From an uncultured Mycoplasmatota bacterium (GTDB lineage: Bacteria > Bacillota_I > Bacilli_A > RF39 > UBA660), in NCBI GenBank assembly GCA_947572405.1, contig CANPBV010000002.1, forward strand, positions 1-38,256: a DNA stretch of 38,256 nucleotides. The letters run 5' to 3'. Made by a program: the position numbers and the translations under genes. Positions 1 through 38,256 of the stretch are shown piece after piece (position 1 is the stretch's first letter; each line of letters opens with the position of its first letter). The notes under the pieces were generated by a model. It worked only from the letters and a program-made list of their open reading frames with translations. It had not been told where the DNA came from and did no database searches.

Positions 1-62
1 TTCTATTTTATCATGTCCTTATTTTTTCTGTCTAATTTATTATAACCGATCCAATAAGTAGT

Positions 63-78
63 TTATCATCGATGATAA
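63..78. promoter_or_regulatory. Perfect 16-bp palindrome TTATCATCGATGATAA, a candidate operator upstream of the ABC ATPase gene
   Basis: Read directly: ttatcatc/gatgataa is self-complementary with no mismatch. It lies about 47 nt upstream of the ATG at 125. Confidence 0.4.
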
Positions 79-124
79 GTATTCAAAGATTTTCGCCATT
101 AACTATATTGAAAGAGAGGTCATA

Positions 125-832
125 ATGATGGAAAAGAAAAAAAGTATGAATTCAGAAACAAAAATAAATAAGGATAATATATTGCTTTCTATTCAAAACG
201 CAAGTTACCAGTATAGTGATGCAGAAGAAGATGAGTATGCACTAAAGAATGTAAGTTATGATTTTGAAAAAGGAAAAGTATATGCTATACGAGGAAGAAG
301 TGGAACAGGAAAAACAACTTTGCTATCTTTAATTAGTGGTTTAGAAAGATGTACCGAAGGAAGTATAGTATTTGATGGCAAAGATTTAAAAGATATAAAT
401 TTAGATTATTATCGTAATCATGAAATTGGTATAGTTTTTCAAAGTTATAATTTACTGCCATTTATGACTGCAAGCGAGAATATTATTCTATCAATGGATG
501 CTAGTGGAATAAAAATAGGAAATAAAAAAGAAGAAGCAATTAAACTTATGAAAAGCGTTGGCTTAAAAGAAACATATGCTAATCGTAAAGTTTTAAGAAT
601 ATCGGGAGGGGAACAACAAAGAGTTGCAATAGCTAGAAGTCTTGCCTATAATCCTAAAATGATTGTTGCTGATGAGCCAACAGGAAATCTTGATAAGCAA
701 ACCGAAAAAGAAATTTTAGAAATATTTAAGAAATTAGCTCATGAAGATGGAAAGTGTATAATAATTGTTACTCACTCTCCTAATGTTTGTGAGTCTGTGG
801 ATCAAGTTTATGATTTAAAAAAGGTTAAATAA
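125..832 (+). CDS. ABC transporter ATP-binding protein (MacB/LolD/FtsE-like subfamily)
   Basis: Walker A GRSGTGKTT, ABC signature ISGGEQQRVAIARSL, Walker B MIVADEPTGNLD, H-loop IIVTHSP. SD-like agagagg precedes the ATG. Confidence 0.9.
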   Translation: MMEKKKSMNSETKINKDNILLSIQNASYQYSDAEEDEYALKNVSYDFEKGKVYAIRGRSGTGKTTLLSLISGLERCTEGSIVFDGKDLKDINLDYYRNHEIGIVFQSYNLLPFMTASENIILSMDASGIKIGNKKEEAIKLMKSVGLKETYANRKVLRISGGEQQRVAIARSLAYNPKMIVADEPTGNLDKQTEKEILEIFKKLAHEDGKCIIIVTHSPNVCESVDQVYDLKKVK

Positions 833-951
833 GAGAAAGGAGATAAAATGTAGATAAAATTACAATTTATCTCAAAGATTAAAATTATTAGGTACAAAAC
901 TATAAAATAAGGATACATTTGATTGGGCAAAGCAAATTCAATCCATTGGGT

Positions 952-990
952 AGCATCTGAAATCACTTAGTTGTGAAATCAGATGCTTTT
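952..990 (+). terminator. Rho-independent terminator
   Basis: agcatctgaaatcac (952-966) pairs with gtgaaatcagatgct (973-987): 13 bp with an internal 2-nt A/A mismatch and loop ttagtt. It is followed by TTTT. Confidence 0.6.
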
Positions 991-1142
991 GCTATTTGAG
1001 GAGTAATATTATAAAAATAGAGAATTTTCTCTATAATAGGGAACTGGATGCTAATAGATTTTATTTTTTGTACTACATATAGAAAAGCTTTCCATAGCAG
1101 AAGATATTTATTAAAATAAAGAAAAAAGGAATTGTAGTGACA

Positions 1143-1614
1143 ATGATGGGAAATGAGCTATATTTAAGACAAATATCAGCGCTTGTCCACTTTGATGATC
1201 CAGAATTAAAAGAAGACTTTTGTAAGCAAAATAAGGTTTTAGCAATGGCTTCTGTTCAACTTAGGATACCAAACCGGTTAATTTATTTAAAAAATACAAG
1301 CAAATGAAGAGTCTGAAATGGAACATAATTATAATGAAAGAAGGGTTTTAATAAATCCTGTTATTATATCTAGAGAAGGACTAACAGAATATTGGAAAAC
1401 GTGCGCGAGTTTTGAGGATAACACGGGGCATGTTTATAGACCATATAGGATTGTAGTAGAATATCTTGATCGTACAGGAAAAAAACAAGTAGAAACATTT
1501 GAGGGATTTGAAAGTACCGTATTGTTACATGAATATGATCACTTAAATGGAATTCTTCATATTGATATAGCTGATCAAATACTTGTTAAACCAGCAAAAG
1601 AGAGAAAAGTCTGA
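1143..1614 (+). pseudogene. def: Peptide deformylase-like gene split by a +1 frameshift in an A6 tract
   Basis: The 1318-1614 ORF carries the PDF metal-binding motif HEYDHLNG (HExxH) and a C-containing remnant of the EGCLS motif (KTCASF). ORF 1143-1307 (MMGNELYLRQ...VLAMASVQLRIPNRLIYLKNTSK) resembles the GxGxAAxQ-IG-x-RIIV segment. The two pieces are in different frames. Removing one A from the A6 run at 1289-1294 joins them as ...RLIYLKIQANEESEMEHNYNERRVLINP... Confidence 0.6.
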
Positions 1615-1714
1615 CGACAAATACATGATTATAATGTTATTTTCAAAGAAGGGGATTATGAAACGCTATTAAAAGAAAAAAATACCTTAATTTGTGAAAA
1701 AAAGTAGGTTTGAT

Positions 1715-1743
1715 TTGAAAAAAATATAGAATTATGCTATAAT
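1715..1743 (+). promoter_or_regulatory. Sigma-A-type promoter with extended -10
   Basis: -35 ttgaaa (1715-1720), 17-nt spacer, TGc extension, then -10 tataat (1738-1743). It sits 20 nt upstream of the lipoprotein start. Confidence 0.5.
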
Positions 1744-1763
1744 TTAAAACAGGAGGGGATTTT

Positions 1764-2228
1764 ATGAAAAAAACAGTAGCAATTTTATTTCTTTGCGTTT
1801 GTATAGGAATTTCTACTGGATGTGGGGAGAAAAAGAAAGAAGAAACAAAAGTGGTTGAATGTACACAAACACAAAGTTTATCTGCTTATGAAATCAAATC
1901 GAATTTTAAAATTACAGCGAAAGGTGAAGTTGTAGAAAAAGTAGAAGCGACTGAAACATATACATCAGAAGATGCTTCTATCATAGACCAATTGGAGCAA
2001 ACATTAAACCTACAATATGAAAGCTTAAATAGTTCGTATGGTGGATATACACATAAAGTTACAAAGGGAGAAAAACAAGTATCTGCTTCTGTAACCATTG
2101 ATTATAGTAAATTTGATTCTAAAAAATTCGCAACAGATAAAAAACTAGAAGATTATATTAAAAATGATCATTTAACTTTAGACGGTGTTATCAAACGTTA
2201 TCAATTAAATGGAGCAACTTGTAAATGA
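1764..2228 (+). CDS. Putative lipoprotein, paralog A
   Basis: Signal peptide with lipobox GISTG|C. SD aggagggg upstream. About 40 percent identical by eye to the next gene (VECTxTQxLS, YGGYxxKVT, VTIDYSK, GATCK). Confidence 0.8.
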   Translation: MKKTVAILFLCVCIGISTGCGEKKKEETKVVECTQTQSLSAYEIKSNFKITAKGEVVEKVEATETYTSEDASIIDQLEQTLNLQYESLNSSYGGYTHKVTKGEKQVSASVTIDYSKFDSKKFATDKKLEDYIKNDHLTLDGVIKRYQLNGATCK

Positions 2229-2238
2229 TTTATTTGAA

Positions 2239-2263
2239 AGACTATGAAATATAGTCTTTTATT
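2239..2263 (+). terminator. Rho-independent terminator
   Basis: agactat (2239-2245) / atagtct (2251-2257), loop gaaat, followed by ttttatt. Confidence 0.6.
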
Positions 2264-2278
2264 ATCGATACAAAAAGA

Positions 2279-2307
2279 GTGAAAATTTTGTGAAAAAATG
2301 ATATAAT
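2279..2307 (+). promoter_or_regulatory. Promoter with extended -10
   Basis: TGaTATAAT at 2299-2307. A weak -35 gtgaaa lies 17 nt upstream. Confidence 0.4.
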
Positions 2308-2325
2308 GAATAATGAGGAGGAAAG

Positions 2326-2793
2326 ATGAATATGAAAAAAATGTTGTCAGTTGTATTATTGCTTTGTGTTAGTGTCGGAATTGTATCAGGATGTGGAGCA
2401 AAAAAGAGAACAGTTGAATGTACAACAACTCAAACTTTATCAGATTATAAATTAAATGCTACTTATAAAATTTATGCAACAGGAGATGTTGTTGATAAAG
2501 TAGAAACCATAGAAGTTGTGGATTCATCTAATGAATCAGTATTAAAAGAATTTGAATCTACTCTTAATGCACAGTATGGAAACAATGACAAACGATACGG
2601 TGGTTATGACTACAAAGTCACAATTGATGGTTCCAAACTAGAAAGTAAGGTAACCATTGATTATAGCAAAGTAGACATGGATAAAATGGTTAGTGATAAC
2701 AGTGCAATGAAAAGCTTTTTAAATAAGAAAAATCGCTTAACAGTAGAAGGTGCTACTTCGATTTATGAAGCAATGGGAGCAACTTGTAAATAA
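2326..2793 (+). CDS. Putative lipoprotein, paralog B
   Basis: Signal peptide with lipobox IVSG|C. SD aggagg at 2316-2321. Shares the conserved blocks and the C-terminal GATCK with paralog A. The ATG at 2332 is an alternative start. Confidence 0.8.
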   Translation: MNMKKMLSVVLLLCVSVGIVSGCGAKKRTVECTTTQTLSDYKLNATYKIYATGDVVDKVETIEVVDSSNESVLKEFESTLNAQYGNNDKRYGGYDYKVTIDGSKLESKVTIDYSKVDMDKMVSDNSAMKSFLNKKNRLTVEGATSIYEAMGATCK

Positions 2794-2815
2794 CTCATTT
2801 TGAGTTATTTTTTTA
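2791..2815 (+). terminator. Rho-independent terminator
   Basis: taactca / tgagtta 7-bp stem, loop ttt, then a T7 run. Confidence 0.6.
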
Positions 2816-2892
2816 ATTTTTTTATCATATTCTTAAGGAGAAACTTAACAAGCAAGAAGAAACATGATATACTTTTTTAGGAGGGTGAATAC

Positions 2893-4224
2893 ATGTTCGA
2901 ACAGAAAAAGATATATATCATGGGAATGGCTAGAAGTGGCTATGAAGCTGCTAAAATTTTGGTCCAGTTCCATAATGAAATTTTAATCACTGATGAAAAA
3001 GAGCAGGACGAAAATCAAGTAAAAGAACTAGAAAAATTAGGTGTTAAAATAATAATCACAAATAAACAAGAGGATTATTTGGATGATACCTTTGATTTGG
3101 TTATTAAAAATCCTGGTATTCGATTTGATACCCCTTGCATAAAAAAAGCAGAAGCACTTGGCATTAAAATTATCAACGAAGTAGAACTAGCTTATCATTT
3201 TTTGCCAAAAAATGCGCATATTATTGCAGTTACTGGATCAAATGGAAAAACAACAACAACAACACTTATTTATGAATTTTTAAAAGAAATGAACGTGCCA
3301 GTTCATTTGGGTGGAAATATTGGATTTCCAATGTGCTCTTTAATTAAAAATGTAAAAGAAGGAGATTATATTGTACTTGAAATTTCAGCGCAACAACTTC
3401 ATGATATGTATGATTTTAAAACAGAAGTTTCAGTATTAACCAATTTGACTCCAGTACATATTGATTTTTTTGGAAACTATGAATACTATCAGGAAATGAA
3501 GAAAAAAATATTTATGAATCATACATTATCAGATATGGCAATTATTAATTTAGACGATGAAGCAGAAATCGCTTTGACAAATGATATCAAATCAAATAAA
3601 ACATATTTTTCGATTAAAAAAAGTGCGACTTCTTATTATAAAGATGGTGCTATATATTATGGAGATGAAAAAGTTATAGATACAAATGATATTCGAATTC
3701 AGGGAAAACACAACTATCAAAATATCATGTGTGCTATTATTGCTACGAAACGTTTTGGAATTCCAAATGACGTTATTAGAACAGTTCTTTCTCGCTTCGC
3801 AGGAGTAGAACACAGACTAGAATTTGTAGCGAAAATAAAGGGAAGAGAATTTTATAATGACTCAAAGGCAACCAATGTGAAATCTACCGAAATTGCTTTA
3901 GGATCTTTTGACAAAGCCATGATTTTATTATTAGGTGGACTAGATAGAGGACATTCTTTTGAAGATTTAAAAGATGATATGCGATATGTAAAACATGTAG
4001 TTTGTTATGGAGAAACGAAAAATAGAATTAGAGAATTTTGTGAATCTATGAATAAAGATGTAACAGTAGTTGATACCTTAAAAGAGGCTACTAAGGTTGC
4101 ATATAATTTATCAGAAGAAGGAGAAGTAATTCTATTATCTCCAGCTTGTGCTTCTTTGGATCAATATGAATCATTTGAAAAACGCGGAGAAGACTTTAAA
4201 CAAGCAGTGGAAGCATTAAAGTAA
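2893..4224 (+). CDS. murD: UDP-N-acetylmuramoyl-L-alanine--D-glutamate ligase
   Basis: Mur ligase P-loop VTGSNGKTTTT, GVEHRLE and NDSKATN motifs, 443 aa. SD ggaggg upstream. Confidence 0.93.
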   Translation: MFEQKKIYIMGMARSGYEAAKILVQFHNEILITDEKEQDENQVKELEKLGVKIIITNKQEDYLDDTFDLVIKNPGIRFDTPCIKKAEALGIKIINEVELAYHFLPKNAHIIAVTGSNGKTTTTTLIYEFLKEMNVPVHLGGNIGFPMCSLIKNVKEGDYIVLEISAQQLHDMYDFKTEVSVLTNLTPVHIDFFGNYEYYQEMKKKIFMNHTLSDMAIINLDDEAEIALTNDIKSNKTYFSIKKSATSYYKDGAIYYGDEKVIDTNDIRIQGKHNYQNIMCAIIATKRFGIPNDVIRTVLSRFAGVEHRLEFVAKIKGREFYNDSKATNVKSTEIALGSFDKAMILLLGGLDRGHSFEDLKDDMRYVKHVVCYGETKNRIREFCESMNKDVTVVDTLKEATKVAYNLSEEGEVILLSPACASLDQYESFEKRGEDFKQAVEALK

Positions 4225-4248
4225 GTGATTTTATTCACTTATTTTTTA
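4222..4248 (+). terminator. Rho-independent terminator
   Basis: taagtga / tcactta 7-bp stem, 6-nt loop, then a T6 run. Confidence 0.55.
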
Positions 4249-4255
4249 AAGTTTG

Positions 4256-4264
4256 TGCTATAAT
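4256..4264 (+). promoter_or_regulatory. Extended -10 element upstream of eno
   Basis: TGcTATAAT read directly. No good -35 was found. Confidence 0.35.
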
Positions 4265-4298
4265 GAATAAGGATAGATAATTAAGAAAGGATGATACA

Positions 4299-5528
4299 AT
4301 GTCAAAAATAAAAGACGTAATAGGAAGAGAAATATTAGATTCAAGAGGAAATCCTACTGTAGAAGTAGATGTGATTTTAGAAAGTGGAATTGTTGGTAGA
4401 GCCGCTGTTCCAAGTGGTGCCTCAACTGGAGAAAGAGAAGCATTAGAATTGCGCGATGGTGGAACTCGCTATATGGGAAAAGGAGTTTTAAAAGCTGTTA
4501 GTAATGTCAATGGACCTCTTAGAGATTTGGTGCTTGGAATGGATGTTTTAGATCAAAAAGCATTAGATTATAAAATGATAGAAGCAGATGCAACTGAAAC
4601 AAAATCAAAATATGGAGCCAATGCAATTTTAGGAATTTCTATGGCCGCATTAAAAGCAGCTGCTTTATATGAAGAAAAACCTCTTTATGAATATGTTGGA
4701 GGAGGTATGAAATTACCTGTTCCAATGATGAATATTATTAATGGTGGAGCTCATGCTGATAATAAATTAGATTTTCAAGAATTTATGATTATACCACAAG
4801 CAGATACCATTCATGAAAGAGTTCAGATTGGAGCAGAAGTATTTCACAATTTGAAAAAAGTATTGAATGAAAAGGGACTTGCAACTGGTGTAGGTGATGA
4901 AGGAGGATTCGCGCCTGATTTAAATAGCAATCAAGAAGGTTTTGAACTCATTATGGAGGCAGTCAAAAAAGCAGGCTATACATCAGATGATGTTAAGCTA
5001 GCAATTGATGTGGCTGCTAGTGAATTTTATAAAGATGGAAAATATGAATTAGTTGGAGAAGGAAGAAGTTTAACAACAGAAGAACTCGTTACATACTATG
5101 AAGATTTAATTTCAAAATATCCAATTATTTCAATAGAAGATCCAGTCGATGAAAATGATTGGGAAGGATTTACATTGATTACAGAGCGATTAGGAGATAA
5201 AATACAACTCGTTGGAGATGACTTATTTGTTACAAATAAAAAGTGTCTACAAATGGGAATTGACAAACATGCTGGAAATGCAATTTTGTTAAAAGTAAAT
5301 CAAATAGGGACTATTACAGAGACAATCGAAACTATTGAACTAGCAAGAGAACATGGATATGCAACAATTATTTCTCATAGAAGTGGAGAAACAGAAGATA
5401 CTACTATTGCAGATTTGGCAGTTGGTCTTAATCTTGGCCAAATTAAAACAGGTTCTATGTCTAGAACAGATAGAATTTGTAAATATAATCAATTAATGAG
5501 AATCGAAGAAGAAATTGCAAGAGACTAA
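4299..5528 (+). CDS. eno: Enolase (phosphopyruvate hydratase)
   Basis: N-terminus [17 protein letters not shown], plus [32 protein letters not shown] and [17 protein letters not shown]. The match to the enolase family is essentially full length. Confidence 0.97.
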
Positions 5529-5546
5529 CGTTTCTTGCTTTTTTTA
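5517..5546 (+). terminator. Rho-independent terminator overlapping the eno stop
   Basis: gcaagaga / tttcttgc forms 8 bp including one G-U, loop ctaacg, then a T7 run. Confidence 0.6.
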
Positions 5547-5581
5547 ATGGTTATGTTATGATAATAAAAGGAAGTGATGAA

Positions 5582-6208
5582 ATGTTATTATTAAACGTTC
5601 CTTATGAGGAAAAAGAGGAAGCAAAAAAATTAGGTGCTAAATGGAATCCAGAAATTAAAAAATGGTATGTTACAAATCCTAAAACATATGGAAATTTTTT
5701 GAAATGGATAGAAGGTGGGGAAGTTTCTTATATTTTGTGTGATGAACTATATCTGGTAGAAGGAAAAACACAATGTTATCGTTGTAAACAACAAATCTCA
5801 GTGATTGGATATGGGATCAAAAAGATGGTAACTTTATATGAGGACGATATAGAGTTCATAGATGGAACCATTCATATTGGAAGTATAATAGACCCAATTC
5901 CAGAAACATTATTAAAATATATTCAAAAACATTATAATTATAAAATGAGATATTCTAAAACAATAGGTGATCAATATTTGGCGAATGGTTGTCCAAATTG
6001 CGATTCTTTACAAGGAAATTTCTTTCTTTTTCAAGAAGTAGACTCTCCATTTTTTATCGATTCGGATGAAACAGCTTCCAATTTAACGCTTTATAAAATA
6101 AAATTGCCATATGATTTGGTATTAAGAAATGTCGAAGTTGGATATGGAAGTGAAGATGACAGAATTGAAAAATGCGCAAAAATAATATCGTTAGATATCC
6201 GTTTATAA
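5582..6208 (+). CDS. Hypothetical protein: N-terminal DUF5710-like module plus a C-terminal four-Cys (zinc-ribbon-like) domain
   Basis: LNVPYEEKEEAKKLGAKWNPEIKKWYV matches the LxVP[FY]xEKxxAKxLGA[KR]Wxxxx KxWY module as I recall it. CYRC...CPNC Cys pairs are present. I prefer the ATG at 5582 (SD aaggaag 5-6 nt upstream) over the track start at 5558. Confidence 0.6.
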   Translation: MLLLNVPYEEKEEAKKLGAKWNPEIKKWYVTNPKTYGNFLKWIEGGEVSYILCDELYLVEGKTQCYRCKQQISVIGYGIKKMVTLYEDDIEFIDGTIHIGSIIDPIPETLLKYIQKHYNYKMRYSKTIGDQYLANGCPNCDSLQGNFFLFQEVDSPFFIDSDETASNLTLYKIKLPYDLVLRNVEVGYGSEDDRIEKCAKIISLDIRL

Positions 6209-6302
6209 AATTTCTTGTAAAATTCATGTAAATCCTATGAATTTTATTTAGATTTTTGCCGATTTTTAGTATAATGGATATAGTGAGTCTAGGAGGTATA
6301 TC

Positions 6303-8531
6303 ATGGCAAAAAAGAAGAAAAGAAAAGAAGAAAAGAAAAAGAGTACTGGATATAGTACAGAACTAGTAGGCTTATTATTTATTATTACTGCAATTATTGG
6401 GTTTTGTGCTTATGGGCCATTAGGTGCTTTGATTCGTTCCTTTTTTATATTTGTATTTGGAGCTTGGTATGGACTTCTTTTTTTGGCCCTTTTCATAGTA
6501 GGTGTTTATATGATCGTAAAACGGAGCAAACCAAATTTTTTCACATCAAAACTTTTTGGACTTTATATAATCATTATTGGAATTTTGATGATGGCTCATA
6601 CTAGTTATTTATCGCAAAATGATTTAAAAGGATTTGATGTAGTAACCGAAACGATCACTAACTTTTTAGATGCAACAACGAAAGTTAGAAGTGCTCAAGG
6701 CGGAGGAATTATTGGTGCCATATTTTCTTTAATTTCTGTTAACTTAGTTGATTTAAAAGGTACTACAATTGTTGTATGGACTATGATTATATGTGGAACA
6801 GTAATGTTTACTGGCGTTTCTATTTGGGATTTTGTACAGGCTTGTAAGAAGAAATCTGAAACTTTAGTTGCTCATAATCAAGAGAGAAAAGAAAAACTTC
6901 GGCTTGAAAAATTAGAAAAGAAAACAGCAAAAGAAACCGAACCAGAAGAAGTAATTGAGGAGGATAATAAGATTGTTGTTTCTAGTGTTGATGAACTTAT
7001 TCATGTGGCAGAACCAAAAGAAGAAGTTTCAACAGTCACCCCAGAAATTTCTGTAAATGATGGAGAAGATTTTGCAGTAAATGAAAGTTATAAATATCCT
7101 CCAATGAATTTACTGGCAAAGCCTCAAAGAGGAAACAACAAAGAAAATCAAAATGCCATTAAAGATAATGTTGTAGCCTTAGAACAAGTATTGAAAGATT
7201 TTGGAATAGAAGGAAAAACAGTTGCAGCCAATATTGGGCCTGCGGTAACCCAATATGAATTAGAAATCAAAGCAGGAACAAAGGTAAGCAAAATCTTAAG
7301 TATTCATAGAGAAATTGCCCTTGCCTTAGCAGCTAAGGAAGTACGTATTGAAGCTCCGATTCCAGGGAAAAAAACAATTGGAATAGAAATTCCAAACATC
7401 AAATCGATTCCAGTATGTGTAAGAGAAGTTTTAGAATCTGTTCCAAGTAATATGGAAAAAAGCAAATTATTAGCTGTACTTGGAAGAGATATCATGGGAA
7501 AACCACAATGGATGGAAATCAATAAAACACCACATCTTTTGGTTGCAGGCTCAACAGGAAGTGGTAAATCAGTTTGTATCAATAGTTTACTTGTTTCTAT
7601 GCTAATGCGTAGTAAACCAGATGAAGTAAAATTGATTTTAGTAGACCCTAAAAAGGTAGAATTATCTATGTATAATGGGGTTCCACACCTTTTAGCGCCC
7701 GTTGTAACCGATGCCAAAAAGGCTAATATTGTTTTAAAAAAAATGGTTGTAGAAATGGAAAGACGTTATGAAGCCTTTGAACAATCAGGAACTAAAAACA
7801 TTGCAGGTTATAATGATTATGTAGATAAAAAAAATGAAGGGATTCCAGAACGTGACCAACTTCGAAAAATGCCTTATATTGTTGTAATTATCGATGAACT
7901 TGCAGACTTGATGTTAGTAGCCGCAAAAGAAGTAGAAGATTCTATTATGCGTATTACACAAATGGCTCGTGCAGCAGGAATTCATTTGATTGTAGCAACT
8001 CAAAGACCATCAACAGATGTCATCACTGGAGTAGTAAAAGCCAACATCCCATCTAGAATATCTTTTGCTGTATCAAGTAGCATTGATTCACGTACAATTT
8101 TGGATATGACAGGAGCAGAAAAGCTTCTTGGAAAAGGAGACATGTTATTTAAACCACAAGGAGAAAACATTCCCATTCGTATTCAAGGAACATTTATATC
8201 AGATGAGGAAATCAAAGCAGTAGTAGATTATGTCTGTGCCCAACAAAAAGCACGTTATGATGAAACTCTAACTATGGATGAAGAGGAAAAAGGAGCTACC
8301 ACTATGGTGGAAGATGGTGACGAAGAGGAACCACTTTATAATGATATTGTAGAATTTGTAGTGACTTCAGGAAAAGCAAGTGCCTCTTTATTACAACGTC
8401 GCTTTAGACTAGGCTATAATAGGGCTGCAAGATGCATTGACCTATTAGAAGAACGTGGTATCATAGGACCAGCTAATGGATCGAAACCAAGAGAAGTACT
8501 CGTAAAAATAGAAGGAAATGAAGAGGAATAG
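6303..8531 (+). CDS. ftsK: DNA translocase FtsK/SpoIIIE
   Basis: Four to five N-terminal TM helices, an acidic linker, Walker A AGSTGSGKSV, Walker B VVIIDELADL, and a C-terminal gamma wHTH (SLLQRRFRLGYNRAARCIDLLEERGIIG). SD aggagg upstream. Confidence 0.95.
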   Translation: MAKKKKRKEEKKKSTGYSTELVGLLFIITAIIGFCAYGPLGALIRSFFIFVFGAWYGLLFLALFIVGVYMIVKRSKPNFFTSKLFGLYIIIIGILMMAHTSYLSQNDLKGFDVVTETITNFLDATTKVRSAQGGGIIGAIFSLISVNLVDLKGTTIVVWTMIICGTVMFTGVSIWDFVQACKKKSETLVAHNQERKEKLRLEKLEKKTAKETEPEEVIEEDNKIVVSSVDELIHVAEPKEEVSTVTPEISVNDGEDFAVNESYKYPPMNLLAKPQRGNNKENQNAIKDNVVALEQVLKDFGIEGKTVAANIGPAVTQYELEIKAGTKVSKILSIHREIALALAAKEVRIEAPIPGKKTIGIEIPNIKSIPVCVREVLESVPSNMEKSKLLAVLGRDIMGKPQWMEINKTPHLLVAGSTGSGKSVCINSLLVSMLMRSKPDEVKLILVDPKKVELSMYNGVPHLLAPVVTDAKKANIVLKKMVVEMERRYEAFEQSGTKNIAGYNDYVDKKNEGIPERDQLRKMPYIVVIIDELADLMLVAAKEVEDSIMRITQMARAAGIHLIVATQRPSTDVITGVVKANIPSRISFAVSSSIDSRTILDMTGAEKLLGKGDMLFKPQGENIPIRIQGTFISDEEIKAVVDYVCAQQKARYDETLTMDEEEKGATTMVEDGDEEEPLYNDIVEFVVTSGKASASLLQRRFRLGYNRAARCIDLLEERGIIGPANGSKPREVLVKIEGNEEE

Positions 8532-8564
8532 GAAGTTTATCGCTTCCTATTTATAGGTGATTGT

Positions 8565-9269
8565 ATGCAACGATATTTTGGAAAAGAAAAAAAGGAAAAC
8601 AATATGATATTAGAACCAGGAGATATGCATCATATCAAAAAAGTGATGCGTATGAAAGATGGTGACGAAATAGAAGTTGTGATTGATGGAAAACTTTTTT
8701 TGTGCAATTTAAAAAACAATTTAGAGACTATTGTTATAAAAAAGGAATTAGAAATTCCAAAAGATTTTATGAAATATATTACTTTGGTAATTCCAGTTTT
8801 AAAAGAACAAAAAATGGATTTGATTTTACAAAAAGCAACAGAATTAGGGGTAACCGAAATTATTCCTGTTTCAATGAAACGGTCAATGGTAAAAATTGGG
8901 GAAAAAGAAGGAAAAAAATTAGAGCGATGGAACAAAATTATGAAAGAAGCCAGTGAACAATCGATGAGAAATTGTATTCCAAAACTTCAGTCAGTTACTA
9001 CATTTTCTGAAATTACAAAATTAGATGGGCTTAAAATAATTTGTAGCACAAGAGAAAAAGAAAATACTTTTAAAAAGTTTTTGCAAACATCGACAAATTA
9101 TGATAAACTGATTATAGTGATTGGACCAGAAGGTGGGCTTGACATAGAAGAGGAAAACTTTTTACAGGAACACAAGTTTGTGCCAGTTACATTAGGGCCC
9201 AGAATTATGCGAGTTGAAACAGTACCAATTTATGTATTAAGTATATTAAATTATGAATATATGGAGTGA
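8565..9269 (+). CDS. rsmE: 16S rRNA (uracil1498-N3)-methyltransferase
   Basis: MQRYF N-terminus, a PUA-like N-domain, a SPOUT C-terminus with VIGPEGGL, and 234 aa. Sits upstream of mtaB as in the Bacillus yqeU-yqeV arrangement. Confidence 0.85.
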   Translation: MQRYFGKEKKENNMILEPGDMHHIKKVMRMKDGDEIEVVIDGKLFLCNLKNNLETIVIKKELEIPKDFMKYITLVIPVLKEQKMDLILQKATELGVTEIIPVSMKRSMVKIGEKEGKKLERWNKIMKEASEQSMRNCIPKLQSVTTFSEITKLDGLKIICSTREKENTFKKFLQTSTNYDKLIIVIGPEGGLDIEEENFLQEHKFVPVTLGPRIMRVETVPIYVLSILNYEYME

Positions 9270-9273
9270 TTCT

Positions 9274-9969
9274 ATGAAATGGATGGAAAACATTATGAGC
9301 AATCAAGTTTTATTTTATAGCTTTTTAGCGATTTTTTGTATCGGAGCAATTGTTCTATTTACACTGATCTATATGGACCGTAAAAACTTAAAACTATTTC
9401 AAGCAGAAGAAAAGAATTTATTGGATGAATTAATAGAATCAGAAAACCAAAAGGAAGAAATTAAAATAACACAAATTAATGAGGAAGAAAAGCCGAAAGC
9501 AAATCTAGAAGAAGTTTTAGAAAAAATGCAGGCTGACTTGGATAAAAAAGAAGATGTGGTTGCAATATTTGAACAGGAACAAGAAGAAAAAGCAATTATT
9601 AGTTATCAGGAATTACTACAAAGTAAAAATAAAAATGTAGAGGGTTCTAACAAAGAATTACTTTCTGTAATAGAACAAATTAGTAATCCAGATACCAATA
9701 TGTATGAAGAAATAGAAGAACCAATAGAGGCAATTCCAACAGTATTAGAAGAACCTAAAAAATTTAAAACAACTGATTTTATTTCACCAGTTTATGGAAA
9801 ACAAAATAGTAATATTGAATATCCAAAAATTCCTAATTTTAATGAATTAAAAGAAGCAAAAAATAATATTGAATTAGAAAAAAAAGTGGATGCTTTTGAA
9901 GAATTAGATAGCAATCATAATGATGCTTTCTTAAATGCTTTAAAAGAATTTAGAAGTCATTTGGAATAA
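9274..9969 (+). CDS. Hypothetical single-pass membrane protein with an acidic Glu/Lys-rich tail
   Basis: One TM (VLFYSFLAIFCIGAIVLFTLIYM) is followed by a low-complexity E/K-rich region. I prefer the ATG at 9274 (SD ggagtga) to the track start at 9253. Confidence 0.55.
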   Translation: MKWMENIMSNQVLFYSFLAIFCIGAIVLFTLIYMDRKNLKLFQAEEKNLLDELIESENQKEEIKITQINEEEKPKANLEEVLEKMQADLDKKEDVVAIFEQEQEEKAIISYQELLQSKNKNVEGSNKELLSVIEQISNPDTNMYEEIEEPIEAIPTVLEEPKKFKTTDFISPVYGKQNSNIEYPKIPNFNELKEAKNNIELEKKVDAFEELDSNHNDAFLNALKEFRSHLE

Positions 9970-9990
9970 GCCCCTTAGGGCTTATTTTTA
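9968..9990 (+). terminator. Rho-independent terminator
   Basis: aagccc / gggctt stem, loop ctta, followed by aTTTTT. It lies immediately before the mtaB SD. Confidence 0.65.
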
Positions 9991-10001
9991 GGAGGTTGTA
10001 T

Positions 10002-11276
10002 ATGAAATTTTATATTTATACATTAGGTTGCAAAGTAAACATGTATGAAAGTAATGTTATGATAGACGCTTTAAAAAATGCTGGTTATAAAGAAACATCA
10101 AAAGAGGCTGCAGACATCTATATCATCAATACTTGTACAGTAACAAATGCAGCAGATCATAAGTCAATGAAAATGATAAGGCAAGCGATCAAACAAAACC
10201 CAAAAGCAATCATTATTGTAGCTGGATGTATGACCCAAGTTGATCAAGAAAAAGCAGAATCATTAAAAAGGGTAGATATTGTTTTGGGAAACAAAAATAA
10301 ATCGAAAATAGTAGAATATATTGAAGAATTTAAAGAAAAGCAAAAAAAGCTAAAAGACATTGAAAGTTTAGAACATGTGCCTTTTGAAACAATGAAACTG
10401 AATAATTTTAACCATACTAGAGCTTTTGTTAAAATAGAGGATGGATGCAACAATTATTGTTCTTATTGCATTATTCCTTACTCTAGAGGAACGGTCAGAA
10501 GCAAAAAAAGAGAAGATGTTTTAGAAGAAGTTAAAACACTCATTCAAAATGGACATCATGAAATCGTTTTAACTGGGATTCATACAGGAAACTATGGAGC
10601 AGAATTTAGAGATTATAAATTTGCTGATTTACTTGCTGAACTAATTAGAATAGAGGGATTAGAAAGACTTCGTATTTCTTCTATCGAAATGAATGAATTA
10701 ACGGATCAAGTATTAGAAATCATGAAAAAAAGTCCTATTTTGGTAGATCATTTACATATTCCTCTTCAGTCAGGAAGTGATACTATTTTAAAAGCTATGA
10801 ATCGCAAATATTTGAAACAGGACTTTATTAGTAAGATAGAAGAAATTAGAAAAATTAGACCAAATATTTCAATTACTACAGATGTGATTGTGGGTTTTCC
10901 AGGCGAGACAGAAATATTTTTTGAAGAAACTGTAGAGACGATTCGAAAAATTCAATTTTCAAAACTTCATGTTTTTCCATATTCTAGAAGAAAAGGGACT
11001 GTTGCGGATACCATGGAAAATCAAATACCAGAGGAAATCAAGAAAAAACGGGTACAACTCTTATTAGAACTCTCTAGAAATTTAGAAGAACAATACTTTA
11101 AAAAATTTATTGGAGCAGAACTTTCATTTATTCCAGAAATTGTAAAAGATGGATTTATTATTGGGCATACTGGAAATTATTTATTGGCAAAGAAAACAGG
11201 AACAGAATTATATCAACACAAAGAACAAAGTGGAAAAATAAAAAAAATAGAATATCCCTATGTTATTATGGAATAA
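10002..11276 (+). CDS. mtaB: tRNA t6A37 methylthiotransferase (MtaB type radical SAM enzyme)
   Basis: N-terminal UPF0004 cysteines (LGCKVN, TCTVT, AGCM), radical SAM CNNYCSYC, and synteny with rsmE. I prefer the ATG at 10002 (SD aggagg at 9990-9995) to the TTG at 9996. Confidence 0.88.
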   Translation: MKFYIYTLGCKVNMYESNVMIDALKNAGYKETSKEAADIYIINTCTVTNAADHKSMKMIRQAIKQNPKAIIIVAGCMTQVDQEKAESLKRVDIVLGNKNKSKIVEYIEEFKEKQKKLKDIESLEHVPFETMKLNNFNHTRAFVKIEDGCNNYCSYCIIPYSRGTVRSKKREDVLEEVKTLIQNGHHEIVLTGIHTGNYGAEFRDYKFADLLAELIRIEGLERLRISSIEMNELTDQVLEIMKKSPILVDHLHIPLQSGSDTILKAMNRKYLKQDFISKIEEIRKIRPNISITTDVIVGFPGETEIFFEETVETIRKIQFSKLHVFPYSRRKGTVADTMENQIPEEIKKKRVQLLLELSRNLEEQYFKKFIGAELSFIPEIVKDGFIIGHTGNYLLAKKTGTELYQHKEQSGKIKKIEYPYVIME

Positions 11277-11296
11277 TAAAAGGGAAAGGAAAAAAT

Positions 11297-11623
11297 ATGA
11301 ATCAAATAATGAACGTAGAATTTTTAAATAATGGTACAGTAAATATTGAATATAGAGGGAAAAAAAGTTCAGAAGCCAAACAGGACCTGTTACATTCTTT
11401 TTATTATGGCATTTTTAAAAAAAATTATATTGTAGAAAATAATATTGATAGACAAGATGTTGGCGACTTTATATATTATCAATTTTATTATTTTGATGGA
11501 TCCAACTCTAGGAATATTTGGTTTCAAATTCCAAAAACGGATTTGGATTCTATTCGTTATATCGATCAAATTTTATCTTCAATAGAAAAAGAAAACAACA
11601 GGAAGAATAAAAACCAAAATTAA
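11297..11623 (+). CDS. Hypothetical protein (108 aa)
   Basis: An ORF with an upstream purine-rich SD (gggaaaggaaaaaat). No motif recognised. Confidence 0.5.
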   Translation: MNQIMNVEFLNNGTVNIEYRGKKSSEAKQDLLHSFYYGIFKKNYIVENNIDRQDVGDFIYYQFYYFDGSNSRNIWFQIPKTDLDSIRYIDQILSSIEKENNRKNKNQN

Positions 11624-11717
11624 AACAAGAGAAAAAGGAAAAGTATAAGAAGAAAAAGAAGCATGTTTAGAAAAATAGATATGTTTCTTTAATCTTTCAT
11701 GCGTTATTCAAAAAAGA

Positions 11718-11747
11718 TTGACGAACAAATGTACTCTATGATATACT
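11718..11747 (+). promoter_or_regulatory. Candidate promoter of recD2
   Basis: -35 ttgacg (11718-11723), 18-nt spacer, TGa extension, -10 tatact (11742-11747). Confidence 0.4.
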
Positions 11748-11765
11748 GGTTAAGAAGTTGGTGAT

Positions 11766-14021
11766 ATGATGGAAGAAAAAAAATATATCAAAGGAAATTT
11801 TAGACGAAGTATTTTTTCTTCTGAAAAAGGATATGTCATTGGAATATTTAAAATAAAAGAAACAAATGTTGAAGCTCTCAATATTTATGTTGGAAAAACC
11901 ATTACTTTTACTGGGTATTTTCATGAGTTAAACGAAGATGATACTTACTTTTTTTATGGGGAAGAATTAGAACATCCAAAATATGGATTGCAATTTCAAG
12001 TTTCAGAATATGAAAAAGTAAAGCCAGAAGATAAAGATGGGATTGTAGAATTTTTAGCAAGTGATTTATTTAAGGGCGTTGGAGAAAAGCTTGCCTTATC
12101 GATTGTAGAAACTTTGGGAGAACAGACTCTAGAAAAAATTTTAGAAGACCCAAGTTGCTTAACGTTAGTTCCCAAAATGACCAGTAAAAAAGCGACTCAA
12201 ATTTATCAAACTTTAACAAAATATGAAGAAAGCCACAAAATAATTGTATATTTAACAGAACTAGGTTTTAGTATGAAAGACGCTCTTTTGATTTATAATA
12301 AATATAAGGGAAATACCATCTCTATGGTTGAACATAATGTTTATCTATTGATTGATGATATTGATGAAATCACCTTTTCTAAAGTGGATGATATTGCCCA
12401 TAAATTAAATATGTTAGAAGATGATGAGAGTAGAGTAAAAGCTTGTATTTTATATTGTATGAAAGAACTTACCTTTAAAAATGGAGATACTTACTTAAAA
12501 CAGCAAGAAATTTATCAAACAACTTTAAACTTATTGGGAATTAACTTAGAAGAAAATTTGTTTTTAGAATACTTAAAGGAATTAGTTGTAGAAGAAAAAC
12601 TGATAGAAGAAGAAGCATGCTATTATTTAAAAGGTATGTATGATTCAGAACAGCAAATTTTAAAAAAGTTCCAAATTTTAAGTAGAAAATCGGAAGATCA
12701 TTATAAAAAACTAGAAAATAAATTACAAGAATTAGAAGAGGCTACTGGAATTGTTTATAATGAAAAACAAAAAGAAGCTATCATAAAAGCATTAACAAAA
12801 AATTTACTGATTATTACAGGAGGTCCAGGTACTGGCAAAACCACAATTATAAAGGCAATTGTGGAACTTTATAAACGCTTACATAACTTAGATGATGATA
12901 GTTTAGAAAAAGAGCTTGCTTTATTAGCGCCTACGGGAAGAGCCTCTAAAAGAATGAGCGAAGCAACTTTGTTTCCTGCAACAACAATACATCGTTTTTT
13001 AAAGTGGAACAAAGAAAACAATCGTTTTGGAATTGATGAATATAATAAAGATAATAGTAGACTCATCATTATTGATGAAGTTAGTATGATTGATTTGTCC
13101 TTGTTTGATCATCTACTAAGAGGATTAACGGATCACATTAAATTAATTTTGGTTGGTGATTATAATCAATTACCAAGCGTTGGTCCAGGTGAACTTTTAA
13201 AAGACTTCACACTGAGTGGGGCAATAGAAACTGTCCATTTGGATTTATTATACAGACAAGATGAAAACTCATATATTACAACACTGGCGGGAGAAATTAA
13301 AGATAATGAAATTAGTAACACATTTACAGATACAAGAAGCGATTATGCTTTTTTAGAATGTAGTTCTAACCATATTCGGGAAAATTTAAAACGTCTTTGC
13401 AAACAAATTACAGAAAAAGGATATGATTATAAAAGAGTTCAAGTAATGGCACCAATGTATGCAGGTGTTAATGGTATTGATAACTTGAATAAGGAATTGC
13501 AAGAAGTATTTAATCCTAGAGATGATGTAAAAAGAGAAATTAAAGTGGGAGATATTATATTTCGAGAAAATGATAAAGTATTAGAACTAGTGAACATGCC
13601 AGAAGAAAATATATTCAATGGAGATATTGGTATTATTACTCGTATTATGTATGCTAATACTAGCAAAAGCGGAAAAAATGAAATTTATGTTGATTATGAT
13701 GGAAATGAAGTAAAATATATTCCAAAGGATTTTCACAAAATCAAACATGGTTTTATCATTAGTATCCATAAGTCTCAAGGGAGTGAATTTGAGGTAGTCG
13801 TTATGCCCATTAGTTCTAGTTACAAAAGAATGCTCTATAGGAAACTTATTTATACAGGAATTACAAGAGCAAAGCGAAAGCTGATTTTGCTTGGAGAACC
13901 AGAAGCGTTTTTATATAGTGTCCAGCATGAAGAGGAACGTATTAGAAAATCAAAGTTGTGCCAAAAATTAAAAGAATGTTTGTATAAAAGTGAAGAAATA
14001 GGAGAAAATAATGTTGTATAG
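11766..14021 (+). CDS. recD2: ATP-dependent RecD-like DNA helicase (RecD2/YrrC family)
   Basis: Walker A TGGPGTGKTT, Walker B LIIIDEVSMID, LVGDYNQLPSVGPG, SIHKSQGSEF and YTGITRAK motifs, with an N-terminal HhH-type region. 751 aa. Confidence 0.9.
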   Translation: MMEEKKYIKGNFRRSIFSSEKGYVIGIFKIKETNVEALNIYVGKTITFTGYFHELNEDDTYFFYGEELEHPKYGLQFQVSEYEKVKPEDKDGIVEFLASDLFKGVGEKLALSIVETLGEQTLEKILEDPSCLTLVPKMTSKKATQIYQTLTKYEESHKIIVYLTELGFSMKDALLIYNKYKGNTISMVEHNVYLLIDDIDEITFSKVDDIAHKLNMLEDDESRVKACILYCMKELTFKNGDTYLKQQEIYQTTLNLLGINLEENLFLEYLKELVVEEKLIEEEACYYLKGMYDSEQQILKKFQILSRKSEDHYKKLENKLQELEEATGIVYNEKQKEAIIKALTKNLLIITGGPGTGKTTIIKAIVELYKRLHNLDDDSLEKELALLAPTGRASKRMSEATLFPATTIHRFLKWNKENNRFGIDEYNKDNSRLIIIDEVSMIDLSLFDHLLRGLTDHIKLILVGDYNQLPSVGPGELLKDFTLSGAIETVHLDLLYRQDENSYITTLAGEIKDNEISNTFTDTRSDYAFLECSSNHIRENLKRLCKQITEKGYDYKRVQVMAPMYAGVNGIDNLNKELQEVFNPRDDVKREIKVGDIIFRENDKVLELVNMPEENIFNGDIGIITRIMYANTSKSGKNEIYVDYDGNEVKYIPKDFHKIKHGFIISIHKSQGSEFEVVVMPISSSYKRMLYRKLIYTGITRAKRKLILLGEPEAFLYSVQHEEERIRKSKLCQKLKECLYKSEEIGENNVV

Positions 14022-14068
14022 AGAAAATCTATACAGTAATCATAGGTTCTAGCTAAGAGGTGAGATTT

Positions 14069-14218
14069 ATGAAAATGAAGGATATGGCACTTTTGGGATT
14101 AGGTGCAGGAGCTGTTTTGATGTATCAGAAATACAATAAACCAGTTATGAAAAAAATGGAAAAAGCTATGAATAAAGTAGCAAAAAAAGCAGATAAACAG
14201 TTAGAAAATATGATGTAA
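14069..14218 (+). CDS. Small (49 aa) membrane-anchored protein, not in the ORF track
   Basis: Translates as MKMKDMALLGLGAGAVLMYQKYNKPVMKKMEKAMNKVAKKADKQLENMM. SD aagaggtga lies 5-7 nt upstream, and a strong terminator follows immediately. Confidence 0.5.
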   Translation: MKMKDMALLGLGAGAVLMYQKYNKPVMKKMEKAMNKVAKKADKQLENMM

Positions 14219-14243
14219 AAAAAGCTCATTTGAGCTTTTTTTC
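14219..14243 (+). terminator. Rho-independent terminator
   Basis: aaaagctc / gagctttt stem with a 4-nt loop, then a T run. Confidence 0.7.
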
Positions 14244-14554
14244 TTTGCATAAAATCGTTAGATTAAAAGAATGAAGTTTATTTGGAGGCATTGCTTTAGA
14301 AATAATTGATAAATGATACATTTGTTGATGCCTGTTTTGAATTGGGAAGACTTTTTTTCATGGGATCATGCCTTTTTCACTACCTCTTGTAAATTTTCGA
14401 AATATCTTTCTTTATCATCTTATATTGATGTCAATTCTTTGTTGCAAACGCATATATTATAATGTACGAAAGTACTGAAGGGGACTCTTAGGATTAAGGT
14501 TTCCCTTTTACTTTACAGTTTCATGATAATACTCTATACAAAAAAGACAAAATT

Positions 14555-14563
14555 TGATATAAT
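14555..14563 (+). promoter_or_regulatory. Extended -10 element upstream of the GH73 gene
   Basis: TGaTATAAT read directly, 29 nt upstream of the GTG start. The -35 is poor. Confidence 0.4.
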
Positions 14564-14591
14564 ATAAAAAAGAAAAAGGTAAGGTGATAGT

Positions 14592-17546
14592 GTGAAAAAA
14601 TGTCTGAATGCTTTCTTAACAGTTTTGGTGCTATTCTGTTTTTTTGCACCATCTTTTCATACAAGTGCAGCAACAGTTTATGAAGTTTACATAGAAAATG
14701 CTTCTGGAAACAATTTGGTGCTTAGTGCTGGAAATTATAAAGAAGCATATGCTTTTGCATTAGGAAAAGAAAAAGAAGATCAGAACAATAATGTAGTGAT
14801 TTATGCAGATGGAAGACTAGTTTATGCTACTTATGCATTGGTAAATTTTAGAACCAAAGCATCTTCTGGTGAAACGACAAATTATACAATTGAATTTAAT
14901 GGGAAAAAGGGCTATACAAATGGTTATTATGGAGCAGATGCTGCTTTTTTAGGAACCAATGAAGATGGGACGCAAGTTAGATTTATGCAAGCAGGAGTTA
15001 TTGGTTGGGTAAACGCAAATGAAGTAGAAGTTCTAAATATGAATAGTTCCACTTATGCTTCTTTATACACATCTGTTTATAGCATGATTTATACAGATAC
15101 TTGGGAATTAAGGCATTATGTTATGCTCAATGTAAGGAATTATAACTCTGTCGCACAGTTGATATTAGGTCAGGAAAGGCCAGTAGGCATGGCAGTTAAA
15201 ACAAATTATTTAAGTTATGATGGACACTATTTTTATCCAGAAAATTTAGAGGGATTTAGAACAATGGTTCGAGACTATAAAGCCGGAGTCAGAACAAATT
15301 CGATTAATCCAAATGACCCTTATTATAATTATTATCAATTTTTATCACATCGATCTATTTCTAATTATACAAGTGCCCAAATAAAACAGGATTTAAGTGC
15401 TTATACATCAAAACCAACCAGCTATCCAGTTTTAGCAGGACAATCACAATTATTCGGTGAAGAAACTTCTTTCATTCAGTACCAAAATGAATTTGGTGCG
15501 AATGCAATTATGATGTTTGGTACCGCGAAAAATGAATCTGGGAATGGGACATCTAATATTGCAGTCAATACCAATAATTTGTTTGGACATAGTGCTTTTG
15601 ATTCCGCTCCTGGATCAAGCGCCAATAGATATGCATCTGTTTCGCAAAGTATTTATGTGCATGCTAAGAAATTTATTTCCGAAGGATATTTAGATCCATG
15701 TGATGGATATACAGTAAATGGAAATGGAACCAGTAATAAATGTCATAATGGGAGATATTATGGAGGCAATTTAGGAGATAAATCTTCTGGAATGAATGTA
15801 AAATATGCTTCTGACCCTTATTGGGGAGAAAAAGCGGCTCAAAATTATTATTATTTTGATAAAAAATATAGTTTGCAAGATTATGGAAAATATTCCATTG
15901 GGATCAAGACAAGTTCTTCAAGTTATCCAATAAAAGCAGAGGCTAATAATAATAGTGCAACACTTTATATGACTGGAAATTCTACTAGTTATGCCATGAT
16001 CGTTTTAGAAACAGTTACAGGGGAATCGATTGGTGGAAACAATACTTGGTATAAAATTCAAACTGATCCAACTTTAAATAGTACAAGGACTGGAATATTA
16101 CAAGATCAAGGCGAATATAATTTTACGCATAATGTTGGCTATATTCATTCCTCTTATGTTGGATTTGTTAAAACTGTAAAAGAACAGAATAATCGATATA
16201 CAATTCAATTTAATCCAAATGGTGGAAGATTTGCAGACAATATTACAAGTACCAAAAGCTTAACCGTTGAAGAGTATGTAATTCCTGAAATTAGCAATCC
16301 AACTAGAGAAGGATATATATTTAAAGGTTGGGATAAAGAAGTATTGGCAGCTACGGAAAATATTACATATAATGCAGTTTGGGAACCTATCATAAAAATA
16401 TACACGATCACATTTGATGCTGGAATAGGAACGTTTGCAGACCAATCAAAAACGAAAAAATTAGAAGTGAAAGCGGGAGAAATACCAGTTCCAGAAACAC
16501 CAAGTTTGAATGGTTATACATTTACAGGATGGTCACCAAACTTAGTAGGTGCTACTAAAAATACAACCTATGTTGCACAGTATGTAAAAAATGATGAAAT
16601 TCAGTATAAAGAAACGGATGGGGAGTTTTATTTTGATAATCTAAGCTCGTCAGATAAAGGGATTACCATTACTGGATATAGTACTATTAATGGATTGCAG
16701 ATGAATCAAAACAGTCAAGTTACTTATGAAATAGAATTTGAAAATATGAATACGAAAAAAACTACATTAATTTCATTAAACCGTATTATGAATCAAAATG
16801 AAATGCCATTTATAATTGGAAATATTAATGGAACCGATGGGACGTATTCTTGGTTTAATGGCACAATTCCCTTGAGTACTTTAGAGGCTGGAGACTACAG
16901 AGCTTATATCATTGCTAAATCAGGAAACCTTTATACAAAAAAATTGGTTCGCAATTTATTTGGAAAATCGATGATCGGAAATTATATATCTGATGGAAGA
17001 CAACTTTGGATTAGGAATAACTATTATTTAAAGACAGTGCCAATGGAATTCTTTGTAAGGGATAAAATAATAGCTCCTAAAAATAATAATCCTCAAGAAA
17101 ATATGATAACTGGATATAGTAGTATCTATTTTCAAGGAACATCATTGAATATAGAGGGCTTTGCTTATAATATTAATGGGGATTATGGAGATGATTTCGT
17201 AAAAGGTGATACATTTAATAGATATTGTATTTTGGAAAACACAGAGACTTATACGACTAAGACGAATTATTTAATAGTTACGCCTCCAAGGTATGAAATA
17301 AGCCTTCGAATTCCTGATGGGTTTAGCAAAAAGAATACTTGGTTTTGGGGATCGATTGACGTTGCTTCTTTAAATAAAGGTATTTATGTTATTTATATCG
17401 CGGGTAGAACAAATATACAGGATTTTGCTGAATTAAATGATATTTTTAATAAAGAAATTAAAAGTACTACAACCATAAATGGAAAAAAATATTCTTTGAG
17501 AGTGAATCCAGAAGCGAGATATAGAATTGAATTAGTCGTAGAATAA
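14592..17546 (+). CDS. Secreted multidomain cell-wall hydrolase: GH73 N-acetylglucosaminidase + SH3-like region + two Listeria-Bacteroides (Flg_new) repeats + two C-terminal ~150-aa modules
   Basis: GTG start with SD aaggtga. Signal peptide ending FHTSAA. GH73-type catalytic block FGTAKNESGNGTS. NNTWYKIQTD is SH3b-like. Flg_new repeats: YTIQFNPNGG...GYIFKGW...YNAVW and YTITFDAGIG...GYTFTGW...YVAQY. Duplicated C-terminal signature: SWFNGTIPLSTLEAGDYRAYI / TWFWGSIDVASLNKGIYVIYI. Confidence 0.85.
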   Translation: MKKCLNAFLTVLVLFCFFAPSFHTSAATVYEVYIENASGNNLVLSAGNYKEAYAFALGKEKEDQNNNVVIYADGRLVYATYALVNFRTKASSGETTNYTIEFNGKKGYTNGYYGADAAFLGTNEDGTQVRFMQAGVIGWVNANEVEVLNMNSSTYASLYTSVYSMIYTDTWELRHYVMLNVRNYNSVAQLILGQERPVGMAVKTNYLSYDGHYFYPENLEGFRTMVRDYKAGVRTNSINPNDPYYNYYQFLSHRSISNYTSAQIKQDLSAYTSKPTSYPVLAGQSQLFGEETSFIQYQNEFGANAIMMFGTAKNESGNGTSNIAVNTNNLFGHSAFDSAPGSSANRYASVSQSIYVHAKKFISEGYLDPCDGYTVNGNGTSNKCHNGRYYGGNLGDKSSGMNVKYASDPYWGEKAAQNYYYFDKKYSLQDYGKYSIGIKTSSSSYPIKAEANNNSATLYMTGNSTSYAMIVLETVTGESIGGNNTWYKIQTDPTLNSTRTGILQDQGEYNFTHNVGYIHSSYVGFVKTVKEQNNRYTIQFNPNGGRFADNITSTKSLTVEEYVIPEISNPTREGYIFKGWDKEVLAATENITYNAVWEPIIKIYTITFDAGIGTFADQSKTKKLEVKAGEIPVPETPSLNGYTFTGWSPNLVGATKNTTYVAQYVKNDEIQYKETDGEFYFDNLSSSDKGITITGYSTINGLQMNQNSQVTYEIEFENMNTKKTTLISLNRIMNQNEMPFIIGNINGTDGTYSWFNGTIPLSTLEAGDYRAYIIAKSGNLYTKKLVRNLFGKSMIGNYISDGRQLWIRNNYYLKTVPMEFFVRDKIIAPKNNNPQENMITGYSSIYFQGTSLNIEGFAYNINGDYGDDFVKGDTFNRYCILENTETYTTKTNYLIVTPPRYEISLRIPDGFSKKNTWFWGSIDVASLNKGIYVIYIAGRTNIQDFAELNDIFNKEIKSTTTINGKKYSLRVNPEARYRIELVVE

Positions 17547-17575
17547 GACACATTTTGATTGTGTCTTATTTTTTG
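17545..17575 (+). terminator. Rho-independent terminator
   Basis: aagacaca / tgtgtctt 8-bp perfect stem, 7-nt loop, followed by aTTTTTT. Confidence 0.75.
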
Positions 17576-17704
17576 CTAGGTATGGCATATAGCTAGATGA
17601 GGGATGAGATAATTTTATATTTCCCACTTGATTGAACCTATTTACATCGTATATTTGCGACTTCTGTGTACATTATATTAGCAGAAAATGTCATTTGTTG
17701 GTAA

Positions 17705-17727
17705 GAAAAAAGCCTTTGAAAAAGACT
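17705..17727 (-). terminator. Candidate terminator of the PASTA gene
   Basis: On the minus strand agtcttt / aaaggct pairs 6 of 7 bp with a 3-nt loop, followed by T6. It starts right after the stop codon. Confidence 0.4.
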
Positions 17728-17728
17728 T

Positions 17729-19729
17729 TTAATCGGCAATATAAATTGTGTATGTTTTACAACTTACAATAGGGGTCCCAACCGAAGTAGGTGATGAATC
17801 TAGTACCATACCTGCTTGGCGGTTATCATTATGCTCTTTGGCTATAATATTGAATGTAGCACCTGGATAATTCGTTGATAATTTTGATTTAAGACTGGCA
17901 ATTGTTTTATTGGCGTTCCCTAGAATGAGCCAACTTTCCTGAATCACTAGATTTCCTAAGCCTTTTTCAACACAGCTAGGAATAGGTTGTTGATTTGAAG
18001 AACCAGAATTTCCACCATTTGATTGATTACCTGACGATGAACTATTATTTGTAGGTTTAGGACCATTACTAACAGTTAATACAACTGTTGTCCCATCGAT
18101 AACTTTTGATCCAGAGCTCATGCTTTGATTAAATATAATACCTTTGGTTTTACTACTATAGACATAGGACATTTTACAAGTAATTCCTAAGTTATTACAA
18201 GTTGCTTGTGCTTTGCTTGTACTCATTCCAATGAAACTAGGGAGTTCTATAGAAGCACCTAAAGATATGACAACTTTAAATTCATCACCTGGATTAATTT
18301 CTTCACCTGGGTTTTTAGAAATGCTGATAAATTTTCCTTTTTCAACAGTTTCACTAAATTCGGATTCTTCACTTAATGTCAATTTATTTTCATTTGCAAA
18401 ATTACGAAGTGCAGTAATATCTCCATCTGCTACTGTGATCATCTTTAAAGTTCCCTTAGAAGTAACGATATTAATTCGTGCATTTTCTTCTAGAGTATCT
18501 CCTTCTTTTACGCTAACTCTAATGATTCCCCCCGCTTTAATTTCACTACTATATTCACTTTCATAGACAATAACTAACTTATTTTTAATTGCCCATTCTG
18601 TAATTTCCTCTAATGACATTTTTGTTAAATCAGGGGCAATAATTTTTGGGCCCTTAGAGATAACAACTTGTACAACAGTTTCCTTTTGATCGATTAATGT
18701 TCCGCTACTTGGAGTAGTAGAAATAATGTTGCCAGCTTTGATGTCATTGCTAAATTGATAACTTAGCTCATATTGAATACCATTTCGTTTCAGCCATAAA
18801 ATCGCATCAAATTCTTCAAAGTCAATCAAATCCTTTAAATCAACAGGTTTTAAATCTGCTTCATTCCCAAGAGAAAATGTGATATCAATTTGTTCATTTC
18901 TTCTAACTTCTCCTGCTTTGCTTTGTTCAAATACAATGTCCTTTTCGATTGCCTCATTAAACTGATATTCAATATTTACATTGTTTAATTTTAATTCCTT
19001 AATTTTTGTAACTACATCCTCTACATTCCAACCAACCATATTGGGAATGCTGACAATGGATTCATAATTAGGACCATTAGAAACAACCACTTCTAGGGAC
19101 TTTACTTCCTTTACTAATGTGTTAGCAGGAATACTTTGACTGATCACATGATCGCTTTCTATAGAATCACTATACTCATAGGTTTGCTCTAAAGTGATCT
19201 TATTTTTGTTTGCCCATTTTACTACTTCATTGATACTTACATTACTAAAATCTCCAACCGTTCTTAGAGTTGGTAATGTTAGAATATTAGAAGTAATCAG
19301 AAATTGAAACCCTGTATATAGAGTAATCAATATAATACCAAATATTTCTAGCCTCTTTTGTATTTTCTTACTTGATGTAAAACCAGTTAAAACCATAAAA
19401 ATACCAATTATAAATAAGCATGCACTTGAAATAATTAAATAGGGTTGGTTCACTTGATCAGTGGATTTTACAATTGTATATATTAAGTAACTTAGACCAG
19501 ATACCAGCGCGATAAAAGAAATTGTAGTAAGCAAAACCCGCGACTTTTTAGGAGTATCATTAGATGTTTTTTTAATTTTTCTATTTTCTTTGTTTCCTGC
19601 TTTTTGATTTGCTTTCTTTTCTGTTTTGCGTTTTAACTTTGACTTTTCTTTGCCACTATGATTTTCCTCATCTTCTTTTAATGCACTTAATAAATCTAGT
19701 TTTTCTTTTAACTGATCATTTTCATTCAT
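17729..19729 (-). CDS. Membrane protein with six tandem PASTA repeats and no kinase or transpeptidase domain
   Basis: A Lys-rich ~65-aa N-terminal tail and three TM helices precede six ~65-70-aa repeats. Each repeat ends in a [VI]xxSxG strand (VVVSNGPN, ITFSLGNE, VVISKGPK, IVTSKGT, VVISLGAS, LTVSNGPK). A Ser/Asn/Gly linker and an ~85-aa C-terminal domain follow. SD agaggtga upstream. Confidence 0.8.
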   Translation of the reverse strand: MNENDQLKEKLDLLSALKEDEENHSGKEKSKLKRKTEKKANQKAGNKENRKIKKTSNDTPKKSRVLLTTISFIALVSGLSYLIYTIVKSTDQVNQPYLIISSACLFIIGIFMVLTGFTSSKKIQKRLEIFGIILITLYTGFQFLITSNILTLPTLRTVGDFSNVSINEVVKWANKNKITLEQTYEYSDSIESDHVISQSIPANTLVKEVKSLEVVVSNGPNYESIVSIPNMVGWNVEDVVTKIKELKLNNVNIEYQFNEAIEKDIVFEQSKAGEVRRNEQIDITFSLGNEADLKPVDLKDLIDFEEFDAILWLKRNGIQYELSYQFSNDIKAGNIISTTPSSGTLIDQKETVVQVVISKGPKIIAPDLTKMSLEEITEWAIKNKLVIVYESEYSSEIKAGGIIRVSVKEGDTLEENARINIVTSKGTLKMITVADGDITALRNFANENKLTLSEESEFSETVEKGKFISISKNPGEEINPGDEFKVVISLGASIELPSFIGMSTSKAQATCNNLGITCKMSYVYSSKTKGIIFNQSMSSGSKVIDGTTVVLTVSNGPKPTNNSSSSGNQSNGGNSGSSNQQPIPSCVEKGLGNLVIQESWLILGNANKTIASLKSKLSTNYPGATFNIIAKEHNDNRQAGMVLDSSPTSVGTPIVSCKTYTIYIAD

Positions 19730-19791
19730 TTATCATCACCTCTTATAATACTATTATATCTTATTTTATAGAATATGAAAATAGGAAAGAA

Positions 19792-19823
19792 ATTTCATTT
19801 TGTAGTACTTTACAAAATGAAAT
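19792..19823. promoter_or_regulatory. 13-bp perfect inverted repeat with a 6-nt spacer in the divergent intergenic region
   Basis: atttcattttgta (19792-19804), spacer gtactt, tacaaaatgaaat (19811-19823). Checked base by base. Confidence 0.5.
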
Positions 19824-19894
19824 GGGCTTGTAAAATTATAATTTTAAAACTTTTATTTTTATTTGAGTTTTTCATTTGATAATGAGGCAAAACA

Positions 19895-19924
19895 TTGTCA
19901 ATAGCAATAAATATATGTTATAAT
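19895..19924 (+). promoter_or_regulatory. Candidate promoter of the polysaccharide operon
   Basis: -35 ttgtca (19895-19900), 18-nt spacer, TGt extension, -10 tataat (19919-19924). Confidence 0.5.
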
Positions 19925-19972
19925 AAGAAAGATTAGATGATTAATTTAAAAATAATTAGAAAGTAGGATAAT

Positions 19973-21628
19973 ATGATAACAAAAATTTATAATCAAAAAT
20001 TAGTAGCTTTATTTATAATCTTGCAACCGCTATTGGATGTTTTGACATATTTTTCAAATAGCAAGTTAGGCATGAGTATTGGCTTAATATGTAGAGGAAC
20101 GTTTTTATTTTATTGCACAATTTATCTTTTGTTTTTAGATAAAAAGGATAAGAAAATAACTTATGTTTTCTTTTGCTCGGTGGTTTTATACTTGGGATTG
20201 TTTTATTTTATTAATTGCCCGAATTTATCTATTTTTATATTTAAACTCAAGTTTATATTTAAACTGTTATTCTTCCCAATTACTTTATTATTTTTGATGA
20301 AGTTTTATGATGGTAATATTAAAAAAAATATAGTTTCATGTGCTACTATAATTGTGATTTTAATGTTAGTGGCTCAATTATTTGGTAATGCAATACCAAG
20401 CTATAATAGCGCTAAATTAGGAAATAGTGGATGGTTTTTTTCCGCCAATGAATTATCTAGTATGTGTGCAATAATAATTCCAATTGTATTCGCCAATTTT
20501 ATTAATAAAAGAAATAAATTCTGTTTTGTTATTTTTGCTTTATTGGCTTTCTGTATGCTATTAATTGGAACTAAAACGGCTTATTTATCAATTGGCTTGA
20601 CTGTAGGAATGTTTGCTTTGTATTATTTAGCAATGATGATCATTACAAAGGAACATTGCGGAAAACAAATAGTAATTTCCTTGATTGCCTTAACAATTTT
20701 TGGAGTGATTACTCCATTGACTTATGCACATAAAAATATATACATACAAGAAAGCAATACTGTAACTGATTTGATTTTGAACGGTCGAGACAAAATATTG
20801 GAAGAAAATATAAAAAAAGTAAATACAAACAATCCATTTGTAAGTACTTTTATGGGAGCGAAATTAAATTCAAAAAGCAATTATGAATTTGAACGTGACT
20901 TTTATACAATGTATTATAATTTTGGTTTATTTGGAATTGCGATATTTTTCTTCGTACCAATATATTATATAATCAAAAAATTCATTTATGTAATTAAAAA
21001 TAGAAAATTTTTAATTACACCTGCTCAATATGGAGCGTTTGTGGGTTTATCCATGGCTTTGGGAATTTCCTATATTGCAGGCCATACATTAATGGCACCA
21101 GCTGTTTCAATTTATATTGCTTTGCTAATGATTATTTTTACTTCAGAAAAAGAAATTTGTCCTGATAGAAAAGTCATGTTTATATCTAGTGTAGGAGGGC
21201 ATTTAACCCAAATGCTAGAATTAAAGTCTCTATTTAAAGAATATAACTATGTTTTGGTTACTGAAAAAACGGATGTTACAATTCCCTTAAAGGAAAAACA
21301 CAATACTCAATATTTAAAATATGGATCAAGAAAATATATATTTAAATATTTGTTTGTTGCAACATTTAATATATTAAAATCTTTATATTTATTTATGATT
21401 TATGATCCAGATGTCATAGTGACGACAGGAACCCATACAGCAGTACCAATGTGTTATATAGGCTGGTTTATGGGAAAAAAAGTGATATACATTGAAAGTT
21501 TTGCGAAAAGAACAAGCCCTACCTTAACAGGAAGAATTGTTTATCCTATTGCTACCACTTTTGTTGTACAATGGGAAAGCATGCTGAAGTGTTATCCAAA
21601 GGCACAATACTGGGGAGGAATATATTAA
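19973..21628 (+). CDS. Fusion protein: multi-TM Wzy/O-antigen-ligase-like domain + C-terminal Alg14-like (PssD/Cps14F-type) glycosyltransferase subunit
   Basis: About 390 aa hold roughly 10-12 TM helices and a LIGTKTAYLSIGL segment typical of the Wzy_C/O-antigen-ligase family. Next comes KVMFISSVGGHLTQMLELKSL...VIVTTGTHTAVP...YIESFAKRTSPTLTGR, the Alg14/PssD pattern as I recall it. Confidence 0.75.
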   Translation: MITKIYNQKLVALFIILQPLLDVLTYFSNSKLGMSIGLICRGTFLFYCTIYLLFLDKKDKKITYVFFCSVVLYLGLFYFINCPNLSIFIFKLKFIFKLLFFPITLLFLMKFYDGNIKKNIVSCATIIVILMLVAQLFGNAIPSYNSAKLGNSGWFFSANELSSMCAIIIPIVFANFINKRNKFCFVIFALLAFCMLLIGTKTAYLSIGLTVGMFALYYLAMMIITKEHCGKQIVISLIALTIFGVITPLTYAHKNIYIQESNTVTDLILNGRDKILEENIKKVNTNNPFVSTFMGAKLNSKSNYEFERDFYTMYYNFGLFGIAIFFFVPIYYIIKKFIYVIKNRKFLITPAQYGAFVGLSMALGISYIAGHTLMAPAVSIYIALLMIIFTSEKEICPDRKVMFISSVGGHLTQMLELKSLFKEYNYVLVTEKTDVTIPLKEKHNTQYLKYGSRKYIFKYLFVATFNILKSLYLFMIYDPDVIVTTGTHTAVPMCYIGWFMGKKVIYIESFAKRTSPTLTGRIVYPIATTFVVQWESMLKCYPKAQYWGGIY

Positions 21629-22095
21629 TGATTTTAGTTACTTTAGGAACACAAAAGGAACCTTTCACAAGACTATTAAAATATATTGAAGAAAGTCAGA
21701 TCAAAGAAGAAGTCATAGTACAAGCAGGGCATACAAAATATGAAAGTCAGAAAATGAAAATATTTGATTTTATTCCTTATGAAAAAATGAATGAATATAT
21801 AGAAAAAGCGGATCTTATAATTACACATTCAGGGACAGGTTCTGTATTAATGCCCTTAAAAAAAGGGAAAAAAATAATAGTGTGCGCTAGACTTCAAAAG
21901 TATGATGAACACGTAGATGATCATCAAAAGCAGTTGGTAGAGGTTTTTAAAGAGGAGGGATATGTTCTTGAATTGGACGAAGACAATTCATTAGATGAAT
22001 TGTTAAAACAAATAAAAGATTTTAAACCCAAAAAATATGAAAGTAATACAGAAACCTTTATGGCAAAATTAAGAAAAGAAATTGATTGTTTATAA
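21628..22095 (+). CDS. Alg13-like (PssE/Cps14G-type) glycosyltransferase catalytic subunit
   Basis: MILVTLGTQKEPFTRLL...IITHSGTGSV...DDHQKQL is the GT28 C-terminal/Alg13-type pattern. The ATG at 21628 overlaps the upstream stop (TAATG) and has SD ggagga. The longer track start at 21571 is rejected. Confidence 0.8.
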   Translation: MILVTLGTQKEPFTRLLKYIEESQIKEEVIVQAGHTKYESQKMKIFDFIPYEKMNEYIEKADLIITHSGTGSVLMPLKKGKKIIVCARLQKYDEHVDDHQKQLVEVFKEEGYVLELDEDNSLDELLKQIKDFKPKKYESNTETFMAKLRKEIDCL

Positions 22096-22130
22096 TATAC
22101 AATTTATAAAAAGAAAAGGAATTACTGATA

Positions 22131-22856
22131 ATGGAAAAAATATTGTTAATAGTACCTGCTTATAATGAAGAAAAAAACATAAAGAGAACCATAGACAGTA
22201 TAATAAAATTTGAAAAAGTAAAACTTGATTATATTGTGATTAATGATGGATCCAAAGATGCAACAGAAATGGTGTTAAAGGAAAATAATTTCAAATATAT
22301 ATCTCTTCCTTATAACATGGGAATTGGGGTAGCGGTTCAAACTGGATATAAATATGCATATGAGAACAATTATGATATAGCAGTCCAATTTGATGGAGAT
22401 GGACAACATGATATCGAATATATAGATCAATTAATCAAACCGATTTTAAGAGATGAAGCTGATATTGTTATAGGGAGTAGGTATATAGATACTACTTCTG
22501 AATTCAAATCTACATTTTTTCGACAAATTGGAATTAAAGTGATTTCTGCTTTGATTAAAGGGCTAACACAAAAAAGTATAAAGGATGTAACTAGTGGTTA
22601 TAGAGCTGTAAATAAGAGTTTAATTCAGATATTTTCTAAGGCTTATCCACAAGAATATCCAGAACCAATTACGAATTATGCTATGTTAAAACGGCATTAT
22701 AGAGTAAAAGAGGTTGGTGTTAATATGTATCAAAGAAAAATTGGAAAGTCTTCTATCAGGTCATTGAAATCTATATATTATATGTTTAATGTTTTTATGT
22801 CCATATTATGTTTTAATTTCAAAGAATATAGGGAGGAAAAACATGATATCAATTAA
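22131..22856 (+). CDS. GT2 family glycosyltransferase (polyprenyl-phosphate sugar synthase/DPM1-GtrB-like, lacking C-terminal TM helices)
   Basis: LLIVPAYNEEKNI, VINDGSKDAT, FDGDGQHD and VIGSRY motifs. 241 aa. Confidence 0.85.
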   Translation: MEKILLIVPAYNEEKNIKRTIDSIIKFEKVKLDYIVINDGSKDATEMVLKENNFKYISLPYNMGIGVAVQTGYKYAYENNYDIAVQFDGDGQHDIEYIDQLIKPILRDEADIVIGSRYIDTTSEFKSTFFRQIGIKVISALIKGLTQKSIKDVTSGYRAVNKSLIQIFSKAYPQEYPEPITNYAMLKRHYRVKEVGVNMYQRKIGKSSIRSLKSIYYMFNVFMSILCFNFKEYREEKHDIN

Positions 22857-23187
22857 TTTAAAATTGTTTTTAGGAATTGTAACGATTGTTTATTTTATTA
22901 TTATTTTAATAGCCATAAAGAAGGAATCCATGCCTATAAAAAGTTCAATTATATGGTTTTTCTTTGGCATAATTATGGTGATCTGCATTTTTATAGGCCC
23001 GTTTTTGGACCTCATTTGTGAAGTAATTGATGTAAAAGAGGTTTCCAATTTATTATTATTTGGTGGATTTATGTCACTCTTAATATTATCATTCGACTTA
23101 TATGTTTTATATTATAAATTGAAGAAAAATAATATTATATTGGCCCAGAAAGTGGCGATCTTGGAAAATGAAATCAAGAATAAATAA
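22843..23187 (+). CDS. Small three- to four-TM membrane protein (DUF2304-like, commonly paired with GT2)
   Basis: The ATG at 22843 has SD gggagga and overlaps the GT2 gene by 14 nt. The protein is hydrophobic with a C-terminal amphipathic helix. The family assignment is from memory of the GT2+DUF2304 gene pairing. Confidence 0.5.
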   Translation: MISINLKLFLGIVTIVYFIIILIAIKKESMPIKSSIIWFFFGIIMVICIFIGPFLDLICEVIDVKEVSNLLLFGGFMSLLILSFDLYVLYYKLKKNNIILAQKVAILENEIKNK

Positions 23188-23569
23188 TTTAGTTTCTAAA
23201 TTATACACCCCAGTAAAATATCTTTTTTCATCAGGAATTTCTTTTGTAATAGACCAATTATTGTTTAATATATTAATATTTTTTTATAAAAAAAATGCCT
23301 TTGTAATTGTGGCAAAATTAATTGCTAGAGCAATTTCTTCACTGATTAATTTTTTTCTTAATTCCAAACTTGTTTTTTCTAGTAAAGATAGAAATTCGAT
23401 TTTTAAATATTACGCATTAGTGATGATACAAGCTCTCATTTCCAGCCTTTCTATTTATATACTCAAAAACATTTTTACCGAACTCTCAGTTAGCCTCATA
23501 AGCATATGCGTTGATATAATTATTTTTATAATTAATTATGTCATCCAGAAGGAGTGGATTTTTAAATGA
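23168..23569 (+). CDS. GtrA family membrane protein
   Basis: 133 aa with four TM helices. FSSGISFVIDQLLFNIL N-terminal pattern, and a WIF-type C-terminus (QKEWIFK). Confidence 0.8.
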   Translation: MKSRINNLVSKLYTPVKYLFSSGISFVIDQLLFNILIFFYKKNAFVIVAKLIARAISSLINFFLNSKLVFSSKDRNSIFKYYALVMIQALISSLSIYILKNIFTELSVSLISICVDIIIFIINYVIQKEWIFK

Positions 23570-25290
23570 TATATTTATTAAGATTGATTTTGTTTTGGTT
23601 TTCATATATAGGTATCATTCGATTTGTGAAAGACCGCTTAAAAATAGAATGCGATTTTTCATTAGGAATTACTACCTTATTACTAATTATCATTTTATTT
23701 CTGGCAAGCATTTTAAACATATTAAAATTGGTGTCATTTGCGTTGTTTATTTTAGGTATTTTATACAACATAATTTTTGCTTTTAAACAATTGAAAAACA
23801 AGCACAAAATCCAATTAAACTATAAAATAATTTTCATTGTAGTGTTTTTCATTTACTTAACTTTTATTGCAACACAATTTAAATTTAGCGGGTATGATAA
23901 TTTTTCTCATTGGGCTTTAATGGCTAAACAGTTGTTTACTTATGATGCATTACCATCCTTTGAATATGGTTTGGTTGACTTTACTACTTATCCCCCTGCT
24001 AGTTCTCTATTTATATATTACGTAGGATTGATAGCGGGAAGAGTAGAAACCTCCATGATAATAGGGCAACTTTACTTGACCTTTATATTTTTAACTCCAT
24101 TAATGGCATTTTTTAAAGAAAAAACAAAAAAGAGCAATGTTGTATTATTTTCTTTATTAACACTATTTATTTTGAATTGTAATATTGCGTTAATGGATTT
24201 AATGGTAGATACATTGCTAGGTAGTCTTGGAATTTTCTCCTGTTGCATAGCTTATTATTATAGAAATGATTTGAAAAAAGTTTTTCTATACCTGACTTTG
24301 ACCTCTAGTATATTTATGATATTAAAAAACAGTGGAGTTTTATTTATTGCTTTTAATGTTATTTTATTATTTATTGTAGGAGTATATAATAAAAAAATAA
24401 AAAAATCTATATTATATGGGACATTGCTTTTACTAATTGCCTTTTCATTCTTTGTTTTATGGCAACAACATTTAAAAATGGTGTATCCAGGAGAAACAGG
24501 AGTGACGACAAAACATTCTATCAGTTTAGCGAATTTTAGGAGGACTATATCTAAAAATGGAATTGAGCAAACTAAAAAGGTTGGAATGAAATATTTGAGT
24601 AGTTTTGCAAATGTAAAAGATAATATTATTTTATATTATTTAGGAGCCATAAATATTTTGATTATTATAATGATGTTCGTTTCTAAAAAGTATAAAGAAT
24701 TATTACGAACCCTTTTATTTATCGATCTTATGTATGTAGGCTATTGGGCCTGTTTGGGAATTATGTATATTTTGTCTATGCCCTATGAAGAGGCAATTCG
24801 ATTGGCTTCTTATAGTAGATACATGATGTCATGTATTATTATATTTTTTGGGATTATAGGCATTATTACATTTGAATTAAATTCAAACAAAAATAAATTA
24901 TATAATATAACACTGTGTTGTTTTATTTTAAGTTCTATTTATTTTAATCCATTTAGTAATTATCAATATTTTTATCGTGGAAATGATCATTCGGAAATTG
25001 ATGAGATAGAAAAAATAGTAGAGAAGTATCCAATAGATGAATTTAAAGAAAACAATGTATATTTGTATCTTGATTGTGAGTTTACTTCATATTATCATTG
25101 GTTGTTACGTTATAAGTATTTTCAAAATAATGTTAGTGTAAAATGTGGCACAACTGATACAACAGCATTAGAAAGCGAAGCAATTGCGATTGTACCATTT
25201 TATGCAGAACAGGTAGAACAAAATAATAAAAATCTTGTCAAAATTCGAGAGAATATATTTAAAGTGAAAGTAGAGGAGAATGAAGTATGA
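23566..25290 (+). CDS. Large polytopic membrane protein, candidate GT-C fold glycosyltransferase
   Basis: 574 aa, about 13 TM helices, with an acidic first-loop segment (SGYDNFSHW). ATGA overlaps at both ends indicate translational coupling with gtrA and ugd. The function is inferred from context only. Confidence 0.5.
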   Translation: MIYLLRLILFWFSYIGIIRFVKDRLKIECDFSLGITTLLLIIILFLASILNILKLVSFALFILGILYNIIFAFKQLKNKHKIQLNYKIIFIVVFFIYLTFIATQFKFSGYDNFSHWALMAKQLFTYDALPSFEYGLVDFTTYPPASSLFIYYVGLIAGRVETSMIIGQLYLTFIFLTPLMAFFKEKTKKSNVVLFSLLTLFILNCNIALMDLMVDTLLGSLGIFSCCIAYYYRNDLKKVFLYLTLTSSIFMILKNSGVLFIAFNVILLFIVGVYNKKIKKSILYGTLLLLIAFSFFVLWQQHLKMVYPGETGVTTKHSISLANFRRTISKNGIEQTKKVGMKYLSSFANVKDNIILYYLGAINILIIIMMFVSKKYKELLRTLLFIDLMYVGYWACLGIMYILSMPYEEAIRLASYSRYMMSCIIIFFGIIGIITFELNSNKNKLYNITLCCFILSSIYFNPFSNYQYFYRGNDHSEIDEIEKIVEKYPIDEFKENNVYLYLDCEFTSYYHWLLRYKYFQNNVSVKCGTTDTTALESEAIAIVPFYAEQVEQNNKNLVKIRENIFKVKVEENEV

Positions 25291-26615
25291 AAATAGTGAT
25301 AGCAGGAACTGGATATGTGGGATTGGTTACTGGTGTAGTGTTAGCGAATACTGGGCATAATGTGACTTGTGTAGATGTGGATCAAAAGAAAATTGACTTG
25401 ATGAATAGTGGCAAAAGTCCGATTTATGAAGAGGGCTTAGAAGAATTGATGGTAAAAAACAAAGAGCGTTTAAATTATACAACAGATTATAAAAACGCTT
25501 ACAAAAATGCTGAAGTAATATTTATAGGTGTTGCAACCCCTGAACATGTAGATGGATCAGCTAATTTAGATTATGTGTATGAAGTTGTAAAACAAATCGC
25601 CGAAAACCTAGAAAATGATTGTATAGTGGTTATAAAATCGACAGTGCCAATTGGAACGAATGATGAAATAGAAAAATATTTAAAAGAACATGTTAAAGAA
25701 AATATTCAAATATCAATTGTAAGTAATCCAGAATTTTTGGCACAGGGAACCGCAGTAAAGGACACATTATATGCTTCAAGAATTGTTGTTGGAACAGAGG
25801 ATGAAAGAGCCAAAGAAATTATGCGAGAATTGTATGAACCATTGACAAAAGAACCTTATAATGTTCCTTACATTTCAATGAATAGAAAAAGTGCGGAAAT
25901 GGTTAAATATGCATCCAATGATTTTCTGGCATTAAAAATTTCATATATTAATGAGATTGCTAATTTTTGTGAAAAAGTTGGCGCTAATATAGAAGATGTA
26001 ACAAAGGGAATGGGCTATGATCCTAGAATTGGAAATAAATTTTTAAAAGCAGGAATTGGATATGGTGGCTCTTGTTTCCCAAAAGATACAAAAGCACTTC
26101 ATTGGCTTAGTAGAAAATTTGAGGCTGAACTAAAAACGGTGAGGGCTTGTATTGAAGTCAATAAGCTTCAAAAAATTAGAATGTATACAAAATTAAAAAA
26201 CGATTTTAAATCACTTAATGGAGAGAATGTTGCAGTGCTTGGATTAACATTTAAAGCAGGAACCGATGATATGCGGGAAGCCCCATCAATAGACAATATT
26301 GAGCTTTTGTTAGATGCAGGTGCCAACGTTCATGCTTATGATCCTATTGGAATCGAAAAATTTAAAACCGCTATTGCTAATAGAATCCCAGATGAAACTG
26401 TACAGAAAAGAATCCAATATTTTGACAATATAGATGCTACAATAAAAGATTGTGTTGCCGTCATGATTATGACAGAATGGCCAGAAATTGTAAATTACGA
26501 TATTAAGAATTTTAAAAAATTAATGAAAACAGTAGCTATATATGATGGAAGAAATTGTTATTCTTTAGAGGAAATAAAAAAAGAAAATGTAAAATATGAA
26601 TCGATAGGTAGATAA
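25287..26615 (+). CDS. ugd: UDP-glucose 6-dehydrogenase
   Basis: Rossmann IAGTGYVGL, NPEFLAQG, catalytic GYGGSCFPKDT, LTFKAGTDDMREAP. Confidence 0.92.
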   Translation: MKIVIAGTGYVGLVTGVVLANTGHNVTCVDVDQKKIDLMNSGKSPIYEEGLEELMVKNKERLNYTTDYKNAYKNAEVIFIGVATPEHVDGSANLDYVYEVVKQIAENLENDCIVVIKSTVPIGTNDEIEKYLKEHVKENIQISIVSNPEFLAQGTAVKDTLYASRIVVGTEDERAKEIMRELYEPLTKEPYNVPYISMNRKSAEMVKYASNDFLALKISYINEIANFCEKVGANIEDVTKGMGYDPRIGNKFLKAGIGYGGSCFPKDTKALHWLSRKFEAELKTVRACIEVNKLQKIRMYTKLKNDFKSLNGENVAVLGLTFKAGTDDMREAPSIDNIELLLDAGANVHAYDPIGIEKFKTAIANRIPDETVQKRIQYFDNIDATIKDCVAVMIMTEWPEIVNYDIKNFKKLMKTVAIYDGRNCYSLEEIKKENVKYESIGR

Positions 26616-26616
26616 G

Positions 26617-28113
26617 ATGAGAACGAAAAAAGTTGTACTGAATTTTATTACAGATGTCTTGCCACAACTTATAATCGCTTTCTTAGGAATTTATAAAGTC
26701 AAAATATTTTTAAACATATTAGGAGAAAATTCACTAGGACTATATCAGTTATACTCACAAATAATAGCATATTTGATTCTTGCAGAAGGTGGAGTGGGGA
26801 CAGCAGTACTATTTAGATTATATAAGCCAGTTGAGAAAAAGGATCATAAAACTATAAATAAAATAATGGCAACAGCAAAAGTGCTTTTTCGGTATATAAC
26901 GTTGGTAATTATTATTTTAGGTATTATAATTTCATTATTTGTTAATTATTTTATAAAAGATTATGATGTTAATCGATTATATATTATATTGACTTTTATC
27001 ATTTTTCTATTTGGTGAAAGTATACTATATTTAACAGTCCCTGAAAAATGTAGGTTTGATGCAGATCAAAAAAAGTATATTTCCAATATAATATTTCAAA
27101 TAGGAGCCATTTTAAAATCTATATTAGAGATAGTATGTGTTATTCTTTTTAAAGATTTGTTAGCTATTTTAATATCAATATTGGTTGTTAACATAATAAC
27201 GAATATGGTATTTTATATAGTATATAAAAAATGTTATGGAAGAATAGAGACAAAAATAAAAAAAGATTATACCATTGTTAGGGATTCTAAACATTTATTT
27301 ATAAATACAATAGGAAATTTAATTGCAAATAATATAGATGTATTGATAATTTCTAAATTTTTAGGCTTTGGCTATGTAGTAATATATACGACTTATAATT
27401 ATATAGTTGATACTTTAAGAAAAATTTTGGAAAAAATTACAGGAGCAACGATGACTGGTATTGCAAGCGTTTTAAATAGTGATAAAGATAGAGCTTATGA
27501 CATTTTTTTAGAGTACAGTTCATTTACTTTTTTTATAGCTAATGTTATTTGTATTCCATTATTTTTCGTAATGAATTCATTTATTAAAATTTGGTATGAA
27601 AATGAAATATATACGAATGTTTTGCTTTCGGCTTTGTTTTCAGGCTGCTTATTTTATCAAATAATTAGAATTCCGCTTAAGACCTATACCTTTGCAGCAG
27701 GAGAATTTATAAAAATTAAAAAATATGTAATTTTTGAATGTATTGTGAATTTAACTTTGTCATTAATTCTAGTGAATTATATTGGAATAGCGGGAGTTTT
27801 AATTGCAACTTTAATATCCTTTATAACTTGTGATTATATTCCCAAATCATTGGTTATATTAAAAGATATTTTAAATACAAAAAGTAAGAAATATTATATT
27901 AATCATTTAAAATATGCTTTGATAATTATATTTGAAATTATACTTTTAAACTTTATCAAAATCGAATTAGGTAACATATTTACATGGCTTATTTTTTCCA
28001 TCATTATATTTATATTGATTTTACTGGTAACACTTTTATATTATCATGTATTAGGAGAAGATTTATTTTTAAAAAGATTTAATATCAAAAGAATTATGAA
28101 AAAGGAGAACTAA
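26617..28113 (+). CDS. wzx: Polysaccharide flippase (Wzx, MOP superfamily)
   Basis: 498 aa, about 12-14 TM helices, placed inside a glycosyltransferase operon. The assignment rests on topology and context. Confidence 0.7.
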   Translation: MRTKKVVLNFITDVLPQLIIAFLGIYKVKIFLNILGENSLGLYQLYSQIIAYLILAEGGVGTAVLFRLYKPVEKKDHKTINKIMATAKVLFRYITLVIIILGIIISLFVNYFIKDYDVNRLYIILTFIIFLFGESILYLTVPEKCRFDADQKKYISNIIFQIGAILKSILEIVCVILFKDLLAILISILVVNIITNMVFYIVYKKCYGRIETKIKKDYTIVRDSKHLFINTIGNLIANNIDVLIISKFLGFGYVVIYTTYNYIVDTLRKILEKITGATMTGIASVLNSDKDRAYDIFLEYSSFTFFIANVICIPLFFVMNSFIKIWYENEIYTNVLLSALFSGCLFYQIIRIPLKTYTFAAGEFIKIKKYVIFECIVNLTLSLILVNYIGIAGVLIATLISFITCDYIPKSLVILKDILNTKSKKYYINHLKYALIIIFEIILLNFIKIELGNIFTWLIFSIIIFILILLVTLLYYHVLGEDLFLKRFNIKRIMKKEN

Positions 28114-28114
28114 T

Positions 28115-29311
28115 ATGAGTAATAAAGTTTCAATAATTATGCCTACCTATAATGATTCTAATACTATAATTAGAACTTTAACTTCACTTTTAATACAAAC
28201 ATATAAAAATTGGGAATTAGTAATTGTAAATGACGGGTCAACAGATAATACAGCTACGATAATTAACGATTTTATTGATGAGAATCATTTATCTCATAAA
28301 ATTAAATATTTATATCAGGAAAATCAAGATCAATTAAATGCAATTAAAAATGGGCTAAATTATGCTAAAGGAGAATATCTTTATATATTGCATAGTGACG
28401 ATTTACTCCCTAATACTGTGTTTTTACAAAATTGTGTTGATTTTATGGATAAGCATTGTAATTGTGATGCAATTATAGGGGATTATATTATTATTGACAA
28501 AAATGATAATGTAACGAACATTTGGAAAACACCAAAGTATAGAAAAAAAAGAAGAATACCAGGCCATGTACTATTGAAAAATGGAGGAAATATTTATGGT
28601 GATGTTGCGTTTCACAGAAAAAAGATTTATGAAAAATACGTTAAAGCCAATTATTTAGATTGGAATACTCCATTTTGGTTAGATTTTTCAGAAAATCAAG
28701 TGAAAATGTTAAATGTATGCAAAATGAAATTTCCAATCTTAAAGTATAGACTAGATGGTACAAATTATAATACAAACGAGATAGGAAAACATAATGTTTT
28801 AAATGGTGAATTAAGGACTATGACAAATATTATGAAGTATTATAATATACCATTATTTCGATTACAGCAATTCTTTTATAATTTATTTAGGAGAAGATAT
28901 ATACGAAACTTAAGATTATCCCCATATATACCATTGATTTACTTTAATGGAGAACAAAAAGGAAAAGATCAAATATTAGACAAAGCCATTAAAAGGGTAT
29001 ATCCTAATGGATATTCTAATAATTTATGGTTAAGCTCTTTGGTCACTTTTTATTCTAAAAAAAGTGATAGAAAAATATTTGTGGAAGAGGTAAAAACGGA
29101 AGATGTTTTAATAGGAAGTGATTTGCGCAAATTTACAAAATTGTTGTTTGAAGGGAGTTTGCCTAAAATTTATTATATGTTATTTGATGAAATGAAGAAT
29201 GGCTTTAATACAATTGTTGTAAAAAGTGATAAAATGAAATCTAATTTAGAAGACATTGTAAAATTTTTATGTATTGGAAATGATGTAAAAGTAATTATAA
29301 GAAAGAAGTGA
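28115..29311 (+). CDS. GT2 family glycosyltransferase
   Basis: VSIIMPTYNDSNTI, LVIVNDGSTDNT, ILHSDD (DxD-type). Confidence 0.8.
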   Translation: MSNKVSIIMPTYNDSNTIIRTLTSLLIQTYKNWELVIVNDGSTDNTATIINDFIDENHLSHKIKYLYQENQDQLNAIKNGLNYAKGEYLYILHSDDLLPNTVFLQNCVDFMDKHCNCDAIIGDYIIIDKNDNVTNIWKTPKYRKKRRIPGHVLLKNGGNIYGDVAFHRKKIYEKYVKANYLDWNTPFWLDFSENQVKMLNVCKMKFPILKYRLDGTNYNTNEIGKHNVLNGELRTMTNIMKYYNIPLFRLQQFFYNLFRRRYIRNLRLSPYIPLIYFNGEQKGKDQILDKAIKRVYPNGYSNNLWLSSLVTFYSKKSDRKIFVEEVKTEDVLIGSDLRKFTKLLFEGSLPKIYYMLFDEMKNGFNTIVVKSDKMKSNLEDIVKFLCIGNDVKVIIRKK

Positions 29312-29315
29312 TTGA

Positions 29316-30026
29316 ATGCAAATTCCTAAGATAATTCATTATGTGTGGATGGGGAAAAAGCCAAAACCTAAAAAGATCGAAAAATGTATAAAAACTTGGG
29401 AAAAAAAGTTGAAAGATTATGAAATTATTGAATGGAATGAATCTAATTTTGATATAAATTCTCATCCATTTGTAAAAAAAGCCTATCAGGAAAAAAAATG
29501 GGCATTCGTGAGTGATTATGTTCGGGCCTGGGCTATCTATAATCAAGGGGGAATATATTTAGATACAGATGTTTATGTAATTGATTCATTAGATGAATTG
29601 CTTGATAATGAGGCATTTGTTGGCTATGAAGCTCCAAATTATCCCTTTACAGCTGTATTTGGGGCAGTAAAAAAACATCCATTTGTAAAAGACATGTTAG
29701 ATTATTATGATTCATTGGATCATTATAGTTTTAATTTTGAAGATAATAATACTTTATCAGTATCAAAATTATTGATAGAAAAATATGAGTGCAAGATTGG
29801 AAATATAGAACAACTACTAAAGACTGGAATCAAGGTGTATAAGGATGATGTATTGTGTAACCCATCTGAACATTCTAAAACTGTACATTTATTTTTCGGA
29901 AGTTGGACTGGAAAAAACAATTTTGAACGAAAGAAACACGAGTTTTTAAGATCTAAATTGAGTAATAAATTTAATATTAAATTGTATTGCACATATAGAA
30001 ATATCAAAAAATTTTTTCGGAGATAG
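29316..30026 (+). CDS. GT32-like glycosyltransferase (Gly_transf_sug / OCH1-type DXD)
   Basis: IPKIIHYVWMG N-terminus, SDYVRAWAIYNQGGIYLDTDV. Confidence 0.75.
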   Translation: MQIPKIIHYVWMGKKPKPKKIEKCIKTWEKKLKDYEIIEWNESNFDINSHPFVKKAYQEKKWAFVSDYVRAWAIYNQGGIYLDTDVYVIDSLDELLDNEAFVGYEAPNYPFTAVFGAVKKHPFVKDMLDYYDSLDHYSFNFEDNNTLSVSKLLIEKYECKIGNIEQLLKTGIKVYKDDVLCNPSEHSKTVHLFFGSWTGKNNFERKKHEFLRSKLSNKFNIKLYCTYRNIKKFFRR

Positions 30027-30029
30027 AAT

Positions 30030-30201
30030 ATGACAAATAGGGGAATTCTCTTAAAGGAATCCTAATTATATTGGTTGTGATAGGACATGTTTGCTTCTCT
30101 TTAAACTTTCCATTTTTTGTATCTATGATATTGATATAGCATTTATTTTCTTAATTTTCTATTCGTGTGGCTATTTTTTAAAAAACTATAAGGATAATTA
30201 A
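30030..30201 (+). pseudogene. Remnant of the 5-prime end of an acyltransferase-3 family gene, broken over three frames
   Basis: Hand translation gives MTNRGILLKES* (30030-30065), GILIILVVIGHVCFSLNFPFFVSMILI* (30056-30139) and AFIFLIFYSCGYFLKNYKDN* (30139-30201). Together they resemble the LLKGIxIxLVVxGH...FFxSGYF N-terminus of O-acyltransferases. The remaining ~270 codons are absent. Confidence 0.5.
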
Positions 30202-30277
30202 TATTAATCGTTTTTCTTTTATGGCTTTTCATCAAAAATAAAATGTTAAATAAAATCTTTGTTGGTTAGGAGGAAGT

Positions 30278-31243
30278 ATGAAAATATCTACAATTATACC
30301 AGTTTATAACACTTCCAAATATTTAAAAAAATGTATAGATAGTATTATTAACCAATCTATTGGGTTCCAAAATATAGAATTAATTATGATAAATGATGGC
30401 TCAACAGATAATAGTGAACAAATTATCAAAGAGTATCAGTCTAGGTACGATAATATTAAATATATATATCAAAAAAATAGCGGACAAGCTTCTGCAAGAA
30501 ATAAAGGACTTGATATTGCAACGGGAGAATATATATCTTTTGTTGATAGTGATGATTGGATTGATCAGGATATGTATGTAGAACTTTATCATTCCGCTAT
30601 CAGTGCAAATTATGATATCGTTACATGTGATTATACCTTTATCAAAGGTGACAAAAAAGAATATGTATCATTTGATTTTATACCTGATAGTAATAAAAAT
30701 TTTATCGTGATGAACACGGGTCCGTGTAATATGATTATCAAAAAAGCCTTTCTAGAAACAGAAAAGTTTGAATTTCCAGTGGGAATTATTTATGAAGATT
30801 TAGCGTCTATTCCTTCATTGGGAATAGATGCTAACATAATGCATTTAAAACAATCATTTTATAATTATTTGGTACGAGAAAATTCTACAATGAATAAAAA
30901 AAGCTATTCTTCAAAAATGGAAGATATATTTTTATCCTTAGAAAATTTATATACCATATTTCAAACCAAAGATTCCAAAAATGATTATCGTGAAGAACTA
31001 GAATTTTTATACATAAGGCGCTTAATGATGAGCGCAAGTTTAAGATTTATTTCCTATGGTGATCCAAACCAATGTATCAAAAGGATAAAAAAAGAAATCC
31101 AATTAAAATTTCCAAATTGGAGAAAAAATAAATATTATCGAAAGTTATCCTTTAAACAAAGAATAGTAGCACTTTTGACTTTTTATCAGCAAAGAAAAAT
31201 TTTACATATATTATATGATATTAATAATAGGAGGAAGATATGA
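30278..31243 (+). CDS. GT2 family glycosyltransferase
   Basis: ISTIIPVYNTSKYL, LIMINDGSTDNS, SFVDSDD. SD aggagg upstream. Confidence 0.85.
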   Translation: MKISTIIPVYNTSKYLKKCIDSIINQSIGFQNIELIMINDGSTDNSEQIIKEYQSRYDNIKYIYQKNSGQASARNKGLDIATGEYISFVDSDDWIDQDMYVELYHSAISANYDIVTCDYTFIKGDKKEYVSFDFIPDSNKNFIVMNTGPCNMIIKKAFLETEKFEFPVGIIYEDLASIPSLGIDANIMHLKQSFYNYLVRENSTMNKKSYSSKMEDIFLSLENLYTIFQTKDSKNDYREELEFLYIRRLMMSASLRFISYGDPNQCIKRIKKEIQLKFPNWRKNKYYRKLSFKQRIVALLTFYQQRKILHILYDINNRRKI

Positions 31244-32376
31244 AGTATTTAGTAATAGCACCTGGATATCCAAGCGAAGAAAATAAATACAATAATGGTT
31301 TTGTACATGGTAGGGTAAAACTTTACCTAGAAAGAAAATTGGATATTACAGTGTTTAGTTATACATCGGGGGACTTGAATGAATATGAATATGAGGGAGT
31401 AAAAGTATATACTGGTGGAAAAGATGCTTACATTCAATTTTTAAAGCAACATCAATTTGATAAGTACCTAATTCATTTTGGATACAAAAGAATTTTGAAA
31501 CCACTGATTCATATATATCCAAGTGCCGAAATTATTATGTGGGTTCATGGAGCAGAAGCACTAGGATGGTATCGTAGATTATTTGCTTTTAATCCTAGAA
31601 AGCCATACAGATTTTTAGGTTATATATTGCTTGATACAATACAATTAAGATATCTTCACAATTTTATTATGAAAAATTATAATGTTACCTTTGTATTTGT
31701 TTCGGAATGGATGAAAAACATATTGGAAAAAGACTCCCATACTGTTGGAAAAATTAAAAAATATGAAATTATTCCTAACGTGATTAATGATAAGATATTC
31801 CAATATCATAAAAAAACTGCGAATGATCGGTTTCATGTCCTCAGTATCAGGACGTATCAATCCAAGAAATATGCTAATGATTTATCAGTAAAAGCAATAT
31901 TAGAATTATCAAAAGAACCGTTTTTTGATCAATTGACATTTACCTTATATGGCGATGGGAGATTATTCGAAAAAACATTAAAGCCATTGCGTCAATTTAA
32001 AAATGTAAACATTCATAAAAAGTTTTTAAACCATCATGAGATAAGCGAAGTACATAGGCAAAATGGAATTATGTTGATTCCAACGCGTCAGGATGCCCAA
32101 GGAGTATCTATGTGTGAAGCCATGATGAGTGGATTAGTTCCAGTTACCTCAAATAATACAGCAATACCAGAATATTTGCCAATTGATTGTGGTTATTTAG
32201 CAAATAACTATCATGAGCTTGCCAAAGCCATAAAAGAAATGTATTATAACCAAGAAGAATTTTTAAAGAGATCAGAAAATGCACATCATTTTATTCTGAA
32301 AAAATGTTCTTCAAAAATAATAATGGATAAGGAATTAGAGGTAATCAAAAGTGCAAGAAACAATTCTCAGAAATAA
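31240..32376 (+). CDS. GT4-type (Glycos_transf_1) glycosyltransferase
   Basis: C-terminal ExxGxxxxEAMxxGxPV-type block (DAQGVSMCEAMMSGLVPVTSNN). ATGA overlap with the upstream gene. Confidence 0.78.
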   Translation: MKYLVIAPGYPSEENKYNNGFVHGRVKLYLERKLDITVFSYTSGDLNEYEYEGVKVYTGGKDAYIQFLKQHQFDKYLIHFGYKRILKPLIHIYPSAEIIMWVHGAEALGWYRRLFAFNPRKPYRFLGYILLDTIQLRYLHNFIMKNYNVTFVFVSEWMKNILEKDSHTVGKIKKYEIIPNVINDKIFQYHKKTANDRFHVLSIRTYQSKKYANDLSVKAILELSKEPFFDQLTFTLYGDGRLFEKTLKPLRQFKNVNIHKKFLNHHEISEVHRQNGIMLIPTRQDAQGVSMCEAMMSGLVPVTSNNTAIPEYLPIDCGYLANNYHELAKAIKEMYYNQEEFLKRSENAHHFILKKCSSKIIMDKELEVIKSARNNSQK

Positions 32377-33325
32377 AAAGAGTTTACTTTTAATTATAAT
32401 GGCATTCATTTTTATCATTATAATGTTATCCTTATCACATTGCTTATTGATTCATTTTAATCATTTAAAACAGAGGAATTATGGTAAAACGATTGATGGC
32501 CCGATAAAAGATTTTTTAGACATAAAACCAGAAATATATGTACCAATAGTTCCAAATGAGGAACCAGAACCACCAGCAATTGAGATTCCATTACATGAAC
32601 GTGCTAACAGCATTCCCATTTTAGCTTATCATAGTTTTATGTGGAAACAAGATAGGCAAAAATATGCCAAAGATGATAAGTACACAATGAATATAGAGGA
32701 TTTTGATGAACAATTAAATTATTTATATCAGAATGGTTATCATACTATTGATTATAGGGAATTGTATCAGTGGCTAAAAGGAGAAATTGAACTTGACAAC
32801 AAAAGTTTTATGATAACAATAGATGATGGAAATATATCTGCATATCATCTTGCTCTTCCTGTAATTGAAAAATATAATTACAGTGCTATTATATTTGTAA
32901 TAGTAGGACGATTAAAACCCACATCAATTGCATATGATCCACAAACAGTAGGTTTTTTTGGAGATGATATTGTAAAAGATATAGAAGATCATCATAAGGC
33001 AATTACATTAGGATCCCATTCAACCTATTTACATGCAACAATTGATGGGAAAAATCCAATGGAGGTTTTGTCATATGAGGACTTATTAAATGACTTATCG
33101 GTTTCCAAACAAAGATTGAACACAGATGTTTTTGCATATCCTTTTGGAATGTATAATGAAGCCTATTTAAATGCAACTAAAAATGCAGGCTTTAAAATGG
33201 CTTTTACGTTTAAACCTTCTGGAAGAGCAAGAAGGACAAACGGAGTATATGAAATACCAAGGATAAATATAAACTCAGAAGTATCATTTAGAAAGTTTAA
33301 AAGATTAGTCGAAACGGATTGGTAG
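32351..33325 (+). CDS. Membrane-anchored polysaccharide deacetylase (NodB homology domain)
   Basis: N-terminal TM helix, NodB motif 1 ITIDDGN, and the histidine motif LGSHSTYLH. The GTG start at 32351 is uncertain. Confidence 0.78.
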   Translation: MQETILRNKKSLLLIIMAFIFIIIMLSLSHCLLIHFNHLKQRNYGKTIDGPIKDFLDIKPEIYVPIVPNEEPEPPAIEIPLHERANSIPILAYHSFMWKQDRQKYAKDDKYTMNIEDFDEQLNYLYQNGYHTIDYRELYQWLKGEIELDNKSFMITIDDGNISAYHLALPVIEKYNYSAIIFVIVGRLKPTSIAYDPQTVGFFGDDIVKDIEDHHKAITLGSHSTYLHATIDGKNPMEVLSYEDLLNDLSVSKQRLNTDVFAYPFGMYNEAYLNATKNAGFKMAFTFKPSGRARRTNGVYEIPRININSEVSFRKFKRLVETDW

Positions 33326-33338
33326 AAGGAGATAAAAG

Positions 33339-34442
33339 ATGGTAAAAGTAATGACAGTATTTGGCACAAGGCCAGAAGCCATAAAAATGGCCCCTTTGGT
33401 GAAAGAATTAAAGACCAGAAAGGAAATAGAGACCATTGTATGTGTGACTGCACAACATAGGGAAATGTTAGATCAGGTGTTAGAAGCATTTGACATTAAG
33501 CCAGATTATGATTTAAATATTATGAAACAGGGACAAACCTTGGCGGATGTGACAACAAGGGCCTTACAGGGACTAGAAAAGGTAATCAAAGAGACGAATC
33601 CTGATATAGTACTTGTCCATGGAGATACAACAACTACATTCGCAGGAGCTTTGGCTGCTTTTTATAATAGTGTTTCGATTGGGCATGTAGAAGCTGGACT
33701 TAGAACATGGGATAAATATTCCCCGTATCCAGAAGAAATGAACCGACAAATGGTTGGATGTATGGCTGATATGCATTTTTCCCCAACAATCGTAAGTGCA
33801 GAAAATTTATTAAATGAAGGAAAGAAAAAGGAAAATATTTATATTACAGGAAACACAGCCATTGATGCCATGAAAACAACGGTAAGAAAAGATTATCAAC
33901 ATGAAGTATTGGATTGGGCTAAAGATAGTAAAATGATTTTATTGACTGCCCATAGAAGAGAAAATCTTGGAGATCCAATGTTTCACATATTTAAAGCCGT
34001 AAAAAGAATCGTGGATGAATTTCCAGATATCAAAGTGATTTATCCAATTCATCTGAACCCTAAAGTGAGAGAAATTGCCAGAGAAGTTTTAAAAAATTGT
34101 GATAGGGTTAAATTAATTGAACCGTTAGAAGTAGTTGATTTTCATAACTTTATTAATCAGTCCTATATTATTTTAACGGATAGTGGAGGAATTCAAGAAG
34201 AAGCTCCTTCACTTGGAAAACCTGTGTTAGTTCTTAGAGATACCACAGAGCGTCCGGAAGGGATTACTGCAGGGACATTAAAACTAGTTGGGACAGAGGA
34301 AGAAAATATTTATAATGAAACAAAAGTATTACTTACTGATAAAGCTGAATATGAAAAAATGAGTCGTGCAAGCAATCCCTATGGGGATGGAGAAGCTAGT
34401 AAACGTATAGTGGATGCAATTATGGAAAGATTTTCAAAATAA
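33339..34442 (+). CDS. mnaA: UDP-N-acetylglucosamine 2-epimerase (non-hydrolysing)
   Basis: FGTRPEAIKMAP, HGDTTT, HVEAGLRT, DSGGIQEEAPSLGKPVLVLRDTTERPE. SD aaggag 7 nt upstream. Confidence 0.92.
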   Translation: MVKVMTVFGTRPEAIKMAPLVKELKTRKEIETIVCVTAQHREMLDQVLEAFDIKPDYDLNIMKQGQTLADVTTRALQGLEKVIKETNPDIVLVHGDTTTTFAGALAAFYNSVSIGHVEAGLRTWDKYSPYPEEMNRQMVGCMADMHFSPTIVSAENLLNEGKKKENIYITGNTAIDAMKTTVRKDYQHEVLDWAKDSKMILLTAHRRENLGDPMFHIFKAVKRIVDEFPDIKVIYPIHLNPKVREIAREVLKNCDRVKLIEPLEVVDFHNFINQSYIILTDSGGIQEEAPSLGKPVLVLRDTTERPEGITAGTLKLVGTEEENIYNETKVLLTDKAEYEKMSRASNPYGDGEASKRIVDAIMERFSK

Positions 34443-34452
34443 GGAGAAATCA

Positions 34453-35430
34453 ATGAAAGTAATTGCGTATGACTTTGATGGAACCATCTATGATGGAGAT
34501 TCTTCCATTGATTTTTATAAATTTTGTTTAAAAAAGAAAAAAAGCATTTGTAAATATTGGCCGAGGCAATTATGGTTTTTCGTACTTTATATTTTGGGCA
34601 TAAAAACAAAAACAGAAATGAAAGAGGTATTCTTTTGTTTTTTGAAAGATTTTAAAAATCAAGAACAACTAATAAAAGAGTTTTGGGAAATTCATTATAA
34701 AAAGATGAAAAATTGGTATTTAGAAAAAAAGCATTCTGATGATATTATTATTTCGGCTTCTCCAGAATTTTTATTAGAGATTCCTTGTCAAAAGTTAAAG
34801 GTAAAGGATTGTATTGCTTCTGTAGTAGATCAAAAAACAGGAAAGTTTTTAAGAGAAAACTGTCATGGAGAAGAAAAAGTAAAAAGATTAAAAGAAAAAT
34901 ATAAAAATGTAATCGTTGCAGAAATGTATACAGATAGTAGTGTAGACTTACCTATGATTGAATTATCTAATAAAGGTTTCAAAGTAAAAAAAGATAATAT
35001 AATTCCTTATTATGATTATCAGGAAACGACCTTTGAAAAAATAAAACATACCTTTTTTACTCCAACGTTTATTCGTTTTGTTCTTGTAGGTTGCTTAAAT
35101 ACTTTTAATGGTGTATTATTTTCTTTTTTGTATTCTTTACTGATTGAAAATGCAACATTGGCTTTTGCTATAGGATATATCACTAGCCTAACTATTTCTT
35201 ACTTATTAAATAGTTATATTACATTTCGTGATAAGTATTTAACATTTTCAAAATTTATGAAATTTTGTATTTCCTATATTCCAAATTTCTTGATTCAATT
35301 ACTTTGCGTTTATATAATTACTAATATATTAGGATTATATAAATTGATTGCTTATATGATAGCTGCTATTATAGGGATCCCAATTACTTATTTGGCTTTG
35401 TTATTACTTCCATTTAAAAAAAAGAAATAA
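34453..35430 (+). CDS. Fusion protein: HAD-superfamily phosphatase domain + C-terminal GtrA-like four-TM domain
   Basis: HAD motif I AYDFDGTIYDGDS, motif II ISASP, a Lys-rich cap, motif IV YTDSSVDLPM. FIRFVLVGCLNTFNGVLFSFLY and three more TM helices follow (GtrA pattern). I prefer the ATG at 34453 (SD aaggag) to the track start at 34414. Confidence 0.75.
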   Translation: MKVIAYDFDGTIYDGDSSIDFYKFCLKKKKSICKYWPRQLWFFVLYILGIKTKTEMKEVFFCFLKDFKNQEQLIKEFWEIHYKKMKNWYLEKKHSDDIIISASPEFLLEIPCQKLKVKDCIASVVDQKTGKFLRENCHGEEKVKRLKEKYKNVIVAEMYTDSSVDLPMIELSNKGFKVKKDNIIPYYDYQETTFEKIKHTFFTPTFIRFVLVGCLNTFNGVLFSFLYSLLIENATLAFAIGYITSLTISYLLNSYITFRDKYLTFSKFMKFCISYIPNFLIQLLCVYIITNILGLYKLIAYMIAAIIGIPITYLALLLLPFKKKK

Positions 35431-35468
35431 ATTTAAAATATTGCATATAATATATTGATTTCAGCAAT

Positions 35469-35497
35469 TTGACATTCTATTTTAAATATGGTAGAAT
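35469..35497 (+). promoter_or_regulatory. Near-consensus sigma-A promoter driving the noncoding region
   Basis: -35 TTGACA (35469-35474), exactly 17 nt of spacer, TGg extension, -10 TAGAAT (35492-35497). Confidence 0.6.
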
Positions 35498-35504
35498 GTT
35501 GATT

Positions 35505-36110
35505 GTAAATTGAAATGGCACATTATTCTAGTCAATTTCGTTTATTATGAGGGTGGCCCTAAAAAGTCACTAAAGAGCATATCTGTGAAACTTCTTGTGC
35601 TTGCTTCTTACGCCCAGTTTGGGGTGAGTGCTGGGAGGGATAGATGATTGGGCAACTGTAATGGCATACAGGAAAACCGACCCACCATCTTGGAGACCTA
35701 ATCTTGTTATTTCCCTATACACGAAAGTTGATGGAGAAGTGACGACTTAGGATTAAACCTACTATGTGATGATAAGTTACGAGTAGTGTAGCTTGTCCTG
35801 AGTGAGTATTTGGGGATTATTGAACAGCTTTTATTTGAATGGCCAACCAAATAAAAGAATTGCAATATGAAACAATACTTGCAAAAAGGAACTAATAATA
35901 AACAGAGTTGTCGAGGAAATCTCCTAGAGTGTCTATTTATATAGGATTGCAGTGCGTACTCAGTGGCAATCAAGTCATATATTCGGTGACGATATATTTA
36001 CTTCTATAATGGGGAACCCCTCTTCTGGTAACGGGAGAGTTTGAAGTAAGGGAAATCCTACTTGACCTTAAGACGCAAAGTTTACTATATAGATAGCCAT
36101 TTTTTTTGTA
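35505..36110 (+). ncRNA. Large (~600 nt) structured noncoding RNA candidate, OLE-like
   Basis: No forward ORF lies between 35431 and 36126. By hand count, G+C for 35581-36060 is 191/480 (about 40 percent), against 18-32 percent in sampled coding lines. Verified hairpins: a 10-bp perfect stem 35828-35837/35848-35857 and a 6-bp stem 35945-35950/35966-35971. There are many G/C-rich blocks (gggtggccc, ggggtgagtgctgggaggg, cgacccacc, ggggaacccc). A consensus promoter lies upstream and an OapA-like gene lies directly downstream in the same orientation. Both ends are approximate. Confidence 0.6.
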
Positions 36111-36126
36111 TATTTTTAGGAGGTAG

Positions 36127-36711
36127 ATGATGGGAAAATATATGAATGAATTAAATAAAAATAAAAAGTTTAAAAAGGAGAAAAAATTAGTTGATTATAG
36201 TTGGATTTTAAAGATATCAATGATTGCTTTTACCTTATCTATTGTATTTTCATTGCTTTCTGAAACAGTAATGCCAAAAGTAAATCTTTGGATCGGAATT
36301 GTCATTTTGATTTTATTTATTGGAATAGGAATCGCATTCGATATGGTAGGGGTTGCAGTAACAGCGGCCGAAGAAACTCCATTTCATTCCATGGCGGCTA
36401 GAAAGGTAAGAGGGGCAAAGGTAGCAGTTAAATTTAAAAGAAACGCGGCTCAGGTTTCTTCATTCTGCAATGATGTAATTGGAGACATTTGTGGGATTGT
36501 ATCAGGTTCTACTGGGGCTATTTTGTCAATTACAATATCCAACTCGTTACAGATAGACGCTTTACTAGTAAGCTTACTTGTAACTGCCTTAATTGCAGCC
36601 TTAACAATTGGTGGAAAAGCGATGGGGAAGGGGTTTGCAGTGACCAAAAGTAATGTGATATTATTTGAGTTTTCTAAAATTGTATCTTTAATTTATAATC
36701 CTAAAAAATAG
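36127..36711 (+). CDS. oapA: Small four-TM membrane protein, OapA-like (OLE-associated protein A candidate)
   Basis: SD aggagg at 36118-36123, so the ATG at 36130 is probably the true start. About 190 aa with four predicted TM helices. Conserved-looking FDMVGVAV and a DxxxD motif (NDVIGDICG) sit at the start of TM3. The family assignment comes from recollection of OapA properties plus the adjacent RNA. Confidence 0.55.
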   Translation: MMGKYMNELNKNKKFKKEKKLVDYSWILKISMIAFTLSIVFSLLSETVMPKVNLWIGIVILILFIGIGIAFDMVGVAVTAAEETPFHSMAARKVRGAKVAVKFKRNAAQVSSFCNDVIGDICGIVSGSTGAILSITISNSLQIDALLVSLLVTALIAALTIGGKAMGKGFAVTKSNVILFEFSKIVSLIYNPKK

Positions 36712-36736
36712 TAGAAATTAAATTCTACTATTTTTG
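36709..36736. terminator. Bidirectional terminator between oapA-like and the convergent acyltransferase gene
   Basis: tagtagaa / ttctacta 8-bp stem, 6-nt loop. T5 follows on the + strand and T6 on the - strand. Confidence 0.65.
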
Positions 36737-37706
36737 TGTTTTGAAAAAAATATGAAAAGTGTTTTTGTATATTCATAAATGTATAAAAGTATTATTCCAC
36801 TTAATATAGAACAACTAAAAACCAAAATAATATTAACCATTAAACTATTTGTAATATTTAAAATAGACATATGTTGCATAATAAATAAATAATGTGTTAA
36901 ATAAATGAAATAACTATATTTATCATTGCGCTTTAACAGCAAATTGTATTTAATTTGGAATTTATCAAAAATAATATAAAGTACAAAATATAGCATAATT
37001 CCCAGAAATACTCGTCCAAAATCAGAAAGGATAGATATATGACTAGTAACAAAACTTGGAAGATTGATAGGTAGATGATACCAATAAATAATACGAAAAG
37101 GGAATAGACATAAAAATAAAATAAACATTGAAATAAAGAAATTCTTTTTTTCTTTTTTTAAAGTACAGTGTTTGGTAAAATAATATCCTAATACATAATT
37201 ACATATCCATGCTGGATTGATGTTAACCACGTGAAATTCAAACAGTAAGATAGTAATTAATAAAAATAAGATCAAAGTTTTTAAATGGCCCTTGTTTTTA
37301 AATAAAATTTGTAATATTGGAGTAATGACATAACAAATTAAAATATAACTTACAAACTATGTGTTATCTAAAGAGAATAATCTTCCACAAAAGCCCCCAA
37401 AGCCAAGTACATTAGCTAAAATGAATAATTTAGAATATTTAATATTATATAAGAAATAATCTACACAAGTTATGATTAACACTAAAATGCTAAGTGGCAA
37501 TAATATTTTTATTAGTCTTTGCTTGTAAAACTGTTTCCAGTCTTTTATTTCTTTTTGTCCATATAAATATCCTGAAATAAAAAAGAAGATTTGTACTCCT
37601 ATAGTAAGCCAATAATAAAAAGAAATATCCAACTGTTGATAAATGTGGCAAAATATAATTAAAGAAGCAAATCGAATTAAAGGTATTGTTATATTTTTTC
37701 TTTCAT
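36718..37706 (-). pseudogene. Acyltransferase-3 family (O-acyltransferase) gene disrupted by a homopolymer frameshift and an in-frame TAG
   Basis: Track ORFs 37357-37632 and 36718-37275 are in the same frame. Only a TAG at 37357-37359 separates them, and read-through gives ...LFSLDNT*FVSYILICYVITPILQ.... The protein has the VQIFFFISGYLYG motif. The natural ATG at 37704-37706 (MKEK...) is out of frame because of an A6 tract (T6 at 37694-37699 on the + strand). With A7 it would read MKEKNITIPLIRFASLIIFCHIY.... Confidence 0.7.
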
Positions 37707-37792
37707 AAAATTCTTCAATCTAGTGTATTTTTACTATTTCTCATTATCACATACATTTTGAAAGAAAACAAAATTCCTTATGATAGCTTATA

Positions 37793-38032
37793 TTATTTAA
37801 ATAACTCGGTAATATTAATATTTAATGCATTTGCAATTCTTCCCAAAACAGCTATGGTTAAATGCTTATTGCGATGTTCATTTTCAATATCACAAATATA
37901 TTCTCTAGATAAGTCTGTCATGTCAGCTAAATCCTGTTGTGTCAAATGCTGTCTTAGACGATAATACTTAATGTTTTTTCTGATGATAGAATAATAATAT
38001 TCATCATTATGAACATACATTTTCGTCCTCAT
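37793..38032 (-). CDS. XRE-family helix-turn-helix transcriptional regulator
   Basis: HTH_3 pattern IRKNIKYYRLRQHLTQQDLADMTDLSREYICDIENEHRNKHLTIAVLGRIANALNINITELF. I prefer the ATG at 38032 (SD aggtga) to the GTG at 38041. Confidence 0.8.
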   Translation of the reverse strand: MRTKMYVHNDEYYYSIIRKNIKYYRLRQHLTQQDLADMTDLSREYICDIENEHRNKHLTIAVLGRIANALNINITELFK

Positions 38033-38138
38033 AAGAATCACCTACATCTATTTTCTTAGAAAAAAGTCTTTAAATATATAGGCTGACAGCCACATTTTGT
38101 GTTATAATGAGTCTAGGTATAAAAATAGGAGGTGCGAA

Positions 38139-38231
38139 ATGAGAGAATTAGAATACCCATTTGATAATGACTATATTTTAAAGAAAAAAAAGTCTTTAAA
38201 AAAAGTTGTGTTCAACTTTATGACTGATTGA
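38139..38231 (+). other. 30-codon ORF with a strong SD, possibly a truncated 5-prime remnant of a polysaccharide-locus gene
   Basis: SD aggaggt lies 5 nt upstream. It translates as MRELEYPFDNDYILKKKKSLKKVVFNFMTD*. From memory, the first ~22 aa resemble the N-terminus of FkbH-like HAD-IIIC proteins found in capsule loci. This is unverified, and the window ends 25 nt later. Confidence 0.25.
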
Positions 38232-38256
38232 GATATTCAGAATAAGCGACATTTAA

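Follow-up and report, generated by a model that had tools for sequence, protein, structure and literature searches.

The analysed stretch of DNA, a window of 38,256 nucleotides (38 kb), has a gap of 696 nucleotides between the stop codon of a HAD::GtrA fusion gene (TAA at 35428-35430) and the next ATG at 36127. This gene-free region of ~600 nucleotides is a typical, complete OLE RNA, and it is followed by the gene of the membrane partner of that RNA, OapA. The features of the locus are collected in Table 1.

Table 1. Features of the ole-oapA locus; positions are those of the window
Feature	Position	Strand	Details
sigma-70-type ole promoter	35469-35497	+	-35 TTGACA 35469-35474, 17-nt spacer, extended -10 TGgTAGAAT 35489-35497
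OLE RNA gene (RF01071), full-length type	35499-36116	+	Rfam, covariation in 68 sequences, MFE fold
Terminal (P1-like) helix, 5' strand	35512-35519	+	GAAAUGGC; pairs with 36096-36103
Putative P3 helix, 5' strand	35524-35531	+	UAUUCUAG; long-range pairing with 35924-35931 (CUAGAGUG)
P4 hairpin and P4a/J4a-5	35552-35590	+	A-rich loop CCUAAAAA at 35558-35565; P4a/J4a-5 AAAGAGCAUAUCUGUGAAA at 35572-35590
P5/P5.1	35591-35637	+	loop GCCCA at 35612-35616
P6/P6.1	35642-35690	+	loop AUGGCA at 35661-35666
J6/7	35691-35696	+	UGGAGA; k-turn / OapC-bS21 region
P7	35697-35751	+	~52-55 nt
P8	35759-35787	+	~26-29 nt; AUUAAAC joins P7 to P8
Long P9 arm	35795-35892	+	helices 9-13; loop AAUGGCCAAC, palindrome GGCC 35841-35844
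Domain 2 multi-helix junction	35934-36095	+	outer 11-bp helix 35934-35944/36085-36095
Domain 2 5-bp helix	35953-35957/36073-36077	+	
P12.2	35970-35975/36060-36065	+	
P13 (primary OapB site)	35977-35997	+	bulged U 35982, GUGA tetraloop 35986-35989
P14/P14.1 (secondary OapB site)	35998-36049	+	GUAA loop 36028-36031
P15	36050-36059	+	GGGAAAUCCU
Terminal helix, 3' strand, into U8 tract	36096-36107	+	GCCAUUUU 36096-36103; U8 tract 36100-36107
oapA	36118-36711	+	RBS AGGAGG 36118-36123; TAG 36709-36711
13-bp AT-rich hairpin	36704-36740		A-run and U-run flanks; MFE -13.2 kcal/mol, z = -6.1

A preliminary description of this DNA had read the gap as an OLE-like RNA followed by oapA, and had proposed a covariance-model search as the check. 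That search confirms the reading, and every figure given in the description was reproduced. In the Rfam scan OLE (RF01071), with its gathering score of 50, is matched at 403.5 bits and E = 2.8e-115, eight times the threshold over the whole model; the match is 618 nucleotides long, spans model positions 1-616 and is not truncated. In the window sequence 142 of the 155 model pairs are canonical or G-U. When the single OLE sequence is folded, the minimum free energy (MFE) structure has a z-score of -5.0 relative to shuffled sequences and recovers the helices of the model, plus P1 and P3. The mature RNA likely extends from ~35505 to ~36107. The other large-RNA families that had been put forward for comparison leave OLE standing by itself: at gathering thresholds it is the sole Rfam family matched in the window, with no match anywhere in it for ROOL, GOLLD, HEARO, raiA, RNase P, the group II intron or tmRNA, and ARAGORN finds neither tmRNA nor tRNA there. 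We found no point that counts against the identification, and the caveats given below concern the mechanism only.

The RNA has a promoter of its own. The near-perfect promoter that was said to open the region is indeed there, with 11 of 12 matches to the consensus plus the extended -10 TG, and it scores highest among the 19 promoter-like sites that a scan of 34800-37400 returned. We scored 68 relatives in the same respect. Most of them have a near-consensus promoter, with 10 or more of the 12 hexamer positions matched and usually with the extended -10 TG, and its end lies 17-30 nucleotides ahead of the first conserved RNA block; judged by this conserved distance, the ole promoter is real, and transcription is predicted to start at about 35502-35507. 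The further suggestion that a dedicated promoter is unusual for OLE was wrong, since a proximal ole promoter has been demonstrated experimentally in B. halodurans (PMC3413148) and most of the 68 relatives carry theirs in the same place.

At the other end of the RNA, the U8 tract is likely to act as the OLE 3' end or as a point of partial termination. In the window and in its closest relatives this U tract is followed by the ribosome-binding site, and in many other relatives a separate GC hairpin plus U-run lies between ole and oapA. Behind oapA, folding alone revealed the AT-rich hairpin of Table 1, which none of 200 shuffled sequences matched in folding energy and which covers both stop codons where oapA and the acyltransferase gene converge. 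It is probably an intrinsic terminator that works in both directions and marks the end of the ole-oapA unit. A consensus scan of 34800-37400 returned no terminators; it missed this hairpin because it requires at least three G-C pairs.

The OLE match ends at 36116 and the ATG of oapA follows at 36127 or 36130 on the same strand. Since the RNA ends only ~10-20 nucleotides before the oapA ribosome-binding site, and the window has no canonical terminator between them, oapA must be transcribed through OLE from the common promoter. The same arrangement could be expected if the region were a long, riboswitch-like 5' leader that acts in cis on the oapA mRNA and not an RNA that acts in trans. We judge this to be very improbable. 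In the many relatives with the GC-rich hairpin and U-run, a terminator separates the two genes. Among 80 loci from related gut-metagenome genomes OLE lies upstream of an oapA homologue on the same strand in 75, but in at least seven loci the distance is 0.4-2.1 kb. Furthermore, the OLE RNA of B. halodurans forms one species, abundant and very stable, and its level changes independently of the oap mRNA (PMC3413148). It is also the OapA protein, not the mRNA, to which OLE binds (PMC12265935).

Conservation and covariation in relatives, which had been proposed as a second check on the OLE identity, are both strong. We aligned 68 relatives with MAFFT and projected the Rfam structure onto the alignment; regular-expression anchors for helix lengths proved brittle in divergent sequences, and the projected structure was used in their place. 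Over the 68 sequences 87.4% of the paired cells hold pairs, against 72.6% for shuffled and 40-44% for slid controls. Changes on both sides are seen for 120 of the 155 model pairs, and none of 500 shuffles comes up to the observed values. At the sequence level 147 of the 618 window positions (24%) do not vary at all, and 89 more are conserved in 90% of the sequences or more. The conserved blocks include CUAAAAA, CGCCCAG, AAUGGCAU, UGGAGAC and GUAGC, and further along UGAAAC, GGAAA..CUAG, AGUGG.AAUC and GGGAAAUCC.

Three pairings lie outside the Rfam consensus structure. The terminal, P1-like helix is found by the MFE fold, and its pair 35519-36096 varies between C-G (43 sequences), U-A (10) and A-U (3), while the slid controls collapse. 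The long-range helix that joins 35524-35531 to 35924-35931 is also found by the MFE fold; seven of its eight positions hold a pair in all 68 sequences, the eighth in 60 of them, and the pair 35527-35928 occurs as U-A (50), U-G (11) or C-G (7). We infer that this is the helix named P3; in the published model P3 surrounds domain 1, and a passage through the membrane has been proposed for it (PMC12265935). The third is a putative 6-bp stem that was already noted in the preliminary description, GATTGC (35945-35950) with GCAATC (35966-35971). This stem is paired in 63-68 of the 68 sequences at each position, nearly invariant, with two double changes only.

In domain 1, the P4 helix (helix 1 of the projected structure) is 93% paired, with five of six pairs covarying. 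The A-rich P4 loop is described as a dimer contact, and P4a/J4a-5 is the proposed OapA site and holds the GA nucleotides of a k-turn (PMC12265935, PMC9723947). At this proposed OapA site the consensus has a P4a palindrome, CAUCGAUG, which is degenerate both in the window (UAUCUGUG) and across most of the clade. Helices 2, 4 and 5 of the P5-P6 region are 91-95% paired. The loops of P5.1 and P6.1 are near-invariant, reading ACGCCCAGU and UAAUGGCAUA in 52-58 of the 68 sequences; they have been described as kissing-loop dimer contacts, next to the region of the k-turn and of OapC and bS21 (PMC12286853, PMC12265935, PMC9723947). For P7 and P8 (helices 6 and 7) the paired share is 86-90%; covariation is seen at 12 of the 17 pairs of P7 and at 8 of the 12 pairs of P8.

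The perfect 10-bp hairpin of the preliminary description, CTTTTATTTG (35828-35837) with its complement at 35848-35857, is real and turns out to be the tip of the P9 arm. The P9 loop holds a self-complementary tetranucleotide in all of the 66 sequences that keep the distal arm, and six different palindromes are used: GGCC (~26), GUAC (~22) and AGCU (~14), plus CUAG, GAUC and ACGU. A palindromic P9 loop is the signature described for bridge B3, where the two molecules of the OLE dimer meet in a kissing loop (PMC12286853), and the sequence variation seen here lends independent support to that contact.

In domain 2, pairing in helices 15-20 is at 83-100%, and covariation extends to nearly all of their pairs. 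Binding of OapB requires a GNRA loop and a single-nucleotide bulge (PMC7936274); P13 in the window reads AUAUA-U-UCG-GUGA-CGA-UAUAU. A 4-bp hairpin at positions 424-435 of the Rfam model is missing in the window and in most of the clade.

OLE RNAs are typically hosted by anaerobic or extremophilic Bacillota. The closest relatives of the window copy come from metagenome-assembled genomes (MAGs) that are titled uncultured Bacilli, Tenericutes or Mollicutes and were assembled from mouse, rabbit, ruminant and human gut. Going by these record titles, the host is most likely a gut-associated member of the low-G+C uncultured Bacilli, not an extremophile, which would agree with an anaerobic host among the Bacillota. 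Compared with full-length OLE RNAs (Fernando & Breaker 2024, PMC11332333), the window copy has the same length of ~600 nucleotides, the same conserved blocks, a strong promoter of its own and all of the major helices, P7, P8 and the long, palindrome-tipped P9 among them; it also shares the P13 GNRA loop with the bulged nucleotide, and the position immediately upstream of oapA. It differs in the missing hairpin of model positions 424-435 and the degenerate P4a palindrome, in its AT-rich stems (38% G+C) and in its probable gut host.

Two variants have been described from hosts of a similar kind, uncultured gut Bacillota with small, AT-rich genomes. Variant 1 (TANB77 clade) has shortened P7-P9 and often no OapB site, and variant 2 (RF39 clade) has neither P7 nor P8 (PMC11332333). 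The window copy belongs to neither, because it has P7, P8, a full P9 and an intact P13 site with its GUGA loop and bulge. In particular, it is of the full-length type and not variant 2, as P7 and P8 are both present and base-paired.

The gut host, the lost hairpin and the degenerate P4a palindrome might suggest a divergent RNA, or a new large-RNA class, that merely resembles OLE, or else a relic copy that has lost its function. This is scarcely conceivable for a sequence that covers the whole model at eight times the threshold, keeps every highly conserved block, stands beside a partner gene that is intact, and has a promoter that is both strong and conserved. OLE is, moreover, already documented from uncultured gut lineages with reduced genomes, in a survey of 2,822 representatives across the Bacillota (PMC11332333). 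The new RNA class that the preliminary description had kept as a fallback does not apply.

The composition of the region had been another argument for a structured RNA. Our recount of 35581-36060 gives the same figure of 191/480 (39.8% G+C). The whole window has 29.3% and the 618-nucleotide OLE span 37.7%, which places it at the 99.3rd percentile of windows of this length (maximum 38.2%). The enrichment is real; it is not unique to the RNA, since nearby coding DNA of the epimerase gene and oapA reaches 38-40% in places. As had been reported, the gap holds no forward ORF: no forward frame is open for more than 50 codons, and every frame has 9-21 stop codons. The one ORF in it runs on the minus strand (35707-35973, 88 aa) and matches no Pfam family. 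This ORF, and a clearly decayed acyltransferase gene close by, would be the grounds for taking the region as the remnant of a protein gene, but the chance of this is as good as nil given the stops in all frames, the reverse ORF that matches nothing in Pfam, the covariance-model match at E = 2.8e-115 and substitutions among relatives that preserve base pairs and not codons.

The downstream ORF is OapA. Its coding sequence may begin at ATG 36127 (194 aa) or ATG 36130 (193 aa); the second is more likely, and the database gene call is also of 193 aa. The DxxxD motif, named as distinctive of OapA (PMC11332333), is found as N-D-V-I-G-D at residues 115-120 of the 194-aa ORF. The block FCNDVIGD is invariant in 27 of 27 sequences (alignment A1), and D115 and D119 in 41 of 41 (alignment A3). 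Hydropathy peaks at about residues 27-45, 56-78, 113-135 and 143-165 indicate four hydrophobic segments, and positive charges are concentrated in residues 1-25 (eight K/R) and 83-112 (seven K/R). An AlphaFold model of the single sequence was unusable (pLDDT 47) and was replaced with an alignment-based AF2 model (pLDDT 78), which predicts long helices at 23-50, 53-79, 106-140 and 144-172.

The top five Foldseek matches of this model in the PDB are all CorB/CorC transporters of the CNNM family, namely MtCorB (7m1t/7m1u) and CorC (7cff), with probabilities of 0.85-1.00, TM scores of 0.44-0.48 and E-values of 0.014-0.15; the next matches have probabilities of at most 0.16. The predicted structural likeness between OapA and CorB is specific but modest. 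In sequence, the downstream ORF has no significant Pfam or NCBIfam family, and the PDB sequences, searched with a profile from the OapA alignment, gave no hit even at E-values of up to 10. The window protein itself reaches the CNNM profile (PF01595) only at a relaxed threshold (E = 6.6), and two homologues with ~60% identity (P0057 and P0074) score 25 bits against a cut-off of 28.4. The protein resembles the published OapA of H. halodurans in its four predicted transmembrane helices, the DxxxD motif, the positive cytoplasmic segments and a gene directly after ole. A sub-threshold similarity to CNNM and a best structural match to the same MtCorB entry (7M1U/7M1T) have also been described for that protein (PMC11332333). 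Unlike MpfA, and as expected for OapA, the 194-aa protein has no additional domains, neither CBS nor CorC. Genes for OapB, OapC, bS21 and MpfA are all absent from the 38-kb window.

We are all but certain that 35469-36740 is a self-contained ole-oapA unit with promoter, full-length OLE, OapA and closing hairpin. A mechanism can be proposed for it by homology to the systems studied through H. halodurans genetics and Clostridium cryo-EM. The strong sigma-70 promoter would drive a full-length-type OLE RNA of ~600 nucleotides; within 20 nucleotides there would follow the ribosome-binding site and coding sequence of OapA, a predicted four-helix membrane protein with a CNNM-like fold and the DxxxD motif, and the AT-rich hairpin would then close the unit. 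For dimerisation, membrane localisation, stress function and transport activity we infer from the literature on OLE (PMC12265935, PMC11332333, PMC3413148). By analogy, the RNA would fold into two domains connected by the P3 helix, and two copies may dimerise by way of the A-rich loop of P4, the kissing loops of P5.1 and P6.1 and the GGCC palindrome at the tip of P9. In H. halodurans the RNA is bound by OapA and depends on it for localising to the membrane (PMC12265935), and the OapA encoded here would likewise anchor the RNA at the cell membrane. The resulting ribonucleoprotein may aid tolerance of stresses such as cold, too much Mg2+, short-chain alcohols or a poor carbon source. It would most probably do so by modulating the transport or sensing of divalent cations by OapA, with the RNA standing in for the cytoplasmic regulatory domains of transporters of the MpfA/CorB type.

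The genomic neighbourhood had also been called unusual, as the unit sits at the end of a polysaccharide locus. That context is present here. Among the 80 loci an epimerase gene and the HAD::GtrA fusion directly upstream of OLE are found only in L001 and L003, and we rejected a conserved polysaccharide-locus context. As this neighbourhood is common only to the two closest relatives it does not appear to be functionally significant. Genes that cluster with ole are already known to include those of cell-wall biosynthesis (PMC12265935), and a coupling between domain 2 and cell-envelope glycopolymers has already been speculated upon in the integral-membrane-RNA model. One might imagine that in this clade of gut Bacilli with small genomes ole-oapA is an autonomous two-gene, strong-promoter cassette that relocates between loci, and that its placement at the end of the 15-kb polysaccharide operon reflects such a coupling of domain 2; we regard this as improbable.

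OLE is among the most intriguing of bacterial RNAs, but the copy described here matters little beyond its correct annotation: ole and oapA at this locus are already known and nothing new, the RNA being a typical full-length member with the usual promoter and partner gene, and the type of lineage, uncultured gut Bacillota, falls within the published survey. One use of the result is in naming oapA, which public records now list only as a ‘hypothetical protein’. Another is the set of AT-rich, full-length OLE RNAs, whose rich covariation extends to P1 and P3, helices that have no place in the Rfam consensus. A lesser point is that the clade widens the set of P9 kissing-loop palindromes, with GUAC about as common as GGCC and with CUAG and ACGU in use as well.

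The 696-nt gap without a forward ORF that separates the stop codon of the HAD::GtrA fusion gene (35430) from the next start codon (36127) was reproduced exactly, and it almost certainly hosts a member of the OLE family at 35499-36116. Of all 4,227 Rfam families, scanned over the whole window at their gathering thresholds, only OLE (RF01071, forward strand) matched, scoring 403.5 bits (threshold 50; E = 2.8e-115) with model positions 1-616 covered without truncation. Projecting the consensus structure places both partners of 155 of the 159 model pairs, 142 of these 155 being canonical or G-U, and all that is missing is the 4-bp hairpin of model positions 424-435. The same helices are recovered by a thermodynamic fold of 35505-36107 (-171 kcal/mol, z = -5.0).

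The simpler observations of the preliminary description also hold. Its G+C count for 35581-36060 is correct (191/480, 39.8%, versus 29.3% for the window); the OLE span lies at the 99.3rd percentile of 618-nt windows, with nearby coding DNA in places also at 38-40%. Both hairpins that it noted, of 10 bp and 6 bp, are perfect, and a near-consensus promoter (TTGACA, 17 nt, TGgTAGAAT; 35469-35497) does open the gap. Each reading frame of the gap carries 9-21 stop codons, and a Pfam search with the 88-aa reverse ORF gave no match.

Related loci were fetched via the downstream protein from GTDB species-representative genomes, giving 543 confirmed relatives, of which the best 80 were kept. The records of these are nearly all MAGs or other assemblies from uncultured organisms, most titled as uncultured Bacilli, Tenericutes or Mollicutes and stemming from gut projects on mice, rabbits, ruminants and humans. 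A full-length OLE lies directly upstream of the oapA homologue in all 12 loci tested with Rfam, and an nhmmer profile places a same-strand OLE upstream in 75 of the best 80 of the 543 relatives. Covariation was measured on 68 full-length copies, aligned with MAFFT and carrying the projected Rfam structure. Paired cells amount to 87.4%, versus 72.6% in column shuffles and 40-44% with slid partners; of the 155 pairs, 120 have changed on both sides, and none of 500 shuffles reached any of the observed measures. The reading as OLE is thus supported by the Rfam match and by the conservation and covariation that the preliminary description had proposed to check. Its fallback, a new class of large RNA, is not supported: this is a typical OLE, with the partner gene, promoter and structural elements usual for the family, and is already known. 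The family was first described in 2006. A 2024 survey across GTDB counts 2,822 representatives, uncultured gut lineages included (PMC11332333).

Coordinates of RNA elements and neighbouring genes in the window
Feature	Position	Strand	Details
Polysaccharide biosynthesis locus	19973-35430		
Terminal helix	35512-35519 with 36096-36103	+	GAAAUGGC with GCCAUUUU; one pair switches C-G, U-A, A-U
Long-range helix	35524-35531 with 35924-35931	+	one pair goes U-A, U-G, C-G
P4 loop	35558-35565	+	A-rich, CCUAAAAA
P5.1 loop	35612-35616	+	GCCCA
P6.1 loop	35661-35666	+	AUGGCA
P7	35697-35751	+	
P8	35759-35787	+	
P9 arm	35795-35892	+	full
P13 hairpin	35977-35997	+	intact; AUAUA-U-UCG-GUGA-CGA-UAUAU
P14.1 second GNRA loop	36028-36031	+	GUAA
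oapA ORF	36127-36711	+	194 aa
Acyl_transf_3 (O-acyltransferase) gene	36718-37719	-	disrupted

Three types of OLE were distinguished by Fernando and Breaker: full-length, variant 1 (TANB77), with P7-P9 shortened and the OapB site often absent, and variant 2 (RF39), without P7 and P8 (PMC11332333). Because P7, P8, a full P9 arm and an intact P13 are present, the window copy is of the full-length type. Binding of OapB needs the GNRA tetraloop of P13 and a single bulged nucleotide, and the B. halodurans loop is also GUGA (PMC7936274), as here. The terminal and long-range helices fall outside the Rfam consensus; both are supported and both are recovered by the MFE fold. By its position the long-range helix would be P3, which bounds domain 1 and for which a path through the membrane has been proposed (PMC12265935).

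The P4, P5.1, P6.1 and P9 loops are dimer contacts reported from cryo-EM structures (PMC12286853, PMC12265935). All are found in the window OLE and are near-invariant in the clade. P9 ends in the 10-bp hairpin (35828-35857), whose loop, AAUGGCCAAC (35838-35847), contains the palindrome GGCC. A self-complementary tetranucleotide occurs at this site in all 66 relatives in which the distal arm is retained, in six forms (GGCC, GUAC, AGCU, CUAG, GAUC and ACGU), with GUAC about as common as GGCC. These palindromes match the covariation that Kretsch et al. regard as the signature of an intermolecular kissing loop; GGCC, GAUC and AGCU are mentioned in their paper (PMC12286853). The nucleotides of the OapC/bS21 k-turn (J4a/5 GUGAA and J6/7 UGGAGAC) are conserved, and the P4a consensus palindrome, a proposed OapA site, is degenerate in the window. 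Two related loci carry an OLE of ~515 nt (L011:1253-1797 and L038:3797-4345) that keeps P7 and P8 and has neither the distal P9 arm nor its palindromic kissing loop, a form unlike the published variants 1 and 2 as those are understood.

The promoter at 35469-35497 is the best promoter-like site within 34800-37400. In most of the 68 relatives a near-consensus promoter (10 or more of the 12 hexamer positions matching; most often TTGACA, 16-17 nt, TGnTATAAT) ends 17-30 nt 5′ of the first conserved RNA block; judged from sequence, the ole promoter is not a chance match. We infer that transcription starts at about 35502-35507, just 5′ of the terminal helix. A dedicated promoter had been thought unusual, which is not borne out given its presence in most relatives and in B. 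halodurans, where a proximal promoter was demonstrated to raise OLE expression more than 100-fold (PMC3413148). The terminal helix merges at its 3′ end with a U8 tract (36100-36107), and the oapA ribosome-binding site comes 10 nt further on; in many relatives a separate GC-rich hairpin with a U-run stands between the two genes instead. This points to partial termination 3′ of OLE, with which the uncoupled levels of OLE and oap mRNA in B. halodurans (PMC3413148) are consistent. A 13-bp AT-rich hairpin at 36704-36735 (z = -6.1), in the stretch 36704-36740 and flanked by an A-run and a U-run, covers the stop codons of both oapA and the convergent acyltransferase gene and is probably a bidirectional terminator for the two; it was not picked up by a GC-dependent consensus terminator scan.

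The 194-aa ORF has each of the published hallmarks of OapA. It lies directly 3′ of ole, contains four hydrophobic segments, is rich in K/R at the N-terminus and in the central loop, and carries a DxxxD motif in the block FCNDVIGD, which is invariant in 27/27 sequences of one OapA alignment, with both aspartates invariant in 41/41 of another. Public annotation starts the gene at the second ATG (36130), giving 193 aa; this ATG is better spaced to AGGAGG (36118-36123) than the first. No Pfam or NCBIfam family matches the ORF at normal thresholds, and its homologues in public sources are named only ‘hypothetical protein’. Homologues at ~60% identity score 25 bits against PF01595, just below the cut-off of 28.4, and the protein is distantly related to CNNM. 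The top five PDB matches of an AlphaFold2 model (alignment of 41 sequences, pLDDT 78, pTM 0.67) are all CNNM transporters, i.e. MtCorB (7m1t, 7m1u) and CorC (7cff), with probability 0.85-1.00 and TM 0.44-0.48; the remaining matches have probability of at most 0.16. The best match reported for H. halodurans OapA is likewise 7M1U (PMC11332333).

The mechanism that we consider most probable, and propose tentatively, is that the RNA serves as the regulatory part of a device that transports or senses divalent cations, because OapA has a CNNM-like fold without CBS/CorC domains and a published anticorrelation with MpfA. By homology, OLE would be made in large amounts from its own promoter, fold into domain 1 (P3-P9) and domain 2 (P1, P2, P10-P15), and dimerise via the P4, P5.1/P6.1 and P9 loops. 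OapA dimers would hold it at the membrane, with P3 possibly spanning the bilayer, and the complex may help the cell to withstand Mg2+ excess, short-chain alcohols, cold and poor carbon sources (PMC12265935). Direct adjacency of the pair is not universal, which speaks for a role of OLE in trans: in seven loci (L020, L025, L037, L041, L060, L073 and L074) a distance of 0.4-2.1 kb separates OLE from the oapA gene downstream of it. OLE and OapA are described in the literature as almost completely mutually inclusive. Four loci, L006 (oapA 5944-6546), L029, L031 (5944-6522) and L055, encode an intact OapA homologue that keeps the FCNDVIGD block, have other protein genes directly upstream, and gave no OLE within ~6 kb either side by nhmmer or at the Rfam gathering score; ole may lie elsewhere in these genomes.

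The polysaccharide locus upstream had been taken as an unusual context, a view that finds no support. The epimerase and HAD::GtrA genes precede OLE only in L001 and L003, the two closest relatives, and the other 78 of 80 loci have different neighbours; genes for cell-wall biosynthesis are already known to cluster with ole (PMC12265935). We read the association as incidental, or at most as one more case of a known tendency. The decayed O-acyltransferase noted beside OLE is real: the Acyl_transf_3 gene is broken by one in-frame TAG (37356-37354), which probably arose from TGG within a conserved ..WF.. motif. The gene lacks an in-frame ATG, the only one nearby being +1 and beside an A-run. The broken sequence is identical in contigs of two other sequencing runs (SRR15604581 and SRR15604565), and so is not a one-off assembly error.

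Elsewhere in the window, a 98-aa ORF (1318-1614, +) aligns with peptide deformylase over the C-terminal half alone (profile 69-152 of 156) and may be a truncated or frameshifted def gene. A 666-aa protein (17729-19729, -) has an N-terminal membrane region and five or six PASTA repeats; Pfam reveals neither a kinase nor a transpeptidase domain in it, one of which normally accompanies PASTA domains. The polysaccharide locus opens with an O-antigen-ligase-like membrane domain fused to an Alg14-like domain (19973-22095, +), followed by a separate Alg13-like (GT28 C-terminal) gene, which together look like a split UDP-GlcNAc transferase. It further contains several GT2 and GT1 glycosyltransferases, GtrA, UDP-glucose dehydrogenase, a flippase, a polysaccharide deacetylase, UDP-GlcNAc 2-epimerase, the HAD::GtrA fusion, and a 574-aa ORF (23566-25290) with no Pfam match. 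The fusion (34414-35430, +), which joins a HAD-IB phosphatase domain to a GtrA-like transmembrane domain, is kept in L001 and L003, and its ORF overlaps the preceding epimerase gene by 29 nt.
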